Source: an uncultured delta proteobacterium (lineage in GTDB: Bacteria > Myxococcota_A > Polyangia > Polyangiales > Houyiibacteriaceae). From it: a stretch of 64,000 nt of DNA. Each line of letters opens with the position of its first letter. Position 1 is the first letter of the stretch. Below, one piece after another: positions 1 to 64,000 of this stretch. The notes under the pieces are model-generated. The model worked only from the letters and a program-made list of their open reading frames with translations, did no database searches and was not told the origin of the DNA. Both the position numbers and the translations under genes were made by a program. The stretch covers positions 264,158-328,157 of the forward strand of contig CAWJII010000004.1 of NCBI GenBank assembly GCA_963842915.1, read 5' to 3'.

Positions 1-1
1 T

Positions 2-493
2 TCGATGCTGATCGAGCTCGTGTTTCTCTGGTGGATGCTAGCGCCGTTCGAGCAGCGCTTCGGGGAGAAGCGCACCATCCAGCTTTGCGCGGTCGCAGTG
101 CTGGCGTCCGCCGTCATGGCGCTCATCGTCGGGATGCTGATTCCGAGCTCGGCTCCGCTGTATGGCGCCCAGGCCATTCTTTGGGCCTCGATCTCGGCAT
201 TCGCATGGTCGTACCGCGGTCAGGGGCGGATGAGTTTCTTCGGCGTCATCGACATGAAGCCCGAGCACATCATCTATCTCATGCTCGGACTGAGTGCCTT
301 GAGGTTCATCACCTCCGGGGACGCAGTCGCGCTCGCAGCGGACATCGGGGCTCTCGGCAGCGGCATCGCCTTCATCGAGTGGCTGCGGCGGCCGCCGAGC
401 GGCCGGCGGCGCCGGTTGAAGCGGCGCAAAAAGAAGAACCCCTTGGATGTGGTGCAGGGTGGTCGCGCCGACGAGCCGCGCTGGCTAAACTAA
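2..493 (+). CDS. Rhomboid-family membrane protein, 5'-truncated by the window edge; catalytic residues appear substituted
   Basis: Frame is open to the left edge. Multi-TM sequence aligns by eye to the rhomboid core: FEQRFGEKR loop, LYGAQAILW where GxSG is expected, AADIGALGSG where AHxGG is expected. Basic C-terminal tail. Confidence 0.5.
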   Translation, partial: SMLIELVFLWWMLAPFEQRFGEKRTIQLCAVAVLASAVMALIVGMLIPSSAPLYGAQAILWASISAFAWSYRGQGRMSFFGVIDMKPEHIIYLMLGLSALRFITSGDAVALAADIGALGSGIAFIEWLRRPPSGRRRRLKRRKKKNPLDVVQGGRADEPRWLN

Positions 494-497
494 GGCG

Positions 498-953
498 ATG
501 TTTCGTTCCGCTCACGAGCTAGTGCCGGTTCTCGCCGTGCTGCTGTTCGCGACGCTAGTCGGCTGCTCGAGCCCAACGCAGGTTCTCATCCCGGTTTACG
601 ACGCCTGCCTGACCGTCGACGACTGCGTGGCGACGGCAACGCTGTGCGAGGAGCTCCGGGTGGAGTTCGGCGGTTTCGACTACGTCAATTCGGTCTGCAC
701 GCTTCACTGTCAGGCCGAAGGCCCGCTCTCCGACGATTGCCCAAGAGCCTATGTCGGACTCTTCGGCAGCTGTTACCCCTCGAGCCTCGCCGGCGGCGTC
801 GACGACGCCTTGATTTGTTTCGACCCCTGCTTCGTCGACGATGATTGCCAGCTGGGTTTCCGCTGCCTCGGCGCAGACGGCCTGTGTGGATCCGGCCTCG
901 GAACCTGTCCCATCGACCAGAACGACGCGATTTGCGTACCGGGGCCGGAGTGA
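498..953 (+). CDS. Cys-rich secreted lipoprotein (hypothetical)
   Basis: Signal peptide with lipobox LVGC; about 14 Cys in the mature part with DDC/CxxxC spacing; high third-position GC. Confidence 0.6.
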   Translation: MFRSAHELVPVLAVLLFATLVGCSSPTQVLIPVYDACLTVDDCVATATLCEELRVEFGGFDYVNSVCTLHCQAEGPLSDDCPRAYVGLFGSCYPSSLAGGVDDALICFDPCFVDDDCQLGFRCLGADGLCGSGLGTCPIDQNDAICVPGPE

Positions 954-996
954 CGCTTTTGAGGCTCCGCCCCCGAGCGCGTGCTAATCCATTCGC

Positions 997-2760
997 ATGA
1001 AGCTGTGCCGATCGCAGCGCTGGGCTGCCGTCCAGCTCATGTCTATCGCCGGAGGGATTCTTCTAGGGGGGCTCGCTGGGGGTTGCTCCGGCCGCAAGCA
1101 GGTTCCCTTCGGCCTGCAGGATGCAGGCCAGGACTCGAGCGCGCCCGCGGCAGACGTCGGGGAGCAAGCAGCAGCCCTGCCGGTCGGCGAGACCTTCGGG
1201 CCGGACCAGGTTGAAGTTCGCGTCGCCGACTCGACGCTGGTTCTGCAGACGGGCTATGCGCTGTCGGCGCTGCAACTCGATCTCGATGGAGCTGAGCCGA
1301 TAGACGCTCTGGTCGTCTCGGCGGACCCGCAGGAGGTTCGGCTCCAGGCAGCCTACCCACGGGGCCTCGATGTTTCTGCGAGGCTCATCGATTCGTTCCT
1401 CGTGCCTGCTCATTGCGTCGAACCGACCGCGGAGGTCCGGCAGATCTCCAGCTCACTGGCTGGTGTTCGTGTCGAACACAGTTGCGAGACCGGAAAGCGA
1501 ACGAACTTGTGGCTGGTCACGATCGAGGCCCAGCCGCGCGTTCGGGAGCGGATCACCGTCTTGCCACCGAATGAGCAATCGAGCGCAGCCATCGAAATCG
1601 AGCTTGCGGTCGAAGATCGCGATACCGACGGCTATGACGATGTCGTGGCGAACCTGCGCATCGGTGAAACCGACATCCCCTTGGCATGGCTGAACCGGCC
1701 GGGTGGCTTCGCGAGAGATGTTTCGCAACCGGAGGCAAGCCTCAAAGGCCTGGCGGACGGCGCCTGGGAGTCTTTCAGCTCGAATCCCGGCAGCGCCAAC
1801 GGTCGCGCGCTCGAGGTGCTCGGTGCCTTCGTTGCCCTGTGCCGCGAAAGCGGAGCGGCCCGAGTTGGGCTGATGGGGACTCAGGGCTTGCAATGCCAGC
1901 AGTCACCGGCCACGGCGCGCGCGGCTTCGGTCGCCATGGCCGCAGCAATTCGCCAGGGGAAGTTCGTTCGAGCGCTGGAGCTCCAGCGCTGGTGGCAGAA
2001 CTCGGCGATCCAACCCAGCCCCGAGGAACGTAGTCTCGTCCAGGCCGCTTGGCGCAAGGCGAAGGCCAATGCTGTCGCGACCTGGCGTCTGGTCGACAAC
2101 GAGAGCGGCTGGGCCTCGCTCTACTTCCAGGACGACGACAGCCTCGTCATCGACGGCCGGGCCCCTCGCCAGGTACAACTGAGCACCGGCTCCAAAACGC
2201 GGCTTTCCGAAGCGGAGATCGCGCCAGCAATTCGCGATCCGAGCGGTCGCTTCGCCGTTCGGGCGGTGCGCGCGACCTGCGCGGGCTTCGAAGCCGAGAT
2301 CGGTCCGATTCGCGGCAAGCAGAGCCATCGCGTTCCGATTGAGAAGCGCAGCGCCAATGCCCCCTGCAAGACTCCAATCGATCGGCCAGCGACGGCGTTC
2401 GAGTGGGCGGTGCTCGGCTGGGCCCCGCAGGGACTGGTTGCGGCCTCGGGCGACTTGCTCCGCGTCGTGCCCGTCAACGAGCTCGGGAAGCCGGCGGGTC
2501 GCCCGATCGACCTGGACACCACGAGCCCCCTGCCAGCGCCGATCCATGGCGCCCGAATCACCGCCGACGGAGCGCGCTACGTGATTCCTCACGCGGAGGG
2601 AGTCGTCGTGAGAGATTGGCGAGAAGGCGGTTCGGGGCTCTGGCTCCGACCCGGTGACTGGGACGCTGTCCAAGGGGAGCTCCGGAGCATCGCCATTAGT
2701 CCGAACGGTCGAAAGATCGCCCTACAAAAAGGCAGCGAGATCCGGCTTCTCAGCTGGTAG
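997..2760 (+). CDS. Hypothetical lipoprotein with C-terminal TolB/WD40-like repeat signature
   Basis: Lipobox LAGGC near the N-terminus; C-terminal SPNGRKIA-type beta-propeller blade motif; long ORF with coding-like composition. Confidence 0.6.
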   Translation: MKLCRSQRWAAVQLMSIAGGILLGGLAGGCSGRKQVPFGLQDAGQDSSAPAADVGEQAAALPVGETFGPDQVEVRVADSTLVLQTGYALSALQLDLDGAEPIDALVVSADPQEVRLQAAYPRGLDVSARLIDSFLVPAHCVEPTAEVRQISSSLAGVRVEHSCETGKRTNLWLVTIEAQPRVRERITVLPPNEQSSAAIEIELAVEDRDTDGYDDVVANLRIGETDIPLAWLNRPGGFARDVSQPEASLKGLADGAWESFSSNPGSANGRALEVLGAFVALCRESGAARVGLMGTQGLQCQQSPATARAASVAMAAAIRQGKFVRALELQRWWQNSAIQPSPEERSLVQAAWRKAKANAVATWRLVDNESGWASLYFQDDDSLVIDGRAPRQVQLSTGSKTRLSEAEIAPAIRDPSGRFAVRAVRATCAGFEAEIGPIRGKQSHRVPIEKRSANAPCKTPIDRPATAFEWAVLGWAPQGLVAASGDLLRVVPVNELGKPAGRPIDLDTTSPLPAPIHGARITADGARYVIPHAEGVVVRDWREGGSGLWLRPGDWDAVQGELRSIAISPNGRKIALQKGSEIRLLSW

Positions 2761-2772
2761 TCAGTCGCGACT

Positions 2773-4050
2773 GTGACGATGGATCCCCGATGGTATAGTC
2801 CGGGCGCATTGCGCTACAGCCCGCAACTCCTGTTGGCACTGCTCGTGCTCTTGATGGTCGCCGCCTGTAGCGGTGCCCGTTCGCGTCCGTCTACGCCCTG
2901 CATGTCGGACTCGGAGTGCCGGGCCGATCGAATCTGCCACGAGGGGAAGTGCCGCTTCGTCGAAGAGGTGCTGGCCGAGCTTGCGATGCCGCCGGTCGCG
3001 CCGGACCGGACAGAGCCGCGCGTGGCGCCGCGAAGCGCCAACGGCTTCATGGGGGACGCGGCACACACGGGGCGCAGCGAGAACCGCGGGCCATCTTCGA
3101 ACCCCTCCCCGGCGTGGACCTACCAAACCGGAGCCCGGGTGTTTGCGTCGCCGATCGTCGGAAACGACGGCACCGTCTACGTGGGCTCGCTGGACGGGCA
3201 GTTCGTCGCCTTGAATCCCGACGGTTCGCTGAAGTGGCGCTACTCGGCCGGGCAGAAGATCTACCCCAGCGCGCTCGTCGCAGGATCATCGATCATCTTC
3301 GGAACACACCAGCAAGAGCTCGTGTCACTTTCGCTTCGGGGACAGCCCCGATGGAAGCTACCGCTTCAGGATGTCGTGGACGCGTCCGCCACCTTGGGCC
3401 CCGACGGACGCGTCTACGTCGTGGCCAATGGCGCCTATGCTGTCGATCTCCTGGGCCGGCTGCACTGGCACAAGCCGACCGCTGACCACGTTCGAAGCGC
3501 ACCGGTGATCCACCCATCCGGTCTGGTGGTCATCGGCACCACCGAAGGCTCCCTCATGGCGCTCCGGCCCGACGGCTCTCTTGCCTGGTCGGTCCAGCTC
3601 CGCGGCGCGATCGAGGGTGCGGCATCGGTCGACGACGATGGTCGAATCTACGCGGGCACGGTGCGCGGGCAGGTCGTCCAGGTCGATCCGGCAGGGAAGA
3701 TTCTTTGGAGATTCAAGACCGGCGATGAGGTACGGGCGACCCCAGCCATCGCGCGAGATGGCACCGTCGTCGTCGGCTCGTATGATGGGAACGTCTATGC
3801 CATAGACCCCTCGGGTGACCTCCGCTGGAAGGTCGCCACCGGAGGTCGAGTACGCGCCTCAGCCCGAATCGATGCGGATGGTCGCATCTACGTGGGCTCC
3901 CAAGACAACTTCCTCTACTGCATCGACCCCAGCGGTTCTGTGCTCTGGCGATACAACGTCGGCCAGGACGTCGACTCGACAGTGGAGATTGGATCCGACG
4001 GAACATTGTATTTCGGATCCGACGACGGCGGGGTTCACGCCCTGCGATAG
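2773..4050 (+). CDS. PQQ-like beta-propeller repeat lipoprotein (BamB-like fold)
   Basis: Lipobox VAACSG; Cys knot CMSDSECRADRICHEGKC; about 8 repeats of DG(T/R)(V/I)YVGSxDGxxxAxxPxGxxxW. Confidence 0.8.
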   Translation: MTMDPRWYSPGALRYSPQLLLALLVLLMVAACSGARSRPSTPCMSDSECRADRICHEGKCRFVEEVLAELAMPPVAPDRTEPRVAPRSANGFMGDAAHTGRSENRGPSSNPSPAWTYQTGARVFASPIVGNDGTVYVGSLDGQFVALNPDGSLKWRYSAGQKIYPSALVAGSSIIFGTHQQELVSLSLRGQPRWKLPLQDVVDASATLGPDGRVYVVANGAYAVDLLGRLHWHKPTADHVRSAPVIHPSGLVVIGTTEGSLMALRPDGSLAWSVQLRGAIEGAASVDDDGRIYAGTVRGQVVQVDPAGKILWRFKTGDEVRATPAIARDGTVVVGSYDGNVYAIDPSGDLRWKVATGGRVRASARIDADGRIYVGSQDNFLYCIDPSGSVLWRYNVGQDVDSTVEIGSDGTLYFGSDDGGVHALR

Positions 4051-4055
4051 AAATA

Positions 4056-6464
4056 ATGAACGAAGATATTCCTGAAAAGAACGAGATCCTGCAGGTTCTG
4101 CAGACACACGCTCCTCGTGCCATGCACGTCGGAGAGCTTTGCGGACGGCTCGATGTTCCGCGCAGTGCCAAAGACGAAGTCGTCCGGCGCCTCCTGTTGC
4201 TTGCTGACGAGAATCTAGTCACGGAGTTGCCAGGCCTGCGTTTCCGAGCGCTCGCCGCCTCCAAGAACGAGAAACGAGGGCGCGAGCAGGTCAAGGCCGG
4301 CCGCGGCCGCGGTCGCAAGGCCAAAGAGCGAGAGCTGGTGGCCCCGACGGTCACCCCTCCGATCGAAGGCCGTCTGACGATGACCCGCCAAGGCTACGGC
4401 TTCGTCAAGGTGTACGACGGAAGCGCCGATGTGTTCATCCCGCCGGATGCGGTGGGTCCAGCACTGCACGGCGACACCGTCCAGCTCCGAGCGAAGCCAT
4501 CGGCCAAGGGCCGCGACGGGCACATCGTCGGGATCGTGGAGCGGCGACTGAAGGAAGTGACTGGAACTTTGCATCCGCGAGGCCGCGGAATGAGCTTCGA
4601 GCCCGACGACGACCGACTTCCCTCGCCGATGCGCGTGGTCGGTGAAGTCCCGAAGTCCGTCCGAAAAGGCGACGTGACTCTAGCGGAGATCGTGACCTTC
4701 CCCCAGAGGCGCGAGGATAGACCCGAAGTTCGCGTCCTGGAGGTGCTCGGCGCCCAGGGCGTAGCGCGAATCGAAGTCGAGAAAATCAAGATCCGCGACG
4801 GCATCCGGGAAACGTTTCCCGATGACGTCGAGCTGGAAGCGGCCGCCCTCCCCGCCCGTGTGGATCGTGACGTCGCAAACCGTCGTGAAGACTTGCGGGA
4901 CGTCGACTTGGTGACGATCGATCCGGAGACGGCACGAGACCACGACGACGCAATCTGGGTCGAGCGCAAAGGCAAAGGCTTTCATCTCATCGTCGCGATT
5001 GCGGACGTGTCTCATTACGTTCCGGAAGGCAGTGCAATGGACCGCGAAGCGGTTAGCCGCGGGAACAGCGTGTACCTTCCCGATCGCGCGATTCCGATGC
5101 TCCCTCCGGAGCTTTCGACCAACCTTGCGTCTCTCGTGCCGAATCGCGACCGACTCTGCATGGCGGTCGACATGCACATCGACGACAAGGGGCAGGTCAC
5201 CTCGCACCGTATCTTCGAAGCGGTCATGCGGTCGCACGGCAAGCTCTACTACGAGGGTGTCGCGCGTGCTCTCGGGCTCACCAAGAGCGGCCCTCACCAG
5301 CCGTCCGCGGAGAAACGAATCGGGACCTTGAAGATCCTCCTCGACCTTTCTCAGCGTCTTCGCGCGCGACGCTTGAAACGCGGCGCTCTGGATTTCGACC
5401 TCCCAGAAGGCAAGATCGTCCTGGACGAACACGGAGAGCCCAAAGAGATCGTCCAGTCTCGCAAGGACCCGGGGATTCGGCAGGCCTACCGCATCGTCGA
5501 AGACATGATGTTGGTGACCAACGAAACCGTCGCTGCGCACATCAAGCGCCACGCTGCGCCCGGCGTCTTCCGTGTCCACGGGAAACCCGACCCGGAACGC
5601 ATCTCGATGTTCTGCCAAGTGGCGAAGTCGTTCGGATACGAGCTCGAAGAGGAGTCCGCGTCGACGCCGAAGCAGCTCAGCCAGTTCCTACGCCGAATCG
5701 AAGGGACCAACGAGGCATCACTGCTCCGGTATCTGCTCCTGCGGGCCATGCAGCAAGCGATCTACGACACCGACCCGACGACCGGGCACTTTGCGCTCGC
5801 GGCGAAGGACTACCTGCACTTCACCTCTCCGATTCGACGCTATCCGGATCTGATGGTGCATCGAGTCCTCCGAAGCATGATTCGCAAGGAGAGTCTCGAT
5901 GCGGCGGCGCTTCGACCGCGCCTGCAACGCCTCGCTGCGAAGGCCAGTGAATCCGAGCGGCGCGCCATGATCGTGGAGCGCGACGTGATGGACGTCTACC
6001 GAACGATCTACATGCAGGATCACATCGGAGACGAGTTCGACGGACGCATCTCGGGTTTCGCCCCGTTCGGGATCTACATTCAACTCGAAGACCCATTCGT
6101 CAGCGTCTTGCTGCCGTTCGAGCAGCTCGAAGACCGGTACGAGCCCGACGAGCTAGGCATCCGCTTGATCGGGGCACGCACCTCGAAGATCTTCACCATG
6201 AACGATCCTGTTCGGGTGCGGATTGAGGACGCAAACGTGCAGGCCCGAGACGTCGTCGGCTCGCTATTGGGGCATCAGCCCGCGGAGGCGCCGACAGAGG
6301 TGCAAAGAAGGCAGGGGCGCGCACCGCAGCAGCGCCGCGGCCCACAGAAGCAAGGACGAGCCGAACCAGCCCAGAAGCGCAGCTCGCCCAAGGGGCGGCG
6401 AGGCCCCCAGAAAGAACGGGGCGAGGAGCCGCGAAAACGACCTCGGCGCGCTCGCCGTAAGTGA
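4056..6464 (+). CDS. rnr: Ribonuclease R (RNase II/VacB family 3'-5' exoribonuclease)
   Basis: Cold-shock-like N-terminal domains; RNB catalytic region (DPETARDHDDAIWV, YLPDRAIPMLP, HFTSPIRRYPDLMVHR); S1 domain; Lys/Arg-rich tail. Confidence 0.92.
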   Translation: MNEDIPEKNEILQVLQTHAPRAMHVGELCGRLDVPRSAKDEVVRRLLLLADENLVTELPGLRFRALAASKNEKRGREQVKAGRGRGRKAKERELVAPTVTPPIEGRLTMTRQGYGFVKVYDGSADVFIPPDAVGPALHGDTVQLRAKPSAKGRDGHIVGIVERRLKEVTGTLHPRGRGMSFEPDDDRLPSPMRVVGEVPKSVRKGDVTLAEIVTFPQRREDRPEVRVLEVLGAQGVARIEVEKIKIRDGIRETFPDDVELEAAALPARVDRDVANRREDLRDVDLVTIDPETARDHDDAIWVERKGKGFHLIVAIADVSHYVPEGSAMDREAVSRGNSVYLPDRAIPMLPPELSTNLASLVPNRDRLCMAVDMHIDDKGQVTSHRIFEAVMRSHGKLYYEGVARALGLTKSGPHQPSAEKRIGTLKILLDLSQRLRARRLKRGALDFDLPEGKIVLDEHGEPKEIVQSRKDPGIRQAYRIVEDMMLVTNETVAAHIKRHAAPGVFRVHGKPDPERISMFCQVAKSFGYELEEESASTPKQLSQFLRRIEGTNEASLLRYLLLRAMQQAIYDTDPTTGHFALAAKDYLHFTSPIRRYPDLMVHRVLRSMIRKESLDAAALRPRLQRLAAKASESERRAMIVERDVMDVYRTIYMQDHIGDEFDGRISGFAPFGIYIQLEDPFVSVLLPFEQLEDRYEPDELGIRLIGARTSKIFTMNDPVRVRIEDANVQARDVVGSLLGHQPAEAPTEVQRRQGRAPQQRRGPQKQGRAEPAQKRSSPKGRRGPQKERGEEPRKRPRRARRK

Positions 6465-7795
6465 TCGTGCGCAGGCAGCGAACAAGCGTCGGAACAGCAG
6501 AGCTGATCGTTCGCAAGCGAAGCGGCGGGAAGCTCGAGAAGCTCGAGATTCAAGAGTTGATCTCCGGCTTCATGGATGGCTCAGTTGCCGACTACCAAAT
6601 GAGCGCGCTGGCGATGGCCGTCTACTTCCAGGGCATGGATTTCGACGAAACGGTCGCCATGACCCTCGCCATGCGGGACAGCGGCAGGGTTCTGAGCCTC
6701 GACGAGCTCGATGCCCCGAAGGTCGACAAGCATTCTACTGGAGGAGTCGGAGACAAGGTCAGCATCTGCCTCGCTCCCATCGTGGCAGCCTGCGGTGTGG
6801 CCGTACCGATGATGAGTGGGCGCGGGCTTGGTCACACCGGAGGCACACTCGACAAGCTCGAAGCGATCCCGGGGTTCCGCGTCGATCTCAGCGTGCGACA
6901 GTTCCGAACACAACTCCGCAAGATCGGCTGCGCGCTCATCGGGCAGACAGGTGACCTCGCACCGGCCGACAAACGACTCTACGCGCTTCGGGACGTTACC
7001 GGGACGGTCGAGTCGATCCCGCTGATCACCTCGAGCATTCTGTCCAAGAAGCTTGCCGAAGGGATCGACGCGCTGGTCTTGGACGTCAAGGTGGGCAGAG
7101 GCGCGTTCATGAAGACCGAGTCGGATGCCAGAGAGCTCGCTCAGTCACTGGTGCGGGTCGGAACGCTTGCTGGCAAACGGGTCTCCGCGCTGCTGACCGA
7201 CATGAACAGCCCCATTGGATACACGATCGGGAACGGGCTCGAAACCGCCGAGGCACTCGAAATTCTCCATGGCGAAGGGCCGGACGACTTGCGGGAGCTC
7301 AGTTACGAGCTGGCCGTCGAAATGCTGAGGGCAGCGGGCGTCGCGAAGACCAAGAGCCAGGCGCGACGACGCGTCGAGCTGCGGGTGAAGGACGGGAGCG
7401 CGCTCGAGAAGATGCGGCAAGTCGTCGAGGCCCAGGGGGGTGATCCTCGTGTGGTGGACTCGCCGGATCAACTGGCCTTGGCGCGCCACCGGTCGACGAT
7501 TCGCGCCACGAAGGATGGCTACGTCACCGGCATCGATCCCCTGGAGCTCGGGTATGCCTCGATGGGACTGGGCGCAGGCCGCAGCCGCGCGGAGGATGCC
7601 GTGGATTGGGGAGCGGGAATTCGCCTGCACGTCCAGCTCGGCGATCGGGTCCGCTCGGGCGACGCGCTCGCCACCTTATATGCGTCGCGGCCCGCGCTGC
7701 TGGGTCCGGGCAAAGACCGTGCAGCTCTCGCTATTCGACTCGCAAAGCGACGCCCTCCGGCCCGCGGACGCGTCATCGCAACGATTCGCCGTTGA
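6461..7795 (+). CDS. deoA: Thymidine / pyrimidine-nucleoside phosphorylase
   Basis: KHSTGGVGDK phosphate-binding motif, SGRGLGHTGGTLDKLE, LYALRDVT. GTG start overlaps the rnr stop (GTGA); exact start is uncertain. Confidence 0.9.
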   Translation: MIVRRQRTSVGTAELIVRKRSGGKLEKLEIQELISGFMDGSVADYQMSALAMAVYFQGMDFDETVAMTLAMRDSGRVLSLDELDAPKVDKHSTGGVGDKVSICLAPIVAACGVAVPMMSGRGLGHTGGTLDKLEAIPGFRVDLSVRQFRTQLRKIGCALIGQTGDLAPADKRLYALRDVTGTVESIPLITSSILSKKLAEGIDALVLDVKVGRGAFMKTESDARELAQSLVRVGTLAGKRVSALLTDMNSPIGYTIGNGLETAEALEILHGEGPDDLRELSYELAVEMLRAAGVAKTKSQARRRVELRVKDGSALEKMRQVVEAQGGDPRVVDSPDQLALARHRSTIRATKDGYVTGIDPLELGYASMGLGAGRSRAEDAVDWGAGIRLHVQLGDRVRSGDALATLYASRPALLGPGKDRAALAIRLAKRRPPARGRVIATIRR

Positions 7796-9158
7796 TCAAG
7801 CAGCCGTCATCCGCGGGCAAGGTGATTTGCGCGCGGAGCTCACGGTACCCCGGCGAATCTACGTAGCTCGTGTCGGGGAAATTGGAGCCCGCGGCATAGC
7901 GTACGCCAAGCTCTCGAATGAAGTCGGTGCCGCTTGCCTCGTCCAGAGCAGCAAGGACGCGCGACGCGCGTACTGGATGCGTCTCTTTGTCCCAGTCGGA
8001 CTGTGCGTCGCTGATCGCCAGCAGAAGCGTGCTCTTCCCACCAGTGGCGCGCCGAATCCTGACGTCGGTTTCCAGCGCAAACGCCACCCCTGCCCAGTAC
8101 ACGCGCTGATAGGCTTGGGTCCGATTCATGCTGCGGCTCTCGTCGGCCAATGAGCGACCGGTACCCGAATGCCGGCCGCGTTCGAAACCTTCGCGGATAC
8201 GCTTCCAAGCCCGCACGCCGCTCTGCAGGCCGCATCGCGCCCGCAGAACCTCTTGTAAGTACGTCGCTATTCCTTCGGATAGCCAGCGGTCTTGCACCCG
8301 CACGCGGGGAAGCCACAGATGCGAGAGCTCGTGAACTGCGACCCAATCCGATTCGAGCTCAGCCGCGTTGCTGTCCAACGAGGGAAGGAGAAGAATCGAC
8401 GAGCCGCCACCTCTGCGCAGCATCCCGAACGCGACCTGCTCACCCGGTGCATCTACCGGAACGATCACGAACTGCACATGATCGCGAGGGAATCGACCGC
8501 CGACGGACGCGCTGGTCTGGACGGCGCGAGAGAGCCAACGGCGAACGTCGATGTCGACTGGCCATGCGCCGAGACGCGCGACATCAACTTCGGTGTTGGC
8601 CAACGAAAACGCTTGCTGGTCAAACACCCCTAACACTCCGAAGGTCTCGACGAAGAAGGCGCTTCGCTCCGGCAGGTAGGCGCCGTTGGATCGTGACCAG
8701 GGCAACGAGACCTGCCCTTCACCGGGAAGTCGGAAGCGAATCGATGCGCTGAGCTCGCGGGGAAACGGATCGGGGCGCCAGAGCCACTGGGTCTGGGACA
8801 CTATCCTGGCGGATGAATCCCCCAGTCGCGTTGGGCTGCGTTCGAACTGGGCTTCGTACTCGACGCAGGCGGGCGCCGATACCCGACTCGACAGGATTCG
8901 ACCCTCCTTCGTTTCCAAGGGGACGCCGTCGACCCAGGCGCCCCGCAGCCGTGATCCGGCGCTCCCATCCATCGGAACCAAATCCGCCGGGGCCATGCCT
9001 TTGAAGCATGCATGAACTCTCGCAGCGCCAAGGTTGTCAAAGATTGTAACCCGGTAGTGAGCAATCGCACTCGATTGCGGCTCATCTGGAGGGACATCTA
9101 CCCTGTGCGCGCAAGCAACGAGGCAGAGCAGCCCGGCGATTCTTCCAAAGCCCATCAT
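7773..9158 (-). CDS. Gluzincin metallopeptidase lipoprotein (M1/M61-like)
   Basis: Lipobox LVAC; HELSH zinc motif followed by WLSEG (third-ligand Glu context as in the WLNEG of the M1 family). Confidence 0.7.
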   Translation of the reverse strand: MMGFGRIAGLLCLVACAHRVDVPPDEPQSSAIAHYRVTIFDNLGAARVHACFKGMAPADLVPMDGSAGSRLRGAWVDGVPLETKEGRILSSRVSAPACVEYEAQFERSPTRLGDSSARIVSQTQWLWRPDPFPRELSASIRFRLPGEGQVSLPWSRSNGAYLPERSAFFVETFGVLGVFDQQAFSLANTEVDVARLGAWPVDIDVRRWLSRAVQTSASVGGRFPRDHVQFVIVPVDAPGEQVAFGMLRRGGGSSILLLPSLDSNAAELESDWVAVHELSHLWLPRVRVQDRWLSEGIATYLQEVLRARCGLQSGVRAWKRIREGFERGRHSGTGRSLADESRSMNRTQAYQRVYWAGVAFALETDVRIRRATGGKSTLLLAISDAQSDWDKETHPVRASRVLAALDEASGTDFIRELGVRYAAGSNFPDTSYVDSPGYRELRAQITLPADDGCLINGESLR

Positions 9159-9424
9159 GATCTAAGCCGCTAGAATCCATGGGGTATTTGCTCCGGATCG
9201 CCAGTGCAATCGAGGCACGAATCAGACGAAACATCGGGGCGCGACCGACGTAGAGGATATCATGACCCATGCTTCGCTCTCGGATTGCGACCAGGTAGCG
9301 CTTTCGCTAGCGTGGCTGAGCGGGAAGCGGGGAAATGGGATTGGTCCCAGAAGCCGCGTTGCATCGCCGGAGAGCCGTTTGAATGCTCCCGATGCTCTGA
9401 CAAATAAATAGAGGGTAAACAAAC

Positions 9425-9703
9425 ATGAACTCAGCACTCAAGCACACGATCATCGCGATGGCGACCGCGGCACTCAGCGTGACTGCAGGATGCAAGTCGG
9501 ACGATGGTCCGGAAGCTGCCGAAGCTACCACGGGCGCCGAGACTGCTGCGGCCGTCGAAGAAGGTGCTGCGGAAGCTTCCTGTGGCGAAGGTAGCTGCGG
9601 CGAAGGCAGCTGTGGCGGAGCCAAGGACGCTGCGAAAGACGCCACGGGCGATGCTGCGGAAGCCTCCTGTGGCGAAGGCAGCTGCGGCGGCGCTAAGAAG
9701 TAA
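9425..9703 (+). CDS. Candidate RiPP precursor: small lipobox peptide with repeated [EG][AG]SCG motifs (HvfA/bufferin-type metallophore-like)
   Basis: 92 aa; signal/lipobox LSVTAGC; EASCGEGSCGEGSCGG and EASCGEGSCGG blocks (5 motif Cys); GAGGG about 9 nt upstream of the ATG; lies directly upstream of the DUF692 gene. Confidence 0.7.
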   Translation: MNSALKHTIIAMATAALSVTAGCKSDDGPEAAEATTGAETAAAVEEGAAEASCGEGSCGEGSCGGAKDAAKDATGDAAEASCGEGSCGGAKK

Positions 9704-9748
9704 GCGAGCCGGATCGCGCTTCCCTGCAAGGGGCAGCACGATATTTGG

Positions 9749-9784
9749 AGCCGCGGCGGCATTTGTCGCCGCGGCTTGTTTTTT
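9749..9784 (+). terminator. Intrinsic terminator/attenuator-like hairpin between precursor and maturase genes
   Basis: AGCCGCGGCG-gcatttgt-CGCCGCGGCT perfect 10-bp GC-rich stem followed by TGTTTTTT. Confidence 0.6.
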
Positions 9785-9796
9785 ATCGGGACAAGG

Positions 9797-10663
9797 ATGA
9801 GTCGGAACCTCGGCGGAGAGAACAAGAGAGCAGTCACGGGAATCGGCCTCGGCTTGCGCTACGACCTCGCAACCGAGCTGCTCGATCGTCAGCCGACGAC
9901 GGTTTCATGGCTGGAGATCCACCCGGAGAACTACGTGAATCGAGGCGGCCGCTACCAGGAGATCCTCGACCTGGCGCGACGAGATTGGCCCATCGTCACC
10001 CACGGGCTCAGCACTTGCCTGGGCGCCCCCGAGCCATTCGACGCGAGTTACCTGCGCGAGCTCCGGGGGTTCCTCTCTGACCTCGAGATCCCTTGGCACA
10101 GTGAGCATCTCTGTCTCGGCGGAGTCGATGATCGTTTCTTCCACGACCTGCTTCCCCTTCCCTTCACCGAGGAGGCGGCGCAAATCGCATCCCAGCGGCT
10201 GATCGAAGTCAGAGACGCGATTGAACTGCCCTTGGCTTTGGAGAATGCGAGTTACTACGCGCCACAGTGCGAGGATGGCTTGGCGGAGGCCGACTTCGTG
10301 GTCGATGTCTTGGAGCGCGCTGACGCAAAGCTGCTTCTCGACGTCAACAACATCTACGTGAACAGTCGCAACTTCGATTTCGATCCCAAAGCGTATATCG
10401 ACAAGATTCCGGCGGACCGAGTGGTGCAGATCCACGTCGCAGGTCATTTCGTTCGCGAGGACGGGCTGCGCATCGACACCCACGGCGAACCCGTTCGGGA
10501 CGAGGTCTATCAACTGCTCGACTACACGCTCAGAAAGGTCGGTCCCGTTCCCGTCTTGCTCGAGCGGGACAACAACGTGCCGCCCCTCGACGAGCTTCTC
10601 GCTGAAGTCGACGAGCTTTGGGCAATCTATCGCCGCGCCACGGAGGGCGAAGATGCTGGCTGA
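9797..10663 (+). CDS. DUF692 / MNIO (multinuclear non-heme iron oxidative) family enzyme
   Basis: GIGLGLRYDL, WLEIHPENY, THGLS, WHSEHLC, DLLPLPFTEE, ALENASYY, LLLDVNNIYVN, IHVAGH: the typical DUF692 TIM-barrel signature. ATG 9797 is preferred over TTG 9776, which lies inside the hairpin. Confidence 0.88.
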   Translation: MSRNLGGENKRAVTGIGLGLRYDLATELLDRQPTTVSWLEIHPENYVNRGGRYQEILDLARRDWPIVTHGLSTCLGAPEPFDASYLRELRGFLSDLEIPWHSEHLCLGGVDDRFFHDLLPLPFTEEAAQIASQRLIEVRDAIELPLALENASYYAPQCEDGLAEADFVVDVLERADAKLLLDVNNIYVNSRNFDFDPKAYIDKIPADRVVQIHVAGHFVREDGLRIDTHGEPVRDEVYQLLDYTLRKVGPVPVLLERDNNVPPLDELLAEVDELWAIYRRATEGEDAG

Positions 10664-11384
10664 CCAGGCCAAAGCCATGCAACGGGTTTGCTTCGGCGCC
10701 GAACCATCAGAGGCAGACCTCGAGCTATTGGGATCGCGGGAACGCTGGCTAGTCTATCGAGAGCTCGTCCAGAACAGGCTCGTTCAAGTGATCGAAGTCG
10801 CCCTAGCGCGCACCCGAACAGCGATTGGAGATGAGGCCTTTGGGCGTACTGTCTCCGACTGGCTCGGCACGGGCGGCCCCAGGACCCGATACCTGCGCTA
10901 CGTGCCGAGCGAGCTAGCGGATTTCGCGATTCCCATCTGGCGCGGCACCGAAGCGCCCTGGGTTGCCGAGCTAGCGTGCTTCGAGATCGGCAGCTGGAGC
11001 GTCCGGCACGCACCCCAGGACCCCAAGCCCGAAGCTGAGTTCGCCTTCGACCGACGGCCGGTGCTCAGCGAGGCAGTCGACCTCGTCCGCTTCGAATACC
11101 CAGTCCAGAAGAGACCTAGGCCAGCTGCCGGCTATGAACCCGAACCGACCTTGCTCTGCATCTATCGCGGCGCCGACCATCGGGCGCACACGCGGGCGCT
11201 AAACCCTCTGGCTGCCGACCTGCTCGATGCTTGGAAACGCGCTGACGAAACCGTTGCAGACTCCGTTCAACGCATAGCCAAAGCCCACGGCACCGAGATA
11301 GGCCCGGCTTTCGTGGAGAAACTCTCCGCCCTCATCGCCGACTTCGTTGAACGCGGCGTCATCCTCGGCGGAAGCGACGCCTAG
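10653..11384 (+). CDS. DUF2063-type partner protein of MNIO enzymes (HvfC/BufC/MbnC-like role)
   Basis: Overlaps the DUF692 gene by 11 nt. N-terminal WLVYRELVQNRL...ALARTRTAIGDEAF pattern is typical of DUF2063. Confidence 0.72.
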   Translation: MLADQAKAMQRVCFGAEPSEADLELLGSRERWLVYRELVQNRLVQVIEVALARTRTAIGDEAFGRTVSDWLGTGGPRTRYLRYVPSELADFAIPIWRGTEAPWVAELACFEIGSWSVRHAPQDPKPEAEFAFDRRPVLSEAVDLVRFEYPVQKRPRPAAGYEPEPTLLCIYRGADHRAHTRALNPLAADLLDAWKRADETVADSVQRIAKAHGTEIGPAFVEKLSALIADFVERGVILGGSDA

Positions 11385-12529
11385 TAGCCTTCGACCTTGC
11401 TGATGATTTCGTTCATGATTTCGCGGGTGCCGCCACCGATGGGGTAGAGGCGCGCATCGCGGTAGAGTCGTTCGACGACGTACTCACGCATGTAGCCATA
11501 GCCGCCATGGATTTGGACCGCCTGGTCACAGACGCTCGAGCACATGTCGGTCGCCGTGTTCTTTGCCATCGCGGCCAGAGAAGGCGTTTGTTCTCCGTTG
11601 AGAAAGCGCGTGACGCACTCGCCGGTGAGGGCGCGGGCGGCGGCGATCTGGGTCGCCATGTCGGCGAGCTTGTGGCGAACGACCTGGAAGCCAGAGAGCG
11701 ACTTGCCGAACGCATACCGCTGCTTGGCATAGTCGACCGACTCTCGGTAGGCGAGCTCGGCAATGGCGACGCACTGGCCCGCGAGCATCAGGCGCTCGGT
11801 GACGAAGTTGGTCATGATCATCAGGAAGCCGGCACCTTCTTGACCAATGAGGTTCTCTAGGGGCACACGGCAGTCCTCGAATGCGAGCTCGGCCGTGTCG
11901 CTGGCCCACCAACCGGTCTTCTTGAGCTTGCCCGCTACACTGAAACCGGGGCTGTCGCTGTCGATGATGAGCATCGAGATGCCACCGTGGCCCTCGCCTC
12001 CCGTGCGAACGGCGGTGGTTACGAAATCCGCTCGCGTTCCCGACGTGATGAATGTCTTTGCGCCGTTGACGATGTAGTGGTCACCGTCGCGGACCGCCTT
12101 GGTCGCAATGGCTGCCACGTCGCTGCCCCCACCAGGCTCCGTGATCCCCAGGGCTGAAACCTTGTCGCCTCGGAGCGTCGGTCGCACGTAGCGCTCTTTG
12201 TGCGCATCGGTGCCAAACTTGACGATTGGTGGCAGCGCGATCCCATGGCTCCCAAGGCCCACGCAGGTCCCGACCGACTTCCCGGCGAGCACCATTTCCT
12301 CGGCGGCCACCAGTACGTGACTGAGATCTCCCCCGTCACCGCCCAGCTCCTCGGAATATCCGGTCCCGAGAAAGCCGGCCTCGGCCGACTGCTGATACAG
12401 CTCACGGGGGAACTCGTTTGCTTCTTCCCAAGCAAGCGCATGCGGCGCAATCGCATTGGCTGCGAAGCGCCGCACCTGCTCACGCAGCGCGCGATGCTCG
12501 TCTCTTTCGAACAGATAGCTCCTCACCAA
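11381..12529 (-). CDS. Acyl-CoA dehydrogenase
   Basis: ALGITEPGGGSDVA, YIVNGAKTFITSG, QIHGGYGYMREYVVERLYRDARLYPIGGGTREIM. Start is TTG 12529 or GTG 12526. Confidence 0.9.
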   Translation of the reverse strand: MVRSYLFERDEHRALREQVRRFAANAIAPHALAWEEANEFPRELYQQSAEAGFLGTGYSEELGGDGGDLSHVLVAAEEMVLAGKSVGTCVGLGSHGIALPPIVKFGTDAHKERYVRPTLRGDKVSALGITEPGGGSDVAAIATKAVRDGDHYIVNGAKTFITSGTRADFVTTAVRTGGEGHGGISMLIIDSDSPGFSVAGKLKKTGWWASDTAELAFEDCRVPLENLIGQEGAGFLMIMTNFVTERLMLAGQCVAIAELAYRESVDYAKQRYAFGKSLSGFQVVRHKLADMATQIAAARALTGECVTRFLNGEQTPSLAAMAKNTATDMCSSVCDQAVQIHGGYGYMREYVVERLYRDARLYPIGGGTREIMNEIISKVEGY

Positions 12530-12541
12530 AGTGGCGAGATA

Positions 12542-16732
<4,191 letters not shown>

Positions 16733-16735
16733 GAC

Positions 16736-19700
16736 TTACTCTTCCTCCGCGGCAAGGGCGTCATCCGACCTGCGCCCCATTTGACTGGTCTCGACCAACT
16801 CGACGTTCAGGCAGAGTGCCTGAAGCTCCTTCATGAGGACGTTGAAACTCTCCGGCAGTCCGGCTTCGAGCTGGTAGTCCCCCTTCACAATCGATTCGTA
16901 CATGCGGGTGCGGCCCTGCACATCGTCGGACTTGACGGTCAGGAACTCTTGCAACGCGTACGCCGCGCCGTAGGCTTCCATCGCCCAGACCTCCATCTCG
17001 CCGAGCCTCTGCCCGCCGAACTGCGCCTTACCACCCAGCGGCTGCTGCGTGACGAGCGAGTACGGGCCGATGCTTCGTGCGTGGATCTTGTCATCGACCA
17101 AGTGGTGCAGCTTGAGCATGTACATGATGCCCACGGTGACGTCCTCGTGGAATGCGTCGCCGGTGCGTCCGTCGAAGAGCACCGTCTGACCATTGTCCTG
17201 CACGCCAGCGAGCCTGAGGAGGTCCTTGATCTCTTCCTCGCTCGCGCCGTCGAAGACTGGGGTTGCAAGCTGAAGGCCGTGCTTCCAACTCTTGGCCATA
17301 TCGGCGACTTCGCCGTCAGGTAAGGCGTCCAGCACCTTTACGATGTTGCCGCCCTTGAAAATTGCCCGAATCCGCTCACGCAGCTCCGCAGCGCTGGCCT
17401 TGGTTTCGACCATCTCCTGCAGTTGCGTGCCGAGCAGGTAGCCTGCCCAGCCGAGGTGCGTTTCGAGGATCTGGCCGACGTTCATGCGGCTCGGAACACC
17501 TAGTGGGTTCAGAACGATGTCGACCGGCTTACCATTGGGGAGGTATGGCATGTCTTCTTCCGGAAGAATCCGGCTGACGACACCCTTGTTACCGTGACGA
17601 CCGGCCATCTTGTCGCCGACCTGGAGCTTACGCTTGATGGCGACGTAGACCTTCACCATCTTGATGACGCCCGGAGGAAGCTCATCGCCCTTGCCGAGCT
17701 TGTTGATCTTCTCCTGGAAGAGCATCTTGACGGCGTCGACCTGATCGTCGACCTGCTCGAGAATCGCGTCGGTCTTGTCTTTGTTCTTGTCGACCTCGAT
17801 GTGCGCCCAGTACTTGTGCGGGATCCCGTCGAGATCCTCATTCGTAATCTTTGCGCCCTTGGCGAGCAGCTCTGTGCCCTTGTCTCCGACCAGCTTCGCT
17901 GTCGCGGTGCTCCCAACGAAGTACTTGCGAACGCGGTCATGCGCGGAGTCGACGACGATCTTGATCTCGTCCGCCATGTCCTTTTCGAGCTTGGCCCGCT
18001 CGGTCTCCTCGATTTGAAGCGAGCGCTCGTCCTTCTCGGTGCCTTTGCGTGCAAACACGCGGGCGTCGATCACGATGCCCGTCACACCGGGCGGAACCTT
18101 GAGCGAGGTGTCGCGAACGTCGCCGGCCTTCTCACCAAAGATGGCGCGAAGAAGCTTCTCCTCGGGAGAGAGCTGGGTCTCGCCCTTCGGAGTGATCTTG
18201 CCGACGAGAATGTCGCTCGAGCTGACCTCGGCGCCGATGCGAACGATGCCGGACTCGTCCAGGTCCTTGAGAGCCTCTTCGCCCACGTTCGGTATGTCGC
18301 GGGTGATCTCTTCTTTGCCGAGCTTGGTGTCCCGAGCGACGCACTCGAACTCCTCGATGTGAACCGAGGTGTAGACGTCGTCCTTGGCAATCCGCTCGGA
18401 GAGCAGAATCGAGTCCTCGAAGTTGTACCCACCCCAGGGCATGAACGCGACGATCACGTTCTGACCTAGCGCGAGCTCACCGCGATCGGTGCTGGGACCG
18501 TCGGCAATGACGTCGCCGGCCTTGACACGGTCGCCGGGACGCACGATCGGCGTCTGGTTGTACGCGGTGTTCTGGTTGGATCGCTGAAACTTGTTGAGTC
18601 GGTAGATGTCCGGAAATGCGCCCGCAAGCCCCTCGGCCTTTACGACGATTCGCGTCGCATCGACGGACTCGACCACGCCGTCCTGCTGCGCAACGACGCA
18701 CACCCCGGAGTCGCGTGCGACCCGAGCCTCGATGCCTGTGCCGGCGATCGGAGCGTGAGTGCGGACGCATGGAACGGCCTGACGCTGCATGTTCGAACCC
18801 ATCAAGGCGCGGTTCGCGTCGTCATGCTCGAGGAACGGAATCAAAGAAGCAGCGACGGAGACCAGCTGATTCGGTGACACATCCATCAGCTGAACGGTCT
18901 TTGGCGGAACCATCACGAATTCGCCGTTGAAGCGGGCGCTAATCAGTGTTCCCTCGAGCTTGCGGCTCAGGTGCTCGATCTTCGCGTTCGCCTGAGCGAT
19001 GTAGTGGCCCTCCTCTTCGAGAGCTGAGTACCAACGCACGTGGTCGTCGAGCACGATGCCATCCTCGACCTTTCGGTACGGAGTCTCGACGAAACCGTAT
19101 TCGTTGACGCGAGCGTAAGTCGAAAGTGACGCGATCAGACCGATGTTCGGACCTTCCGGCGTCTCAATCGGGCAGATGCGGCCGTAGTGAGTCGTGTGAA
19201 CGTCGCGGACCTCGAAGCCAGCGCGCTCACGCGTCAAACCACCGGGCCCAAGCGCGGACAGGCGCCGCTTGTGCGTCACCTCGCTGAGCGGGTTGGTCTG
19301 GTCCATGAACTGCGAGAGCTGGCTCGAACCGAAGTATTCCTTCACGACCGCGCTCACGGGCTTTGCGTTGATCAGGTCGTGCGGCATGAGAGTCTCAATT
19401 TCTTGAGACATGTTCATGCGTTCCTTGATGGCGCGCTCCATTCGCACGAGGCCGATGCGGTACTGATTCTCCATCAGCTCGCCCACTGCGCGAACGCGAC
19501 GATTGCCCAAGTGGTCGATGTCGTCGACCGAGCCGCGGCCATTCTTGAGCTCGATGAGATTCTTCACCGTGTCGAGAATATCGGTGTTGGTCAGGACCGT
19601 ATGACCCAGGTCAGGTCGCTCTTCCTCTTCGACATCTTTGTAGAACTTGTAGTTCAATTTCAGGCGACCGACCTGGCTCAGGTCATAGCGCTCTGGATTG

Positions 19701-20890
19701 AAGAACAGGTTGGTGAAGAGGTTCCGCGCAGTGTCGAGCGTGGGCGGGTCGCCGGGGCGCAAGCGACGGTAGATTTCGAGGATGCCCTCGTCCTGTGATT
19801 GCACCTTGTCGACGAGCAGCGTGTCGCGGAGGTACGAACCGACGTTGAGCCCGTCTATGAATAGCACCTTGAACTCGTTGACTCCGGCCTCGTTGAGCGC
19901 GTCGATGCGAGCCTGGGTTACCTCTTCGTTGACCGCGAGAAGAATCTCGCCGGTGTCCTCGTCGATGACGTCCTCGGCGGCAACCTTTCCAATCACCTCG
20001 GTGAAGTCGATCGGCAAGTAGTCGAGCCCTGCAGACTTGAGCTTGCGAATCGCGGCGCGAGTGAACTTGCGGTTTTTGCGCACGAGCACGTCATCGCCAA
20101 CCGTGATGTCGTGCGTGGCGCGCTGGCCAGGAAGAAGCTCGTACTCGATGGACTTGGCGTACTGATCCTTCGAGAGGATGTAGATCGTCTCGGTGTCGTA
20201 GTAGTAGTTGAGGAGCTCCTGGGTGTTGTACCCGAGAGCCTTGAGCAGCACCGTGGCCGGCATCTTGCGGCGGCGGTCGATGCGAACGTAGAGCAAGTCC
20301 TTCGGATCGAACTCGAAATCGAGCCATGATCCCCGGTAAGGAATGATGCGGGCCTGGTAGAGCAGCTTGCCGGAGGAGTGTGTCTTGCCACGGTCGTGGT
20401 CGAAGAAGACACCCGGGCTTCGGTGAAGCTGGCTGACGACGACGCGCTCCGTCCCGTTGATGATGAACGTGCCATTGACCGTCATCAGCGGGATTTCACC
20501 AAAGTAGACTTCCTGCTCCTTGATATCGCGGACGGCTCGCTCGGTGCTGTCACCGCCGGCGTCGTAGATGATGAGCTGGATCGTCACTTTGATCGGCGCG
20601 GCGTAGGTCATCCCACGCTGCCGACACTCGTCGACGTCGTACTTCGGCCTCTCGAGTGTGTACCCCCCGAAAACCAACTCGCTCGTTCCATTGAAGTCGC
20701 GAATCGGGAACACACTGTTGAAGACCCCTTGAAGACCGGTGTTTTCCCGTTCGTCTCTGGGTACGTCTGTTTGAAGAAACTTGTCGTACGAACGCTTTTG
20801 AATGTCGATCAGGTTCGGGATCTCGAGGATGTGCTCGATCTTCCCGAAGGAGTGTCGCATTCGAAAGTTCGTCTGAATCGTCGCCGCCAT
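16736..20890 (-). CDS. rpoB: DNA-directed RNA polymerase subunit beta
   Basis: Canonical RpoB sequence throughout. Start set at the internal ATG (MAATIQTNF...), which is preceded by GGAG. Confidence 0.98.
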
Positions 20891-21083
20891 TAGAGAGACT
20901 CCTACCGAACCACTGCTACCGGAACCTAAAGCCAAGAATTAAGAGACACGTACGCGACAAGGAGACCTTTCGGCCTCCCGCCGCATCGCGGAAAGTCGTG
21001 AATGATGTGCTGCGCGAACCGGTGCTGCCCCGGCCGAGACGTTAACCCGGTCGGGCCCATGTGCCAAGTCGCGGCACAGGGCT

Positions 21084-21110
21084 CCAAAAAATAACCCCAT
21101 AGGGTTATTT
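21084..21110 (-). terminator. Hairpin plus U-run just after the rplL stop (rplL-rpoB attenuator-like)
   Basis: Minus strand: AATAACCC-TATG-GGGTTATT followed by TTTTGG. The stem includes the rplL TAA stop. Confidence 0.55.
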
Positions 21111-21485
21111 GACGGTAACCTTCGCGCCAGCTTCTTCGAGCTTCTTTTTGATTTCTTCGGCTTCTTCCTTGGAGACGCCCTCTTTGATCACTTTGGGAGC
21201 TGCCTCCACCAGTGCCTTGGCGTCCGCCAAGCCGAGCTGGGTGATCTCGCGGATCGCCTTGATCGCGTTGATCTTCTTGGCGCCAGCCTCGGTCAGCTCG
21301 ACGTCGAACTCGGTCTGCTCTTCGGCTGCCTCCGCTGGGCCGCCTGCGGGACCGGCCACGGCCACCGCTGCCGGTGCTGCCGAAACGCCCCACTTCTCTT
21401 CGAGCTCTTTGACCAGGTTCGCAACTTCCATGACGGTCCAGGAGCTGAGCTCTTCGACCATCTGTTCCGTATTCATATTTGCCAT
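21105..21485 (-). CDS. rplL: 50S ribosomal protein L7/L12
   Basis: [13 protein letters not shown]...[21 protein letters not shown]...[14 protein letters not shown]. Confidence 0.97.
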
Positions 21486-21536
21486 TGTTGACTCTCCGCT
21501 AACCGTGCGTGCGACACGGCTAAAGTTGTTGTTGAA

Positions 21537-22106
21537 TTACTCGCCCGCCTGTTTGCGCCGGTACGCATCGAGAACGAGGGCGAGGTTTTGGGCCGGTGCA
21601 TTGATTTGGCCGACCAGATTCTGCATGGGCGCCATGAGCTGCGCGAGCAGCGAAGCGCGAACCTCATCCTTGCCCGGAAGCGAGGCGAGTTCTTTTTCGA
21701 CGCGCTTTGCGTCCAAGATTTGGCCCTCGAGAACACCGCACTTGACGATGAGCTTCTCGTTGCCGTCCTTCGGCTGGAGGACGTCGGTGTGCTCCTTGCG
21801 GAAGTTCTTGATGACCTTGGCAGCGGCCGAAGGATCTTCGAAGCTCCAGGCGATCGCCGTCGGGCCAACGAGGTGGGCCGTGAACTCCTCGTTGTCGGCG
21901 AGCTCAGAACCCTCGATCGCCTTTCGGACGACGTTGTTCTTGATGACCTTGTACTCGACTCCGGCTTCGCGGAAACGGGAGCGGAGGTCCGTGATCAGCT
22001 CGACGTTCACGCCGCGGAAATCGACCAGCACGGTTGCGGTTGCGTTCGCGAAGCTCTCGCGGACGGAGACGGCCTGCGCCGCTTTGTCTTCTCGTGTAAG
22101 GCTCAT
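21537..22106 (-). CDS. rplJ: 50S ribosomal protein L10
   Basis: Position between rplA and rplL; L10-like sequence (VLVDFRGVNVELITDLRSRFREAGVEYKVIKNN). Confidence 0.95.
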   Translation of the reverse strand: MSLTREDKAAQAVSVRESFANATATVLVDFRGVNVELITDLRSRFREAGVEYKVIKNNVVRKAIEGSELADNEEFTAHLVGPTAIAWSFEDPSAAAKVIKNFRKEHTDVLQPKDGNEKLIVKCGVLEGQILDAKRVEKELASLPGKDEVRASLLAQLMAPMQNLVGQINAPAQNLALVLDAYRRKQAGE

Positions 22107-22108
22107 GA

Positions 22109-22807
22109 TTACGCCTCCACCTCTATAGTGCCGGGGTCAATCTTGATCCCGGGGCCCATCGTGGAGCTCAGAGTAATGGTGCGAAGGTAGGTGCCCTTCG
22201 CGGCGGCCGGCTTGGCCTTCACGAGCGCATCGACCAAGGACTTCACGTTGCCAGCGAGCTCGGAGTCGCCGAAGGACTTCTTGCCAATCTGTGCATGAAC
22301 GATGCCCGCCTTTTCGACGCGAAACTCGACCTTACCGGCCTTGGCCTCGCGAACGGCCTTGCTCACATCGAAGGTCACAGTGCCGACCTTGGGATTCGGC
22401 ATCAGGCCGCGAGGACCGAGGACGCGACCAAGACGGCCAACCTGCCCCATCATGTCCGGCGTGGCGATGACCGTGTCGAACTCGAGCCAGCCTTCATTGA
22501 TTTTGGCGACGAAATCGTCACCACCAACGAAATCGGCGCCCGCTTCTTCCGCCTCAGTCACCTTCTCGCCCTTGGCGAACACCAGGACGCGGTTGGTCTT
22601 GCCAGTGCCGTGCGGCAAGACGACGGCTCCACGAACCATCTGGTCCGCGTGCTTCGGATCAACCCCGAGGCGAACCGCGAGGTCGACCGACTCGTCGAAG
22701 TTGGCGAAGGCCAATTCCTTTACGAGCGAGACGGCTTCCCGCAACGCATAGCGGCGACTCTTGTCGGGCATCTGTAAGGCGCCCGCGCGCTTTTTTCCGG
22801 GTTTCAT
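22109..22807 (-). CDS. rplA: 50S ribosomal protein L1
   Basis: MKPGKKRAG... start chosen inside the ORF; [30 protein letters not shown]; [15 protein letters not shown]. Confidence 0.95.
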
Positions 22808-22895
22808 TCTGACTCCTTGCGACGACTCGAAGCCGCCTACCACCAACTGAGGTCCTGGGTGGTTCCAGGTGAGCGATATCAATCGTTCGGGAGAG

Positions 22896-23318
22896 TTAGT
22901 CGACTAACTCGACCCCCATGGAACGCGCGGTGCCGATGATGCTTTGCATGCATGTCTCGATCGAGCCCGCGTTGGTATCTTGAAGTTTGACCTGAGCGAT
23001 CTCCCTCACCTGGTCCAGGGTGATCTTGCCGACCTTGTCTTTGTTCGGTCGCGCCGAACCCGACTCGAGGTTCAAAGCCTTCTTAATCAAGACAGCCGCA
23101 GGGGGTGTCTTCATGATGAAGCTGAAGGAGCGATCCTGGTAGACCGAGATCACCACGGGGATGATCAGACCCGCGTCCTTCTGCGTCTTCGAGTTGAACT
23201 CCTTGCAGAACGCCATGATGTTGACGCCGTGCTGGCCGAGCGCGGGCCCGACCGGCGGAGAAGGGTTCGCCTTCCCTGCAGGGAGCTGAAGTTTGATCTG
23301 TCCGATGACCTTTTTCAT
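22896..23318 (-). CDS. rplK: 50S ribosomal protein L11
   Basis: [34 protein letters not shown]. Confidence 0.97.
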
Positions 23319-23541
23319 GGATTCGGGGTTCTCCGGAGCGGCGAGTCATGCCTCAGGGCACAGAAAGTGCAAGCCGATTTCTGGGAAATGTGGATCAGGC
23401 GCGATAATCGCAATTTTGGGGGGCGTCCAGGTGGGTCAGCTGGCGAGCGCCCCCGCAGCGAGCGACTGCGGCGTACCGCGGTACGCCGCAGGGAGTGAGC
23501 CAGGAGGTAAGCCGCCAGACGGCCCGGCTGGGCGTCCTCCG

Positions 23542-24066
23542 TTAGTTGGTCTTTTCGACCTGGACGTAGTCCAGCTCGACCGGGGTGGCGCGGCCGAAGA
23601 TCGATACCAGGACGCGAACCTTGTGCTTCTCGTGGTTCACTTCTTCGATTGCGCCAGTGAAGTTGGCGAACGCGCCGCCAGTGACCCGGACGTGGTCGCC
23701 CTTCTCGAACTCGACGCGGGGCTTGGGCTTGGCCGCACCTTCTTCGACCTGCTGCTCAATCGCAGCGATCTCGCGTTCGGGCACGGGCGAGGGATGGCGA
23801 CCGCCGACGAAGCCATTGACCTTCGGCGTGTCCTTGATGAGGTGCCAGGTCTGATCATCGAGGTCCATCTGGACGAAGATGTAGCCTGGGTAGAAGGTGC
23901 GCGAACTCAGACGGGGCTTCCCGCCACGGCTCTCCTGCACGTTCTCCTTCGGAATGAGGATGTTCCCGAAGCGCCCCTCCATGCCGGCCTGTTTGATGCG
24001 CTCTTCCAGCGAGAGCTTCACTTTGCTTTCGTAACCCGAATAGGCCTGAACGACATACCACTTCAT
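23542..24066 (-). CDS. nusG: Transcription termination/antitermination factor NusG
   Basis: MKWYVVQAYSGYE start; KOW region GDHVRVTGGAFANFTGAIEEV. The upstream part of the track ORF was rejected because it is Arg-rich and overlaps secE. Confidence 0.95.
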   Translation of the reverse strand: MKWYVVQAYSGYESKVKLSLEERIKQAGMEGRFGNILIPKENVQESRGGKPRLSSRTFYPGYIFVQMDLDDQTWHLIKDTPKVNGFVGGRHPSPVPEREIAAIEQQVEEGAAKPKPRVEFEKGDHVRVTGGAFANFTGAIEEVNHEKHKVRVLVSIFGRATPVELDYVQVEKTN

Positions 24067-24071
24067 GTGAC

Positions 24072-24497
24072 TCACACGTTGTAAATGAGGTCTGTGATGT
24101 GGGACCAAACCGCGTCGTACACGCCGAGAATGATTGCCGCGATCACGGACACGATGAGGACGACGATCGTCTGAGACCAAGTTTCCTTGCGCGTGGGCCA
24201 GCTCACCTTGGAGAGCTCGACACACACTTCAACCACGAAGGTGTGAACCTTCTTCGACCGATAGGCGATGACCGCTGCGATGAACGCCAGCAAGCCTGCT
24301 CCAACCGAGATGAGCGTTCCGTCCGGCTCCGGGACGGCGTCGACGTTGTCCGCGAGCATCGTCCAGACTGCGGTGCCGCTCTTGATGAGGAACCAGGCCA
24401 GCGTAATGGCGCAGGCAGCGTAGGCGAACTGCACCCAGCGCTCTACTCCGAGCGTTCCGGTCGGCCTCGCTTTGTCTTGTTCTTTTGTGATCGCCAT
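24072..24497 (-). CDS. secE: Preprotein translocase subunit SecE (3-TM form)
   Basis: Position between tRNA-Trp and nusG; C-terminal ELSKVSWPTRKETWSQTIVVL signature. Start at MAITKEQ. Confidence 0.85.
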   Translation of the reverse strand: MAITKEQDKARPTGTLGVERWVQFAYAACAITLAWFLIKSGTAVWTMLADNVDAVPEPDGTLISVGAGLLAFIAAVIAYRSKKVHTFVVEVCVELSKVSWPTRKETWSQTIVVLIVSVIAAIILGVYDAVWSHITDLIYNV

Positions 24498-24510
24498 CGT
24501 TGTTCCTCGC

Positions 24511-24586
24511 GGCAGGCCAGGAGGGATTCGAACCCACAACCCGCGGATTTGGAATCCGCTGCTCTACCAATTGGAGCTACTGGCCT
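24511..24586 (-). tRNA. tRNA-Trp (anticodon CCA)
   Basis: Cloverleaf read by eye: acceptor AGGCCAG/CTGGCCT, anticodon arm GCGGA-TTCCAAA-TCCGC, T-loop TTCGAAT. Confidence 0.92.
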
Positions 24587-24844
24587 AGGAGATAGTGTGG
24601 GGGCGGTGGGGCGGGACAAACTGCCGGGCCCCCAGGCCCGTCCGGCCTCTATGTGCCCTTTGTCTTCCCTAGACCAACACCCTCTTTTTCTTATTTCGTT
24701 TCTTTGTGATCCGTTCGCCGGTTGCATTTGGGACAGAACTTTTTCAGGGTCAGTCTCTCCCGTTGGCCGGGCTTTCTCAACTTTGTCGTTTGGTAGTTGC
24801 GCGCCCCGCACTCGTCGCACGCGAGCGCAACCTTAACCCGTCTA

Positions 24845-26035
<1,191 letters not shown>

Positions 26036-26096
26036 CGTACGTTCCCTACTTCGTCGTTCTTCTGAGTGAGCTTGCTTGAACTCGCAAAATCCGCAG

Positions 26097-26168
26097 AGCC
26101 CAGGATGAGACTTGAACTCACGACCTCCCCCTTACCAAGGGGGTGCTCTACCACTGAGCTACCTGGGC
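26097..26168 (-). tRNA. tRNA-Thr (anticodon GGU)
   Basis: GCCCAGG acceptor, anticodon arm CCCCC-TTGGTAA-GGGGG, T-loop TTCAAGT. Confidence 0.9.
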
Positions 26169-26185
26169 ATAGTCTGATTTGCGGG

Positions 26186-26258
26186 AGCGGGCGACCGGGC
26201 TCGAACCGGCGACATTCAGTTTGGAAAACTGAGGCTCTACCAACTGAGCTACACCCGC
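26186..26258 (-). tRNA. tRNA-Gly (anticodon UCC)
   Basis: GCGGGTG acceptor, anticodon arm TCAGT-TTTCCAA-ACTGA, T-loop TTCGAGC. Confidence 0.9.
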
Positions 26259-26279
26259 GTAATCTGTGTGTTCATCTCC

Positions 26280-26365
26280 TGGTGGAGGGTGGTGGGTTCG
26301 AACCACCGTAGGCATAAGCCGGCAGATTTACAGTCTGCTCCCTTTGACCGCTCGGGCAACCCTCC
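26280..26365 (-). tRNA. tRNA-Tyr (anticodon GUA), long variable arm, CCA encoded
   Basis: GGAGGGT acceptor, anticodon arm GCAGA-CTGTAAA-TCTGC, variable arm, T-loop TTCGAAC, 3' ACCA. Confidence 0.9.
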
Positions 26366-26389
26366 ATGGTCATTCGTCTTTTCGCGTAG

Positions 26390-26462
26390 AGCTGGCGATG
26401 AGACTTGAACTCATAACCGCCGGTTTACAAAACCGGTGCTCTACCAATTGAGCTACGCCAGC
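26390..26462 (-). tRNA. tRNA-Thr (anticodon UGU)
   Basis: GCTGGCG acceptor, anticodon arm CCGGT-TTTGTAA-ACCGG, T-loop TTCAAGT. Confidence 0.9.
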
Positions 26463-26529
26463 ATGACGGCGGCGGCTTTACTACGTGCCGGCCCGCGTGA
26501 AGTCAAGGTAATCAGCGCACGCAATCTGA

Positions 26530-27804
26530 CTACATTGACTTACTTTTCGGCACACTTGGCGCCGCCAAGCAGGCTTTCACGGTTTCGACGCGATTGCGGC
26601 CCTTGGCCTTGGCCTCGTACATCGCGCTATCGGACGCCTTGAGGAGCGCGTCTAGCTCCGCGCCGTGCTCCGGAAACGCGGCCACCCCCACGCTGGCCGT
26701 TACCGAGAGGTAGGGTGCATTGGGAATCTTCATCTTCTCCACGGCAGCCCGGCAGCGATCGGCGACCCCCATGGCTTGCTTCAGGTCTGCTTTTGGAAGG
26801 AGCACCGCGAACTCCTCGCCTCCGAAACGTCCGATGATATCTCCCGCGCGCAAGGCGGTTTGCATCGCGCGAGTCGTCTGCTTGAGGACGAGGTCTCCGC
26901 GCGCGTGGCCGTGTGCGTCGTTGATGCGTTTGAAGTGGTCGAGGTCGAGCATCAAGACCGCCAGGGGCTTTCCGTCGCTGCGGGCCTTGAGCACGGCGCG
27001 CTCCATGAGTGTCATCGCGAAGCCGCGCGTGTAAGCACCGGTCAAGGAATCGAACTGTGCGGCTTCGAAGAGCGATCGCTCGTCCTGGCGCCAGACGCTG
27101 ATCAAGTGGTCCATGATGATCGCGAGCGGAATGTAAATCAGCGCAGCGGCGACAGCCCGCTCCGCGGCCACCTGGGCGACGTCCGATTGCTCGAACGACG
27201 CCTCGAACAAGGCCAAAAATGGAAGTAGCCCGGCTCTGCTGGCGAAGTGCATCAAGGACATCGACAGAAGCCAGCCGCCAACGGCGAACCAGAGCCAACG
27301 GCGCTCGAGAAGGACCATGCCCAAGAGAAGGGCAGCCACGTTGATCAAGCCGCTTACGGCCGTGTATGGGCCGAGTGCGTAACAGACGGCTGTGCCCGTG
27401 AGGACGTGCGCGACGATGGTGACGACGAGAAGCCGCGAGCTCTTGGCCTCACGCCGCAGGTCGAAAATCCGGGTCCAGACGTAGAGACCGAGCCAGAAGA
27501 GAAGAGCTCCAACGGCTAGGATCGTCGTCGTCCGCAGCGCCCCTTCGTCCTCGGGACGCTGAAGGAGGAAGGGCCAACCATCGAGCACTGCAAAGCAGAA
27601 GCTGACGATCAGCATCAGGAGCGCGGTCAGAAACTGCACGTAGAGCGAGCGGTCGGAGGCCGTCCAGCTGAACGGGGAGCCCTTGGGCAACAGCGGCGTG
27701 CCGAACGGATTGCGCGACACTCGCGTCTTCGCGCGCGCCTGACTCTTCACCCCATCCGAAGGCGAATGAACACGTGGTGGCTCGCTCTGTAGACTGACGG
27801 CCAT
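26530..27804 (-). CDS. Membrane-bound diguanylate cyclase (GGDEF domain)
   Basis: About 6 N-terminal TM helices; C-terminal GGDEF domain with active-site GGEEF and an RAGD (RxxD) I-site 5 residues upstream. Confidence 0.88.
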   Translation of the reverse strand: MAVSLQSEPPRVHSPSDGVKSQARAKTRVSRNPFGTPLLPKGSPFSWTASDRSLYVQFLTALLMLIVSFCFAVLDGWPFLLQRPEDEGALRTTTILAVGALLFWLGLYVWTRIFDLRREAKSSRLLVVTIVAHVLTGTAVCYALGPYTAVSGLINVAALLLGMVLLERRWLWFAVGGWLLSMSLMHFASRAGLLPFLALFEASFEQSDVAQVAAERAVAAALIYIPLAIIMDHLISVWRQDERSLFEAAQFDSLTGAYTRGFAMTLMERAVLKARSDGKPLAVLMLDLDHFKRINDAHGHARGDLVLKQTTRAMQTALRAGDIIGRFGGEEFAVLLPKADLKQAMGVADRCRAAVEKMKIPNAPYLSVTASVGVAAFPEHGAELDALLKASDSAMYEAKAKGRNRVETVKACLAAPSVPKSKSM

Positions 27805-27846
27805 GTCCCCTCTTTCAGGGTAGCAAGTAACGAGGCGGGGTGTTCA

Positions 27847-28215
27847 CTAGGCGGCGTCGTGAACGCCGATCGGCCGAGTCGCCAGAACCAGCTCCCGGAC
27901 CCGGACCCAGCGGCGAAGCGCGTGCCAGTGGGCGTTGGCCATCGCTAGAAAGCGAATAGCTGTATCGTTGAACAGGTAGCCATGGGTATCGCGAACGACC
28001 TCCGCGCCAATCCACAGAGGGTCGGGTTCGCCTGGCAGGCTGAGTCGAATCTGCAGCTGATCACGGTGGCGGTTGCCCAGGATGGCCAATGAATCGAGGA
28101 GCAAGCCGTGCTCACCGAGGCTGGTCACGAAAGCCGGCAGGACCTCGTCGTCCGCGACCAGCTCCGCGTAGAGCGCCACCGGAACCAGAGCTTCTCGGTG
28201 TGCGCCTACGAGCAT
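27847..28215 (-). CDS. Small hypothetical protein, possibly PilZ-like
   Basis: 122 aa directly upstream of, and co-oriented with, the GGDEF gene. Weak (D/N)xSxxG-like TSLGEHG; no clear RxxxR motif. Confidence 0.35.
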   Translation of the reverse strand: MLVGAHREALVPVALYAELVADDEVLPAFVTSLGEHGLLLDSLAILGNRHRDQLQIRLSLPGEPDPLWIGAEVVRDTHGYLFNDTAIRFLAMANAHWHALRRWVRVRELVLATRPIGVHDAA

Positions 28216-28368
28216 CGCCTTTGAAGCTAAGGGGAGTGGCCAAACCGGGCAAAAAACTCGCCGGACCGCGGAAGACCCAAAACGCTGTGATTCCGGCGCG
28301 CTGGGTCTCCTTCGCTTCGCGGCCGCATGCCTGGTTTGACGGCAAGGCCGGGCCTGTGGTACCCGAAA

Positions 28369-28386
28369 ATGAATGGCGGTTCATTC
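28369..28386. promoter_or_regulatory. Inverted repeat AATGAA-N6-TTCATT overlapping the TetR start codon (candidate operator)
   Basis: aATGAATGGCGGTTCATTc. The half sites are reverse complements of each other. The ATG of the TetR ORF lies inside the repeat. Confidence 0.35.
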
Positions 28387-28990
28387 GACAGCCGAGAGGC
28401 GAAAGGGCTCCGCTCCGGACAAGCGGGATCGGATTCTCAAGGCAGCGATCAAGGTGTTCGCCAAGAACGGCTTCTACGCGACACGGGTGAGCGAAATCGC
28501 CAAGGCAGCAGGAGTGGCGGACGGCACGATCTACCTCTACTTCAAGAACAAGGACGACGTCCTGATCACGATCTTCGAGGAAGGGATCGAGCAACTGCTG
28601 GCGATACTGCGAGGGGTTGCCGAGTCGGACGACGCGTTCGAAGACCGAATCCGCCGCATCATCGAGCTGCAGCTCGGTTTGCTAGAAGAACAACGCGACC
28701 TGGCCGAGGTCATCACCGTGAACCTTCGGCAATCGTCTCGACTGCTCAAGCAGTATGCGGCGCCGCTCTTCATGCAATACATCGAGGTGATCGCAGGAGT
28801 CATTCGCGACGGGCAGAAGGAAGGGGCCTTTCGCACAGACCTGAACCCGCGCGTCGTCGCGCGTAGCCTGTTCGGCGCCTTGGATGCGATTCTCCTGACC
28901 TGGGCGCTAGGGGAAGGTGACGCGCCTGCGTTGCGCAAAGCAGCTACGCATTGTGCCAGCCTCTTTCTCGAGGGCTTGCGGCAGCGTTGA
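28373..28990 (+). CDS. TetR/AcrR family transcriptional regulator (Bacillus FadR/YsiA-like context)
   Basis: N-terminal HTH RDRILKAAIKVFAKNGFYATRVSEIAKAAGVADGTIYLYFKNKDD; lies near the etfBA genes. Confidence 0.88.
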   Translation: MAVHSTAERRKGSAPDKRDRILKAAIKVFAKNGFYATRVSEIAKAAGVADGTIYLYFKNKDDVLITIFEEGIEQLLAILRGVAESDDAFEDRIRRIIELQLGLLEEQRDLAEVITVNLRQSSRLLKQYAAPLFMQYIEVIAGVIRDGQKEGAFRTDLNPRVVARSLFGALDAILLTWALGEGDAPALRKAATHCASLFLEGLRQR

Positions 28991-29038
28991 GCGGAACGGG
29001 TTGCGGGTGACGAAACCTTGGCGCCTGCCGAGGACGAG

Positions 29039-29911
29039 CTAGCGAGTCGCCGTGTCGACCAGCTCTTGACTCAATTCCCAGAGCCGGCGCGCCGCTTCCT
29101 CGTCCGCGGAGGGCTTGCTGGGCTTGGCCTCTCGGACCTTGTCGAAGTAGCGCCCGGTGACGCCTTCGAGCTCCGGCGCCGTCGCGACGTGGACCGAGGT
29201 CTTGGCTCCATCGGCTTCCGACATGACGACTACCCGCGCGAACGGCGAGCGGTGGAGCGCGTTGAGGAACACGTTGTTGCGTGTGATGCGACTTCGCACG
29301 TTGCCCGGGTTCAGGGCGTTGGACGTGATTCCGAGTTTCTTCCAACGGCGCGCGAGCTCATTCGAGAAAAGAACGTTCGCGAGCTTCGAGTGGCCGTAGA
29401 CCCAGAACCCCCGCCAGCGCTCCTCGAACATCAGGTCGTCCCAGTTGAGCGACTTCGGGCGGACGTGCATCGAAGAGGAGACGTTGACCACGCGAGCTCG
29501 AGTGCCAGCCACAAGCGTGTCCTTGAGCTCGTTCGTGAGCAGAAAATGCGCGAGGTGGTTGACCGCGAAGGTCTCTTCATAGCCGTCTTTACTGAGCTTG
29601 CGTTCCTTGTGCCAAACGCCCGCATTGTTGACCAGCACGTCGAGCGAATGGAAACGGCTCTTGATGTCAGCGGCGAGCCGCCGCACCTCCGGCAGGGAAG
29701 AAAAATCAGCCTGGAAAGTCTCGATTCGCCCCATCGCACTGGAACGCAGCTCTTTGGCAGCGTCAGCTAGCCGCTCCGCATTGCGGCCTACGATTCCGAC
29801 GACATCGAAGCGCGAGCTCAGGCCGCGGGCGGTTTCCAGTCCAATTCCGCTGCTTCCGCCGGTCACCAAGGCATAGCGAGTGGTTTTGCTCTCGTCACGC
29901 ACAACGCGCAT
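29039..29911 (-). CDS. Short-chain dehydrogenase/reductase (SDR)
   Basis: VTGGSSGIGLETA cofactor motif, NNAG, YGHSK (YxxxK) catalytic motif. Confidence 0.88.
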   Translation of the reverse strand: MRVVRDESKTTRYALVTGGSSGIGLETARGLSSRFDVVGIVGRNAERLADAAKELRSSAMGRIETFQADFSSLPEVRRLAADIKSRFHSLDVLVNNAGVWHKERKLSKDGYEETFAVNHLAHFLLTNELKDTLVAGTRARVVNVSSSMHVRPKSLNWDDLMFEERWRGFWVYGHSKLANVLFSNELARRWKKLGITSNALNPGNVRSRITRNNVFLNALHRSPFARVVVMSEADGAKTSVHVATAPELEGVTGRYFDKVREAKPSKPSADEEAARRLWELSQELVDTATR

Positions 29912-29967
29912 CTAGCATAGCCGGGCAGACTGGAAGGGGCGAGAGGAGCGGCGCTGAGCCACCCTCC

Positions 29968-29996
29968 TTGACAGCTTTGCAAAACGCGCCTAGATC
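29968..29996 (+). promoter_or_regulatory. Possible sigma-70-type promoter for etfBA
   Basis: TTGACA (6/6), 17-nt spacer, TAGATC (3/6), about 60 nt upstream of the GTG/GAGGAGG-led etfB start. Confidence 0.3.
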
Positions 29997-30053
29997 GCCT
30001 GCGATTTTCAGCATTTAACAGCCTTTCATGGCTCAATGATCTGAGGAGGAAAT

Positions 30054-30905
30054 GTGAAGATCCTCGTATCCATCAAGCGCGTTGCGGACCCGGACAACGC
30101 AAGCAAGCTCAAGGTGAGCGCCGACGGCACTGCCGTCACATCGGAAGGCCTCGAATGGAAGATGAATCCTTTCGATGACTGGAGCCTCGAGGCCGCACTG
30201 CGATTGACCGAGAACGCCGCTCAAAAGAACGCGCGTGTCGGTGAAGTCGTACTGGTATCGATCGGTCCGAACGATGAGCATACCCAGCGGATCATCCGTG
30301 AAGGTCTGGCCAAGGGCGCCGAGCGCGGCATCCTCGTCGAAGCTGACGAGGGCAACCTCGACGCAGGGGTCGTCTCCGCGATCCTCAAGGCGGTCGTGGA
30401 CAAGGAGAGCCCGGACCTGGTCATGATGGGCAAGCAGGCTGCCGACGGCGACTCGAACGTCGCAGGCACCGCGCTCGCGGAGCAGCTCGGTTGGCCGGTG
30501 ATCAACTCGGCGATGCGGATCATGACCGCCGACGACGGGAAGACCCTCGAAGTCCGGCGTGAGCTCGATACTGGCGTCGCTACGGTGAAGGTCACGGGCC
30601 CCGCGGTGATCACCACCTCCGACCGCATCCTTCAGCCCGATTCGGTACAAAACGGCGTGACCCCCGGCGACCACCAGTACGCAAAGCTGGAGGTCGGCGG
30701 CCGCTACGCATCTCTCAAGGGCATCATGCAGGCCAAGAAGAAGCCGATCGACCAGACGTCGCTCGGCGACCTCGGTGTCGACACAGCGAAGGCGCTCAAC
30801 TACACGAAGTTCGCGCTGCCGCCGGCACGCTCGGGTGAAACGACGTTTGTCGAGGACGCCGCGGATCTCGTCGACAAGCTGCACAACGTGGCCAAGGTCA
30901 TCTAA
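30054..30905 (+). CDS. etfB: Electron transfer flavoprotein subunit beta
   Basis: MKILVSIKRVADPD..., NPFDDWSLEAALRL, MGKQAADGDSNVAG; strong GAGGAGG RBS. Confidence 0.93.
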   Translation: MKILVSIKRVADPDNASKLKVSADGTAVTSEGLEWKMNPFDDWSLEAALRLTENAAQKNARVGEVVLVSIGPNDEHTQRIIREGLAKGAERGILVEADEGNLDAGVVSAILKAVVDKESPDLVMMGKQAADGDSNVAGTALAEQLGWPVINSAMRIMTADDGKTLEVRRELDTGVATVKVTGPAVITTSDRILQPDSVQNGVTPGDHQYAKLEVGGRYASLKGIMQAKKKPIDQTSLGDLGVDTAKALNYTKFALPPARSGETTFVEDAADLVDKLHNVAKVI

Positions 30906-30935
30906 CCCTCGAGAAACGGAAAGGAAGCATCAGAC

Positions 30936-31898
30936 ATGGCTAATGTTCTCGTTGTTGCGGAGTTGCTTGAGGGCAAGGCACGCAAAACCACTCTTTGTGC
31001 AGTCACGGCTGCGAAGCAGATCGCGGAAGGTACAGGCGGTTCATTCGACATCCTCTCCATCGGAGAGGGCGCAGGCGCAGCAGCAGGCGAGCTGGCGGGC
31101 TTCGGCGCAGGCAAGGTGCTCAAGGCGGAGATCGCCGGCGGCTACACCTGCGAGAAGTACGCTGCGACCGTCGCGGAAGCTGGCAAGGGCTACGACGTCC
31201 TCGTCGCTTGCGCGAGCGCTTATGGCAAGGACCTGCTTCCGCGTGCCGCCGCCAAGCTCGGCGCGGGCGTGGCGTCCGACATCTCGGCAGTGCACGTCGA
31301 CGGCGGCAAGCTGTCGTACACCCGTCCGATGTATGCGGGCAATGTGTCCGGCACGGTCGAGATTCTCACCGACAAGCAGGTCGTCACCGTTCGTCAGTCG
31401 GAATTCGATCCCGCTCAGGCCTCCGGAGGCGAGAGCCCCTCGGAAGACATCGCTGTACAGAGCGACCCGGCAGCGGACAAGGTCGAGTTCCTTGGCGTCG
31501 AGGTTGTGAAGAGCGAGCGCCCCGATCTCGGGGACGCCGACATCGTCGTCTCGGGAGGCCGTGCCCTCAAGAGCGCGGAGAACTTCACGAACGTCATCGA
31601 GCCGCTCGTCGATGCGCTAGGCGCGGCGATGGGCGCATCGCGTGCCGCATGTGACGCGGGCTACGTGTCCCCTGAGCTTCAGGTTGGCCAGACGGGTAAG
31701 GTCGTCGCGCCGAAGCTCTACATCGCGATCGGCATCTCGGGCGCCATCCAGCACTTGGCTGGCATGAAAGGCAGCAAGACGATCGTCGCAATCAACAAGG
31801 ACAAGGAAGCGCCGATCGCGCAGGTCGCCGACTACTTCCTGACCGCCGATCTCTTCGATGTGGTCCCTGCGCTCACCGACGCCGTGAAGAAGCTCTAA
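30936..31898 (+). CDS. etfA: Electron transfer flavoprotein subunit alpha
   Basis: [54 protein letters not shown]. Confidence 0.93.
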
Positions 31899-31926
31899 GC
31901 CTCTTCGCAGCCGAAATCAGCAGAAG

Positions 31927-31958
31927 AAGCCCGGGTGGTACGGCCTCCCGGGCTTTTT
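31927..31958 (+). terminator. Rho-independent terminator after etfA
   Basis: AAGCCCGGG-tggtacggcct-CCCGGGCTT followed by TTT. Confidence 0.7.
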
Positions 31959-32030
31959 CGTGGTCTGGGTCCGAGGGGGACGCGAACCTTTTTGTGGCCC
32001 GGAGCTTGGCCGATCCTGCACAATTCTGAG

Positions 32031-32543
32031 ATGACCTGGTCTGTCGCCGCCCTGCTGGTCCTCGCCGTCGCGCTCGTCGTACCGGCCCAGGTACGACGAC
32101 GACGCCAGGGGCGGACTGGAAACCCGGCTGACCGCCGGCGGACCAGCTCGAAGCCTGACACTGGGTCGACGCCCGGGCCGCGACCGAGCACGGAGCCCGA
32201 ACCGAGCCCCTTGAAGGGTTGCCCGGTGTGCCTCTCGGAGTACCCGACCCGGAACCGGTTTTGCGTTCGTGACGGCGCAGAGCTGATGGACGGCCACTGC
32301 TCCGGTCCCTTTTCCCAGGGAATGATCTGCCCGACCTGCCGGCGGGGCTACCCTTTTGATTCCAGCTTTTGCCCCGAGGACGCGGACGAATTGGTGCCCT
32401 ACGGCCTCTACGGTGCAGCGAGCTCGACCCGCCCTCCCCTGATGCTCGACACCCACAAAATCTGCCCCGAATGTGGGATTCGTCATGCCGCCACCCACCT
32501 CTTCTGCGGCGAGGACGGCACCGAGCTCGTGGCCGTAAACTGA
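32031..32543 (+). CDS. Membrane-anchored protein with three tandem zinc-ribbon motifs
   Basis: Start moved to MTWSVAALLVLAVALVV (TM) because the etfA terminator lies at the track ORF start. Three copies of CPxC-x(10-13)-FCxxDGxEL. Confidence 0.6.
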   Translation: MTWSVAALLVLAVALVVPAQVRRRRQGRTGNPADRRRTSSKPDTGSTPGPRPSTEPEPSPLKGCPVCLSEYPTRNRFCVRDGAELMDGHCSGPFSQGMICPTCRRGYPFDSSFCPEDADELVPYGLYGAASSTRPPLMLDTHKICPECGIRHAATHLFCGEDGTELVAVN

Positions 32544-32723
32544 ATCAAGAGCCAAGGATCCCGGGGAGCGGGGGTCCAACGACTCGGAAACAACCTTGGT
32601 GGACTTCTTGCGTGGCATAGAACAGGACCGCTATGATCGCGGTCCTACAGGGGAATCTTCGATCCGGTACAGCTTGAGCTCTCCATCGAGTTGCAAGGGG
32701 CCGGCAGGAGACGGGGGCTATAA

Positions 32724-34421
32724 ATGAAGATCGTTTGCGATAGCTGCGGGGCCAAATACTCCATCGCCGACGAAAAGGTCGCTGGAAAAATCTTCAAGAT
32801 CCGGTGCAAGAAGTGCTCGTCGGTTCTCGAGGTTCGTGGCGATCAAACCGGCGCACAAGCGCTTAACGAACCAGGCGCGACTCCGGATCGCGGAGGCGAA
32901 GCAAGTTGGTACATCGTCGTCGACGGCGAGCAGAAGGGGCCCCTGGCTCCGATAGCGCTGAGCCAGCTGTTCGCAAAGGGCAGCGTGGGCCTCGATTCCT
33001 ACGTGTGGAATGAAGGCTTCGAGGACTGGAAAGTCGCAAGCGAGGTGCCCGAGCTCGCGCAGCTCTTCGGCGGCGCCGCTTCGCAGGCGCAGCGCCCCCA
33101 GACTGCGAGCGACGACACGGCTGCGTTCGCAGCCGGTGGCGACCTCTTCGGCGGCAGCGAAGGCCGCGAACCTACGAGCGAGATCGATACGAACAGCACC
33201 ATGTTCGCGGGATTTGAAGATAGCCCTACACCGGCACCGGCAGGCGCCGAGAGCTCACCGTTCGCGGCTGCTTCATCAGACGCTGGCGCCTCGCTTGGCG
33301 GTGGCGCGATGGGCGGATCCGCACCTCAGCGGATGACCGGCCAGCGCAACGAGAACTCGGTACTGTTCTCGCTGAGCAATCTACAGCAGCTCGCATCACG
33401 CGGCGGCTCGCCCGCGCAATCCGCTCCGCTCGCGAGTCAGCCTCCCGGGGCAACCCTTGGCGCCCAGAGCGCACCGCCAACCTCCGGCGAAGGCTCAGGC
33501 CTCATCGACATTCGCGCACTCGCGAAATCCACGACGCCCGGAACCAGCGCTGCGCCTTCGCAGGCGGTGGATGACCTTCTCGCCATCGGAGTCGGCGGCG
33601 GAGCTGCGTTTGGCGCACCCCTGCTCGGACCCGCACCGGAAGATAGCTCGGACAAGAATCGCTGGCTTTGGATCGGCGGAGTCGCGATCGCAGTGATTGC
33701 GATCGTGGGAGCCGGAATCGGGGTCGGCATGGCGCTCGGAGGCGGAGAGGAAGACGCGCTCGAGATCACCGCAGAAGTCGAACCGACGCCCGCCCAGGCG
33801 ATCGGGGGGTCGAATGCCGTGGCAGCCTCGGCTCGGGCGCCAATCGAGCCGCCGGATGAGGCGCTCGCCGCCGCAGAGCCCGTCGAGGCCGCGACGATCG
33901 AGGACAATCTACCCGACGAGGTCGCGCCGAAGCTCGCAGCGCCGGCGCCCAGGAAGAGCAGCACGACCAGCCCGCAGCGACGCCCGCGAACGGCGAAGAG
34001 CACGACCAGCTCGAAGCCCGAAGCTGCACCGGAGCCCAAGAAGCGCAGCGGCAACAACCTGGACGCGCTCATGGACGAGGTCGTTGGCGAGTCATCGTCC
34101 ACCTCCAAGCCGAAGCAAACCTCGAGGTCGACCCGCCCGAGCGATTCCAGCCTTCCCGACGCGCCGTCACGCAGCGATGTGAAGACCGCTCTTCAGGGTG
34201 TCAGCGGCGGCGTGAAGGCTTGCAAGACCGACTCTGGCGGGACGGCCACGGTCGACGTCACCTTCAGTGGCAAGACCGGCCGCGTCACCAGCGCGAGGGT
34301 CGCTTCGGGGCCGTTCAAGGGCACCCCAGTCGGAACCTGCATCGCGTCTGCGGTGAAGCGTGCCCGCGTCCCGCGATTCAAGCAGTCGTCGTTCAAGGTC
34401 ACCTTCCCGTACCGACTTTGA
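32724..34421 (+). CDS. ZnR (MJ0042-type) - GYF_2 - linker - TM - TonB-C/AgmX-like C-terminal domain protein (GltJ/AgmX-like architecture)
   Basis: MKIVCDSCGAKYSI...IRCKKCSSVL zinc ribbon; WYIVVDGEQKGPL...VWNEGFEDWKVASEVPEL GYF-like domain; Ala/Pro/Ser-rich linker; TM WLWIGGVAIAVIAIVGAGIGVGMAL; C-terminal CKTDSGGTATVDVTF...VTFPYRL. Confidence 0.75.
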   Translation: MKIVCDSCGAKYSIADEKVAGKIFKIRCKKCSSVLEVRGDQTGAQALNEPGATPDRGGEASWYIVVDGEQKGPLAPIALSQLFAKGSVGLDSYVWNEGFEDWKVASEVPELAQLFGGAASQAQRPQTASDDTAAFAAGGDLFGGSEGREPTSEIDTNSTMFAGFEDSPTPAPAGAESSPFAAASSDAGASLGGGAMGGSAPQRMTGQRNENSVLFSLSNLQQLASRGGSPAQSAPLASQPPGATLGAQSAPPTSGEGSGLIDIRALAKSTTPGTSAAPSQAVDDLLAIGVGGGAAFGAPLLGPAPEDSSDKNRWLWIGGVAIAVIAIVGAGIGVGMALGGGEEDALEITAEVEPTPAQAIGGSNAVAASARAPIEPPDEALAAAEPVEAATIEDNLPDEVAPKLAAPAPRKSSTTSPQRRPRTAKSTTSSKPEAAPEPKKRSGNNLDALMDEVVGESSSTSKPKQTSRSTRPSDSSLPDAPSRSDVKTALQGVSGGVKACKTDSGGTATVDVTFSGKTGRVTSARVASGPFKGTPVGTCIASAVKRARVPRFKQSSFKVTFPYRL

Positions 34422-34505
34422 CGCCTTAGACAGCGACAGCGAAGAACTAGCCGCAAACCGCTGAACTGCGCAAATCGCAGATCGCCGAAACCGCGACCCG
34501 CCCGC

Positions 34506-35975
34506 CTAGGTGAGCCCTTCGAGGAATCGCACCCCGGTCGCAACGCCGAAGCCGGTTCCACCCTTGGGCAAGCGACCGTGCGCACGGTCGACGAACGCCG
34601 GGCCCGCGATGTCGAGGTGCATCCAGGTGGTCTCTCCGACGAACTCTTTCAGAAAGAGCGCCGCGGTGATCGAACCGCCGTAGCGGCCGCCGATGTGCTT
34701 CAGATCGGCGATGGCGCTCTTGAGGGTGGAACGCAGCTCCGAATCCAGCGGCAGGCGCCAGAACGATTCGCCCTCGCCCTTCGATGCGTCGAGATACTGC
34801 GAGGCGAGCTTGTCGTCGTCCGTGTAGAGCGCCGCGCGCCAAGGGCCGAGCGCCACCAGGCAGGCCCCGGTCAAGGTGGCGTGGTCGATCATGTAGTCGG
34901 GCTTGAGCTTGCGCGCCGCCCAGGTGAGCACGTCAGCGAGCACCAGGCGTCCCTCGGCGTCGGTGTTGATGACCTCGACGGTCTTGCCCTGCAGCGACTT
35001 GTACACATCGCCGGGTCGGTACGCCTTTGCGCCTGTCATGTTCTCGGTGGAACCGACGACCCCGTGCACCTCGATCGGCAGCTTCAGGCGCGCCGCGGCG
35101 AACACGATTCCGAGCGTGGTCGCGGCACCCGCCATGTCGCACTTCATGTCGACCATGGAGGCCCCAGGCTTGATGCAGAGGCCTCCCGAGTCGAAAGTGA
35201 GGCCCTTGCCAACGAAGACGACCTTCTTCTTGGGGCGCGCCGGCTTGTAGACCACGTGAATCACCCGCGGCTCGATCGCGCTGCCCTTGTTGACGGCGAG
35301 CAGCAGATTCATCCTCTCTTTTTCGATCCGCGCCTTGTTCCAGACGCGACAGGACAGGCCGAGCTTTCGAGACTCGGTGGCGGCAGCGCGTGCCAGGCTC
35401 ACCGGATTCAGATCGTTCGGGGGCCGGTTCACGAGGTCACGCGCGAAATTGACGCTCTCCGCGACTGCCTTGCCGGAGCGAATGGCCGCCGTCAGGCCGC
35501 GCCCGTTCTTTGGCGCGCCTACGATGACCGCGGAGGTCAGGGTTGCCGCAGCCGTCTTGTCGCTCTTGTACTCGGTGTAGCGATACGCCCCAGCTACGAG
35601 CCCCTGTGAGGCGGCGCGAACGGTCTCGGCGTCGACGACGGGCAGCTCTAGCGCAGCGCTCTTCTGTGCACGCGCCGCGGAGGCAAGGGCATGACCGAGA
35701 TGCCAGGCGACCTTCTCAGCATCGCGCTCCTCGCCAATACCGACGAGCAAGAGCCAACGCGACTTCGCCTTGCCGGCGGATGCGACTTTGAGGGTTTGGG
35801 AGGCCTTCCCTTCGAAGCGCTCATCCGAAGCGAGAAGCTTGATGCTGCCCTTTCCGGTTACGGCTTCGACGCCAGCCAAGGCTCTGCTGAGCTTCGTCTT
35901 TCCCGATGGAATCGCGATCGCAACGATGTCCGCGGTCGATTTGTCCCAAGTGCCCTCAGACAGTGAAATCTTCAT
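34506..35975 (-). CDS. pepA: Leucyl aminopeptidase (M17)
   Basis: VGKGLTFDSGGLCIKPG, DMKCDMAGAA, NTDAEGRLVLAD. Start at MKISLSEG with a GGGAGAGGGAG RBS. Confidence 0.92.
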   Translation of the reverse strand: MKISLSEGTWDKSTADIVAIAIPSGKTKLSRALAGVEAVTGKGSIKLLASDERFEGKASQTLKVASAGKAKSRWLLLVGIGEERDAEKVAWHLGHALASAARAQKSAALELPVVDAETVRAASQGLVAGAYRYTEYKSDKTAAATLTSAVIVGAPKNGRGLTAAIRSGKAVAESVNFARDLVNRPPNDLNPVSLARAAATESRKLGLSCRVWNKARIEKERMNLLLAVNKGSAIEPRVIHVVYKPARPKKKVVFVGKGLTFDSGGLCIKPGASMVDMKCDMAGAATTLGIVFAAARLKLPIEVHGVVGSTENMTGAKAYRPGDVYKSLQGKTVEVINTDAEGRLVLADVLTWAARKLKPDYMIDHATLTGACLVALGPWRAALYTDDDKLASQYLDASKGEGESFWRLPLDSELRSTLKSAIADLKHIGGRYGGSITAALFLKEFVGETTWMHLDIAGPAFVDRAHGRLPKGGTGFGVATGVRFLEGLT

Positions 35976-36119
35976 CTGGCTCCCTCTCCCTTTGGTCGGC
36001 GGGATACTGACAGGAACTTCTTCAGCCAACAAACCAAACAGCGCGGGCGGCCGCCGTCGCCGATCCGGCGATCCGCCAATTCGAGCGACCTAGCTACCCG
36101 AGATCACTTGGCCGAACGC

Positions 36120-36135
36120 TGGCACCGCCTGTGCA
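36120..36135 (+). promoter_or_regulatory. Sigma-54 (-24/-12) promoter candidate
   Basis: TGGCACcgcctGTGCA matches TGGCAC-N5-TTGCA with the correct GG-N10-GC spacing, about 35 nt upstream of the 36170 ATG. Confidence 0.45.
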
Positions 36136-36169
36136 ACGAGCTCGTCTCTCATTGTCACCAGGAGGAAAG

Positions 36170-36385
36170 ATGCTCGAAGAAAACAAAGTGAAGATCGCCT
36201 ACACCGTGGTGGAGCGAAACAAGGACGGTCGGAAGTTCTGGGTGCGTGTGGGCGCGGCGTTTGTGAACCGCGACGGAAGCCTCAACGTTCGCCTCGATGC
36301 GATGCCGGTCAACGGAGAGCTACAAATCAGGGACTACCAGCCCAGGGAGACTCGCGAGAGCAGCTCCCGCGACCAGGCGGCGTGA
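36170..36385 (+). CDS. Small hypothetical protein (71 aa)
   Basis: AGGAGG RBS 6 nt upstream of the ATG; ATGA overlap with the downstream comEA-like gene; no recognisable family. Confidence 0.5.
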   Translation: MLEENKVKIAYTVVERNKDGRKFWVRVGAAFVNRDGSLNVRLDAMPVNGELQIRDYQPRETRESSSRDQAA

Positions 36386-36693
36386 TGAAAGGGATGTTGT
36401 TGTTGCTGCTCACACTGAGCGCAGTTCATCCGGTGCCGGTCGGAGCGCTTGACGGCGGTGTTGGCCCCCCCGACCAGGGCCCGCCGAGCGCCGAGCAGGA
36501 CGGGCGCATCAACATCAACGAGGCCGGGCCCGAGGAGCTCGTGAAGCTCCCGGGCATCGGCCCCAGCCGCGCCGAAGCGATCATCGCCGAGCGCGAAAAG
36601 CGCCGATTTCGCCGCATCGAGGACATCATTCGAGTTCCGGGAATCGGACGGAAGACGTTCGGCCGAATCCGTCACTCGATCCGCGTGCGCTAG
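36382..36693 (+). CDS. ComEA-like helix-hairpin-helix DNA-binding protein
   Basis: Signal-like N-terminus; ININEAGPEELVKLPGIGPSRAEAII...VPGIGRKTFGRI (tandem HhH). Confidence 0.8.
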   Translation: MMKGMLLLLLTLSAVHPVPVGALDGGVGPPDQGPPSAEQDGRININEAGPEELVKLPGIGPSRAEAIIAEREKRRFRRIEDIIRVPGIGRKTFGRIRHSIRVR

Positions 36694-36733
36694 GCCCTAC
36701 CGCTGACCTGCCGAACGGCTTAGGTTCAGGCTC

Positions 36734-37222
36734 ATGGTCCCGACGATCGAAGTTCGCGAGGCGGATCAATCCGACCGCGACGTCCTGATGGGCTTTCATC
36801 GCAGTCTCTACAAAGGCCACCGCGACGAGGTCGTCGAGGAAGACGATCGCCCACTCATCGAGTATCGGGACTACGAACGCATTCTAAGTGAGGACCTCGA
36901 GTCGCTATTGCGAGATCGAAACGGTCACGTCCTGGTAGCAGAATCCCAAGGCGCGGCCGTGGGCTACATCACCGGCCGAGTCACCGTAGAACCGAGACGC
37001 GTCTTGCCAACAAAGGGCGTGGTCGAAGATTGGTACGTCGTCCCGGACGCGCGGTGCTTCGGCGTGGGCGCCCTGCTGCTAGCCAAGCTCGAAGCGCGCT
37101 TCGCAGCAGCGGGCTGCGAGGTGATCGAGTCGGCAACCTGGTCGGGAAACGAAGGTGCAAGGCGGGCGCACGATGCCCTCGGATTCCGGGAGATCAGGGT
37201 AATGTACCGAAAGCGGATTTAA
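36734..37222 (+). CDS. GNAT family N-acetyltransferase
   Basis: Acetyl-CoA motif-like region VVPDARCFGVGALLLAKLEARF plus C-terminal ALGFREI. Confidence 0.85.
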   Translation: MVPTIEVREADQSDRDVLMGFHRSLYKGHRDEVVEEDDRPLIEYRDYERILSEDLESLLRDRNGHVLVAESQGAAVGYITGRVTVEPRRVLPTKGVVEDWYVVPDARCFGVGALLLAKLEARFAAAGCEVIESATWSGNEGARRAHDALGFREIRVMYRKRI

Positions 37223-37236
37223 CGCGTTCACGGCCG

Positions 37237-37860
37237 CTGGCACTGGCACTGGCACTGGCCCCTCATGACATGCGCGGCAGCGCGAGCCCAAAGGGCGAAG
37301 CCCGGCGCGAAGCGCCGGCAAGGCGGAGCAAAGCGACCGCCGCGCCAGGGAGGATTACGGGTGGGGGTGGGCGGGCGGTGTAATCAAGCCATACCAGGCA
37401 ACCCACCCAGCACCCCACCCCCAAACACCCGCGGCAGCACAAGCCTGACACTGACACTGGCACGCCCTCCCAAGACAGCAGGCGGCAGCGCGAGCCCGAA
37501 GGGCGAAGCCCGGCGCGAAGCGCCGGCAAGGCGGAGCAAAGCGACCGCCGCGCCAGGGAGGATTACGGGTGGGGGTGGGCGGGCGGTGTAATTAAACCAT
37601 ACCAGCCAACCCACCCAAGACCCGCACCCCAAACACCCGCGGCAGCACAAGCCTGACACTGACACTGGCACGCCCTCCCAAGACAGCAGGCGGCAGCGCG
37701 AGCCCAAAGGGCGAAGCCCGGCGCGAAGCGCCGGCAAGGCGGAGCAAAGCGACCGCCGCGCCAGGGAGGATTACGGGTGGGGGTGGGCGGGCGGTGTAAT
37801 TAAACCATACCAGCCAACCCACCCAAGACCCGCACCCCAAACACCCGCGGCAGCACAAGC
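37237..37860. repeat. Three tandem copies of a 208-bp GC-rich structured repeat
   Basis: Units at about 37237-37444, 37445-37652 and 37653-37860. Copies 2 and 3 differ at a single position on my reading (37498 G vs 37706 A). Copy 1 diverges at its 5' end, a (GCACTG)n microsatellite, and near its 3' end. The array lies in a convergent intergenic region. Confidence 0.9.
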
Positions 37861-37958
37861 CAGAAGTCGCCACCCCTGCCCACCCTACTCCCGCACCTCA
37901 ATCGGCGCCGCGGTCGGCGATGGATCGCTACGCAACAGCTCCAGCGCGCTCCGCTCGT

Positions 37959-39002
37959 TCAGCAAGTGGGCGGCGAAGAACGCTGTGATGAAGGTGGCGT
38001 GTGGCCGTTTGCGGAGTCGACTGAGACGTAGTTGAAGGGCTCGCCGTTGGTTTGTCTGCTGTCGTCGCCGCATCCCGGTGCGAAGAAGTCGGTGAGGCCG
38101 GCGATGTTCGTGACCGACCAGTGGCCTGCGTCGACGACCTCCATTTTGTAGGCCGGGGTGTTCGCGTTCGTGAAGTTCTCTCGAATGAATAGGTTACCGG
38201 GTTCGAGGATCGAATTGTCCTCGGTGGCTACGAGTAGACCCAACGGCACCTCTATCGATTCGATCGATACCTCTCCGTAGAGGATGTTTTCCATGGGCGC
38301 GGCGAGGCCGATGACCGCGGCGATTCGTGAGTCGTTCTGGGCCACTCTTCCAGCGGTGACCGAGCCGATGCTGTGGCCCAGCATCCCTAGCTGAGACGCG
38401 TTCGCGGTGACTCCGTCGGGCAGGACCTCCCCCGCTAGGACCCGGTCGAGCAGGAAGCGGATGTCGGCTTCCCGGACATCCACGAGGGCATTGTTGAGAG
38501 GGGATTGGGTGCCATCGAGGCGATCGAAGAGGGTGTCCCCGATGTGGTCCGGGGCCACGACGATGAACCCATGAGACGCAAGGCGTTCCACGACCGCATG
38601 TGCGGACCATCGGGTGCAGGTGTAGCAATGCGAGTAGAGGACCAGTGGGTATCCACCTGCGGCCGCGTCTGCATTTCGGCTAGAGGCAGTGGTCTTCGCG
38701 ACGCAGGCCCCGGGCGCAGCGTCCAGCAAGGCCGACAGCTCGGATCGTCGGTCCGTCTCGGTTTCGAAGTCGATGACAGCCGATGGACTGTCCGACGACG
38801 CGATCGGATACCACACTTCGATGGGGAGTGTTCGCCCCCGCGCGCTGTCGGTGAGGCTCGTCGTCAGCACCCCAACCGAGGCGGGCCCGGCCCTGGTGTA
38901 GTCGATGGGGCCGGTGCTAGCGCTGCCTTCATCGCCACTGCACGAAGCCAGCAAGACCGCTAGCGCCACAAAGGCATTCCCAAACGCCAACGTTTTCCGC
39001 AT
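37959..39002 (-). CDS. Alpha/beta-hydrolase lipoprotein (PAF-acetylhydrolase / lipase-like); 3' end probably frameshifted
   Basis: Lipobox LLASCSG; YPLVLYSHCY, nucleophile elbow GHSIGS, His in DAGHWS. The C-terminal 15-20 codons have poor third-position GC, whereas overlapping frame 37885-38073 looks coding. Confidence 0.7.
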   Translation of the reverse strand: MRKTLAFGNAFVALAVLLASCSGDEGSASTGPIDYTRAGPASVGVLTTSLTDSARGRTLPIEVWYPIASSDSPSAVIDFETETDRRSELSALLDAAPGACVAKTTASSRNADAAAGGYPLVLYSHCYTCTRWSAHAVVERLASHGFIVVAPDHIGDTLFDRLDGTQSPLNNALVDVREADIRFLLDRVLAGEVLPDGVTANASQLGMLGHSIGSVTAGRVAQNDSRIAAVIGLAAPMENILYGEVSIESIEVPLGLLVATEDNSILEPGNLFIRENFTNANTPAYKMEVVDAGHWSVTNIAGLTDFFAPGCGDDSRQTNGEPFNYVSVDSANGHTPPSSQRSSPPTC

Positions 39003-39029
39003 GGTAGACTGGTGTAGTCGAAAACGCCC

Positions 39030-39602
39030 TCAGTGGACAGCGGGTCGTAGAGGCAGGCGATCGACGAGCTCCGCCTCTGCTTCGAGCAACTCGTCCAGCC
39101 GTCGCTGTACGCGATCCGCAGGAAAGTACTCCCGCGCCAGGCGCAGGAACAAGCCATGGTGCCGGGCTTCCGAGCGGGTGATTTCGGCGTAAAAATCTTT
39201 CAAGGGGCCCGGCTCGAGCCCTTCAGCCAGCATTCCGAATCGCTCGCAGCCCCTGGCTTCGACAATGGCGAGCACCAGGAGGCGATCGAGGAAGTACCGC
39301 TCCGGTCCGCGTTTGATCAGCTGCATCAGAGCGCGGACGTAGGGATCCTTCTCGTCGGCCCGCGTCGCTAGGCCTCGATCGAGAATGATCGCCATGACTT
39401 GCGCGTAGTGATCGAGCTCTTCCTGGGCGAAGGGAATTAGCTCGCGCACGAGCACGGTGCGGTCCGAATAGTGTGACACGAGCTTGAGTGCAGTCGCGGA
39501 CGCCTTCCGCTCGCAGGCTGCGTGGTCGACGAGAAAGGCATCGAAGTCGCCAAGTACGACGTCGATCCAGGAGGGGTCGGTTGCAGTGCGCAGACGGAGC
39601 AT
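39030..39602 (-). CDS. miaE: tRNA-(ms2io6A37) hydroxylase MiaE (diiron ferritin-like)
   Basis: DHAACERKA and EELDHY (ExxH) motifs, a second EARHH; length about 190 aa. Confidence 0.78.
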   Translation of the reverse strand: MLRLRTATDPSWIDVVLGDFDAFLVDHAACERKASATALKLVSHYSDRTVLVRELIPFAQEELDHYAQVMAIILDRGLATRADEKDPYVRALMQLIKRGPERYFLDRLLVLAIVEARGCERFGMLAEGLEPGPLKDFYAEITRSEARHHGLFLRLAREYFPADRVQRRLDELLEAEAELVDRLPLRPAVH

Positions 39603-39610
39603 CGTTCGGC

Positions 39611-40249
39611 CTAGGCGCGCAGGGCGTCGAGAAGCGGCTGGATAACGCTTCGACGAAGCTTCAGCGCCGCGCGGTTCGCGATCACCACCGAGCTGATGTC
39701 GGCGATCTTCTCCAAAGGCACCAAGCCATTTTGGCGAAGTGTTTCGCCTGTCTCCACCAGGTCGACGATGACGTCGGCGAGGCCGGTCAGAGGACCGAGC
39801 TCGACGGAACCCTGGCAGAAGATCAGCTCGACGGGCGTGCCCTTGGCTCGGAAGTACTGCTCAGCGATGTGCGGGAACTTGGTGGCGACGCGGAGCGGGC
39901 GCTCGCCTCTGCCTGCGATGGGCTCCTTGGGGCGCCCGCAGACCATCATTTGGCACTTGCCGATGTCGAGGTCGACCGGCGCGAAGACGTCGTAGTCACG
40001 CTCCATCAGCACATCACGGCCCACGATCCCGAGGTCGGCCGCGCCGTACTCGACGTAGGTCGGCACATCATCGGGCTTGAGCAGCAGATAGCTCAATCCG
40101 GTTTCTGTATCTTCGCGGACCAGCTTTCGGCTTTTCGCTGTCAGCGCCTCGGTCGGGATGCCGGCCTTTTCGAGCCGTGCGCTCAGCTGTTCGAGAACGC
40201 GGCCCTTGGGGACCGCGATGACGATGGTGTCTTTGTTGCGTCTAGGCAT
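39611..40249 (-). CDS. hisG: ATP phosphoribosyltransferase, short form
   Basis: [51 protein letters not shown]. The start ATG overlaps the murA stop. Confidence 0.9.
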
Positions 40250-41507
40250 CGCCAGGTACTCGCTCGATCTTGGCTCCCAGCGGAGCCAACTTCTCCTCGA
40301 TGTGTTCATAGCCCCGATCGAGGTGATACACCCGCCGAACGTACGTGGTTCCCTCGGCGACCAGCCCCGCTACGACCAGTGAAGCGCTGGCCCGAAGGTC
40401 GGTGGCCATCACCTCGGCGCCCTCTAGCCTGCTCACGCCGTGCACCGTCGCCGTCCGGCCGTTGACTTGAATCTTGGCGCCCATGCGGTTGAGCTCCGAA
40501 ACGTGCATGAAGCGGTTTTCGAATACCGTCTCGGTGATTCGGCTCGTGCCCTCCGCCAGACACATCAGCATCATGAACTGCGCTTGCATGTCGGTCGGAA
40601 ACCCGGGGTGCGGCTGTGTGATCACGTCCGTCGGGCGAATCGGCCGCGAACCGACGACGCGGATTCCATCACCTTCGCGCTCCACGCCGGCGCCTGCTTC
40701 TCGTAGCTTGGCGATCAGCGCCTCGAGCGGCTCGAAGGCTACCCCTCGCAGAAGTACGTCCCCGTCCGTCGCCGCCGCGGCAACCATGAATGTGCCCGCC
40801 TCGATGCGATCAGGAATGATCGCGTGGTCGATCGGATGAAGCGATTCGACGCCCTCGATCGAGATGACCGAGGTTCCGGCGCCTTCGATGCGTCCACCCA
40901 TCTTGTTCAAGACTCGGGCTAGCTCTTCGACCTCCGGCTCGCGAGCGCAGTTCGTAAGCGTGGTGCGTCCCTTGGCCAGGACGGCGGCGCACATGAGGTT
41001 TTCGGTTCCCGTGTGGGTCGGGAAATCCAAGTGGATGTCGGAGCCCTTCAGTCGACCAGTGGGGACGTTCACCTCGACGTAGCCGTGGTGCAGCTCGACC
41101 TCCGCGCCCATTGCAGTGAGTCCCTTGAGATGCTGGTCGATGGGTCGAGCTCCAATCGCGCAGCCCCCTGGCATGGAGACCACCGCGCGACCGCAGCGCG
41201 CAACCAGCGGACCAAGCACCAGAACCGAGGCGCGCATCTGCTTGACGAGATCGTACGGGGCCGTGGGCTCGATCGCCCCGGACAAGCTCACCTGAACGCG
41301 GCCGTCCTTGTACTCCGCCTGCGCACCAAGGCGCTCGAGGAGCCGGGTCATCGTGTGCACGTCGCGCAGATTGGGGACGTTGCGAAAGACGTGCTCACCG
41401 TCGGCCAAGAGGGCCGCCGCCATGATCGGCAGGGCCGCGTTCTTCGCGCCGCTAACCGGTACCGAGCCGACGAGCCTGTTTCCCCCAACGATTCGGATGC
41501 TATCCAC
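40242..41507 (-). CDS. murA: UDP-N-acetylglucosamine 1-carboxyvinyltransferase
   Basis: [30 protein letters not shown] (active-site Cys), full-length MurA pattern. Confidence 0.96.
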
Positions 41508-41546
41508 GACGCCCCCTGTTACCCCGTGACCCAGCTTCGGGCAACT

Positions 41547-42200
41547 TCAGGCGAAGAGCAGTCCGAGAGCGAACGAGGCGAAACCGACCAAGGCGCCCCA
41601 AAGCGGGCCTCGAGCGCCGACCCATTGAAAACGCCCAGCCGAATCGAAGCCGCTCCGCGCCAGTTGAACCAACGCGCCAATCCAGACCGCCATTCCCAAC
41701 AAGAGCAGTGCGCCCCAAAATGGAGCGGGAGAGATTTCATCGCTCAGAAGGCGGCGATGGTCTGCAGCCAACTGCTCGGCGCTCAGACTAGCATCGATGG
41801 CGGCGCTTCGATCCAGAGCCATCAGACGCGCGATCTGGTCGTTGGCGTTCTCGCGCGCAGGGTGCGGACCCGAATAGAGGGTTCGACCAGCTGCAACCCC
41901 GCCCGACAGCGACCGCCAGGCCAAGAGGGCTCCGTTCAGGTCTCCCTCGGCCTCGAGCTCCCCCGCGAGCGACTCCAGCTCGGAGATCGCCTCGGCACTG
42001 TATGGGCTGAGCGGGAAGGCCCAGCGTATGGCGCGGCGATAGTGCTCGATGGCGCGGGCGGTCCGACCTTCCTCGCGGTGGCCGCTCGCGGTGGCGAGCT
42101 CTCTGTGTGACTCGGAGGCAACGCGTCCGACGAGCAGCGCGAGCAAAGCGAGGATCGCGAACCCAGCCAGGATGCCGGAACGCTCCCAGACGGGTCTCAC
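41547..42200 (-). CDS. Hypothetical membrane protein (N-terminal TM, TPR-like middle, two C-terminal TMs)
   Basis: Hydrophobic segments; 4-nt overlap with the upstream permease gene. Confidence 0.5.
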   Translation of the reverse strand: MRPVWERSGILAGFAILALLALLVGRVASESHRELATASGHREEGRTARAIEHYRRAIRWAFPLSPYSAEAISELESLAGELEAEGDLNGALLAWRSLSGGVAAGRTLYSGPHPARENANDQIARLMALDRSAAIDASLSAEQLAADHRRLLSDEISPAPFWGALLLLGMAVWIGALVQLARSGFDSAGRFQWVGARGPLWGALVGFASFALGLLFA

Positions 42201-43132
42201 AGGAAGTCTCTGCGACGGAAGATCAGAGCGGCGATGATGAGCGTGGCTGCGGCGTAGAGGACCGCGTAGCCCATGGCGGTCGCTAGATAGGTCAGCGGCT
42301 CGCCGTACTCGGCCGTCTTGTTCACCAGGGTGTTTCGACCAGGGACAAAGAGATTGAAGTTGGGCAGGAACTCGGCAAGCCAGCGCAGTACGCTCTTCAT
42401 TGCGGGGCTGAGAACTCGGGTCTCCATGGCAACCATGTCGTGCGCAGCCCGGCCGACGAGCCAGACCCCGAAAGTAAACGCGCCGGTGAGAAAGGGCGTC
42501 GAAAACGAAGAGAACAGGAGCGCCACGGCGGTCAGAATGAGCACCTCACCCAAGCTCAGCAGCAAGGACGCGAGCAACTGGAAGATGTCCCCATGGACCG
42601 TCGAACAAAGCCAAGCCGCTGCGCCGAGCGCAAGCAGAGACCAGATCGGCACGACCAGGGTGCGATCCTTGGCAAACACAAAGGCGATGCCGAGGCCGAC
42701 GAGCAAAGCGCTAGGCACGGCGATCACCGCAGTCGTGGATGCCTCGGCCTGGATGGCGGTCACCAGGAGCTGAAGCGCCCCCATGATCGCGATGAACACC
42801 GCGCAGGTCGCAACGATACCGAAGTACTTGCCCAGCAAAAACTCGAATCGTGCGATCGGCTTTGGAAGAATCACGTACAGCGTCTTGCGCTCGATCTCTT
42901 TGTACAGAAGCGAAGAGCCGAGGAAGATCGCTACCACTACCGAGAAGAGCGAGATCGACGCGAGCCCGAGGTCGGTGACGACGCGCATCTGCTGATCGAG
43001 CGAAAGCTCACCGAGCGCCAAGGTCATCGCGAGGACGGCCGCCGCCAGGGCGAGCACGCCAAACAAGACCCGGTCGCGAACCGCTTCACGATAGGTGTTC
43101 AAGGCGATGGCGTAGATTCGTGCAACGCTCAC
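42197..43132 (-). CDS. ABC-2 type transporter permease-like membrane protein
   Basis: About 6-8 TM helices; N-terminal IALNTYREAVRDRVL motif is typical of the ABC-2/NosY-like permease family. Confidence 0.6.
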   Translation of the reverse strand: MSVARIYAIALNTYREAVRDRVLFGVLALAAAVLAMTLALGELSLDQQMRVVTDLGLASISLFSVVVAIFLGSSLLYKEIERKTLYVILPKPIARFEFLLGKYFGIVATCAVFIAIMGALQLLVTAIQAEASTTAVIAVPSALLVGLGIAFVFAKDRTLVVPIWSLLALGAAAWLCSTVHGDIFQLLASLLLSLGEVLILTAVALLFSSFSTPFLTGAFTFGVWLVGRAAHDMVAMETRVLSPAMKSVLRWLAEFLPNFNLFVPGRNTLVNKTAEYGEPLTYLATAMGYAVLYAAATLIIAALIFRRRDFL

Positions 43133-43740
43133 GGGCCCATCCAGTACGCTCGCCCGGTCACGAAATGACTCAGGACATTAATCGCCAGCAGGAAGATCAC
43201 GGCGGAACAAAGGATACCGCCAAGCTCCAGCCAGCGTGAACTTTCGGGCCTCTGCACAAAGCCCGATGCGCGGACCGAAGCCGCCATCCCCTGCGACAGG
43301 AAGAGCCCAAGCGCGCCGAGCCCGGCGAGGTAGTAAATCAGGACGGCGGGGCGTGACAGGAACTCGCGCAGCAGCTCGTACTGGCTCAGGGCAACCGGTC
43401 CCACGCGGACGGTCATCACCCAGTGCAGGACGAGGTGGGCGACGACCAGGCCCCAGGCGAGCCCACCGGTCAACTTCTGCAAACGCCAGCAATCCGACGA
43501 ACGGTACGGGCCGGTGCTGCCAGCTGCCTCCAGCTGAAGAATGCTCCAGCCGCGCGCATAGGCACCGAGGGAGCCCAGGACCAGGACTGTCCAGATCAGC
43601 AGCCAAAGCCAAGTGGCGGGCGACGCGGTCGCAAAGGCGCTCGCTCCGCCGATCGCGGGCCAGAGCCGGCTCAGCTCCAACACGTAAAGAACAGCGAGAG
43701 GCCAAACCGTAAGGGCGATGTGGCGGCGATAGCGCGGCAC
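43129..43740 (-). CDS. Hypothetical polytopic membrane protein (5 TM; possibly cytochrome b-like)
   Basis: Five hydrophobic helices with conserved-looking His (VAHLVLHW, LSHF); 4-nt overlap with the permease gene. Confidence 0.45.
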   Translation of the reverse strand: MPRYRRHIALTVWPLAVLYVLELSRLWPAIGGASAFATASPATWLWLLIWTVLVLGSLGAYARGWSILQLEAAGSTGPYRSSDCWRLQKLTGGLAWGLVVAHLVLHWVMTVRVGPVALSQYELLREFLSRPAVLIYYLAGLGALGLFLSQGMAASVRASGFVQRPESSRWLELGGILCSAVIFLLAINVLSHFVTGRAYWMGP

Positions 43741-43778
43741 GGAGTACTACCTAACGCCCGGGTCTTTCGCTGGTCAAT

Positions 43779-44690
43779 TTACTTCAACGCGGGGACCTTG
43801 CTGGAGCCATCCGTCCGCCGATGGAGGCCCAGGAGCGTCAGCGGCTCTTCGGACAAGGTCATGCGAATCCGGTCGCCGATCCCGACGGGATACACTTTCT
43901 GCGTCCCGTCGAGGAAGATCCGGCCCATGGTCATCCGGCTGCTGATCTCGAGCGCGTCGCCCCGAGCGAACATGCCCTTGGTGAGTCGATACTTGTGGTC
44001 GACGCCCCGGTAGGGCTCACGGACGACGAACTGTATCTTTTGGGAGCCTATGGGAAGCACCTTGCCTCCAGCGGAACGAATCGCGGCCGTCGAACCGGCC
44101 GCGGGGCCGACCCAGACGCCACTCGACATCTGACGCTCTTGGTCGCCGCCGAAGCTCAAAATGTAGCGCGAGGTCGCAGCGGGGCTCTCATGGCAGTAGA
44201 GGAGGTCGTTGAGCACGCGCGTCGATATGATCTTGTCCTCGACATCGACCCGCATTCGCGAGAGGCGAGTGGATTTCAGGGTTCCGTCGAGGGCAGCGGC
44301 CAGCACCTCGGCGACATTGTTCCCGTTCCCAGCGCAGAAGTAGCCGACGCTGGTGTCCGGGGCACTGTTGATCGCGAGCATCGGAGTGGAGGAGTCCGCC
44401 AGGTGAGAGGCCCACAGGAGCGTGCCATCACCTCCGAGCGTGACGATCATGTCCCAGGCGCCTTCTTCGGGCATCGGCTCGGGGCGGTATCGCAGCACGG
44501 CCCGCGCTCCAAGGTCGCGAAGCGCCTGTTTCGCGCGATGCAGGCTCGCCTGATGGACCTCGTGCTCGTGCAGAAGGCCGTCGACCGAAACATCGCTGTG
44601 CTCGATCAGCTCCTGAAGCCGTGCCTGCGCGCGACCCACATAGCGCTGGTAGGTGCTTTTCTTATAAACGACGAGGACTCTAGGTCGCAT
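43779..44690 (-). CDS. nadK: NAD(+) kinase
   Basis: VTLGGDGTLL motif and a C-terminal beta-sandwich-like region. Confidence 0.9.
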   Translation of the reverse strand: MRPRVLVVYKKSTYQRYVGRAQARLQELIEHSDVSVDGLLHEHEVHQASLHRAKQALRDLGARAVLRYRPEPMPEEGAWDMIVTLGGDGTLLWASHLADSSTPMLAINSAPDTSVGYFCAGNGNNVAEVLAAALDGTLKSTRLSRMRVDVEDKIISTRVLNDLLYCHESPAATSRYILSFGGDQERQMSSGVWVGPAAGSTAAIRSAGGKVLPIGSQKIQFVVREPYRGVDHKYRLTKGMFARGDALEISSRMTMGRIFLDGTQKVYPVGIGDRIRMTLSEEPLTLLGLHRRTDGSSKVPALK

Positions 44691-44726
44691 GCATGACTCG
44701 TGGTGAGGTTCGCGACTCGTCGCGCC

Positions 44727-45374
44727 TTACCCGGTCGGGATCTTCTTCGCGTCGGCCAGAAACCGCTCGAGGCCGATGTCAGTGAGGGGGTGCTTGAGTA
44801 GCTGGAGAATCACGTTGTGCGGAATCGTCGCTACGTGGGCGCCGATGAGTGCAGCCTGTACGGCGTGCACGGGATGGCGAATGCTCGCCGCGAGGACCTG
44901 TGTGCTGAGCCCGTAGTTCTGGTAGATGGTGACGAGCTGCTCGACGAGCTCCATCCCATTGCCGCTGATGTCGTCGATGCGGCCGATGAAAGGGCTGATG
45001 TACGTGGCGCCCGCCTTTGCGGCGAGCAGCCCCTGCGTCGGGCTGAAACAGAGCGTGACGTTGGTACGGATGCCTTCGTCGGTGAGGGTTCGCACCGTCT
45101 TGAGTCCCTCGGCAATCAAGGGAATCTTGACGACGATGTTCTCGTGCATCTTCGCGAGAGCCCGCGCCTCTTTGAGCATCCCTTCGTAGTCGGTCGCAAT
45201 CACCTCGGCGCTTATCGGCCCGTCGACGACCTCGCAAATGTCGACGAGCACCTCTTGGAAGGGCCGCCCTGTCTTGGCGACGAGCGAGGGATTGGTGGTC
45301 ACGCCATCGATGACGCCCATGGCCGCGGCATCGCGGATCTCCTCGATATCCGCGGTGTCGATGAAAATCTGCAT
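44727..45374 (-). CDS. tal: Transaldolase / fructose-6-phosphate aldolase (type 3B, about 215 aa)
   Basis: [27 protein letters not shown] (Schiff-base Lys), [13 protein letters not shown]. Confidence 0.92.
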
Positions 45375-45682
45375 GGGGCAAGTAAAGAGCGACAGACTCG
45401 CAGGGTCAAGCAGAGCCTGCGCTCAGTCGAACGCCACGGAGAAACACCGGTATCCCATCACTCGACGAGCTCCAGCTCGATCTCCACCTCGTCGCTAGCA
45501 GGCAGGCGCTCAGGGTCGGGCGCGGATTGGGAGCAGACGACCAAGCTCGCCAAAACGGCGGCGATCAGCCACAGGAAGAGGCCCCCTGGGGTCCATTTGC
45601 TCTTTGCGCGCACCTGCAGACCCTTTCGAAAGCCGTTCTGTCGCGGTATTGAAGAATAGGCAACCGAGGTCGTCCAAACGGC

Positions 45683-46924
45683 ATGCGGAGATTTCTTACA
45701 GTTTTCATCGTCCTGGTCGCGTGGAGCGGTAGCGCCTTCGCCGAGAACAAGAGCGGCAAGGTAGATGCTTCGGTCGCGCGGCTGGGCGGGCTGAGCGTCG
45801 AAGAACGGGCAGTGCTCGGGCCGCACCTCGCGCACGGCCCCGTTTTGCTGACCGAGTTCCTGAATCGGCAGACGGACCTTCCCGCGGTGATCTACGCGGC
45901 ACGTATCAACGCGCCTGCGAATACGCTCGCTCAGGTGATCGGAAAACCGGCAGAGTATCCGCGCTTCATGAACGCACTGACTTCGGTCGACATCCGCGAA
46001 GTGAACGGACAGATGACGGCCTTCGACTGGAGCTGGGGGGTCACGCTGTTCTCACTCAGCGGCCAGAACGTGATGACGAGCTACCCGGGCGACGCGACGC
46101 GTGGCTACCGCTTCGACATCCGGACCATCGGTGGGGACCTCGGCATCGGGCGCGTCATGTGGCGCGTCTACCCGGATGGCCCGAACAGGTCGATCGTCGT
46201 CTTCTCTTCGAGGCTCGACATGCGCAACGCGAACTACATTACGCGTCAGCTCGCCTCGGAGGGCAACGCGGTGAATCGAACCGTCAACGTCGCGGTAGCC
46301 ATGGTCACCCTGCTCGAGATCAAGGCTGAAGCCGAGCGACGCGCAGGCACGACCATCAATGGACTCTATGCTGTGAAGCCGCTTCGCCGTCCGCGGGTGG
46401 ACATGGACGCACTGCGCCCACTGCTCGGTCGCGGGGACTTGGTGTTCATGGACATGGACGGAGAGACGCTGCAAAGCGTCGCTGTCGTGGGCCGCTCCGG
46501 CGCGAGTGAAAGGCGAGTGCGCCAGGTGATGCTGGACCCAGAGGAATTCGGCAAATCGCTGCTCCACGGGACCTGCGCAGACGTCGTCGAGCGCAGCGAT
46601 AAGGGCACTAGGTTCAAATGGGAGATCCCGATCCCCCTGCTCCACGTCGGCGGAGAGATGATCTTGCGACCCAGCCCTACCGTGGTCTCGATCGATGGCA
46701 TCTCCGGTACGCTCTCAAAGGGCCGGTGGCGGTTTGATACGCACCGCTACCCCGGCGGGGAGGCGGGGGTCATCGCCTGGGCGACTTTCGACCCGGCGGA
46801 CTCCCCAAAGCTCATTCGCAAGTTGATCGCGGGGAACACTCACTTCTCCCACGGCTTCGTCGCTGCGACCCAGCTCGCAGTGATGCGTTCGCTTCGAACG
46901 CGCGTGCACTTGCTCGGCCGCTAA
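45683..46924 (+). CDS. Secreted hypothetical protein
   Basis: Signal peptide VLVAWSGSAFA-EN; 413 aa with coding-like composition; no family recognised by eye. Confidence 0.6.
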   Translation: MRRFLTVFIVLVAWSGSAFAENKSGKVDASVARLGGLSVEERAVLGPHLAHGPVLLTEFLNRQTDLPAVIYAARINAPANTLAQVIGKPAEYPRFMNALTSVDIREVNGQMTAFDWSWGVTLFSLSGQNVMTSYPGDATRGYRFDIRTIGGDLGIGRVMWRVYPDGPNRSIVVFSSRLDMRNANYITRQLASEGNAVNRTVNVAVAMVTLLEIKAEAERRAGTTINGLYAVKPLRRPRVDMDALRPLLGRGDLVFMDMDGETLQSVAVVGRSGASERRVRQVMLDPEEFGKSLLHGTCADVVERSDKGTRFKWEIPIPLLHVGGEMILRPSPTVVSIDGISGTLSKGRWRFDTHRYPGGEAGVIAWATFDPADSPKLIRKLIAGNTHFSHGFVAATQLAVMRSLRTRVHLLGR

Positions 46925-47133
46925 TCTTCGTCGGCCAAGGCATCGGTGTCGACCCCGGCGTCGACCAGGGTACCCCCAAAAGCGCCTGCGGCATCTGCAC
47001 CGGCATCAACCCCGCCATCGAGCCCCGCATCGGGGAGTAGGCTCCGGTCGAAATCGACCACGAAGGAGCACGCTCCTACCAAAACGACGAGCAGCAAGCT
47101 AGCGACGGCAAAGGTGAGTCCGAATCGCGACAT
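46921..47133 (-). CDS. Small acidic lipoprotein (70 aa)
   Basis: Lipobox LVGAC; the start lies immediately after the stop of the upstream gene (47135); Asp/Gly/Ala-rich tail. Confidence 0.45.
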   Translation of the reverse strand: MSRFGLTFAVASLLLVVLVGACSFVVDFDRSLLPDAGLDGGVDAGADAAGAFGGTLVDAGVDTDALADED

Positions 47134-47134
47134 G

Positions 47135-48124
47135 TCAGAACCGCAAGGTCGCCGAAGCGCCGACTCCTCGTGTCTCGATTTGCAGCCGCGCCGACTCGCC
47201 TTCGCGCTTCCGCTTGTTCTTGTGGGTCATGAAAAGCGTGAACGAGGTGATCGCGGACAGGGCGGCCAAGCCAAAGGAGAGATCGGCGAAAAGGGCAAGA
47301 CGCTCGCCCCGATCGGCGGACTGCTGGGTCGGCTGGCTGTCGTAGTTCCGGTTTTCCTGTAGGGCCAAGAAGCCCAACACCGTGCCCGTTACCAGGGATG
47401 CGGCTGCGATGCTTCCGGTGGAAATCACCGCGCGCCGGATCGTCTGATCCTCGTTTTCGATCGCGAGCTGCTTGGCGAGTCTTGCTTCTTCGCTTTGCTC
47501 GACGCTGACTTGGTCGGTCGTCGACGCGCCGAAATCCAGGTCTTTCACCTCGCCGTACCCGACCTGAACCGTGATCTCGCCCACCTGCGTTCCCTCGCCG
47601 ACGACGACGACCGTGTGCGTGCCCGGGTCGACTTCGAGCTCGGCCGGGGTCTTCTTTTTGCTGGGAACGCCGTCGAGCAAGATCGCTCGGCCTTCCTCCT
47701 TCGAACGAATCCGCAGTACCGCGGGGCTCTGCAGAAGCGTCGCGATGCGCGCCTCGACCGATGCACGGTCTGGAGCGTCGGGCCGTTCGACCAGGTACTG
47801 CTCCAGCATGGCGACGGCGCCGGGCTCATCGCCGCGACGATGTCGCGTGTCGGCCACTGCCACCAGGAGGGTCGGGTCTCGCTCCAAGGCGTACGCCCGG
47901 AGCCAGGCCTGCTCAGCCGGTTCGTAGCGCTTCGCCTCGAAGAACCGGACGCCCAGCTCATAGGCATCCGTCGCGGTAGTCGCCGGATTAGCGAGCGAGG
48001 CGCTCAGCTCATCGTCGGAAGGCAAGGGCGTGCCACCCTCGAGCTTGGAAGTGTCGCTGGCAGGCTGCGCAGCCGCATGGGCTGCGAGCCCAACAATCAG
48101 CAGCGTGGAGAGCAGCGATCTCAT
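47135..48124 (-). CDS. Secreted TPR plus PEGA-domain protein with C-terminal TM segment
   Basis: Signal peptide AAHAAAQ; TPR-like helices; PEGA-like RIRSKEEGRAILLDGVPSKKKTPAELEVDPGTHTVVV. Confidence 0.65.
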   Translation of the reverse strand: MRSLLSTLLIVGLAAHAAAQPASDTSKLEGGTPLPSDDELSASLANPATTATDAYELGVRFFEAKRYEPAEQAWLRAYALERDPTLLVAVADTRHRRGDEPGAVAMLEQYLVERPDAPDRASVEARIATLLQSPAVLRIRSKEEGRAILLDGVPSKKKTPAELEVDPGTHTVVVVGEGTQVGEITVQVGYGEVKDLDFGASTTDQVSVEQSEEARLAKQLAIENEDQTIRRAVISTGSIAAASLVTGTVLGFLALQENRNYDSQPTQQSADRGERLALFADLSFGLAALSAITSFTLFMTHKNKRKREGESARLQIETRGVGASATLRF

Positions 48125-48129
48125 CGAGC

Positions 48130-48525
48130 CTAGGGGGCTCCCGCAGCGCCGCCCGCGCCAGCCATCCCAGCGGCGCCAGCTGCTCCGCCCGCGCCGGCCA
48201 TGCCAGCTCCACCGCCTGCGCCAGCTGCGCCTGCTGCTCCACCCACGCCAGCCATTCCTGCTGCGCCGCCTGCGCCGCCGATGCCAGCCATGCCGCCCGC
48301 CCCGGCGTCACCACCCATGCCGCCGACACCGCAGTTTTCGACCCTTTCACAGGAGCCCTGGGTGAAAGGACTGCCCAAGTGACAGCAGATTAGAGAGCCG
48401 TTGCACTCATCATTCTGAAAGCAGGTCGTGCCCTCATCGCCCGTGCAGGCGAGCAGGAGAACAAAGAAAGCCGAAGAAAGCCACAACAAGGGGGAGGTGA
48501 TGATTCGCATGAGCGGGGCGAGCAT
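48130..48525 (-). CDS. Lipoprotein with Cys-rich module and Gly/Ala/Met repeat tail
   Basis: Lipobox LLLACTG; CFQNDECNGSLICCH...C...C; then about 70 aa of (A/M)GxGGAAG-type repeats. Confidence 0.55.
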   Translation of the reverse strand: MLAPLMRIITSPLLWLSSAFFVLLLACTGDEGTTCFQNDECNGSLICCHLGSPFTQGSCERVENCGVGGMGGDAGAGGMAGIGGAGGAAGMAGVGGAAGAAGAGGGAGMAGAGGAAGAAGMAGAGGAAGAP

Positions 48526-48600
48526 AGCTCAGAGGTCTTCGGGGGGCCACGCTCCCGCCGGCTCGATCGACGGCCGCCCCCCGCTACACTCCCGCCCCCC

Positions 48601-49539
48601 ATGACTACCCCCGAGAATCAAGCCGATGCGCCGCGCGCGGGCCGATGTGCGATCGTCGGGCGACCCAATGTCGGGAAATCGACGCTGCTCAACTCGCTCC
48701 TCGGGCAGAAGCTGGTGATCGCGACGCCACGGCCCGGCACGACGAGGTCCTGCGTGCTCGGGGTGTACGCTTCGAACGATCCGCTGACGCAGGTGGCCTT
48801 CGTGGACACGCCTGGCTTGGAGCGGCCCAAGGGTGCGCTTGGCCGAGTGCTCATCGACAGCGCTAGACAAGGGCTGGTCGACTGCGATTCGATCGTCTTC
48901 GTGACCGAGGCGCCCAAGCCGGGTGCAGCGCTAGGGGTTCACGAAAAAGATCGCACCGCCCTGCAAGCCTTGGAGTCCTCGAACGTGCCGGTGATCCTCG
49001 CGATCAACAAGGTCGACCGGCTCAAAGTCAAAGAGAGGCTCTTTGGAATCATCGAGGCGTATCAGAAGAATCGCGCCTTCGCGGCCGTCGTGCCGATTTC
49101 CGCAACGCGGGGAATCAACTTGGATGCGCTGATCGGCGAAATCCGTCAGACCCTGCCCGAGGGGCTCCTCTACGACGCGGATTTTCTGACCGACCGGCCG
49201 GAGCGCTTCTTCGTGAGCGAGCTCATTCGTGAGGCGGCCATGCTCAACACTCGACAGGAGGTCCCTTACGGGATCGCCTGCGATCTCGAAAGCTATCGCG
49301 AAGAGGGCGCCCTACTCCGAGTAGAAGGCTCACTCATCGTCGAGAAGGCAAGCCACAAGGCGATCGTGATCGGCAGTCGAGGCGAGACGATCAAGAAGAT
49401 CAGCACCGAAGCGCGCCAAGAGATCGAGGCCTTCTTGGGGCGGAAGGTGTATCTGAGACTCTGGGTGAAGGTCGTCCCCGGATGGACCCGCGACCCGAGC
49501 AAGGTGCGCCAGCTGGCGATTGAGGAGAGCGCGTCGTGA
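48601..49539 (+). CDS. era: GTPase Era
   Basis: [12 protein letters not shown] (G1), DTPG (G3), NKVD (G4), C-terminal KH domain. Confidence 0.95.
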
Positions 49540-50906
49540 GCGGGCGGCGTCGCAACCACGCGCGGAGGCCGGCGGGCTCGATCGTCAACAAGCCCCTGGT
49601 CGCGATCGTCGGCCGTCCGAACGTGGGCAAGAGCACCTTGTTCAATCGCCTGGCCGGGCAGCACATCGCGATCGTGGAGGACATCCCAGGGGTGACCCGG
49701 GACCGCCACTACGCCGATGCCTTCGCCTTCGGCCGCGAGTTCGTGCTGATCGACACGGGCGGATTCGACCCGGAGAGCGACGATCCGATGAAGGCCGGCA
49801 TCACCAGCCAGGTCAGATTGGCGCTCGAAGAGTGCGACGTCGTGGTTTGCGTCGTCGATGCAACCGTCGACCCACTGCCCGCCGACCGCGAAGCGGTTGC
49901 GCTCCTTCGCGACGCGGGCAAGCCGGTAATCTTCGTCGCCAACAAGGCGGACTCCCAGGCAAGGGAGCACTACGCGGTTTCGTACTACGAGCTCGGCATC
50001 GCCTCGATCATGCCGATCTCCGCGCTGCACGGGCGCGGCATCGGCGACTTGGAAGAGGAGATTTTCCATCAACTGCCCGAGGTCCTGGAGATCACGGAGC
50101 CGGAGCTCCGCGTCCCTCGGGTCGCGATCATCGGCAGGCCGAACGCGGGCAAGTCTTCTCTGGTGAACCAGCTCTGCGGCGAAGAGCGTCAGCTCGTCGA
50201 CAACCGGCCCGGGACCACCGTCGACAGCATCGATACTCTGGTCGAGCGCGACGGCCAGAACTTGATCCTAATCGACACGGCCGGGATTCGCCGGAAGCGC
50301 AGCGTGAAGAAGCGCGGAGTCGAAGGCCTGAGCGTACTGCAAGCGATCCGGTCGATCGAACGCTGCCACGTGGTCGTGCTCATGATCGATGCCGAGGATG
50401 GTGTGGGCGAACAGGATGCGAAGATCGCCGGACTGGCTGACGACCGGGGGCGTGCCTTGATCATCGCGCTCAACAAGACCGACCTGCTCGATCGCGATGC
50501 TCAGAAAAAAGCGATGGATCGAGCCCGCGAGGTCTTGGCGTTCGTACCCTGGGCACCGATGGTGACCGTGAGCGCCCTGCGGGGACGGGGAATCCAGGCC
50601 TTGCTCGGGCGTGTGGACGACGCGGTGACCGAGCATCGAAAGCGAATCGGGACCGCCGAGCTCAATCGTTTTTTCGAGGAAGTGCTGGACAAGCACCCTC
50701 CCCCGACGATGCACCATCGCGCGGTTCGCTTGTACTACATCACACAGGCAAGCGTTGCGCCGCCGACGTTCGTCGTCATGACGAACTCACCCGACGACGT
50801 GCACTTCAGCTATCAGCGCTACGTAGTGAACCAGATTCGCCAGCGTTTTGGGTTCAGGGGGACGCCCATTCGTGTGCGCTACCGCGGCAAGAAGGGCCGC
50901 AAGTAG
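49536..50906 (+). CDS. der: Ribosome-associated GTPase Der (EngA)
   Basis: Two GTPase domains ([12 protein letters not shown] / [12 protein letters not shown]; NKAD / NKTD) plus a KH-like C-terminus. ATGA-type overlap with era. Confidence 0.95.
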
Positions 50907-51986
50907 CTATGCGCGGGCGGCTCGAAGCGCTTTGAGCGTTTCACGGGCCGAGGGATTGCCGAGCTGACCGCACGCCGCCATGACGCTTCGACCCTTGGTC
51001 ATGCGCTCCCGGACCGGCAGACCTTCAGCCCGAAGCCAGCCGATGAAACGCTCGACCTCGGCCTCTTCGGGCGCGCGCGTGAGCGGCATCGAGCCGGGAT
51101 TGTAAGGGATGAGGTTGACCAGTACCCGGCAGAGCGGCTTGCAGAACTCGGCGACGGCTCGGGCATCGGCCTCGCTGTCATTGAGCCCCGGCAAGAGGCA
51201 GTAGTTGACGCCGAGCACGAAATTGCGGCGTGGCCGGTACGCGATTAGAGCCTTCTGGAGCTCGGCGAGGTCGGTGCGCCGGTTGATCGGCATCAGCTCG
51301 TTTCGGAGTGAGTCGTTGGCCGCGTTCAAGCTGATCGACAGATTGAGCCGCTTGAAGCCAAGCTCGTCGAGCAAGCGAATTCCCTGGACGTGGCCGACGG
51401 TGCAAATCGTCAGACGCTCCTGGCCGATCGCCAAGCCCGCCTCGTCGTTCAAGACTCGCAAGGCCCGCAGGACGCTCTTGGAATTGTCGAGCGCCTCGCC
51501 CATTCCCATGAAGACGATGTTGCGGATCGGCCAGGCAAGCCGGTGCCTCGCGACGAGGAGCTGTGCGATGATCTCGTCGGTCCGAAGCTGCCTCAGCAAG
51601 CCCATACGCCCGGTTTCGCAAAAGGCGCAGCCCATCTTGCAGCCCACCTGACTCGAGACGCAGAGGGTGTAGCGGTCCCGCCCCATGGGGATGCGCACCG
51701 ACTCGATTTCGAGGCCGTCTTCCAATCGCAAGACCATCTTGGCGGTCGTGCCATGGTCACCCTCGTCGGATTTCACGGTCACGAGCTCGGGCAGCTCGAA
51801 CGAGAACTCCGAGCGCCAGGCTTCGGAGGCCTCCGGGCCCAGACCAAGGCTCTCTGGTTCGAAACGGCCCTCGCGCATCACTTGGCGGTGGATACGCCGA
51901 GCCACGCCGTGCCCACGCGGGAGCAGAGCCTTGGCGCGCTCGGCCAAGTCGGCGTTGCTGAGGCCATGAATCGCCTGCTTGCTCAT
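50907..51986 (-). CDS. rlmN: 23S rRNA/tRNA (adenine-C2)-methyltransferase RlmN (radical SAM)
   Basis: CVSSQVGCKMGCAFCETG (CxxxCxxC), NIVFMGMGEAL, second Cys in MAACGQL. Confidence 0.92.
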   Translation of the reverse strand: MSKQAIHGLSNADLAERAKALLPRGHGVARRIHRQVMREGRFEPESLGLGPEASEAWRSEFSFELPELVTVKSDEGDHGTTAKMVLRLEDGLEIESVRIPMGRDRYTLCVSSQVGCKMGCAFCETGRMGLLRQLRTDEIIAQLLVARHRLAWPIRNIVFMGMGEALDNSKSVLRALRVLNDEAGLAIGQERLTICTVGHVQGIRLLDELGFKRLNLSISLNAANDSLRNELMPINRRTDLAELQKALIAYRPRRNFVLGVNYCLLPGLNDSEADARAVAEFCKPLCRVLVNLIPYNPGSMPLTRAPEEAEVERFIGWLRAEGLPVRERMTKGRSVMAACGQLGNPSARETLKALRAARA

Positions 51987-51987
51987 C

Positions 51988-52425
51988 TCAGTCTTGAACC
52001 AGAAGGAAGTGCGCAGTCGCTACGGCGACCGGACAGTCCGGGTCGTCTTGATAGGCGAAGACGCGAACGTTGGCGACACGCCGCCCACGGCGCGTGAACT
52101 CTGCGCGGGCGAACACGTCTTGAGGGCGTGCGCCACGGAGGTACTCGACCGTGATGTTGATCGTCTTGGGCACCGTGGTGGTCTCTCCGTGCCAGAGAAG
52201 CTTGAAGATGGCGGTCGATTCCATCAAAGCACCGAGGGTGCCCCCGTGAAGCGCGGGCACGCTTGCGTTGCCGACCAGATGATCGGAGTAGCGCATCCGG
52301 CCGATCACGTCTCCGTCCACCAGCTCCGCGCTGATCCCCATGAAGCAGGCATAGGGAATCGCCTGGTGTAGCGCTGAGAAATCACCGGATTCACGGACAG
52401 CCACCACTGCGTCGCGCAGCCTCAT
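51988..52425 (-). CDS. PaaI-family hotdog-fold thioesterase
   Basis: Start set at MRLRDAV (ATGA overlap with the upstream paralog); LHGGTLGALMEST motif. Confidence 0.8.
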   Translation of the reverse strand: MRLRDAVVAVRESGDFSALHQAIPYACFMGISAELVDGDVIGRMRYSDHLVGNASVPALHGGTLGALMESTAIFKLLWHGETTTVPKTINITVEYLRGARPQDVFARAEFTRRGRRVANVRVFAYQDDPDCPVAVATAHFLLVQD

Positions 52426-52901
52426 TTGGACGCTCCGTCGTCTTCGCGTCGGCCTTCGTCCGGGAATACGACGAACGTGCCTGAGGCGGTCGCGATGGGA
52501 TTTGCGCGATCGCCATGGTGCGCCTTGGCCCGCACGAACGCTACGTGCCGGGTGACCTTGTAACAATGGGCGCCGCAGATGACTTCTTGATGCGGCAGCG
52601 CCGGGCGCACGTAGTCGATTCGAAGATCGAGGGTTGCGATTCGCCGTGGCGCGACCAGCGACATGATGACCGCGCCGCCGCAGGTGGCGTCGATCAGGCT
52701 GGTGATGCAGCCGCCGTGGAGTACCCCGGTCTCGGGATTGCCGACCAGATCTTCCCGATACGGAAGCGCTAGGGACAGATGCTCGGGCCGGTAGTCGACG
52801 ACTCGAAGATCCAAAGCCTGGTTGTGTGGGACTGCCCCGACGTAGCGCCCTTCGAGACGCCGCCTGATTTCATCCTTCTGCGGAAGAAAAGAGTCGGACA
52901 T
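52422..52901 (-). CDS. PaaI-family hotdog-fold thioesterase
   Basis: LHGGCITSLIDATCGGAV motif; about 159 aa. Confidence 0.8.
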   Translation of the reverse strand: MSDSFLPQKDEIRRRLEGRYVGAVPHNQALDLRVVDYRPEHLSLALPYREDLVGNPETGVLHGGCITSLIDATCGGAVIMSLVAPRRIATLDLRIDYVRPALPHQEVICGAHCYKVTRHVAFVRAKAHHGDRANPIATASGTFVVFPDEGRREDDGASK

Positions 52902-52947
52902 GGCTCACCCTCTAGCAGCCATTGGCTACTTTGCTCAAGGCGCGAGG

Positions 52948-53361
52948 TTAGACGGGTGGTGGTGGTGGTGGCCCGGCCTGCTCGGCGAGCCAGTCGTCGG
53001 ACGAGACGAACTCCACCCCCCGGGCGCTCTTCGAAGCCAGGAGATCTGGGTGATCGGTGAGGACCCTCCCCACTCCGGCGGCCTTCGCAAGAGCGACGAG
53101 CGCGTCGTTCCAATCTTCGATGAAGAACTCTGGCGTCGCGACGAGCTCGACCAGCCCTCGAATGGTGCTCATCTGCGTTCGGACGGCATCGTCTTTGAAT
53201 TCTGGAAGCGCGTGGAGCATCGACTCGACGCGCTCCATGACCCAGGCGGAGGTCTTCGGTTTGCCGGGCGCTCCAAAGGCGCGACGAACCGCTCGTTCGG
53301 GTGGAGAGCCAAGGGCGATCGACGCGTTGACGTAGATATCCGGGCCGAGAACGACGTCCAT
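52948..53361 (-). CDS. Hypothetical protein (weakly PIN-like N-terminus, poly-Pro C-terminus)
   Basis: ORF with good third-position GC. N-terminal VVLGPDIYVNASI resembles PIN VVLDTNV but lacks the Asp. Confidence 0.4.
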   Translation of the reverse strand: MDVVLGPDIYVNASIALGSPPERAVRRAFGAPGKPKTSAWVMERVESMLHALPEFKDDAVRTQMSTIRGLVELVATPEFFIEDWNDALVALAKAAGVGRVLTDHPDLLASKSARGVEFVSSDDWLAEQAGPPPPPPV

Positions 53362-53424
53362 GTGCGAAGTCTAACACGGTGCCGGCAGGCTTGACATCGT
53401 TCTCGGCCGCGATAGTCGTCACCC

Positions 53425-54444
53425 ATGAAGGCAGTCTGGATTCCGAAGCACGGAAAGCCCGACGTTCTCGAGCTGCGCGAGAGCCCGGACCCGGCGCCCG
53501 GACCGGGCGAGGTCACGATCCGCGTGCGCGCTGCGGGAATCAACTTCGCAGACATCATGGCGCGGCAAGGGCTCTACCCGGACGCGCCATCGCCGCCAAT
53601 GGTCGTCGGATACGAGGTGTCAGGCGTGATCGACTCCGTCGGCAAGGGCGTCACCGATAGGAGCGAAGGCCAGCGTGTTTTGGCGATGACCCGCTTTGGC
53701 GGTTACGCGGACGCCGTGCGGGTCGGGGCGGCGCAGACCTTCGTGATGCCCGAGCTCATGAGCTTCGAAGAAGCCGCCGCGCTTCCGGTGACCTACCTGA
53801 CTGCCTACCACATGCTCTTCAACGTGTTTCGGCTGAGAGCGGGAGATCACGTTCTGATCCACCAGGCAGCGGGCGGCGTCGGCACCGCTGCGAGTCAGCT
53901 CTGCAAATCTCTTGGCGGTGTCACCAGCTACGGCACCGCATCGAAGTCCAAGCACGAGTACGTCCGGGACAACGGTTGCGACCACGCGATCGACTACCAT
54001 TGTGTGGACTACGTACAAGAGGTTCGCCGCCTGACCGATGGCCGCGGCGTCGACTGCGTGCTCGATGCACTCGGCGGCGACGACTGGAAGAAGGGCTTCT
54101 CCTTGCTGCGTCCGGGCGGACTGCTCATCTCCTTTGGCTGGGCAAACATGGCGAAATTCGGGAAGCGCCGTTTGAGCCACCTGATCGGCGAATTCACCCA
54201 CCTTCCCGTCTGGACGCCGATTCGGCTCATGCAGCAGAACAAGGGTGTGGCCGGTGTCAACATGGGGCAGCTCTGGAACGAGACGGAGCTGTCTTTCGAC
54301 GCGTTCACGGCTCTGTTGAAGCTCTACGAGCAGGGCCTGATCAAGCCGCGGGTCGATCGTTGCTACGCCTTCGAGTTTGCTGCAAAAGCGCACGCGTACA
54401 TCGAGGCTGGCCAAAACACCGGGAAAGTCCTACTGAAACCGTAG
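53425..54444 (+). CDS. Zinc-type alcohol dehydrogenase-like / quinone oxidoreductase (MDR family, VAT-1-like)
   Basis: GINFADIMARQGLYP, GYEVSGV, IHQAAGGVGTAA. Confidence 0.88.
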   Translation: MKAVWIPKHGKPDVLELRESPDPAPGPGEVTIRVRAAGINFADIMARQGLYPDAPSPPMVVGYEVSGVIDSVGKGVTDRSEGQRVLAMTRFGGYADAVRVGAAQTFVMPELMSFEEAAALPVTYLTAYHMLFNVFRLRAGDHVLIHQAAGGVGTAASQLCKSLGGVTSYGTASKSKHEYVRDNGCDHAIDYHCVDYVQEVRRLTDGRGVDCVLDALGGDDWKKGFSLLRPGGLLISFGWANMAKFGKRRLSHLIGEFTHLPVWTPIRLMQQNKGVAGVNMGQLWNETELSFDAFTALLKLYEQGLIKPRVDRCYAFEFAAKAHAYIEAGQNTGKVLLKP

Positions 54445-54446
54445 CC

Positions 54447-54929
54447 ATGCCTGTTCGCGTCTGTTTCGTTTGTCTTGGTAACATCTGCCGCTCGCCGACC
54501 GCGGAAGCGACCATGCGTCAGCTGCTCGAACGCGAGCAACTGAGCACTCAGGTCGAAGTCGACAGTGCAGGCACAGGAGACTGGCATGTCGGTGAGCCTC
54601 CGGACGCGCGCGCAAGAGCTGCCGCGAAACGTCGTGGCATCAAGCTCGGCGGGCGCGCCCGCGCCGTAGTCCGAAAAGACTTCGAGCTCTTCGACTACAT
54701 CGTGGCGATGGACGGGGCGAACCAGCGCGACCTTCGGCGGATCGCACCCGACGATGCGGCACGCGCGAAGATCGTTCTTTTCCGGAACTACGATCCCGGC
54801 TCGCCGCGCGATGCCGCCCTGCCCGATCCTTACTACGGTGAGGGCGACGGCTTCGATACGGTGCTCGACCTCTGCGAGGCAGCGTCACGCGGGCTCCTGC
54901 AACACATCCGAGAGAATCATCGGCTATGA
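54447..54929 (+). CDS. Low-molecular-weight protein-tyrosine phosphatase
   Basis: VCFVCLGNICRSP P-loop (CX5R-S), DSAGT, DPYYG. Start set at MPVRVCF rather than at the track ORF start. Confidence 0.9.
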   Translation: MPVRVCFVCLGNICRSPTAEATMRQLLEREQLSTQVEVDSAGTGDWHVGEPPDARARAAAKRRGIKLGGRARAVVRKDFELFDYIVAMDGANQRDLRRIAPDDAARAKIVLFRNYDPGSPRDAALPDPYYGEGDGFDTVLDLCEAASRGLLQHIRENHRL

Positions 54930-55786
54930 GCCCCGAGCTGCGCGCCGCCCTCGAGCAGCGGCTCGACAGGCAGGTTTGCGCTGCAAAGCGCCTCGCTGGG
55001 GGCGACATCAATGATGGGTACCAAGTCGCTTTGGGTGACGGGACGCAGATCTTCGTCAAGACTCATCCCAACCCGCCGGGCGGGATGTTCGAAGCGGAGG
55101 CGCGCGGACTTCGATGGCTCGCCGAAGCGAAGGCGATTCGAACCCCAGCGGTCATCGCGGTTTCGGATGGACGGCCGGCCTTCCTGGCGCTCGAACTCCT
55201 GACCCCCGCGAGGCGTCGAGCTGGTTTCGATGAGGCTCTGGGCCGATCGTTGGCTGCCCTGCACGCCTTTGGCGCTCGATCGTTTGGGCTCGACCACGAC
55301 AACTTCATCGGCCGACTCGCGCAATCGAACGAGCCTGCCGACGACTGGGCAACCTTCTACTGGTCGTCGCGCCTGGAGCCGCAGCTGCGGCTTGCCATCG
55401 ACCGCGGCCTGATCGATGCCGGCACGCGCTCGAGCTTCGATGCCCTGCAGCGTGTTCTCCCCGAGCGAGTCGGGCCCGAAGAGCCTCCGTCACGCCTGCA
55501 CGGCGACCTCTGGGGAGGCAACCTGCACGTCGATGAAACGGGACGGGCCGCGCTGATCGACCCTGCCGTCTACGGAGGCCAGCGTGAGATCGACCTAGCT
55601 ATGATGCGTTTGTTCGGCGGCTTCAGCGAGCGGGTCTTTGCAGCGTACGGCGAAGCACGACCGCTCGCGCCGGGTGCGGCCGAACGAGTTGCCCTCTACC
55701 AGCTCTACCCTCTACTGGTGCACGTCAATTTGTTCGGCGGCTCTTACGTCGGCTCGGTAAAGCGCGCGCTCGGCGACTGCATCTGA
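54926..55786 (+). CDS. Fructosamine/ketosamine kinase family protein
   Basis: LHGDLWGGN catalytic-loop motif, DPAVYGGQREIDLAM; ATGA overlap with the phosphatase gene. Confidence 0.85.
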   Translation: MSPELRAALEQRLDRQVCAAKRLAGGDINDGYQVALGDGTQIFVKTHPNPPGGMFEAEARGLRWLAEAKAIRTPAVIAVSDGRPAFLALELLTPARRRAGFDEALGRSLAALHAFGARSFGLDHDNFIGRLAQSNEPADDWATFYWSSRLEPQLRLAIDRGLIDAGTRSSFDALQRVLPERVGPEEPPSRLHGDLWGGNLHVDETGRAALIDPAVYGGQREIDLAMMRLFGGFSERVFAAYGEARPLAPGAAERVALYQLYPLLVHVNLFGGSYVGSVKRALGDCI

Positions 55787-55844
55787 GTGCTGTTCCACGA
55801 GGTCTGCGGTTCTTGACAGCCCCAAGTGTGGGGACCAGATACGC

Positions 55845-56276
55845 GTGATGGGTCGCTCCGAACAAGACGATCGAAAAGCTCCCGAGCGCCACGCAGTTCT
55901 TCTGATAGACCACGGGAGTCGACGCGCCCAGGCCAACGCCCTGCTCGATCAGGTCGCGGCCCTAGTGAAGGACCGGCTCGGCGCAGAGAGCATCGTGGAG
56001 CCTGCGCACATGGAGATCGCGGAGCCGACGATCGCCACCGGCTTCGCGCGCTGCGTCGAGCAAGGCGCGACCCGGGTCATCGTGCACCCTTTCATGCTCG
56101 CACCAGGCCGGCACGTGACCGAGGATCTTCCGCGCCTGATCGCGGAGGCGGCGTCGCTGCACCAGGGTGTGACGTTTGCGATGGCGGCCCCGCTCGGCAG
56201 CCACGCCGGTGTCATCGACGCGGTGGTCGAGCGCTGTCAGTCGGCGCTCGCAGACGCCGAGCCTTCCGGGCGCTAG
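55845..56276 (+). CDS. CbiX/SirB-type (small) sirohydrochlorin chelatase
   Basis: VLLIDHGSRR and VHPFMLAPGRHVTEDLP motifs; about 140 aa. Confidence 0.78.
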   Translation: MMGRSEQDDRKAPERHAVLLIDHGSRRAQANALLDQVAALVKDRLGAESIVEPAHMEIAEPTIATGFARCVEQGATRVIVHPFMLAPGRHVTEDLPRLIAEAASLHQGVTFAMAAPLGSHAGVIDAVVERCQSALADAEPSGR

Positions 56277-57268
56277 GGAATTAGAACGACCTTACCCGTC
56301 GTTTGGCGGCCGCCAAGCGCCCCGAGAGCGGTTTTCGCGTCTTCGAGCGGATGGGTCGCAGAGACCAAAGGGGCGATTTTTCCCTCTGAATACAAGCGCG
56401 CAATGGCTTGCTGGGCTCGTTGCAGAACCCTGGGGTTCTTCTGGAAGTACAGGCCCCAGTGCAGACCGACCAGGGAGAAGTTCTTCACCATGACCCGGTT
56501 CATCTTCGCCGAGGGGATGGTCCCACTGGCGAAGCCGATGATCAGAATCCGGCCTTCGAACGCAATGCATTTGGTCGAAAGGTCGAAGGTGTCGCCTCCA
56601 ACCGGATCGTAGATCACATCGGCGCCGCGTCCGTCCGTCAGCTCCTTTACGCGCTCGACCCAGTCCTCTTCGCGATAGTTGATGACGGCGTGCGCTCCGT
56701 GTCGCTTGACGAGCGCGAGCTTGTCCGCGGAGCCTGCCGTACCGATGACCTTCGCGCCGAGCGCGGCGCCGATCTGAACGGCAGCGAGCCCGACGCCGCC
56801 AGCGGCCGCGTGCACCAGAAGCGTTTCGCCCTTTTGCAGATTCGCCCGGTGTACCAAGCCGACATACGAGGTCTGGTAGACGAGACCGAGCGCAGCGGCC
56901 TCCTCGAAGGCCATCTCAGCAGGCATGGGGAAGACACGGGCTTCGGGAGCGGCCAGGGACGAAGCGAAGCCGCCGTATTCGAGCAAGGCGCTCACGCGGT
57001 CTCCGACCGAGAAACGCGAGACACCTTCACCAAGCTCGCGAACGATGCCTGCGACTTCGGCACCAGGCGAGAACGGAAGCTCCGGTTGAATCTGGTACCT
57101 GCCCTCGGAGATCAGGATGTCGAAGAAGTTACAGCCAACGGCCCTGACATCGATGACGACCTGGCCCGGAGCGGCGCTCAGCTCGCTCAGCTCTTCGCGC
57201 TCTAGGGCGGCCGGACCCCCGAGCTCGCGCACGATCATCCTGTACATGGGGGCGGAGTTTGCCCTCAA
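56273..57268 (-). CDS. NADPH:quinone oxidoreductase (MDR family)
   Basis: NFFDILISEGRYQ, PGAEVAGIV, VHAAAGGVGLAAVQIG, GKVVLIP. Confidence 0.88.
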   Translation of the reverse strand: MRANSAPMYRMIVRELGGPAALEREELSELSAAPGQVVIDVRAVGCNFFDILISEGRYQIQPELPFSPGAEVAGIVRELGEGVSRFSVGDRVSALLEYGGFASSLAAPEARVFPMPAEMAFEEAAALGLVYQTSYVGLVHRANLQKGETLLVHAAAGGVGLAAVQIGAALGAKVIGTAGSADKLALVKRHGAHAVINYREEDWVERVKELTDGRGADVIYDPVGGDTFDLSTKCIAFEGRILIIGFASGTIPSAKMNRVMVKNFSLVGLHWGLYFQKNPRVLQRAQQAIARLYSEGKIAPLVSATHPLEDAKTALGALGGRQTTGKVVLIP

Positions 57269-57327
57269 AAACAGGCCAAGACTAGTGAGTCACGCCAAAA
57301 AGCCCGCGGCCCTGGTATAACTGGGCC

Positions 57328-58338
57328 ATGGCTGGGGAAAGGCGAAGATACCCGCTCCCGGCGGGAGTCGTTCCGGCAGAGCCGCAGGCTGGCGGCGAAG
57401 CCAGTGACTCGCGCGTCCGCACCAAAGCGGCTGTGCCGGCCGACCAGCACACGCGCAGCCAACCGGTGCTCAAGGAGAGCCTGGTCGAGCTGGCTCGAGG
57501 GCTCGTCGAAGAGCTGGTTACCCTCGGTCCGAACGAGATTGCACCGGTTGTACGCCGCCTGATGGCGCTCGGAAATTTCGCTCTCGAAGAGTTGGCGAAG
57601 AGCTTCCCGGGTCCGCTTTGGCGCCGGCCGGTCGCTACCGACTCGCGCCTGCCGCGCCCCGAAGAGATCTCCGCGATTGCAGCCGCCCTCGCCGCTTTCG
57701 AAGTCGAGGCCATCCCGTACCTCGCGCGCCTGATGCGCCATCCGACTCCAACTGTTCGCTACCAGGCAGCGGTCATCTGCGGCGCGTACTCGAGCCCCCG
57801 CCTCATCGAGCCGCTGATGCAGGCCTCGCTCGACGAAGACCGAGAGTGCCGCCGCGTCGCCCTGCATCTACTGAGCTCGTACCAGCACGAGGCCCTCTAC
57901 CGAAACGCCCTCGGGGAGCTTCGCCGCTGCGCGTCGGAGATTTCCCAGCCGCTCCCCGTGAGGCGTCGCGCCATCTCCGCGCTGACGCAGCTGCGCGACG
58001 AAGCTTCGGCATCGCTCTTCGTGGATTTACTAGCGGACTCCGACCGCGGCATCGCCACCGCCTGCCGTGTGGGGCTCAGGGTGCTCACGGCCCACGATTT
58101 CGGGTTTTCTCGAGAACCTTGGCTCCGTTGGCTCTCGGAGCGAGGTCAGGAAGTCCGCATCCAGTGGCTCATCGAAGGCCTCGGAGACGGCCGAGCCAAC
58201 ATTCGTTTGCTCGCATCACGGGAGCTCTCGGGTCTGACCCATTTCCTCAAGCCCTTGTCCGAAACGGCCAACCGCGAGGAGTTCCTCTCGGCACAGGAGC
58301 GCTACCGACTCTGGTGGACGAAGAACCACCAGGACTGA
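57328..58338 (+). CDS. HEAT-repeat protein (hypothetical)
   Basis: Repeated xxVRxxAxxALxxxxxxxxxxxLxxxLxDxD helical-repeat pattern. Confidence 0.6.
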   Translation: MAGERRRYPLPAGVVPAEPQAGGEASDSRVRTKAAVPADQHTRSQPVLKESLVELARGLVEELVTLGPNEIAPVVRRLMALGNFALEELAKSFPGPLWRRPVATDSRLPRPEEISAIAAALAAFEVEAIPYLARLMRHPTPTVRYQAAVICGAYSSPRLIEPLMQASLDEDRECRRVALHLLSSYQHEALYRNALGELRRCASEISQPLPVRRRAISALTQLRDEASASLFVDLLADSDRGIATACRVGLRVLTAHDFGFSREPWLRWLSERGQEVRIQWLIEGLGDGRANIRLLASRELSGLTHFLKPLSETANREEFLSAQERYRLWWTKNHQD

Positions 58339-58923
58339 CTAGAGCGCACCGAGGTCCCGCAGCGAGTTGCGCAGGGGTTGAACTCCTTCGAAGAGCAGGC
58401 TGCGAATCCCATGATCGCGCGCCCCTTCGCAGTTGCTGACACGATCATCGATGAAGATGCAGCGCTCGGCACGAACCCCGAGCGCGCTCAGCGCTTGCGC
58501 GTACGCAGCCGCGTCGGGTTTTCGTAAACCGGTCAAGCAAGAGACGAAAGTCCATTCGATGAAACGCGACAGCTCGAGGCGTTCTTCGATGAGTCGATAC
58601 CAAATCGGATAGTTGGAAAACGCGTGCATGCTGCATCCTGCGCCGTGGAGCTCGGCGAGCAGCTGTTCGAGACCGGGGAGCCATCGGTACGAAGATCGAA
58701 CCGCGCTGACGAAACCCTCTTGGTCGAAGTCTCGACCATCGGCGAAGAAGATGTCGAGGAACGCCCTCTCGCTGAGCTCACCGCGCTCGAACTCGACCCA
58801 GGCGCTCGGATGCTTGGCCGCGAGCAGCTCCTCGAAGCTCAGGCCGAAGAACTTCGGCATCTCCGCGAAGAACGGATCGTGTACCAGGGTGCCCATGACG
58901 TCCCAAAGCAGGATTGGACGCAT
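58339..58923 (-). CDS. HAD-superfamily hydrolase
   Basis: ILLWDVMGTL (DxxGT-like motif I), FSN (motif II), FIDDRVSNCEGA (motif IV). Confidence 0.8.
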   Translation of the reverse strand: MRPILLWDVMGTLVHDPFFAEMPKFFGLSFEELLAAKHPSAWVEFERGELSERAFLDIFFADGRDFDQEGFVSAVRSSYRWLPGLEQLLAELHGAGCSMHAFSNYPIWYRLIEERLELSRFIEWTFVSCLTGLRKPDAAAYAQALSALGVRAERCIFIDDRVSNCEGARDHGIRSLLFEGVQPLRNSLRDLGAL

Positions 58924-58927
58924 CGGC

Positions 58928-61342
58928 TCAGCCCAGCGCGGTCCCGCCGAGCTCGTGCGGCGGGCGTTGCTCGAGCCCGTGACGCCGGAGCTTGTCGAGG
59001 AAGGTCGTGCGCTTCAACCCCAACATCCGGGCGGCCTCGCTCTTGTTTCCACCGGAGCGAAGCAGGGCGCGCTCGAGCAGTCGTCGTTCCACCTCGGTGT
59101 ACGTGCCCCTCAGCGGCTCCTCTTCATCCGCCCCAGGCCAGGCAAGCGGAGGCAGATCACGAAGGGCGATCGTAGTGCAAGAGGCTTGGGCGACCGCTAG
59201 CTCGATGATCAGCTCGAGCTCAGCGACGTCACCCGGCCAGTCGTGCTCGACCAGAGCAGCCATGGCGTCTGCAGCGATGCCGACCGGCTCCCGGGCTAGA
59301 ACCCGGCATGCCCTGTCGATCGCCAGCAGAGCCAGCGACGGAACGTCTTCGCGCCGGTCGCGCAGAGGTGGAATCGTGAGACCCGGCGACGACAAGTGCT
59401 TGGCGAGGTCGGGGTCGAGTGCGCCGCGCAGCTCGAGCTCAGTCAGCGGAGCCCGGCTGGTCGCGATGATTCTCGGGCGCAGCGAACCTGGTGCTTCGCC
59501 TGGCCGCTGTTGCGCGTCTTGCTCGGCCAAGGCCAGGGCGAGACGCGCCTGGTTTTCTTTGGACAGAGCCGGAAGATCACGTAGGAGCAAGGTGCCGCCG
59601 GTCGCGGATTGAAACCAACCCGTGTGACCGTCGCTCGGAGAACCAAAGAGCAGGCTCGCGACTTGATCGGGCGGCGCGGCAGAGCAATCCGCGACGACGA
59701 ACGGCGCCTCCCAGCGCGGCCCGCGGTCATGGATGAAGCGGGAGACCGGCAAGACCGGAGCACCGGCCGGCGCGACGAGGAGAACGGGATCGTCCAACGG
59801 AGCGAGCTCGATCGCATGGGTCTGTACACGCCTCATGGACTGGCTGTATGCCACGTGCAGAGTCCGGTCTTCGGCCAGACCTCGCCCGAGGACGTCACAC
59901 TGGCCACGCAATTGTTCGAGCTCTGCTTCGAGCGCGGCGATCCGATCTTCGGCCTCGCGCCGCAAGGCGGAGAGCCTCTGAATGTGAGCATCCGCCCGGC
60001 GCTGCGCGAGGGCCGAGGACAGTGCCCCTCCAAGCGAATCTGCCAGGCGACCCAGCTCCTCGAGCTCGATGCGCGAAAGTGGTTCGGAGCGATCGCCCAG
60101 AGGCAGCAACAGGACCCCTTCGGTGTGATCCAGATGCACGCAGGGGAGCGCGCAGCCCATCCCTTGGTTCTCCATCGTGTGCACGAGGTCCCGGACTGAC
60201 GGTTCGCGAACGACCCGGGCGCGCAGGCTCGCGAGATCGAGAACACCCTGCTGCCCATCGACGAAGAGCGCATGCGTGACGGCCGCAGGGGCTTCGGCCT
60301 GCTTGATGTTCGCACGCTCGCCGGCATCGAGGCGGATGCGCAGCGAGGGCTCCAATGTATAGAGCTCCGCAGACCCCTCGCTGTCTCGGAGCGCCTCGTC
60401 CAAAGGGACGAGAATGGCCGTGGCGATTTGTTCGAGCGCCGCTCCTCCGATCAAGCGCCGCCGGGCCGCTTCCGCGCCGTCGGCGAGGCGGCCCGATGTG
60501 CTCCAAACGGCGCGACTGGAAAACCTCCGCGCAAACGAGAACGTCAGCCACCAGAACACGCCGGCACCCAGGGCAAACAGGCCTAGCTGCCATCTCTCGA
60601 GCGGAGCGTCGGGAGCGAAGCCAAATGTCACCGCGAAACAAAGGGCCGAGGCGACGACCAGGGGCACTCCCACACGCCTCAAGGCACGCCATCCCGGATC
60701 GAGCCAGGCGAGATGCCCGAGCCAGAGCAGCGAAGCAACCGCGAACTCGACCGTGGTGGCCAACAGGCCGCCGAACGGACCAAACCAGGAGTACGCAAGG
60801 CCAACCGCGAGGCAGGCGAGCGCTATTCCGGACAGGCCACCTTCGACCACATGGCCTTTTCCGACCAACACGATCTGGTGCAGGGCGCCGGTCGCCAGAA
60901 GCACCACGACGACGACGACGCCGAAGGTCATCTCCGGGAGCAGTCCACCGCGCGACAGGCCCGCTCCCAGGAACGCGGCCGATGCGATGGCGACTAGAAG
61001 GCCGTACCGAACCAGCGGCCGGGTTTCGCGAGGCAAGACGAGATCGAGCATCGTGAGCGCCGCGAGCAGCCAGGCGATGTCGTGTGTGCGTTCGAGGAGC
61101 GGTGAAGCGGTTCGCGCCGACGCGACTGCAACAGCGAGGCTCACGCCCATGAATGCCAGCCTCGACGCGCCGCGCCTGCTCGACCAGGAGCCGAGCACGG
61201 CCAGAGGGGTCAGTGAAAGCCCGAGCGCCAGAAAGGCCAGCAGCCACTCTGGGGAGGTCGCGGTGTTCGAAGAGGCGCGCGCCGCCAGAACGTAAAGAAC
61301 GGACGCAGGACCCAGTATTGTGAGGAGCCTAGGAATTCGCAC
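58928..61342 (-). CDS. Membrane-anchored sigma-54-activator (NtrC/EBP) homolog with degenerate AAA+ motifs and Fis-type HTH
   Basis: About 8 N-terminal TM helices; central GAF-like/coiled-coil region; EBP-like core APFVVADCSAAPP...LLFG...GGTLLLRDL...PPLRDRREDVP...WPGDVAELE; C-terminal GNKSEAARMLGLKRTTFLDKLRRHGL. Confidence 0.8.
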   Translation of the reverse strand: MRIPRLLTILGPASVLYVLAARASSNTATSPEWLLAFLALGLSLTPLAVLGSWSSRRGASRLAFMGVSLAVAVASARTASPLLERTHDIAWLLAALTMLDLVLPRETRPLVRYGLLVAIASAAFLGAGLSRGGLLPEMTFGVVVVVVLLATGALHQIVLVGKGHVVEGGLSGIALACLAVGLAYSWFGPFGGLLATTVEFAVASLLWLGHLAWLDPGWRALRRVGVPLVVASALCFAVTFGFAPDAPLERWQLGLFALGAGVFWWLTFSFARRFSSRAVWSTSGRLADGAEAARRRLIGGAALEQIATAILVPLDEALRDSEGSAELYTLEPSLRIRLDAGERANIKQAEAPAAVTHALFVDGQQGVLDLASLRARVVREPSVRDLVHTMENQGMGCALPCVHLDHTEGVLLLPLGDRSEPLSRIELEELGRLADSLGGALSSALAQRRADAHIQRLSALRREAEDRIAALEAELEQLRGQCDVLGRGLAEDRTLHVAYSQSMRRVQTHAIELAPLDDPVLLVAPAGAPVLPVSRFIHDRGPRWEAPFVVADCSAAPPDQVASLLFGSPSDGHTGWFQSATGGTLLLRDLPALSKENQARLALALAEQDAQQRPGEAPGSLRPRIIATSRAPLTELELRGALDPDLAKHLSSPGLTIPPLRDRREDVPSLALLAIDRACRVLAREPVGIAADAMAALVEHDWPGDVAELELIIELAVAQASCTTIALRDLPPLAWPGADEEEPLRGTYTEVERRLLERALLRSGGNKSEAARMLGLKRTTFLDKLRRHGLEQRPPHELGGTALG

Positions 61343-61378
61343 GATTGAAGCTCGATTATGCGACGCGGCCGAAGTCTA

Positions 61379-63517
61379 TCACTCGCCGTGCGCATGACCA
61401 GAATCGTGGAGCTTCGGTTCCACGAACATTCGGAAACCAACTGCTACCCACCAGGTTCTATACTTCTTTTGCGCGGCGAGGCGCGCCTTCTTCGATAGTC
61501 CGGGCTCGTAGCCAAAGTCTTCCTGGCTGAGGTGTTTGAGCTCTTCCCCGGCGCGCCTTCGCAAGCGCTCGTCCGGGTGCATCAGCGCATTGATGAGCCA
61601 AACGACCCGGTGCTCTGCCCCGTGCTTGTCGTACCAGGCGCTCCACTTCTTTTTGCTTCTGTTGAAGTCCTGACAACTCAGACGCACCAGGCTTGCATGA
61701 GCCGCGGCAACCACATCGGCTTCCGGGCTCTCGAGCAAGGTGATGAGAAATTCGAACGAATGCGCGTCTCGCAGCTTTCCGAGCGCCTCGATGGAGGCCA
61801 CCTGAGGCTGGAGCTGCCGGCCGTCGCGCGCCGAGGCTCGCAGGCGCTCGATGAGCTGGGTGAACTCGACCTCGCAGGCATAGAGAACGCTCAGTGCCCG
61901 GTAAGCGGCGCTGCGAACGCCCGGATCGGAATCGAACAAACGACGGCCAACGGCCTGCACCAGGTCGGGGTGCACGAACTCAGACACGAGCACGGTCGCA
62001 TAGTAGCGAGTGTCGGGGTCTTCCGCGTCGAGCAAGGGAATGAGGTAGGGAACCGAACGCTGGCCGAACGCTACGAATGTCCTCGCAATGGGGGAGACAT
62101 CTCTGCCTGCTGGAATGTTCGCGTGGGGCTCGTTGCGATCAAACCAAAGCCTGCCGGGGAGCTCGCGGGCCAGCGCGGGCAGCGCCGCTTCGCCTACCGC
62201 CAACAATGGAAGGATCAGCGTTGCGTCGTCGGGGCCCGCATCGCGAAGCGCCGCGACGAGCGCTTCGACCTCTTCGCCATAGTCGACGATGATGCTTGGA
62301 AGTGAGCCGAGATCGGCCGCCGGCGCTTCGCTTGGCGCGGGTGCTGGCGCTGGATTCCAGCGATGCATCGCAGGCTCGCTCTCGGCGTTGGGCGGAGCGG
62401 AGCTGGGGCCGCCGGGACGCAGGGAGACGACGTCGTGTGCCATCGCGCTTCCGTCATTGTCGCGTCGCGGATCCACGGGGAGATGATGACCGGAAGCCCG
62501 GGGCAGGGGCGGAGGTGCGGGTTGCCAGGCGGCAGGCTGAGCAGCGGGCGGGGGGGCAGGTTGCCATCCGGCTGCGGCGTTGGGCGGCTCGGGACTGGGC
62601 GCCGGCTGCCAACCCTGGGCTGGCGCGGACGCCGGCTTGGGCGCCGGCTGCCAAGCATTGGCCGGTCCGGCAGGCGCCGAGGCCGCGGCACGGCTCCTGC
62701 CGGAAGGCCGCTGGGAGCTTGTCCGCCGCATCGATGGACGACCGAGTATCTCGGGTGGGCGAGGGGGGAGGCTGTATCGGGTCGCGTCCACGAAGCCAGC
62801 GTTCGGCTCCGAGCGCATGCGCTGCGTACCGGGATCGGAATCACGAAACGTGCCTGCAGGAACCGAGGAGCTGACCATGGGCTCCACCATGACCGGGGGC
62901 TCGGTGTCGGCGATGCCCGCGGGCGCCGGTATCGAAGAATCCACGCGGGGAAAAGAGCCGGAGGCGTCTTTCACGGGCGGGCGCGAGCTCCGGCTTCCTA
63001 CACCTTCGAACGGTGCGACGTAGGGAATGGAGCCGGGATCTGCAGCTTCGAGCTGATGACTGAGTTGCCGCATGCGCGCCGTCATCTCGATGTCGTAGTG
63101 ACGGGCCAGGCCCGCCTCGACGCGCACCGAGCAAACGATGCGCTGCACCGGGTCGATCCCGAGCTCGAAGGAGATGTCGCGTAGAGTGGCCTCTGGCAAG
63201 GGACGATCGACCGCCAAGACGACCGCATCTTCGGTTCTCGCAACGGGAATCAAGCGATGCCGCACGGCGAACTCGCGGGGCAGGACACGAATCGTGGTGA
63301 TCGCTGTCTGCATCACCTCGTCGCGAGTTGCGGGTAGGAGCCCGTAGACCGCCGCACAGTAGGCGTTCATCTCGTTCTCGCGTAGCAAGCCGAGCTCGAG
63401 GAGCACGGTGTCGAGATTGCCCCCGCGCATGACCTGATCTTGAATGGCGCCTTGAACCTTATCGACGGGAATCAGCTGGTCCCGGACCAGAAGCGAGGCA
63501 AGGACGGACATATCCAC
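61379..63517 (-). CDS. T2SS-E N-terminal (MshEN-like) domain - Pro-rich WQPAP repeats - HEAT-repeat protein
   Basis: N-terminal LASLLVRDQLIPVDKVQGAIQDQ...LDTVLLELGLL GspE_N-like pattern; 4x WQPAP; C-terminal HEAT repeats (DPDTRYYAT..., DPGVRSAAYRAL). Confidence 0.65.
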   Translation of the reverse strand: MDMSVLASLLVRDQLIPVDKVQGAIQDQVMRGGNLDTVLLELGLLRENEMNAYCAAVYGLLPATRDEVMQTAITTIRVLPREFAVRHRLIPVARTEDAVVLAVDRPLPEATLRDISFELGIDPVQRIVCSVRVEAGLARHYDIEMTARMRQLSHQLEAADPGSIPYVAPFEGVGSRSSRPPVKDASGSFPRVDSSIPAPAGIADTEPPVMVEPMVSSSVPAGTFRDSDPGTQRMRSEPNAGFVDATRYSLPPRPPEILGRPSMRRTSSQRPSGRSRAAASAPAGPANAWQPAPKPASAPAQGWQPAPSPEPPNAAAGWQPAPPPAAQPAAWQPAPPPLPRASGHHLPVDPRRDNDGSAMAHDVVSLRPGGPSSAPPNAESEPAMHRWNPAPAPAPSEAPAADLGSLPSIIVDYGEEVEALVAALRDAGPDDATLILPLLAVGEAALPALARELPGRLWFDRNEPHANIPAGRDVSPIARTFVAFGQRSVPYLIPLLDAEDPDTRYYATVLVSEFVHPDLVQAVGRRLFDSDPGVRSAAYRALSVLYACEVEFTQLIERLRASARDGRQLQPQVASIEALGKLRDAHSFEFLITLLESPEADVVAAAHASLVRLSCQDFNRSKKKWSAWYDKHGAEHRVVWLINALMHPDERLRRRAGEELKHLSQEDFGYEPGLSKKARLAAQKKYRTWWVAVGFRMFVEPKLHDSGHAHGE

Positions 63518-63547
63518 CCCAATGGTGGCTTTGCAGAGGCCGACCTG

Positions 63548-64000
63548 TCAACGAGCTTGTCGGAAGTCACCGAGGCGATCTCCGATGATCGCGAGGGCAG
63601 CGGGCACGGCGGTCTCGACCCGCAAGACCCTGGTGCCCAAGCTTACGACCGAAAAGCCTGACTGTTCGAAGATTGCGATCTCCCCACCGGTGAATCCACC
63701 CTCGGGCCCAAGCGCACACCAAACTGGTTCAGGATTACCCTCGAGCGACAAGGCCCCAAGCGCTCGGGCAGCGAAGAGGACCCCTCGCACGTCCTGCGGC
63801 ATCTCTTCGAGCCAGGAGCTCAGGGGCCGAGGAGCGTGCACGATGGGAATGCAATCGCGCTCGCACTGGGCGGCCGCTTCACCGGCGATGCGCGTCAGTC
63901 GTTCGATGCGTGAGCGTGCGCGCTCCCGATCCCAGCGGGGGACCGTTCTCTCGGTTTGCATGAGTGCGATTTCGTCGACACCGAGCTCGGTCGCCATGCG
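63548..64000 (-). CDS. rsmE: 16S rRNA (uracil1498-N3)-methyltransferase RsmE, N-terminus beyond the window edge
   Basis: C-terminal SPOUT signature LGPEGGFTGGEI...LGTRVLRVETA; frame is open to the right edge. Confidence 0.85.
   Translation of the reverse strand, partial: RMATELGVDEIALMQTERTVPRWDRERARSRIERLTRIAGEAAAQCERDCIPIVHAPRPLSSWLEEMPQDVRGVLFAARALGALSLEGNPEPVWCALGPEGGFTGGEIAIFEQSGFSVVSLGTRVLRVETAVPAALAIIGDRLGDFRQAR

Follow-up and report, generated by a model that had tools for sequence, protein, structure and literature searches.

The locus described here is, judging from its genes, an operon of the captophorin (MNIO-PME1) class and of the oxazolin/HvfABC type at the level of family, which makes it a member of a known, recently described class and not a separate kind of system. 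It lies in a 64-kb stretch of DNA (the window) from an uncultured Polyangiales bacterium. It is probably the lipoprotein form of such a RiPP operon, and its predicted product is a metal-binding peptide that carries thiooxazoles. Captophorins combine a PF05114 MNIO that has the iron ligands and the Asp, an adjacent DUF2063/RRE partner, and a Cys-rich precursor with a Sec signal (PMC13097082), and all of these are present. A first-pass annotation of the same DNA had proposed an Hvf/Buf-type MNIO/DUF2063 RiPP cluster with a Cys-motif lipobox precursor, and the analysis supports that proposal.

Genes of the locus

The cassette consists of three co-directional genes, as had been claimed, and a divergent neighbor:

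7773 to 9158, minus strand: candidate accessory M61/M1-like gluzincin metallopeptidase, 461 aa, divergent from the precursor gene
9425 to 9703, plus strand: precursor peptide of the HvfA-family lipoprotein type, 92 aa, called from its NF050137 match and its conservation in relatives
9797 to 10663, plus strand: MNIO (DUF692) maturase, 288 aa, without a signal peptide, PF05114
10653 to 11384, plus strand: PME1/HvfC-type partner, 243 aa, with an N-terminal DUF2063 domain and a C-terminal NGO1945-like RRE domain

The precursor is the lipobox peptide with five Cys motifs that the first-pass annotation had described. Its signal peptide spans residues 1-22, with Lys6 in the n-region followed by a hydrophobic uncharged stretch, and the lipobox (V-T-A-G-C, called by hand with a PROSITE PS51257-type rule) ends in Cys23, encoded at 9491-9493. 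The peptide carries exactly five E-[AG]-S-C-G motifs, which start at residues 50, 55, 60, 79, and 84, and their cysteines are residues 53, 58, 63, 82, and 87. The motifs form core 1, EASCGEGSCGEGSCG (9572-9616), and core 2, EASCGEGSCG (9659-9688). An acidic tether rich in Ala, Glu, and Thr follows Cys23, and the net charge of the mature peptide is about -10. Relatives of the peptide carry the JGI label “uncharacterized low-complexity protein,” and deposited MAG annotations call them hypothetical or low-complexity.

The small ORF had been expected to stay beside MNIO homologues, and in close relatives it does; it lies directly 5' of the MNIO gene in every one with sufficient flank. Among 29 precursors (28 relatives and the window peptide), the lipobox Cys and the Lys at position +2 are invariant (29/29), and the pattern E-[GA]-x-C-[GS] fits all of the core motifs (117/117). 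Position 3 of the motif is Ser in 5/5 window motifs and in 109 of the 117 in the clade. In one clade member, L026, the same signal peptide is followed by a canonical EAKCGEGKCGEGKCG core, a direct tie between the EGKCG family and the Ser form. Diverged precursors that retain the lipobox also precede MNIO in Sandaracinaceae and other Polyangia. When the core peptide by itself served as the query, only the same clade was returned (140 candidates), so this search does not bear on how common Ser-type cores are outside Polyangiales.

The precursor passes the HvfA-family domain model (NF050137, Buf_EGKCG), which describes paired five-residue x-G-x-C-G repeats, by a small margin (21.3 bits, cut-off 19.5), but it falls far short of the HvfA equivalog (17.7 bits, cut-off 95). 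One could still consider the small ORF an ordinary low-complexity lipoprotein, with the MNIO pair inactive or acting on some other substrate. The compositionally simple core and the MAG annotations would fit this reading, but it is hardly credible: the position, the lipobox, and the E-G/A-x-C-G motifs are kept in 29/29 precursors despite extensive turnover of the linkers, equivalent Cys-repeat lipobox ORFs precede MNIO in distant Polyangia, the HvfA-family model is passed, and the active site of the MNIO is intact.

The identification of the maturase as a DUF692 enzyme with a DUF2063 partner is borne out by profile searches. The MNIO matches PF05114 with E = 2.9e-91 and 3BWW, the H. somni HvfB homologue, with E = 1.3e-49. 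Its iron-ligand positions (H69, H104, E149, D182, N184, H213, D227, H229, and E256) and its catalytic base, D258, the equivalent of FonB Asp249, are invariant in comparison with FonB, HvfB, and NgoB (alignment A1), as the earlier reading of the gene as an MNIO implied. The enzyme is about 37% identical to HvfB and 46% identical to FonB, the closest characterized enzyme. Its NCBIfam scores are 298 bits for HvfB (cut-off 360), 270 bits for BufB (cut-off 310), and 26 bits for MbnB. Homologues that are at most 45% identical to it are those paired with DUF2282 precursors. Because Tyr and Asn occupy the sites of FonB Arg16 and Phe250, respectively, throughout the clade, substrate handling, and conceivably the outcome, could differ from the Lys-Cys type. 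No hydrophobic stretch is present in the N-terminus, MSRNLGGENKRAV. The mechanical ORF begins at a TTG (9776), a start that was rejected since it overlaps a hairpin (9748-9777) and the public gene calls have 288 aa; the 288-aa product of the ATG at 9797, 3' of this hairpin, is identical to those calls.

The partner is above the gathering cut-offs for both of its domains, PF09836 (DUF2063; 33.5 bits, cut-off 27.2) and PF22106 (NGO1945_C; 47.1 bits, cut-off 27), and scores 95 bits against the NCBIfam HvfC model (cut-off 142). A profile of Myxococcota homologues finds the NgoC structure, PDB 3DEE, with E = 7e-7; the profile is required, as a single-sequence PDB search did not recover 3DEE. The start of the partner gene overlaps the end of the MNIO gene by 11 nt, confirming the earlier count, and this suggests translational coupling of the two. 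All three proteins miss the HvfABC equivalog cut-offs (NF050188, NF003818, and NF050145), and the locus is therefore assigned at the family level only.

Setting and expression of the locus

In the genomes of about 30 Polyangiales species, the trio occupies an identical chromosomal site that adjoins the rpoBC region, and a rearranged form is present across the wider Myxococcota. The genes around it are housekeeping genes, namely RNase R, thymidine phosphorylase, acyl-CoA dehydrogenase, and rpoC. Because the site is fixed across so many species, the locus behaves less like a sporadic biosynthetic cluster than like a vertically inherited core function. A Pfam scan of the roughly 35 window ORFs found, apart from the cassette, only housekeeping or unrelated functions. 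No gene for DoxX, sigma/anti-sigma, copper homeostasis, metal sensing, or a cis-encoded regulator was among them, so the statement that DoxX and sigma/anti-sigma genes are missing nearby stands, and DoxX was also missing among the genes called in three related loci (L081-L083). DoxX is common in MNIO-PME1 clusters (67.8% in a survey) but does not define them. With no copper gene, DoxX, or sigma/anti-sigma gene in the window, the link to copper is one of family analogy alone.

This makes room for a role other than copper buffering, with the same genes and the same modification. Such roles could include binding of Zn, Ni, Co, Hg, Au, or Ag, copper acquisition as a chalkophore, or protection of the membrane from redox or oxidative stress. 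Several observations point that way, including the missing copper, DoxX, and metal-sensing genes, the housekeeping surroundings, and the core-like vertical inheritance in about 30 species. Also, the change from Lys to Ser removes a positive charge beside every ligand, and the mature peptide is at about -10. The literature holds the metal specificity of 5-thiooxazole metallophores to be unsettled, and some bufferin fusions occur in mercury loci. However, every characterized member (oxazolin, fontiphorin, gonophorin, the bufferins, and MmrA) either binds Cu(I) or confers protection from copper, and a non-buffering role is considered unlikely.

Four elements around the precursor gene bear on its expression:

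9228 to 9252, plus strand: ECF-sigma-type promoter-like element, GAAAC-N16-CGTA, 197 nt 5' of the precursor ATG
9285 to 9313, plus strand: bipartite element, TTGCGA-N17-TAGCGT, conserved in alignment A3
9337 to 9348, plus strand: short inverted repeat, GGGATTGGTCCC, in the leader or regulatory region, conserved in A3
9748 to 9785, plus strand: GC-rich 13-bp hairpin (9748-9777) with a T-run, in the gap between precursor and MNIO genes, from a terminator scan

ECF promoters have AAC in their -35 element and CGT in their -10 element, and the first element is assigned to an ECF sigma factor on this general knowledge. Its GAAAC and CGTA blocks are invariant across 23 loci, with a spacer of fixed length and variable sequence (A3), and the motif is also found 5' of precursors in distant loci (L032 and L038). 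In the 64-kb window, GAAAC-N16/17-CGTA has a single match with both strands scanned. The TTGC and GCTAGCGT of the second element are invariant in A3 as well. Its function, perhaps that of a sigma-70-like promoter or of a binding site for a regulator, is uncertain because a scan for consensus sigma-70 promoters, which found none in 8900-11800, did not pick it up.

Two other explanations for the conserved stretch of about 200 nt 5' of the precursor were rejected. A structured RNA or riboswitch gave way to promoter or operator elements at the DNA level: RNAalifold gives -10.3 kcal/mol, pairs that are mostly invariant, and only weak covariation (term -0.33), also for the inverted repeat, and Rfam gives sub-threshold noise only, with no family matched. 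A hidden conserved small ORF is contradicted by indels whose lengths are not divisible by three and by block-wise conservation. The hairpin that follows the precursor gene looks like an intrinsic terminator or attenuator. A strong hairpin, in most cases followed by a T-rich tail, is found at the same position in 36 Myxococcota loci, and the hairpin sequences are unrelated.

Maturation of the product and the neighboring peptidase

HvfBC, FonBC, NgoBC, and NedBC are the homologous systems from which the pathway, its export steps included, can be proposed. The partner would bind the precursor in the cytoplasm and enable the mixed-valent di-iron cofactor of the MNIO; HvfC is required for reaching this state. 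The MNIO would then use O2 for a four-electron oxidation that turns every one of the five motif cysteines into a 5-thiooxazole, for an expected mass change of -4 Da per Cys and -20 Da in total. The product of all tested MNIO-PME1 systems is 5-thiooxazole according to two independent 2026 studies, and it is marked by absorbance at about 305 nm and by being alkylatable (PMC13097082; bioRxiv 10.64898/2026.06.05.730506).

Oxazolone/thioamide pairs, as in methanobactin, are a very improbable alternative. They were the original assignment for HvfA (PMC11252979), the one taken up in the first-pass annotation as Hvf chemistry, and they are isomers of 5-thiooxazole with an equal change of -4 Da. That assignment is now outdated, since the same two studies have reassigned the HvfA product to 5-thiooxazole. 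The window MNIO is also far nearer to HvfB, BufB, and FonB than to MbnB, and its partner is PME1 and not MbnC.

After export of the thiooxazole peptide by Sec, Lgt would diacylglycerylate Cys23, LspA would cleave the peptide, and Lnt would N-acylate it. The invariant +2 Lys might retain it in the inner membrane, as in Myxococcus xanthus, where Lys is at +2 in 8/12 inner-membrane lipoproteins (PMC3222651), a sorting rule that derives from a myxobacterial order other than Polyangiales. A tether of about 26 residues might display the two thiooxazole clusters (3 + 2) in the periplasm, and these in turn might act as Cu(I) ligands and as a buffer for copper or a different thiophilic metal. Transcription appears to come from the ECF-sigma-type promoter, for which the sigma factor would be encoded elsewhere, and the hairpin would let precursor transcripts exceed those of the enzymes. 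The M61-like lipoprotein peptidase, which is dispensable, may trim or release the exported product.

This peptidase has a lipoprotein signal (LVAC, Cys16) of its own. Its HELSH (276-280), Glu295, and Tyr354 provide H276, E277, H280, E295, and Y354, all invariant in alignment A4. The matches to Pfam M61 (PF05299; 17.6 bits, below the gathering score of 22, E = 0.005) and Pfam M1 (E = 0.04) are weak, and database homologues have no precomputed Pfam domain. An alignment to the ERAP2 active site spans the HExxH and the downstream WLxEG, and the M1 GAMEN position reads GEQVAF and is thus not conserved. In a Foldseek search of the PDB with an AF2 model (pLDDT 87.6), the top matches are the M61 aminopeptidases 7xyo (E = 2.7e-18), 4fgm, and 8j9c, followed by M1 enzymes. 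At 461 aa, the protein is shorter than the M61 structures (524-605). A gluzincin fold with HExxH, downstream Glu, and catalytic Tyr is supported by the model and the alignment.

The gene is 5' of the trio and divergent from it in the close clade, L032, and L038; in at least 10 Sandaracinaceae-type loci it lies 3' of the HvfC gene and in the same direction. An exclusive association with MNIO was rejected on two grounds: most distant homologues lie at other genomic locations, and in L001, the nearest relative, an internal deletion has taken about 1.05 kb out of the gene while the trio is intact.

A bolder reading is that the locus is a four-gene cluster, in which this enzyme is a dedicated periplasmic maturation enzyme and the product is a secreted metallophore instead of a membrane-anchored buffer. 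Cut within its Ala/Glu-rich tether, or between its cores, the exported lipopeptide would yield soluble thiooxazole peptides. The fold and intact HExxH...E...Y agree with this, and the lipobox would put the peptidase in the same compartment as the exported precursor. The adjacency to the trio also survives rearrangement, from divergent upstream to co-directional downstream; the three most divergent homologues from a word search (40-45% identity) all adjoin the trio; and about 8/28 distant metagenomic homologues have an MNIO gene, mostly with an HvfC gene, within 6 kb. In addition, proteolytic processing of EGKCG products has been posed as an open question (PMC13097082). On the other hand, the gene is missing or degraded in about 10/30 close-clade species, with the deletion in L001 among the losses, and most distant homologues are away from any MNIO. 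M61 and M1 enzymes are typically aminopeptidases, and the N-terminus of a mature lipoprotein is blocked. Adjacency within each clade could be largely inherited synteny. The four-gene cluster is therefore possible but doubtful.

The fuller claim that lipid-anchored thiooxazole peptides of Polyangia are cut after export by this metallopeptidase, which had no earlier annotation, with the module under an ECF sigma factor encoded elsewhere, is a little more doubtful still. If true, a metal buffer bound to the membrane would become, once its tether is cut, a set of short thiooxazole metallophores free of the membrane; captophorins would gain their first known maturation protease; and the published question of whether EGKCG-type products act whole or in pieces would be answered. 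As a recurrent and dispensable neighbor, the peptidase is a concrete candidate for the proteolytic-processing question.

Relation to known systems

With the captophorin operon in its lipoprotein form as the preferred reading, the first-pass label of an uncharacterized variant system is overstated, since all three of the differences it named have published precedents. The Ser/Ala motif is not distinguishing, as NgoA (gonophorin, NgoABC(X), Neisseria gonorrhoeae) naturally has AEGSCG alongside EGKCG motifs (PMC13097082, SI Table S6). The lipoprotein signal has its counterpart in the lipoprotein oxazolin NedA, demonstrated experimentally in 2026, and the locus likewise joins a precursor lipobox Cys to an MNIO without signal peptide, as in the RiPP-lipoprotein hybrids (PMC13056109). 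The host does not set it apart either, for 74 MNIO-PME1 clusters have already been tabulated in Myxococcota, of which 19 are from Polyangiales. The M61-like peptidase, the ECF-type promoter motif, the hairpin between precursor and MNIO, and both changes at the MNIO specificity sites had escaped that annotation.

Current understanding is not overturned; the value of the locus is as a comparison point and as a source of a small set of testable hypotheses. It extends a class studied almost entirely in Pseudomonadota to an uncultured Polyangiales group. It also pairs a nearly pure natural “Ser-Cys” substrate with an MNIO altered at both sites (Arg16 to Tyr, Phe250 to Asn) and is therefore a ready-made test of the FonB model of substrate recognition.

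HvfABC(X) of nontypeable Haemophilus influenzae has the same order of precursor, MNIO, and DUF2063/RRE partner (PMC11252979). Both precursors are Sec-exported, about 90-95 aa long, and carry paired E-G/A-x-C-G motifs with a short spacer; all iron ligands are shared, and one 5-thiooxazole per motif Cys and Cu(I) binding would be expected of both. HvfA differs in having Lys at motif position 3 and cleavage by SPase I, where the window precursor has Ser and an SPase II lipobox. The window locus also lacks both DoxX (HvfX) and the N-terminal disulfide pair of HvfA, and its host is an environmental bacterium rather than a pathogen.

The Ser at position 3, together with the MNIO Tyr and Asn, places the locus outside the Lys-Cys group. 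FonBC (Fontimonas thermophila, fontiphorin), whose FonB has Arg16 and Phe250 at those two sites, accepts Ala, Thr, and Arg at position 3 and needs Gly or Ala at position 5. The window core, with its small residue at position 5, fits this tolerance; Ser at position 3 is not among the FonBC variants consulted (PMC13097082). NgoA mixes EGSCG and EGKCG, unlike the window clade with its nearly uniform Ser, and no explicit statement that its EGSCG cysteines become modified was found.

The bufferin systems (BufABC) share MNIO-PME1 enzymology, Sec-dependent precursors, and 5-thiooxazole copper ligands, but their precursors are folded DUF2282 or 6/12-Cys domains rather than short tandem repeats. About 16% of Buf2 precursors are predicted lipoproteins, and regulation of bufferins by ECF sigma/anti-sigma is common (PMC11626156, PMC12452194). 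MbnABC resembles the proposed system in four-electron oxidation of Cys by an MNIO to a Cu(I)-binding heterocycle. It differs in its MbnC partner and leader peptide, where the window has PME1 and a signal peptide (and only 26 bits to MbnB), and the oxazolone/thioamide product of methanobactin, with its role in copper acquisition, is unlike the one expected here.

NedABC of Neisseria dentiae is similar in its form, with a lipobox and E-G-x-C-G repeats served by an MNIO and partner (PMC13056109). It comes from a betaproteobacterium, its motifs are EGKCG, and the likeness is to its published description. No associated peptidase is reported for it, whereas the window locus has the M61-like neighbor. 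NedA is triacylated and loses 4 Da per motif (PMC13056109), which makes it, by analogy, the nearest functional model for the order of steps put forward for the window locus.

The operon and its relatives

The three open reading frames on which the first-pass annotation based its reading of an MNIO (DUF692) RiPP cluster are all present in the window. They form a precursor–enzyme–partner trio, which lies among the following features.

Features of the locus (window coordinates)
7773-9158, minus strand: M61-like gene, candidate lipoprotein peptidase of 461 aa, divergent from the precursor gene
9228-9252: GAAAC-N16-CGTA, invariant blocks with a spacer of fixed length and variable sequence
9285-9313: TTGCGA-N17-TAGCGT element, a conserved upstream block
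9425-9703, plus strand: precursor, 92 aa, with Lys6, a hydrophobic core and the lipobox V-T-A-G-C23
9748-9785: hairpin between the precursor and MNIO genes, 13 bp, GC-rich, with a T-run
9797-10663, plus strand: MNIO gene, 288 aa from the ATG at 9797, just past the hairpin (mechanical start, TTG at 9776)
10653-11384, plus strand: partner gene, overlapping the MNIO gene by 11 nt

MAGs labelled "Polyangiales bacterium" hold exact copies of all four proteins, annotated as a hypothetical protein, a DUF692 protein, a "putative DNA-binding domain-containing protein" and a hypothetical protein. The 288-aa MNIO product read from the ATG matches public MAG proteins verbatim.

A scan of relatives, with one genome taken per species, gave 80 loci. 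In about 30 Polyangiales MAGs, with MNIO identities of 72-96%, the gene order is conserved as RNase R, thymidine phosphorylase, the M61-like gene where present (minus strand), precursor, MNIO, partner, acyl-CoA dehydrogenase (minus strand) and rpoC (minus strand). The small open reading frame is kept beside the MNIO gene in these relatives; in Sandaracinaceae and other distant Polyangia (MNIO identity 50-65%), a lipobox Cys-repeat peptide lies upstream of the MNIO and partner genes, with cores such as GEASCSG...SCGAGSCG. Among MNIO homologues of at most 45% identity, mainly from Alphaproteobacteria, the precursor partners are DUF2282 (BufA1) proteins.

The surroundings of the trio are housekeeping genes, which is unusual for a RiPP cluster, and the G+C content of the window is about 63%. 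At 12542-26462, the cluster abuts rpoC, and there is a second open reading frame of about 1400 aa consistent with rpoB, as well as a run of short open reading frames. Five tRNA genes (Trp, Thr, Gly, Tyr, Thr) are found at 24.5-26.5 kb. Another gene, at 32724-34421 on the plus strand, was missed by the codon-composition filter; its 565-aa product has a zinc-ribbon-like CxxC...CxxC segment at the N-terminus and a conserved domain at the C-terminus, separated by a long low-complexity stretch of Ala, Pro and Ser.

The enzyme, its partner and the precursor

The MNIO matches the Pfam family PF05114 (MbnB_TglH_ChrH) with E = 2.9e-91 and aligns with the Histophilus somni HvfB homologue (PDB 3BWW) with E = 1.3e-49. 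Its highest NCBIfam score is for the HvfB family (298 bits), followed by BufB (270), ApyH (89), ChrH (63) and MbnB (26), all five being below the equivalog cut-offs. The partner carries the Pfam domains DUF2063 and NGO1945_C, each over gathering, and scores 95 bits against the HvfC model (cut-off 142). NgoC (3DEE) was matched by a profile of Myxococcota partner proteins (E = 7e-7) and was not found by a single-sequence search with the partner protein.

An alignment of the MNIO to FonB, HvfB and NgoB, taken from the SI of PMC13097082, shows all metal-ligand positions conserved: H69, H104, E149, D182, N184, H213, D227, H229 and E256. Three of these, N184, D227 and H229, are equivalent to N175, D242 and H244 of HvfB, mutants of which are inactive, and the catalytic Asp249 of FonB is kept as D258. 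Since both the iron ligands and the small open reading frame are conserved, the initial interpretation of the locus is not refuted.

The equivalents of FonB Arg16 and Phe250, the proposed substrate-reading positions, are Tyr22 and Asn259 in the window's enzyme, counting from the ATG at 9797. In the close clade, the Arg16 site is Tyr or His and the Phe250 site is mostly Asn (Ser or Thr at two loci); in distant Polyangia, the latter is Gln, Gly or Asp. These altered positions fit a substrate lacking Lys at motif position 3. No simple correspondence holds between the residue at the Phe250 site and Lys or Ser in the motifs, because the MNIO of locus L026, a relative whose precursor has Lys motifs, keeps Asn there in spite of them.

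The two core blocks of the precursor, EASCGEGSCGEGSCG and EASCGEGSCG, together hold five E-[AG]-S-C-G motifs, whose cysteines are residues 53, 58, 63, 82 and 87. Its lipobox was assigned by applying the rule by hand. The mature peptide is rich in Ala, Gly and Glu with a net charge of about -10, and the precursor scores 21.3 bits against the HvfA-family domain model NF050137, above its cut-off of 19.5. Across 29 precursors, including that of the window, the lipobox Cys and a Lys at +2 are invariant (29 of 29), the linkers differ in both length and sequence, and there are 3 to 5 core cysteines. The pattern E-[G/A]-x-C-[G/S] fits all 117 motifs in this set, x being Ser in 109, Asn in 3, Lys in 3, Ala in 1 and Thr in 1. 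All three Lys motifs belong to L026 (3689-3928), and its canonical EAKCGEGKCGEGKCG core behind the clade's usual signal peptide connects the Ser-type motifs with the EGKCG family.

Some further features of the precursors were observed in related loci. Signal peptides of the form MN[ST]xLK...[IL]xAMAxAA or MDSKLRAxVLTMAAATLGL are recognisable in the window and in precursors of L031-L059, a likeness that exceeds generic hydrophobicity and persists at MNIO identities as low as 55-60%. Shared ancestry may explain it, or the signal peptide may also help the partner protein to recognise the precursor. In five Sandaracinaceae loci (L033, L034, L037, L043 and L046), the cores have two or three copies of GEASCSG and then a terminal SCGAGSCG. 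The GEASCSG dyad is Cys-Ser, not Cys-Gly, and the MNIO has Gln at the Phe250 site. In two distant Bradymonadia loci (L042, 1511-1933, and L056, 3455-3907), the lipobox precursors are much longer; they contain repeats such as GEAACDGEAACDG as well as C-P, C-E and C-D dyads. Here the Cys is followed by an acidic residue, a context that FonBC failed to process in vitro, and these precursors could represent a different specificity class.

Putative expression signals and the M61-like gene

The roughly 200 nt upstream of the precursor (9228-9424) are conserved in blocks, at nearly coding level across 23 species. Besides the two elements listed, the region holds a short inverted repeat and an AGAGGGT ribosome-binding site; no evidence of a structured RNA was found in it. 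GAAAC-N16/17-CGTA occurs once in the 64-kb window and again upstream of the precursors in two distant loci (L032 and L038). With the AAC that ECF promoters carry in the -35 element and the CGT of their -10 element, the motif suggests that an ECF sigma factor controls the operon. Among about 35 ORFs of the window compared with Pfam, none encodes a sigma/anti-sigma factor, and the regulator would therefore have to work in trans. Like the hairpin ahead of the MNIO gene, hairpins of unrelated sequence occupy the corresponding gap in 36 Myxococcota loci, which suggests attenuation in favour of precursor transcripts. A weaker second hairpin (GCTTCCCTGCAAGGGGCAGC, 9704-9745) lies just after the precursor stop codon, before the main one, and most close relatives have two hairpins in this gap.

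The product of the divergent gene gives marginal sequence matches to M61 and M1. Its predicted structure (pLDDT 87.6) best matches M61 aminopeptidases, including one from Myxococcus fulvus (7xyo, E = 2.7e-18), and then M1 enzymes; homologues down to 27% identity all retain the lipobox Cys, HExxH, Glu295 and Tyr354. The gene is upstream of the cluster and divergent in the close clade, and directly follows the partner gene on the same strand in at least 10 Sandaracinaceae-type loci. The trio also neighbours each of three more diverged homologues (40-45% identity) that were examined separately.

About one-third of close-clade genomes lack the gene. L001, the nearest relative (93% nucleotide identity), has an intact trio and a clean internal deletion of about 1.05 kb in the M61-like gene (window 7894-8948 versus L001 3100-3155), leaving N- and C-terminal stubs, and only remnants are left in L011 and L017. 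Loss appears to be recurrent and recent. An MNIO gene, mostly with the partner gene too, lies within 6 kb of only about 8 of 28 distant metagenomic homologues. The link with the trio is facultative, and the gene is a plausible, if rather unlikely, accessory gene, not a proven component. At 10 Sandaracinaceae-type loci (L033-L057), one of them without the peptidase, a secreted protein of about 216 aa (MHKTLSTLALAALLG...SRDFQIRNDGGSRIQF...) is encoded some 1.5 kb beyond the peptidase or partner gene; this may be no more than synteny.

Proposed pathway and comparison with known captophorins

In the cytoplasm, the partner protein would recognise the precursor, and the five motif cysteines would be converted to 5-thiooxazoles by O2-dependent four-electron oxidation. 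This is the strongest step of the mechanism and draws on homology; in the HvfB system, the active mixed-valent di-iron state requires HvfC. Sec export and lipidation at Cys23 by Lgt/LspA/Lnt would follow, as suggested by the lipobox and by the lipoprotein NedA. More weakly, Lys at +2 may retain the lipopeptide in the inner membrane, by analogy with Myxococcus xanthus, in which Lys occupies this position in 8 of 12 inner-membrane lipoproteins (PMC3222651). By family analogy, the heterocycles, clustered as 3 + 2, could bind Cu(I); the neighbouring genes give no hint of this.

With over 24,000 loci, the MNIO-PME1 class, in which PME1 is the HvfC-type partner, goes by the name of captophorins (PMC13097082). 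Fontiphorin, oxazolin, gonophorin and the bufferins all contain 5-thiooxazoles and bind Cu(I) in all tested members (PMC13097082). The oxazolone/thioamide chemistry first cited as precedent has been superseded, as the HvfA product was formally reassigned to 5-thiooxazole (10.64898/2026.06.05.730506). Each feature thought to set the locus apart also has a published precedent. The Ser motif is already present in NgoA as AEGSCG (PMC13097082 SI), and FonBC also works with Ala, Arg or Thr as the third motif residue, while the fifth has to be Gly or Ala (PMC13097082). Lipoprotein-type oxazolins have been predicted bioinformatically, and NedA of Neisseria dentiae is triacylated with each EGKCG motif modified (PMC13056109); lipoprotein signals also occur in about 16% of Buf2 bufferins. 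Nor is a myxobacterial host new, since 74 tabulated clusters are in Myxococcota, 19 of those in Polyangiales, and the absence of DoxX is not distinctive when only 67.8% of MNIO-PME1 clusters have it. The locus is a genuine, conserved captophorin/oxazolin-type lipo-RiPP operon with modest clade-specific features.

Follow-up and report, generated by a model that had tools for sequence, protein, structure and literature searches.

The open reading frame at positions 9425..9703 (+) of the analysed stretch of 64,000 nucleotides (the window) very probably encodes an HvfA-like precursor, of the Buf_EGKCG/oxazolin family (PMC12452194), in a three-gene MNIO RiPP operon, and its product would be a lipid-anchored DAG-RiPP of the oxazolin type. 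The gene is followed directly by genes for an HvfB-type multinuclear iron oxidase (MNIO) and its HvfC-type partner. The cysteine closing the predicted signal peptide is conserved throughout the Polyangia homologues, and the number of modifiable cysteines varies between relatives in steps of one short repeat unit.

The precursor gene and its operon

Translation of 9425-9703 (stop codon included) gives 92 amino acids and agrees exactly with the product quoted in the first-pass annotation of this DNA. Cysteines occupy residues 23, 53, 58, 63, 82 and 87. Reading of the upstream sequence places a Shine-Dalgarno-like AGAGGG at 9410..9415 (+), 9 nt 5' of the ATG, and a purine-rich GAGG block is also found at the Shine-Dalgarno position in related loci. 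A homology search with the precursor yielded 197 homologous proteins at E ≤ 0.01. Comparison of the first 30 codons in 351 locus pairs revealed amino acid identities of 83-94%, while synonymous codons were 61-87% identical. Amino acids are kept while synonymous codons differ, which indicates purifying selection on the precursor reading frame; judged by this conservation, 9425-9703 is more than a chance ORF. The overlapping ORFs at 9307-9837 (-), 9431-9739 (-) and 9504-9800 (+) were rejected as high-GC artefacts, conservation tracking the + frame of 9425. All homologous loci derive from metagenome-assembled genomes of Polyangiales, Sandaracinaceae and other Polyangia, the closest related locus being L001 (CAVQUI010000003.1) with an MNIO identity of 96%. 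The source lineage of the window is that of uncultured soil myxobacteria of the Polyangiales (Myxococcota).

The precursor matches NF050137 (KCGExKCG_twice), the NCBIfam domain model for the "HvfA family oxazolone/thioamide-modified RiPP metallophore", over residues 55-89 with 21.3 bits, a narrow margin above the cut-off of 19.5. It stays below the cut-off of the full-length HvfA equivalog NF050188 (17.7 bits against 95), and a Pfam search of the precursor gave nothing at E ≤ 0.01, hence no DUF2282 match. It had been proposed from the letters alone that the ORF encodes a precursor of the RiPP metallophore type. The match to the HvfA-family model and the presence of HvfB and HvfC genes directly downstream bear this out.

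The MNIO gene (DUF692) is located at 9797..10663 (+), and its product matches PF05114 over the full length with 305.8 bits. Among NCBIfam models it scores best with the HvfB family (298 bits) and BufB (270 bits), in neither case reaching the equivalog cut-off; the BufB score is close to that of HvfB, which counts against the HvfB assignment. The MbnB model matches weakly, with 26 bits where the cut-off is 325. Translation probably begins at ATG 9797, since this codon is conserved in related loci; a TTG at 9776, considered as an alternative start, lies inside the terminator stem described below. The HvfC-type gene (10653..11384, +) overlaps the MNIO stop by 11 nt and encodes a DUF2063 N-domain followed by NGO1945_C. 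Both PF09836 and PF22106 match this protein, and the HvfC model NF050145 gives E 5e-27, below its equivalog cut-off. HvfC follows the MNIO in 54 of 59 Polyangia loci, the exceptions mostly being cut by contig ends, and the order precursor-MNIO-HvfC is found in every one of the 49 Polyangia loci with a readable upstream region. An HvfB-type MNIO and an HvfC adjoining the precursor on the same strand is the gene context described for the HvfA family. The N-termini of the MNIO (MSRNLGGENKRAV) and of HvfC (MLADQAKAMQRV) both lack a hydrophobic signal region, so these enzymes should act before export; modifying enzymes without secretion signals are also characteristic of DAG-RiPP systems. A DoxX/HvfX gene, common in the family although not universal, was not seen in the hvfABC cluster, which counts against the main reading. 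The gene 3' of hvfC is a convergent acyl-CoA dehydrogenase gene.

Expression elements

A terminator scan revealed a hairpin resembling an intrinsic terminator at 9748..9786 (+), between precursor and MNIO, with a GC-rich stem of 13 bp, a loop of 4 nt and a T-run. This precursor-MNIO hairpin is present in all 28 related loci that were folded. In an alignment of 26 sequences 99.4% of the cells of the helix pair, with some compensatory and wobble changes, while controls with slid partners were only 35-63% paired, all far lower. The hairpin is a probable attenuator. The distance from the T-run to the MNIO start is only about 10-25 nt, and hvfBC must therefore be transcribed by read-through. Read-through past a strong hairpin would leave precursor mRNA in excess of enzyme mRNA, an arrangement that other RiPP operons also show.

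Strong conservation at the DNA level extends over the 200 nt 5' of the precursor ATG, also in loci without the divergent peptidase gene discussed below. Invariant blocks in this region are GAAACATC-N-CGTA, ATTGC and GCTAGCGTG. About 170 nt 5' of the ATG, GAAAC-N16-CGTA at 9228..9252 (+) was identified from its conservation as a candidate promoter of the ECF-sigma type; ECF promoters follow a general AAC/CGT pattern. Across 29 loci, again including those without the divergent gene, GAAACATC and CGTA are invariant and the spacing between them is fixed. The pattern GAAAC-N15-17-CGTA has 1 match within the window against 0.68 expected by chance, so that the motif takes its weight from conservation alone. 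A second copy of the ECF-like motif, a possible mark of an autoregulated sigma gene, was not found within the window, and a scan of 9000-11600 for the sigma-70 consensus returned no match. A structured 5' leader was considered and rejected, as RNAalifold on 29 leaders gave a consensus of only -7.3 kcal/mol with little covariation. An Rfam search of 9100-9850 at permissive E-values gave nothing near any gathering score. Because of the weak consensus RNA structure and the lack of an Rfam family, the upstream blocks are read as promoter or operator DNA and not as a riboswitch-like fold.

A linked peptidase gene

Divergent from the precursor lies a candidate accessory gene (7773..9158, -) for a 461-aa protein resembling M61/M1 gluzincins. 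The product combines the features of this group: HExxH with a downstream Glu, here HELSH-X13-SEG, and a predicted thermolysin-like fold with an N-terminal beta-domain. The zinc site is present in 87 of 88 full-length homologues. The position aligned to the M1 motif GAMEN reads GEQVA, the GAMEN motif itself being absent, and the Pfam M61 model PF05299 remains below its gathering score of 22 (17.6 bits). The AF2/AlphaFold model of the protein (pLDDT 86.6) found as its best Foldseek match the M61 aminopeptidase 7xyo of Myxococcus fulvus (E 1e-16), followed among the top matches by 4fgm and 8j9c (M61) and then by M1 enzymes. By sequence and predicted fold the protein is a distant relative of M61/M1 and not a filed member. 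All of its homologues are Polyangia proteins that have no annotation and no Pfam domain. The N-terminus is lipobox-like (LLCLVAC16).

In 20 of 30 near-clade loci the gene lies 5' of the precursor in divergent orientation, and two peptidase homologues of 40-43% identity, fetched independently, showed the same placement. In Sandaracinaceae-type loci, which have different flanking genes, the peptidase gene is found directly 3' of hvfC on the same strand. In the three operons in which both ORFs were read (L037, L040 and L057), the two genes are 3-4 nt apart or overlap by 4 nt, and the peptidase once more begins with a lipobox-like sequence. That peptidase and hvfABC are linked in two different arrangements points to a functional connection. 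In about one near-clade locus in three the gene is absent or deleted, with hvfABC intact; L001, for example, carries a 1-kb internal peptidase deletion (window positions 7894-8948 missing). In distant loci without the peptidase the genes downstream of hvfC have no gene in common. By this distribution the peptidase gene is dispensable and facultatively linked. The searchable literature on MNIO metallophore gene clusters yielded no mention of a protease.

It is possible, though unlikely, that the anchored form is an intermediate and that the M61/M1-like lipoprotein peptidase cuts the Ala/Glu/Gly tether, either freeing soluble thiooxazole peptides (one per block) or recycling the peptide. The linkage in two independent arrangements, near-clade divergent and after hvfC in the Sandaracinaceae-type operons examined, points in this direction, as do the lipobox-like N-terminus of the peptidase and a zinc site of the HExxH-X13-xEG type without the GAMEN motif of M1 aminopeptidases. 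The tether is rich in Gly and Ala, the residues preferred by M61 enzymes. However, hvfABC is intact in the third of near-clade loci in which the peptidase is absent or deleted, L001 among them, the near-clade linkage could partly be plain synteny, and an aminopeptidase works poorly on a peptide whose N-terminus is blocked. A role of the peptidase on the anchored peptide is put forward as a proposal from gene linkage and sequence, and the lipid-anchored peptide itself is preferred as the product of the operon.

Signal peptide and lipobox

The predicted signal peptide comprises residues 1-22 (MNSALKHTIIAMATAALSVTAG; 9425..9490, +). It shows a consensus of at least 90% at most positions in 120 sequences, a conservation exceeding that of the MNIO enzyme. 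After a lysine (K6) there are 16 residues of uncharged, hydrophobic sequence, closing with V-T-A-G-C23. By sequence reading the precursor has a signal peptide of the Sec type in place of a classical leader, as do the members of the HvfA family. The lipobox T-A-G-C is encoded at 9482..9493 (+), with Cys23 at 9491-9493 as the predicted site of diacylglyceryl and N-acyl modification and a Lys at +2. The PROSITE pattern of the PS51257 type, {DERK}(6)-[LIVMFWSTAG](2)-LIVMFYSTAGCQ-[AGS]-C, is matched at Cys23.

The first-pass annotation had read this N-terminus as a lipoprotein signal, and conservation strengthens that reading considerably. Among the homologues listed, 119 of 120 have a Cys at the position equivalent to Cys23. 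The single exception, P0083, is truncated at the N-terminus and called from an internal Met; TAAC is nonetheless present. The consensus of these 119 of the 120 homologues listed is MNSALKHTIIAMATAALS[VM]TA[GA]C-KSDDGPE, in which the Cys stands 23 residues after the MNSALK start, and CKSD forms the mature N-terminus in 116 of 118 homologues. More diverged Polyangia precursors, next to MNIOs of only 50-62% identity, have different signal peptides (for example MNTGLKNKLL..., MNTKLKTQLV..., MDSKLRAQVL... and METKDALKKK...), and in all 20 of them [GA]C closes the hydrophobic region (GVGC, AMGC, AYGC, VGGC, VAAC, SAC, TAC). A functional SPII site would be expected to fix its Cys in this way while the signal sequence around it turns over. 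From this pattern the lipobox almost certainly works, and the precursor product is very likely to be lipid-anchored to the membrane. DAG-RiPPs are recognized by an SPII signal with the lipobox Cys at +1; the published assignment uses SignalP 6.0, and the present one the PS51257-type pattern together with conservation. At -3 the lipobox has Thr where Leu is canonical, which counts against the lipoprotein reading.

An SPI cut, for example after ALS18 or TAG22, would yield a soluble periplasmic or secreted metallophore like HvfA of Haemophilus influenzae, with Cys23 as an extra ligand for the metal or a redox cysteine. In favour of this reading, SPI does cleave HvfA (PMC11252979), the small residues A-L-S and T-A-G near the hydrophobic end could form a weak SPI site, and the Thr at -3 of the lipobox fits this reading as well. 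However, across at least five signal-peptide types that have diverged, the Cys always directly follows [GA] at the hydrophobic end and never stands in an S-C-G motif context. The SPI-type DUF2282 bufferin precursors that were found in the same scan, beside distant alphaproteobacterial MNIOs, have AxA-type sites without such a Cys, and one lipidated oxazolin, NedA, has already been demonstrated by experiment (PMC13056109). A soluble product is very improbable, and lipid anchoring at Cys23 is retained.

The residue at +2 of the lipobox may bear on the location of the anchored peptide. In Myxococcus xanthus, +2 Lys occurs in 8 of 12 inner-membrane lipoproteins, and a signal sequence with +2 Lys put mCherry in the inner membrane (PMC3222651). 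The Lys at +2 of the precursor (K24) suggests retention in the inner membrane, a reasonable but weak argument by analogy, as the rule comes from another myxobacterial order and from 8 of 12 proteins. Other Polyangia clades, with CAKK or CGGG, may sort their peptides differently.

Cysteine motifs and copy number

The five remaining cysteines are arranged in two blocks. Block 1, EASCGEGSCGEGSCGG, comprises residues 50-65 with Cys53, Cys58 and Cys63 (9572..9619, +) and contains two tandem units of 15 nt. Block 2, EASCGEGSCGG, comprises residues 79-89 with Cys82 and Cys87 (9659..9691, +), falls within the NF050137 match and precedes the tail AKK. The two blocks are separated by a spacer of 13 aa, AKDAAKDATGDAA (residues 66-78), and not of 16 aa as had been stated before.

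The repetitive nature of the motif DNA, pointed out in the first-pass annotation, is evident from the tandem units TGYGGCGAAGGNAGC at 9581-9595 and 9596-9610, and in addition a 38-nt copy at 9652-9689 is 95% identical to 9565-9602. It had also been suggested that this repeat allows expansion or contraction of the number of motifs. Comparison of orthologues indeed reveals that the number changes by one CGEGS unit at a time: P0002, the next relative (93% identical), has exactly one GEGSC unit fewer. Core cysteines per block were counted in 118 homologues. The modal architecture is 2+2 (64 homologues), followed by a single block of 2 (20) or of 4 (11). The 3+2 form encoded at 9425-9703 is rare, with 6 homologues, and is accompanied by 2+3 and 3 (5 each), 3+3 (2) and other architectures (5). 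Totals range from 2 to 6 core cysteines and are odd in 18 of the 118 homologues.

Clade-wide, the residue before the core Cys is Ser in 417 of 448 cases and Lys in 10, and the residue after it is Gly in 412 of 448. The spacing and the E-G-x-C-G frame of the HvfA-family motif are kept, while the residue before the Cys is mostly Ser and not Lys. A literature search for EGSCG and CGEGSCG returned no paper on such a motif in the context of metallophores, only unrelated papers on growth hormone. To our knowledge no member of the HvfA family with Ser before the Cys has been characterised, which counts against the main reading. The mature peptide of ~70 residues is strongly acidic, with a net charge of about -10. 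Its five modifiable cysteines are an odd number and do not fit a model of one Cu(I) per pair of heterocycles.

An unmodified, Cys-rich lipoprotein of the metallothionein kind, binding metal through free thiolates while MNIO and HvfC are inactive or serve another substrate, is very improbable: unmodified HvfA does bind about 2-3 Cu(I) (PMC11252979), the Ser-for-Lys motif is without precedent with any MNIO and the enzyme matches fall below equivalog cut-offs, but the order precursor-MNIO-HvfC holds in 49 of 49 readable Polyangia loci, the Cys-Gly context needed in characterised members is kept at 412 of 448 core cysteines, and no other candidate substrate gene is located nearby.

Proposed mechanism

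By homology to HvfA and NedA we infer the chemistry, lipidation, localisation and metal of the modified peptide as follows. In the cytoplasm, the HvfB-type multinuclear iron oxidase together with HvfC would oxidise the five S-C-G core cysteines to copper-binding heterocycles, which by the oxazolin example would be 5-thiooxazoles (-4 Da each). The terminator hairpin would ensure that precursor transcripts outnumber enzyme transcripts. The modified peptide would be exported by the Sec system, after which Lgt would transfer diacylglycerol onto Cys23, LspA (signal peptidase II) would cut off residues 1-22 and Lnt would N-acylate the new N-terminus. The expected product is a triacylated acidic lipopeptide of ~70 residues, with its net charge of about -10, that would present two clusters of thiooxazoles at the membrane surface, carried by a flexible Ala/Glu/Gly tether, and chelate Cu(I) in the periplasm. 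A flexible, tethered module for metal buffering, as put forward in the first-pass annotation, is a plausible proposal. Copper is probably the ligand of the precursor-derived peptide, by analogy with these characterised systems.

A more speculative extension, which we consider distinctly unlikely, is a four-part Polyangia system of a kind still undescribed for MNIO metallophores. The anchored acidic thiooxazole peptide would be processed or shed by the membrane-anchored M61/M1-like zinc peptidase, for example into one soluble copper-binding unit per Cys block, and the conserved signal peptide with CKSDDGPE may double as the recognition sequence for HvfC.

Comparison with known systems

The combination of a lipobox with metallophore-type motifs had been called unusual for a metallophore-type RiPP. 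This view does not hold, as lipidated RiPPs have already been published: RiPP-lipoprotein hybrids were named DAG-RiPPs (preprint November 2025, PNAS March 2026; PMC13056109). In that work SPII signals were found in a subset of oxazolins and bufferins. The EGKCG peptide NedA, co-expressed with NedBC in Escherichia coli, was shown by mass spectrometry to be triacylated and to carry three Cys at -4 Da each, and copper sequestration at the membrane was proposed (PMC13056109). Lipoprotein signals were also predicted in about 16% of Buf2 bufferins (PMC12452194). The supplementary material of both the DAG-RiPP preprint and the paper on the MNIO landscape contains neither CGEGSCG nor MNSALKH. The Ser-type motif, the clade-wide lipobox in Polyangia, the attenuator hairpin and the linked M61-like lipoprotein were not found in the searchable literature.

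Lipid anchoring of RiPPs became established only in 2025-26, through two examples expressed in E. coli, one of the chryseobasin and one of the oxazolin type. In the Polyangia every readable precursor of this MNIO lineage has a lipobox, which makes anchoring the rule and not a sporadic variant. The clade also offers natural variation, with 2-6 modifiable cysteines, Ser for Lys, which alters the heterocycle side chain, and a peptidase that is linked or absent. This variation could help to define recognition by MNIO and HvfC, the number of heterocycles needed per copper ion and the release of anchored metallophores.

Among the known systems, methanobactin (MbnA/MbnBC) resembles the present one as a Cu(I)-chelating RiPP whose Cys residues are oxidised by an MNIO and a partner protein. 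It differs by a leader peptide that is not a signal peptide, oxazolone/thioamide chemistry and dedicated genes for export and uptake. The bufferins Buf1 (DUF2282) and Buf2, with BufBC (PMC11626156; PMC12452194), are matured by MNIOs of the same large sequence cluster with DUF2063 partners; their precursors are Sec-exported, bear thiooxazoles formed from Cys and act as a buffer for copper in the periplasm. Each bufferin is a folded domain in which 4 or 6 Cys are conserved, whereas the precursor at 9425-9703 consists of low-complexity repeats. The Buf1 features of DUF2282 and four conserved Cys are absent from it, and precursors resembling DUF2282 occurred only beside distant alphaproteobacterial MNIOs.

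HvfA/HvfBC of nontypeable H. influenzae shares with the present locus a Sec-signal precursor of ~95 aa, paired CGExxCG motifs and the order hvfA-hvfB-hvfC. The chemistry of HvfA and its binding of Cu(I) have been described together with this gene arrangement (PMC11252979), and the modification has since been reassigned from oxazolone/thioamide to 5-thiooxazole (bioRxiv 10.64898/2026.06.05.730506 and 10.64898/2026.07.17.739211). Cu(I) binding would by analogy also be expected of the 9425-9703 product. HvfA is SPI-cut and soluble; it contains AEGKCGEGKCG three times and an N-terminal pair of Cys joined as a disulfide (C38/C43), and its cluster includes a gene for the DoxX-like HvfX. In contrast, the 9425-9703 peptide has a lipobox and Ser for Lys before each Cys, and lacks the disulfide pair and DoxX.

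The locus is a variant from the Polyangia and introduces no new principle. With NedA/NedBC of Neisseria dentiae it has in common an SPII signal with a lipobox, repeats of the xGxCG motif after it, and an adjoining MNIO with a DUF2063 partner, both without signal peptides. NedA has three EGKCG motifs and comes from a betaproteobacterium, whereas the 9425-9703 peptide, from the Polyangiales and known from sequence alone, is strongly acidic and has five EGSCG/EASCG cysteines in a 3+2 arrangement. Compared to the NedA system, the 9425-9703 locus is without DoxX and adds a conserved attenuator hairpin, as the helix between precursor and MNIO is read here, and a linked M61-like lipoprotein peptidase.

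Linked peptidase gene

Two gene orders among the related loci tie an M61/M1-like peptidase to the precursor-MNIO-HvfC cluster. In the Polyangiales loci the peptidase gene lies upstream of the cluster and is divergently oriented. In the window this unannotated gene (7773-9158, minus strand) encodes a gluzincin with HELSH-X13-SEG, without GAMEN and with a lipobox-like N-terminus. In the Sandaracinaceae-type loci hvfC is followed directly by the peptidase gene. A gene for a gluzincin of this type lies at about 5600-7150 (plus strand) in L034, L037, L040, L043, L052 and L057, and its start is at most 4 nt from the hvfC stop in L037, L040 and L057. A conserved secreted protein of ~215 amino acids, with the motif …AQ[ST]R[DE]F[QE]IRNDGGSRIQF…, is also encoded in Sandaracinaceae-type loci, 3' of the cluster or of the peptidase gene (L033:6637-7287, L037:7208-7846, L043:7142-7822, L052:7016-7690).

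L001, the closest relative, has lost ~1 kb within its peptidase gene (L001:3100-3155 corresponds to window 7894-8948); DNA identity is 93-94% on each flank of the deletion. In L001 hvfABC was kept intact. The locus is a natural peptidase knock-out, and it shows the peptidase to be dispensable.

Conservation in and around the precursor gene

Codons 1-30 of the precursor gene (9425-9514), encoding the signal peptide and CKSDDGPE, showed 83-94% amino acid identity, and identity was lower in MNIO (50-100%) and HvfC (45-94%). Synonymous codons were also more alike in this segment (0.61-0.87) than in MNIO (0.47-0.69). The signal peptide plus CKSDDGPE may be a recognition element for HvfC, or the segment may be constrained at the nucleotide or translation level. 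Long ORFs overlapping the gene in other frames or on the opposite strand (9307-9837 and 9431-9739, minus strand; 9504-9800, plus strand) were rejected as typical of high-GC repetitive DNA, having no independent support.

Conservation at the DNA level across 29 loci extends into the 200 nt 5' of the precursor gene (9225-9424). Invariant blocks are the ECF-promoter-like GAAACATC...CGTA (9228-9252), ATTGC, GCTAGCGTG (9306-9314), GGGATTGGTCC and GTTGCATC. No Rfam match to this region was found, and a consensus RNA fold was weakly supported in these 29 loci. Downstream of the precursor gene, the terminator stem GCCGCGGCGGC/GTCGCCGCGGC (9748-9777) is near-invariant across loci with ~50% synonymous-site divergence, unlike the loop, which varies freely. 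The stem sequence is conserved beyond the need of a terminator alone.

Longer precursors in related loci

Some Polyangia precursors, encoded 5' of MNIO in L032, L042 and L056, are much longer (94-145 amino acids), and their Cys count reaches about 14 or more, in looser motifs (GEASC, GEAAC, EGGC). The lipobox is kept in all of them.

Follow-up and report, generated by a model that had tools for sequence, protein, structure and literature searches.

A tandem 208-bp array in an uncultured Polyangiales genome belongs to a dispersed family of structured intergenic repeats

The tandem array at positions 37237-37860 of the window (the whole 64,000-nucleotide stretch of DNA that was analysed) is made of units of a dispersed intergenic repeat family, termed B here, that occurs in at least 17 species of uncultured Polyangiales/Myxococcota and is apparently undescribed so far. 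We consider it probable, at roughly 60%, that the array represents three local copies of module B, part of a lineage-specific, non-autonomous mosaic repeat family of uncultured marine-sediment Polyangiales. Our best reading of B is a new mosaic repeat of the BOX/BIME/NIME kind whose units multiply in place through slippage or unequal recombination. B accumulates where insertion harms least, at gene 3′ ends and above all in convergent gaps, and the part that it cannot dispense with is a three-way junction of ~70 nt, folded on the + strand, together with an almost invariant G-tract.

Tandem Repeats Finder (TRF) reports a single array at 37237-37861 (period 208, 3.0 copies, 95% matches, score 1118), which, together with a unit-to-unit comparison, bears out the three tandem 208-bp units described in the original prediction. 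The single difference that it had read between units 2 and 3 is found by direct comparison at offset 53 (37498 G vs 37706 A), and the convergent genes that it had placed on either side are a GNAT acetyltransferase and an alpha/beta-hydrolase. The units and their flanking genes are as follows.

37237..37444, + strand: unit 1, with a (CTGGCA)n microsatellite, leader, and B core (TRF; nhmmer 37274-37379, E = 2e-25)
37445..37652, + strand: unit 2 (TRF, pairwise comparison; nhmmer 37481-37587, E = 8e-26)
37653..37860, + strand: unit 3 (TRF, pairwise comparison; nhmmer 37689-37795)
37237..37254, + strand: 5′ hexamer microsatellite (CTGGCA)3 of unit 1; the CTGACACTGACACTGGCA equivalents lie at 37445-37462 and 37653-37670
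36734..37222, + strand: GNAT acetyltransferase, upstream flank, context only (Pfam PF00583, E = 7.6e-15)
37959..39002, − strand: alpha/beta-hydrolase (chlorophyllase/PETase-like), convergent with the GNAT gene, context only (Pfam PF07224, E = 7.8e-12)

Unit 1 is the most diverged, with 25 differences from unit 2 that fall mostly in the first 37 nt, the loop, and the C-rich arm; it opens with (CTGGCA)3-4 in place of the CTGACACTGACACTGGCA that begins units 2 and 3. The near-identity of units 2 and 3 indicates a recent local duplication. The GNAT stop codon lies 14 nt upstream of the array, and an identical GNAT protein is encoded on 14 public contigs. Because the same three-unit array, with one additional SNP, is present in an independent assembly (L002; ENA ERZ25039603), the array in the window is not an assembly artefact. 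Among assemblies that are ~99% identical in the flanks, unit number is three in the window and L002, ~2.2 in L001, and one in L004 and L006. The one-unit contigs are hybrids of the 5′ part of unit 1 and the 3′ part of unit 3, and short-read assembly collapse could partly account for the differences in unit number between assemblies at this locus.

The array is not a CRISPR, as had been argued from the layout of the repeats, in that CRISPR repeats of about 23-47 nt alternate with unique spacers of like length and the 208-nt units abut with no unique spacers; CRISPR-DR matches stay at chance level (E = 4.8; 15.9 bits vs a 42-bit gathering score). Searches of Rfam at the locus, with gathering thresholds and with E ≤ 10, gave nothing above threshold, the best models being miRNAs at 20 bits vs 105, and no Rfam family, retrons and group II introns included, was matched across 18 composite loci. 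No match was found in plasmid and phage collections (blastn 'distant') or in IMG/VR (exact scan), and a literature search returned no match to the B family. The original prediction, in which the unit was not recognized as any described element, agrees with these results, as does its view that the repeat is non-coding. None of the ORFs of the array (108, 117, 93, and 88 aa) has a Pfam match, and a codon-usage model that recovers the reference annotation does not call them. No ORF is conserved, since 208 is indivisible by 3 and homologous copies are set apart by 1-2-nt indels. A candidate mini-ORF (SD-like GGGAGGA followed by GTG GGG GTG GGC GGG CGG TGT AAT TAA) was rejected since neither its frame nor its stop is conserved; variants with GGGC vs GGGGC shift the frame, and several have no stop. 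Recent local duplication of a unit unique to this locus had been offered as an alternative, and it stands for units 2 and 3, which are recent duplicates, but not for the unit itself, which occurs hundreds of times elsewhere. These homologous copies, the period, the indels, and the ORF results already refute both an array unique to the locus and one that codes for a repeat protein, for which the 1-nt distance between units 2 and 3 and the open frames on both strands would have spoken.

An exact 20-mer of the unit recurs in more than 112 stretches from 17 GTDB species, all of them Myxococcota/Polyangiales MAGs, where it lies on either strand and many times over within a contig, and the 5′-domain pattern alone is present in more than 120 contigs of coastal or marine sediment metagenomes. 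Profile searches identified 303 copies of B in ~1.6 Mb of sampled DNA, of which 301 are intergenic. With genes called by a codon log-odds caller that was validated on L001, the gaps that contain the element number 75 convergent, 54 tandem, and 20 divergent, vs 163, 708, and 189 among gaps without it, a convergent-gap enrichment with an odds ratio of 5.6 (p = 9e-20). Within tandem gaps, 37 copies are sense and 28 antisense (p = 0.32), so that orientation shows no bias relative to transcription. Among copies with both neighbors known, 71% sit 3′ of a co-oriented gene, mostly as a consequence of the preference for convergent gaps. A riboswitch or cis-regulatory leader was rejected because the window copy lies in a convergent gap and the downstream gene is mostly opposite-oriented (87 of 121 cases). 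On one 415-kb contig, the orientation of B alternates within tens of kb, and thus no replication-strand bias is evident.

The anatomy of the unit, given here for unit 2, is as follows.

37482..37566, + strand: 5′ structured domain, supported by covariation (equivalents 37274-37358 and 37690-37774)
37567..37586, + strand: invariant G-tract GGGTGGGGGTGGGCGGGCGG, a canonical short-loop G-quadruplex motif (equivalents 37359-37378 and 37775-37794)
37587..37638, + strand: apical AT-richer segment TGTAATTAAACCATACCAGCCAA and C-rich arm CCCACCCAAGACCCGCACCCCAAACACCC (equivalents 37379-37430 and 37795-37846)
37639..37653, + strand: 3′ terminal motif GCGGCAGC, then ACAAGCC (equivalents 37431-37445 and 37847-37861)

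The 5′ domain comprises the start motif GCGGCAGC, which the 3′ terminal copy repeats at the other end of the unit, hairpins P2 (GCCC-GAA-GGGC) and P3 (GGCGC-GAA-GCGCC), stems P4/P5 (GGC..GGCGG..GC-AAA-GC..CCGCC..GCC), and the invariant linker AGGGAGGATTAC. The conserved B unit as a whole is at least 110 nt long with four or five helices. Across 126 distinct copies, in a covariation test whose statistics are cell-based, not event-based, 96.0% of cells are paired vs 29-45% when slid, and 124 compensatory double-change cells are observed vs 31 ± 5 after shuffling, a count that 0 of 500 shuffles reach. Individual pairs illustrate the exchange: position 66:80 is AU in 62 copies, GC in 41, CG in 16, and UA in 2, and position 58:87 is GC in 88 and CG in 28. 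The G·U pairs in the stems outnumber A·C (19 vs 4), which argues that the + strand is the one that folds. The covariation strongly supports a predicted three-way-junction domain of ~70 nt, and it supports the nested hairpins that had been noted in each unit. Junction and linker nucleotides are invariant, as is the G-tract; loops vary, and some copies carry optional hairpin insertions at fixed junction positions, a combination that is seen more typically in a functional structured RNA than in DNA that is purely selfish, and that counts against our main reading. A role as a CsrA sponge was rejected, as each unit has a single AGGGAGGA site that is replaced in the insert-bearing subfamily.

The second constant feature of B is its G-rich tract. 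The G4-type tract GGGTGGGGGTGGGCGGG is present in each of the three units of the window and is almost invariant across the family; conservation reaches 1.95 bits per column in the G-tract and is 1.2-1.3 bits per column in the apical segment and C-rich arm. A canonical G4 motif is kept in 130 of 143 family copies (91%), 129 of which have 1-2-nt loops. The background is 45 G4 motifs in 722 kb, and the majority of G4 motifs in the sampled regions come from B. With four or more G3+ runs and short loops, the tract is a putative G-quadruplex former by sequence. The apical and C-rich part is diverged or absent in 56 of 143 copies, and in 87 of 206 in another count. Although the long G-rich/C-rich inverted repeat of the original prediction is present and can pair, it does not behave as a selected hairpin: the C arm is dispensable and covariation is absent. 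We tried the long helix between the two arms in two registers and rejected it, the pairing being compatible and the covariation equal to that of shuffles. The G arm is conserved as sequence.

These features bear on two readings other than a mobile mosaic repeat. In one, B serves the host as a structural element whose G-quadruplex and hairpins, set between convergent genes, stop or insulate transcription, stabilize mRNA 3′ ends, or bind a nucleoid protein, roles that have been proposed for some BIMEs. The strong concentration of copies at 3′ ends and within convergent gaps, the G4 motif in 91% of copies and the contribution of B to the regional G4 motifs, and the copies that adjoin the core genes rpoD, rpsA, and rplS would all fit such a role. 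We nevertheless regard it as quite improbable, as presence, absence, and orientation vary between species at orthologous gaps, 163 of 238 convergent gaps have no copy, and no U-tract for intrinsic termination is found in B at the array. Any tolerated selfish insertion, moreover, predicts an equal enrichment (PMC3049150).

In the other, B encodes a functional structured RNA, as a gene or module present in many copies: the junction and G-tract (possibly an RNA G-quadruplex) would bind a protein or RNA, read-through out of upstream genes would express the copies, and the tandem array would raise the dose. We hold this to be possible, if unlikely. Covariation in four stems, the invariant junction, linker, and G-tract with variable loops, the hairpins inserted at fixed junction positions, the excess of G·U over A·C, and the position of most copies 3′ of a co-oriented gene, itself mainly a matter of convergent gaps, are what it would predict. 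At the array, however, neither a sigma-70-like promoter nor an intrinsic terminator is seen, and the family has no such signal conserved upstream; tandem gaps show no orientation bias, and 20 of the occupied gaps are divergent, beyond the reach of read-through. No protein gene is linked to B in ~230 loci, and there is no Rfam family. A broader and rather doubtful proposal makes B a new class of structured RNA, present in many copies, or a transcribed DNA element, with a three-way junction, an obligatory G-quadruplex, and an unlinked protein partner. It might act as a decoy, as a guide or scaffold, or to signal processing or termination, and would owe its spread to the microsatellites and TIR modules as vehicles.

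Returning to the reading of B as a mosaic repeat, we find that it combines with a TIR-bearing MITE-like element (module A) and with inverted hexamer microsatellites. Composites elsewhere consist of module A/TIRs, a linker, and 1-3 B units, with B often enclosed by 22-45-nt TIRs. No module-A TIR was found in the window, where the B units stand without the TIRs that surround many other copies. In its modules, variable tandem number, and convergent enrichment, B may be placed, on our analysis, with BOX-like modular repeats. Its arrays run head-to-tail; in others, which have a 159-160-nt period, abutting units have the GCGGCAGC 8-mer junction in common, and what precedes GCGGCAGC on the 5′ side is a leader that is itself a conserved module rather than random target DNA. 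Microsatellites on the 5′ side are (CTGRCR)n in the same orientation (15:1), those on the 3′ side are inverted (12:3), and 27 of 31 runs obey this rule. The 3′ runs begin in phase with the terminal GGCAGC hexamer, as at locus L039, and the flanking microsatellites seem to grow from this hexamer of B itself. Inspection of the microsatellites led us to reject a sigma-54 promoter in TGGCAC, where the spacing from GG to GC is wrong by one and a TTGC −12 element is missing, and a hammerhead-like CUGA core, for which there is no CUGANGA...GAAA arrangement and nothing in Rfam.

The turnover of units is both local and dispersed. Neighboring units are 0-2% diverged in the window and at three other loci (L093, L026, and L037), and other neighboring units are as diverged as random pairs. 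Orthologous gaps can hold B in opposite orientation or in a different architecture (L047, L095, and L085), and one orthologous gap is empty (L084 vs L109 and L074). The median identity of orthologous proteins is 89%, and the B core is ~88-91% identical across non-orthologous sites. Grouping of copies by genome is weak (40 of 126 vs 16 expected), so there are no obvious recent bursts. In the mechanism that we propose, the fold and G-tract would be the recognition module for an unlinked trans-acting enzyme that acts on the single-stranded + strand, as ssDNA or transcript, and copies the element or moves it. Selection for propagation, possibly joined by some host-level use, would hold the fold and G-tract constant. 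Units may be gained and lost by slipped-strand mispairing or unequal recombination at the GCGGCAGC 8-mer and the adjoining hexamer microsatellite, which in the window could have given units 2 and 3 beside the older unit 1.

We searched the sampled DNA for a partner gene or mobilizing enzyme. All-against-all clustering of ~1,380 neighboring proteins gave no family linked to B in more than 12 of ~230 loci; the top clusters by Pfam are rpoD, rpsA, an ABC transporter, ECH, SDR, and an aminotransferase, and the recurrent families are housekeeping genes. Neither a reverse transcriptase (RT), IscB/TnpB, nor an IS110 recombinase recurs as a neighbor in these loci, and a retron ncRNA, an omega-RNA (IscB, TnpB), and a bridge RNA were rejected for want of a recurrent adjoining enzyme gene. 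An HUH motif regex found no HUH/Y1-like protein among ~1,470 proteins of the sampled loci and the window, and no RAYT was seen in the sampled ~1.6 Mb. A MITE with a target-site duplication and a related autonomous IS was rejected, neither having been found. No duplication is evident at the occupied sites compared, where GTACC|...|GGTA reads as part of the TIR, and the only long TIR pair, a candidate autonomous parent IS for the TIR module (L111, 2.1 kb), proved to be two composites around a tRNA and a zinc-ribbon gene. The lack of a mobilizing enzyme, a target-site duplication, and an autonomous parent in the sampled DNA counts against our main reading, as do the missing TIRs around the window copies, the weak grouping of copies by genome, and the possible share of assembly collapse in the unit-number differences.

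Two further readings involve an enzyme encoded elsewhere. B could be an element of the REP/RAYT or IS200/IS605-PATE type, folded as ssDNA and nicked and joined at or near GCGGCAGC by an unlinked HUH (Y1) transposase; because such an element starts and ends with one 8-mer, insertion 3′ of GCGGCAGC would recreate the target and yield head-to-tail arrays. Points that suit this account are the strand-specific fold, the GCGGCAGC common to abutting units and present at both ends, the neighbors diverged like random pairs, as expected of independent insertion beside an existing copy, and an extragenic, convergent-enriched distribution like that of REPs. Several C-GNA-G mini-hairpins (GCCC-GAA-GGGC, GGCGC-GAA-GCGCC, GC-GAA/AAA/GCA-GC) also suit it, triloops of the d(GCGAAGC) type being exceptionally stable in ssDNA. 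It is unlikely all the same: the HUH/Y1 search was negative, inverted B pairs enclose rplS, an RNA methyltransferase, and DUF4345 rather than a transposase, and the structure to be recognized would by far exceed any REP or IS200/IS605 end in size and complexity. The conserved leaders 5′ of GCGGCAGC and the alternating orientation on the 415-kb contig also count against it.

Alternatively, B could be retro-mobilized in the manner of a SINE or retron, with an unlinked RT copying an RNA intermediate and template slippage making the hexamer tails. Reverse transcriptases are abundant in myxobacteria, and the phasing of the 3′ microsatellites and the complex, RNA-like fold would be in keeping with this origin, which is already disfavored and which we rate as very improbable. 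Partial copies are 3′-truncated or diverged in 87 cases vs 5′-truncated in 14, the reverse of what target-primed reverse transcription would leave; microsatellites on the 5′ side exist too, in inverted orientation; and no RT gene adjoins any copy examined, nor does Rfam contain a retron or group II intron match.

Among known systems, the likeness of B to BOX (boxA-boxB(n)-boxC) is one of organization only, and homology is not expected. The pneumococcal/streptococcal BOX is mosaic and non-coding, with boxB in zero to several tandem copies and an excess in convergent gaps (PMC3049150). Both have outer modules with inverted repeats, predicted tight folding, and spurious open frames on both strands (PMC3049150). 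They differ in that boxB is 45 nt and B is ~160-208 nt, with no sequence relationship and in a different phylum. Unlike BOX, B has a covariation-supported three-way junction and an invariant G4-type tract, and it also occurs alone, as in the window, without TIR-bearing outer modules.

Of the three suggestions made in the original prediction, a REP/BIME-like element comes closest in genomic behavior. B resembles the REPs and BIMEs of Enterobacteria and Pseudomonas in being dispersed, high-copy, extragenic, and GC-rich, with single-strand folds, no internal gene, a concentration at gene 3′ ends and in convergent gaps, and mosaics with other conserved motifs. The structural side of the suggestion does not hold. 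A REP is a single imperfect palindrome of 20-40 bp with a GTAG/CGTC tag, and B, whose ends are GCGGCAGC, has neither; REP proper was rejected on this ground. REP orientation alternates in BIMEs and B arrays are head-to-tail, so that a BIME was rejected too, the likeness being limited to a mosaic organization with conserved linker modules. The cognate RAYT (Y1/HUH) of REPs is typically flanked by inverted REPs, an arrangement with no counterpart for B in the sampled DNA.

The NIMEs of Neisseria (RS units bounded by dRS3) are similar to B in that units bounded by a short motif, GCGGCAGC in B, are strung 3′ of genes, and the coexistence of B with the TIR-bearing, MITE-like module A parallels that of NIMEs with Correia elements. 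NIME repeat units are 50-150 bp. The bounding motif is a direct 8-mer in B and a 20-bp inverted repeat in NIMEs; B, unlike NIMEs, has no known phage-integrase link and is one conserved structured unit where NIMEs have an assortment of diverse RS units. MITE-borne minisatellites (PMC4596501) are tandem intergenic units in or beside non-autonomous elements. They and VNTR loci (MIRUs) share with B a unit number that appears to differ between strains. Unlike in these loci, the B unit itself is dispersed and structured, and its copy-number variation at the window locus may include assembly collapse.

HEARO/omega-RNA and B are alike as multicopy, highly structured sequences with mobile-element-like spread that were found before a function. 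HEARO/omega-RNA loci mostly adjoin IscB/TnpB, whereas B has no linked gene in ~230 loci and no Rfam match. The HEARO RNA was first a multicopy, 'mobile-looking' structured RNA and later the omega-RNA of IscB; if B were an RNA class, its discovery would parallel that of HEARO before IscB was understood, and it would be a new bacterial RNA class with a partner still to be found.

In a few cultured pathogens small interspersed repeats have been studied well, and to our knowledge hardly any are known from uncultured bacteria with large, GC-rich genomes, such as the marine Myxococcota. B is unusual among them in having a multi-helix junction core rather than a simple palindrome, as well as an essentially invariant short-loop G-quadruplex motif and brackets of inverted hexamer microsatellites. 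Whether selfish DNA or a working RNA, it provides a defined, testable case of how structured repeats originate, propagate in the absence of a linked enzyme, and multiply in place. B also offers a lineage marker. It explains, too, the breaks at B loci in assemblies of B-bearing organisms, many of whose contigs end within the repeat.

The three units in the window (37237-37444, 37445-37652, and 37653-37860) are copies of a dispersed repeat, here named B, and what we found is consistent with a mosaic element that is lineage-specific and non-autonomous. As originally predicted, there are exactly three 208-bp units, arranged head-to-tail (TRF score 1118, 95% matches).

Features of the window referred to in the text
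36734-37222, + strand: GNAT acetyltransferase gene, stop codon 14 nt upstream of the array
37237-37860: array of three B units
37959-39002, - strand: convergent alpha/beta-hydrolase gene, ending 98 nt beyond the array
24513-26462, - strand: five-tRNA gene cluster (Rfam)

Units 2 and 3 are a recent duplication, and the original prediction correctly read them as one base apart, the sole difference being G at 37498 versus A at 37706. Between units 1 and 2 there are 25 differences, chiefly in the first 37 nt, the distal loop, and the C-rich arm; unit 1 begins with the predicted microsatellite, (CTGGCA)n at 37237-37254, where units 2 and 3 begin with CTGACACTGACACTGGCA. The window copies carry the 5′ microsatellite and have no terminal inverted repeats (TIRs), and no further B copy lies elsewhere in the 64-kb window. 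The array is genuine, because the independent assembly L002 (ENA ERZ25039603) carries all three units, differing by a single extra SNP. A GNAT protein identical to that of the window is encoded on 14 public contigs from essentially the same species (≈99-99.9% DNA identity), many of which terminate within the repeat, and assemblies of the locus hold 3, 3, ≈2.2, 1, and 1 units. The one-unit contigs are hybrids that take their 5′ part from unit 1 and their 3′ part from unit 3, and they could be short-read collapses. In the L001 assembly (GCA_942491125.1), the array of ≈2.2 units has a 43-nt insertion in its first unit, with 11 consecutive G in the hairpin loop (L001:10660-10710); this may be a true allele or an error of assembly. 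A 7-nt indel (GTGTGGC) in the 3′ coding end of the hydrolase gene (window 37995-38005 versus L001:11010-11020 and L002) sets the window (and, in variant form, L004 and L006) apart from L001 and L002, and the called C termini and lengths (347, 311, and 355 aa) therefore differ.

A coding repeat is ruled out, in keeping with the original reading that there is no convincing ORF. Pfam has no match to any reading frame open across the array, and these frames were left uncalled by a gene caller based on codon usage (codon log-odds), which was validated on L001 and reproduces the reference annotation there; moreover, the 208-nt period is not divisible by three, and homologous B copies differ by 1-2-nt indels. 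The Rfam scan proposed at the outset returned nothing above noise at the array, its only matches in the window being the five tRNAs, all away from the array. Rfam has no model for B, and we found no earlier description in the literature on myxobacterial REP, MITE, or G4 repeat families, as expected if this is not a described element.

The scenario of a unit unique to this locus, raised in the original prediction, does not hold. A 20-mer from the unit, CAGGGAGGATTACGGGTGGG, matched at least 112 stretches in a one-genome-per-species collection; the matches listed all come from 17 MAGs of uncultured Myxococcota/Polyangiales and lie on either strand, with as many as a dozen loci on one 415-kb contig. 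A second pattern, taken from the 5′ domain alone, matched at least 120 coastal and marine sediment metagenome contigs, and viral contigs, phage records, and plasmids gave no B match. The host MAGs mostly belong to one genus, with a median identity of 89% between orthologs, and a few stand at ≈70-78%; the window organism shares their GC content and has one clear ortholog at 79%. Copies cluster weakly by genome, with a same-genome nearest neighbor for 40 of 126 versus 16 expected.

Called with the codon log-odds gene caller, 301 of 303 B copies are intergenic. Gaps holding B comprise 75 convergent, 54 tandem, and 20 divergent cases, versus 163, 708, and 189 among element-free gaps at the same loci, which amounts to a marked preference for convergent gaps (odds ratio 5.6, p = 9e-20). 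Copies occur as 109 singles, 21 pairs, and 2 triplets. No gene is linked to B: no protein family is found in more than 12 of ≈230 loci, and we saw no gene for an HUH-type protein, a reverse transcriptase, or a transposase beside any copy. The neighbors that recur are housekeeping genes (rpoD, rpsA, the rplS region, an ABC transporter, and others), because the related MAGs are syntenic. Copies directly adjoin rpsA (ribosomal protein S1; L047:4364-6610), rpoD (primary sigma factor; L042:5950-7284), and rplS (L19; L084:4032-4397), and insertion 3′ of these genes is evidently tolerated.

We derived the anatomy of B from two alignments, one with 65 full copies and one with 126 distinct 5′ domains.

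Parts of B, in order
1: variable leader
2: start motif GCGGCAGC
3: hairpin P2 (GCCC-GAA-GGGC)
4: hairpin P3 (GGCGC-loop-GCGCC)
5: stems P4/P5, closing GC-GNA-GC mini-hairpin
6: invariant linker AGGGAGGATTAC
7: invariant G-tract GGGTGGGGGTGGGCGGG(G)CGG
8: AT-richer segment
9: C-rich arm
10: second GCGGCAGC, then the unit's first ≈35 nt again in degenerate form

The 5′ domain has a selected single-strand fold. Across its 126 distinct copies, 96.0% of cells are paired versus 29-45% with partners slid, and the covariation sought in the original prediction is present, with compensatory two-sided changes in 124 cells versus 31 ± 5 in shuffles, a level reached by 0 of 500 shuffles. Covarying pairs include 66:80 (AU 62, GC 41, CG 16, UA 2), 58:87 (GC 88, CG 28), 63:82 (GC 104, CG 17), and 27:31 (CG 107, GC 10), and C47 is inserted together with G51. 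Because G·U wobbles outnumber A·C (19 versus 4), it is the + strand of the window that folds. The main rival reading is that B may be a working structured RNA, which the invariant junction nucleotides and optional hairpins would suit; however, promoter and terminator signals were not found at the array, and B has no orientation bias (37 sense and 28 antisense copies in tandem gaps, p = 0.32). We favor a non-autonomous repeat in which the fold and G-tract would act as a handle for an unlinked enzyme, with B propagated via a single-stranded intermediate.

Variants of B from metagenomes carry optional hairpins at fixed positions. In one subfamily (L109:4388-4555; L133, L154, L158, L175, L195, and L221), an insert of ≈30 nt with its own hairpin (CACGCTG-CTCAC-TCGC-GTGAG-AGTGATACCAGGA) stands instead of the invariant GGGAGGATTA linker, and another has an extra hairpin and more G-runs within the G arm (GGGGGTAGGCGATAGTGTGGGGGCGGTGGGGCGGGAC...). 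An 18-nt segment, GGGCGGTGTAACYAAACC, is present in 2-3 tandem copies inside B in L175, L193, L205, L098:4401-4540, and L022:901-1040; tandem duplication in B occurs at three scales, of 6 nt, 18 nt, and 160-208 nt.

The predicted long G-rich/C-rich inverted repeat is pairing-compatible (92% in one register, 83% in another) but does not covary: compensatory changes are zero, with observed values equal to shuffles in the two registers, and the C arm is absent in 56 of 143 copies. Conservation is nearly complete in the G arm, at 1.95 bits per column, and loose in the C arm, at 1.18 bits. The G-tract is therefore conserved as sequence and not as half of a helix. A canonical G-quadruplex (G4) motif is kept in 130 of 143 copies, 129 with 1-2-nt loops, versus a background of 45 motifs when both strands of 722 kb of surrounding DNA are counted; judged from sequence conservation, the tract plausibly serves as a G4 or a protein site.

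Where the array period is 159-160 nt, neighboring units have the GCGGCAGC 8-mer in common; relative to these, the window period of 208 has a tail, microsatellite, and leader added. Adjacent units diverge by 0-2% in some arrays (window units 2 and 3, L093, L026, and L037) and by 13-20% in others (L076, L014, L105, and L119), so some arrays arose by recent local duplication, and others either are old or result from juxtaposition. The repeated junctions would let arrays gain or lose length through slippage or unequal exchange. Mobilization of the LINE/SINE type is argued against by the partial copies, 87 of which are 3′-truncated or diverged versus 14 that are 5′-truncated.

In organization and distribution, B is closest to the streptococcal BOX elements, which are modular, repeat their central module in tandem a variable number of times, and are enriched between convergent genes (PMC3049150); NIMEs and BIMEs come next. 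The suggestion of a REP/BIME-like element survives to that extent, but B is not a REP, having the wrong size and no tag, nor a strict BIME, as its orientation does not alternate. The window copy is not a MITE, being without TIRs or TSD. We rate B as belonging among the small interspersed mosaic repeats; its unusual features are a multi-helix junction, an obligatory G4 motif, and inverted microsatellite arms.

Many B copies come after module A, a repeat of ≈150-250 bp with perfect TIRs (TACCGGGGCGCGGAAAAAAGCGCGAC...GTCGCGCCTTTTTTCCGCGCCCCGGTA), with conserved linker modules between the two. Module A is a separate second repeat family that looks like a MITE; it has no Rfam family, its parent IS was not found, and it is absent from the window. 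The perfect TIRs span 22-45 nt, and there are two alternative internal hairpin segments. Module A often starts 0-15 nt from a stop codon, usually followed by the conserved linker and then B (L022:400-760, L047:3890-4140, L074:4870-5070, and ≈39 other sites in related loci). Composites of B and module A lie repeatedly beside tRNA genes in related MAGs (the L047, L095, and L085 gap; L111:1370-1450), and none lies beside the window tRNA cluster.

B turns over between species. In an orthologous tRNA-adjacent gap, the composite at the shared site is different in each of three species, with B in opposite orientations in two and module A reduced to its TIR tips in the third. Another orthologous gap is empty in one species, where the stop codons are 5 nt apart, and holds an element of 300-550 nt in two others. 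Hexamer runs around B follow a strand rule, in which those 5′ of the element read (CTGRCR)n (15:1) and those 3′ of it read as the reverse complement (12:3), and the 3′ microsatellite of some copies is in phase with the terminal GGCAGC of B from its start, as if grown from it by slippage. These (CTGRCR)n/(YGYCAG)n runs form an inverted pair around B, a rule obeyed in 27 of 31 cases, and reach ≈25 units; sites include L043:2385-2520, L074:6440-6580 (reverse complement), L039:4300-4400, L005:3153-3290, and window 37237-37254.
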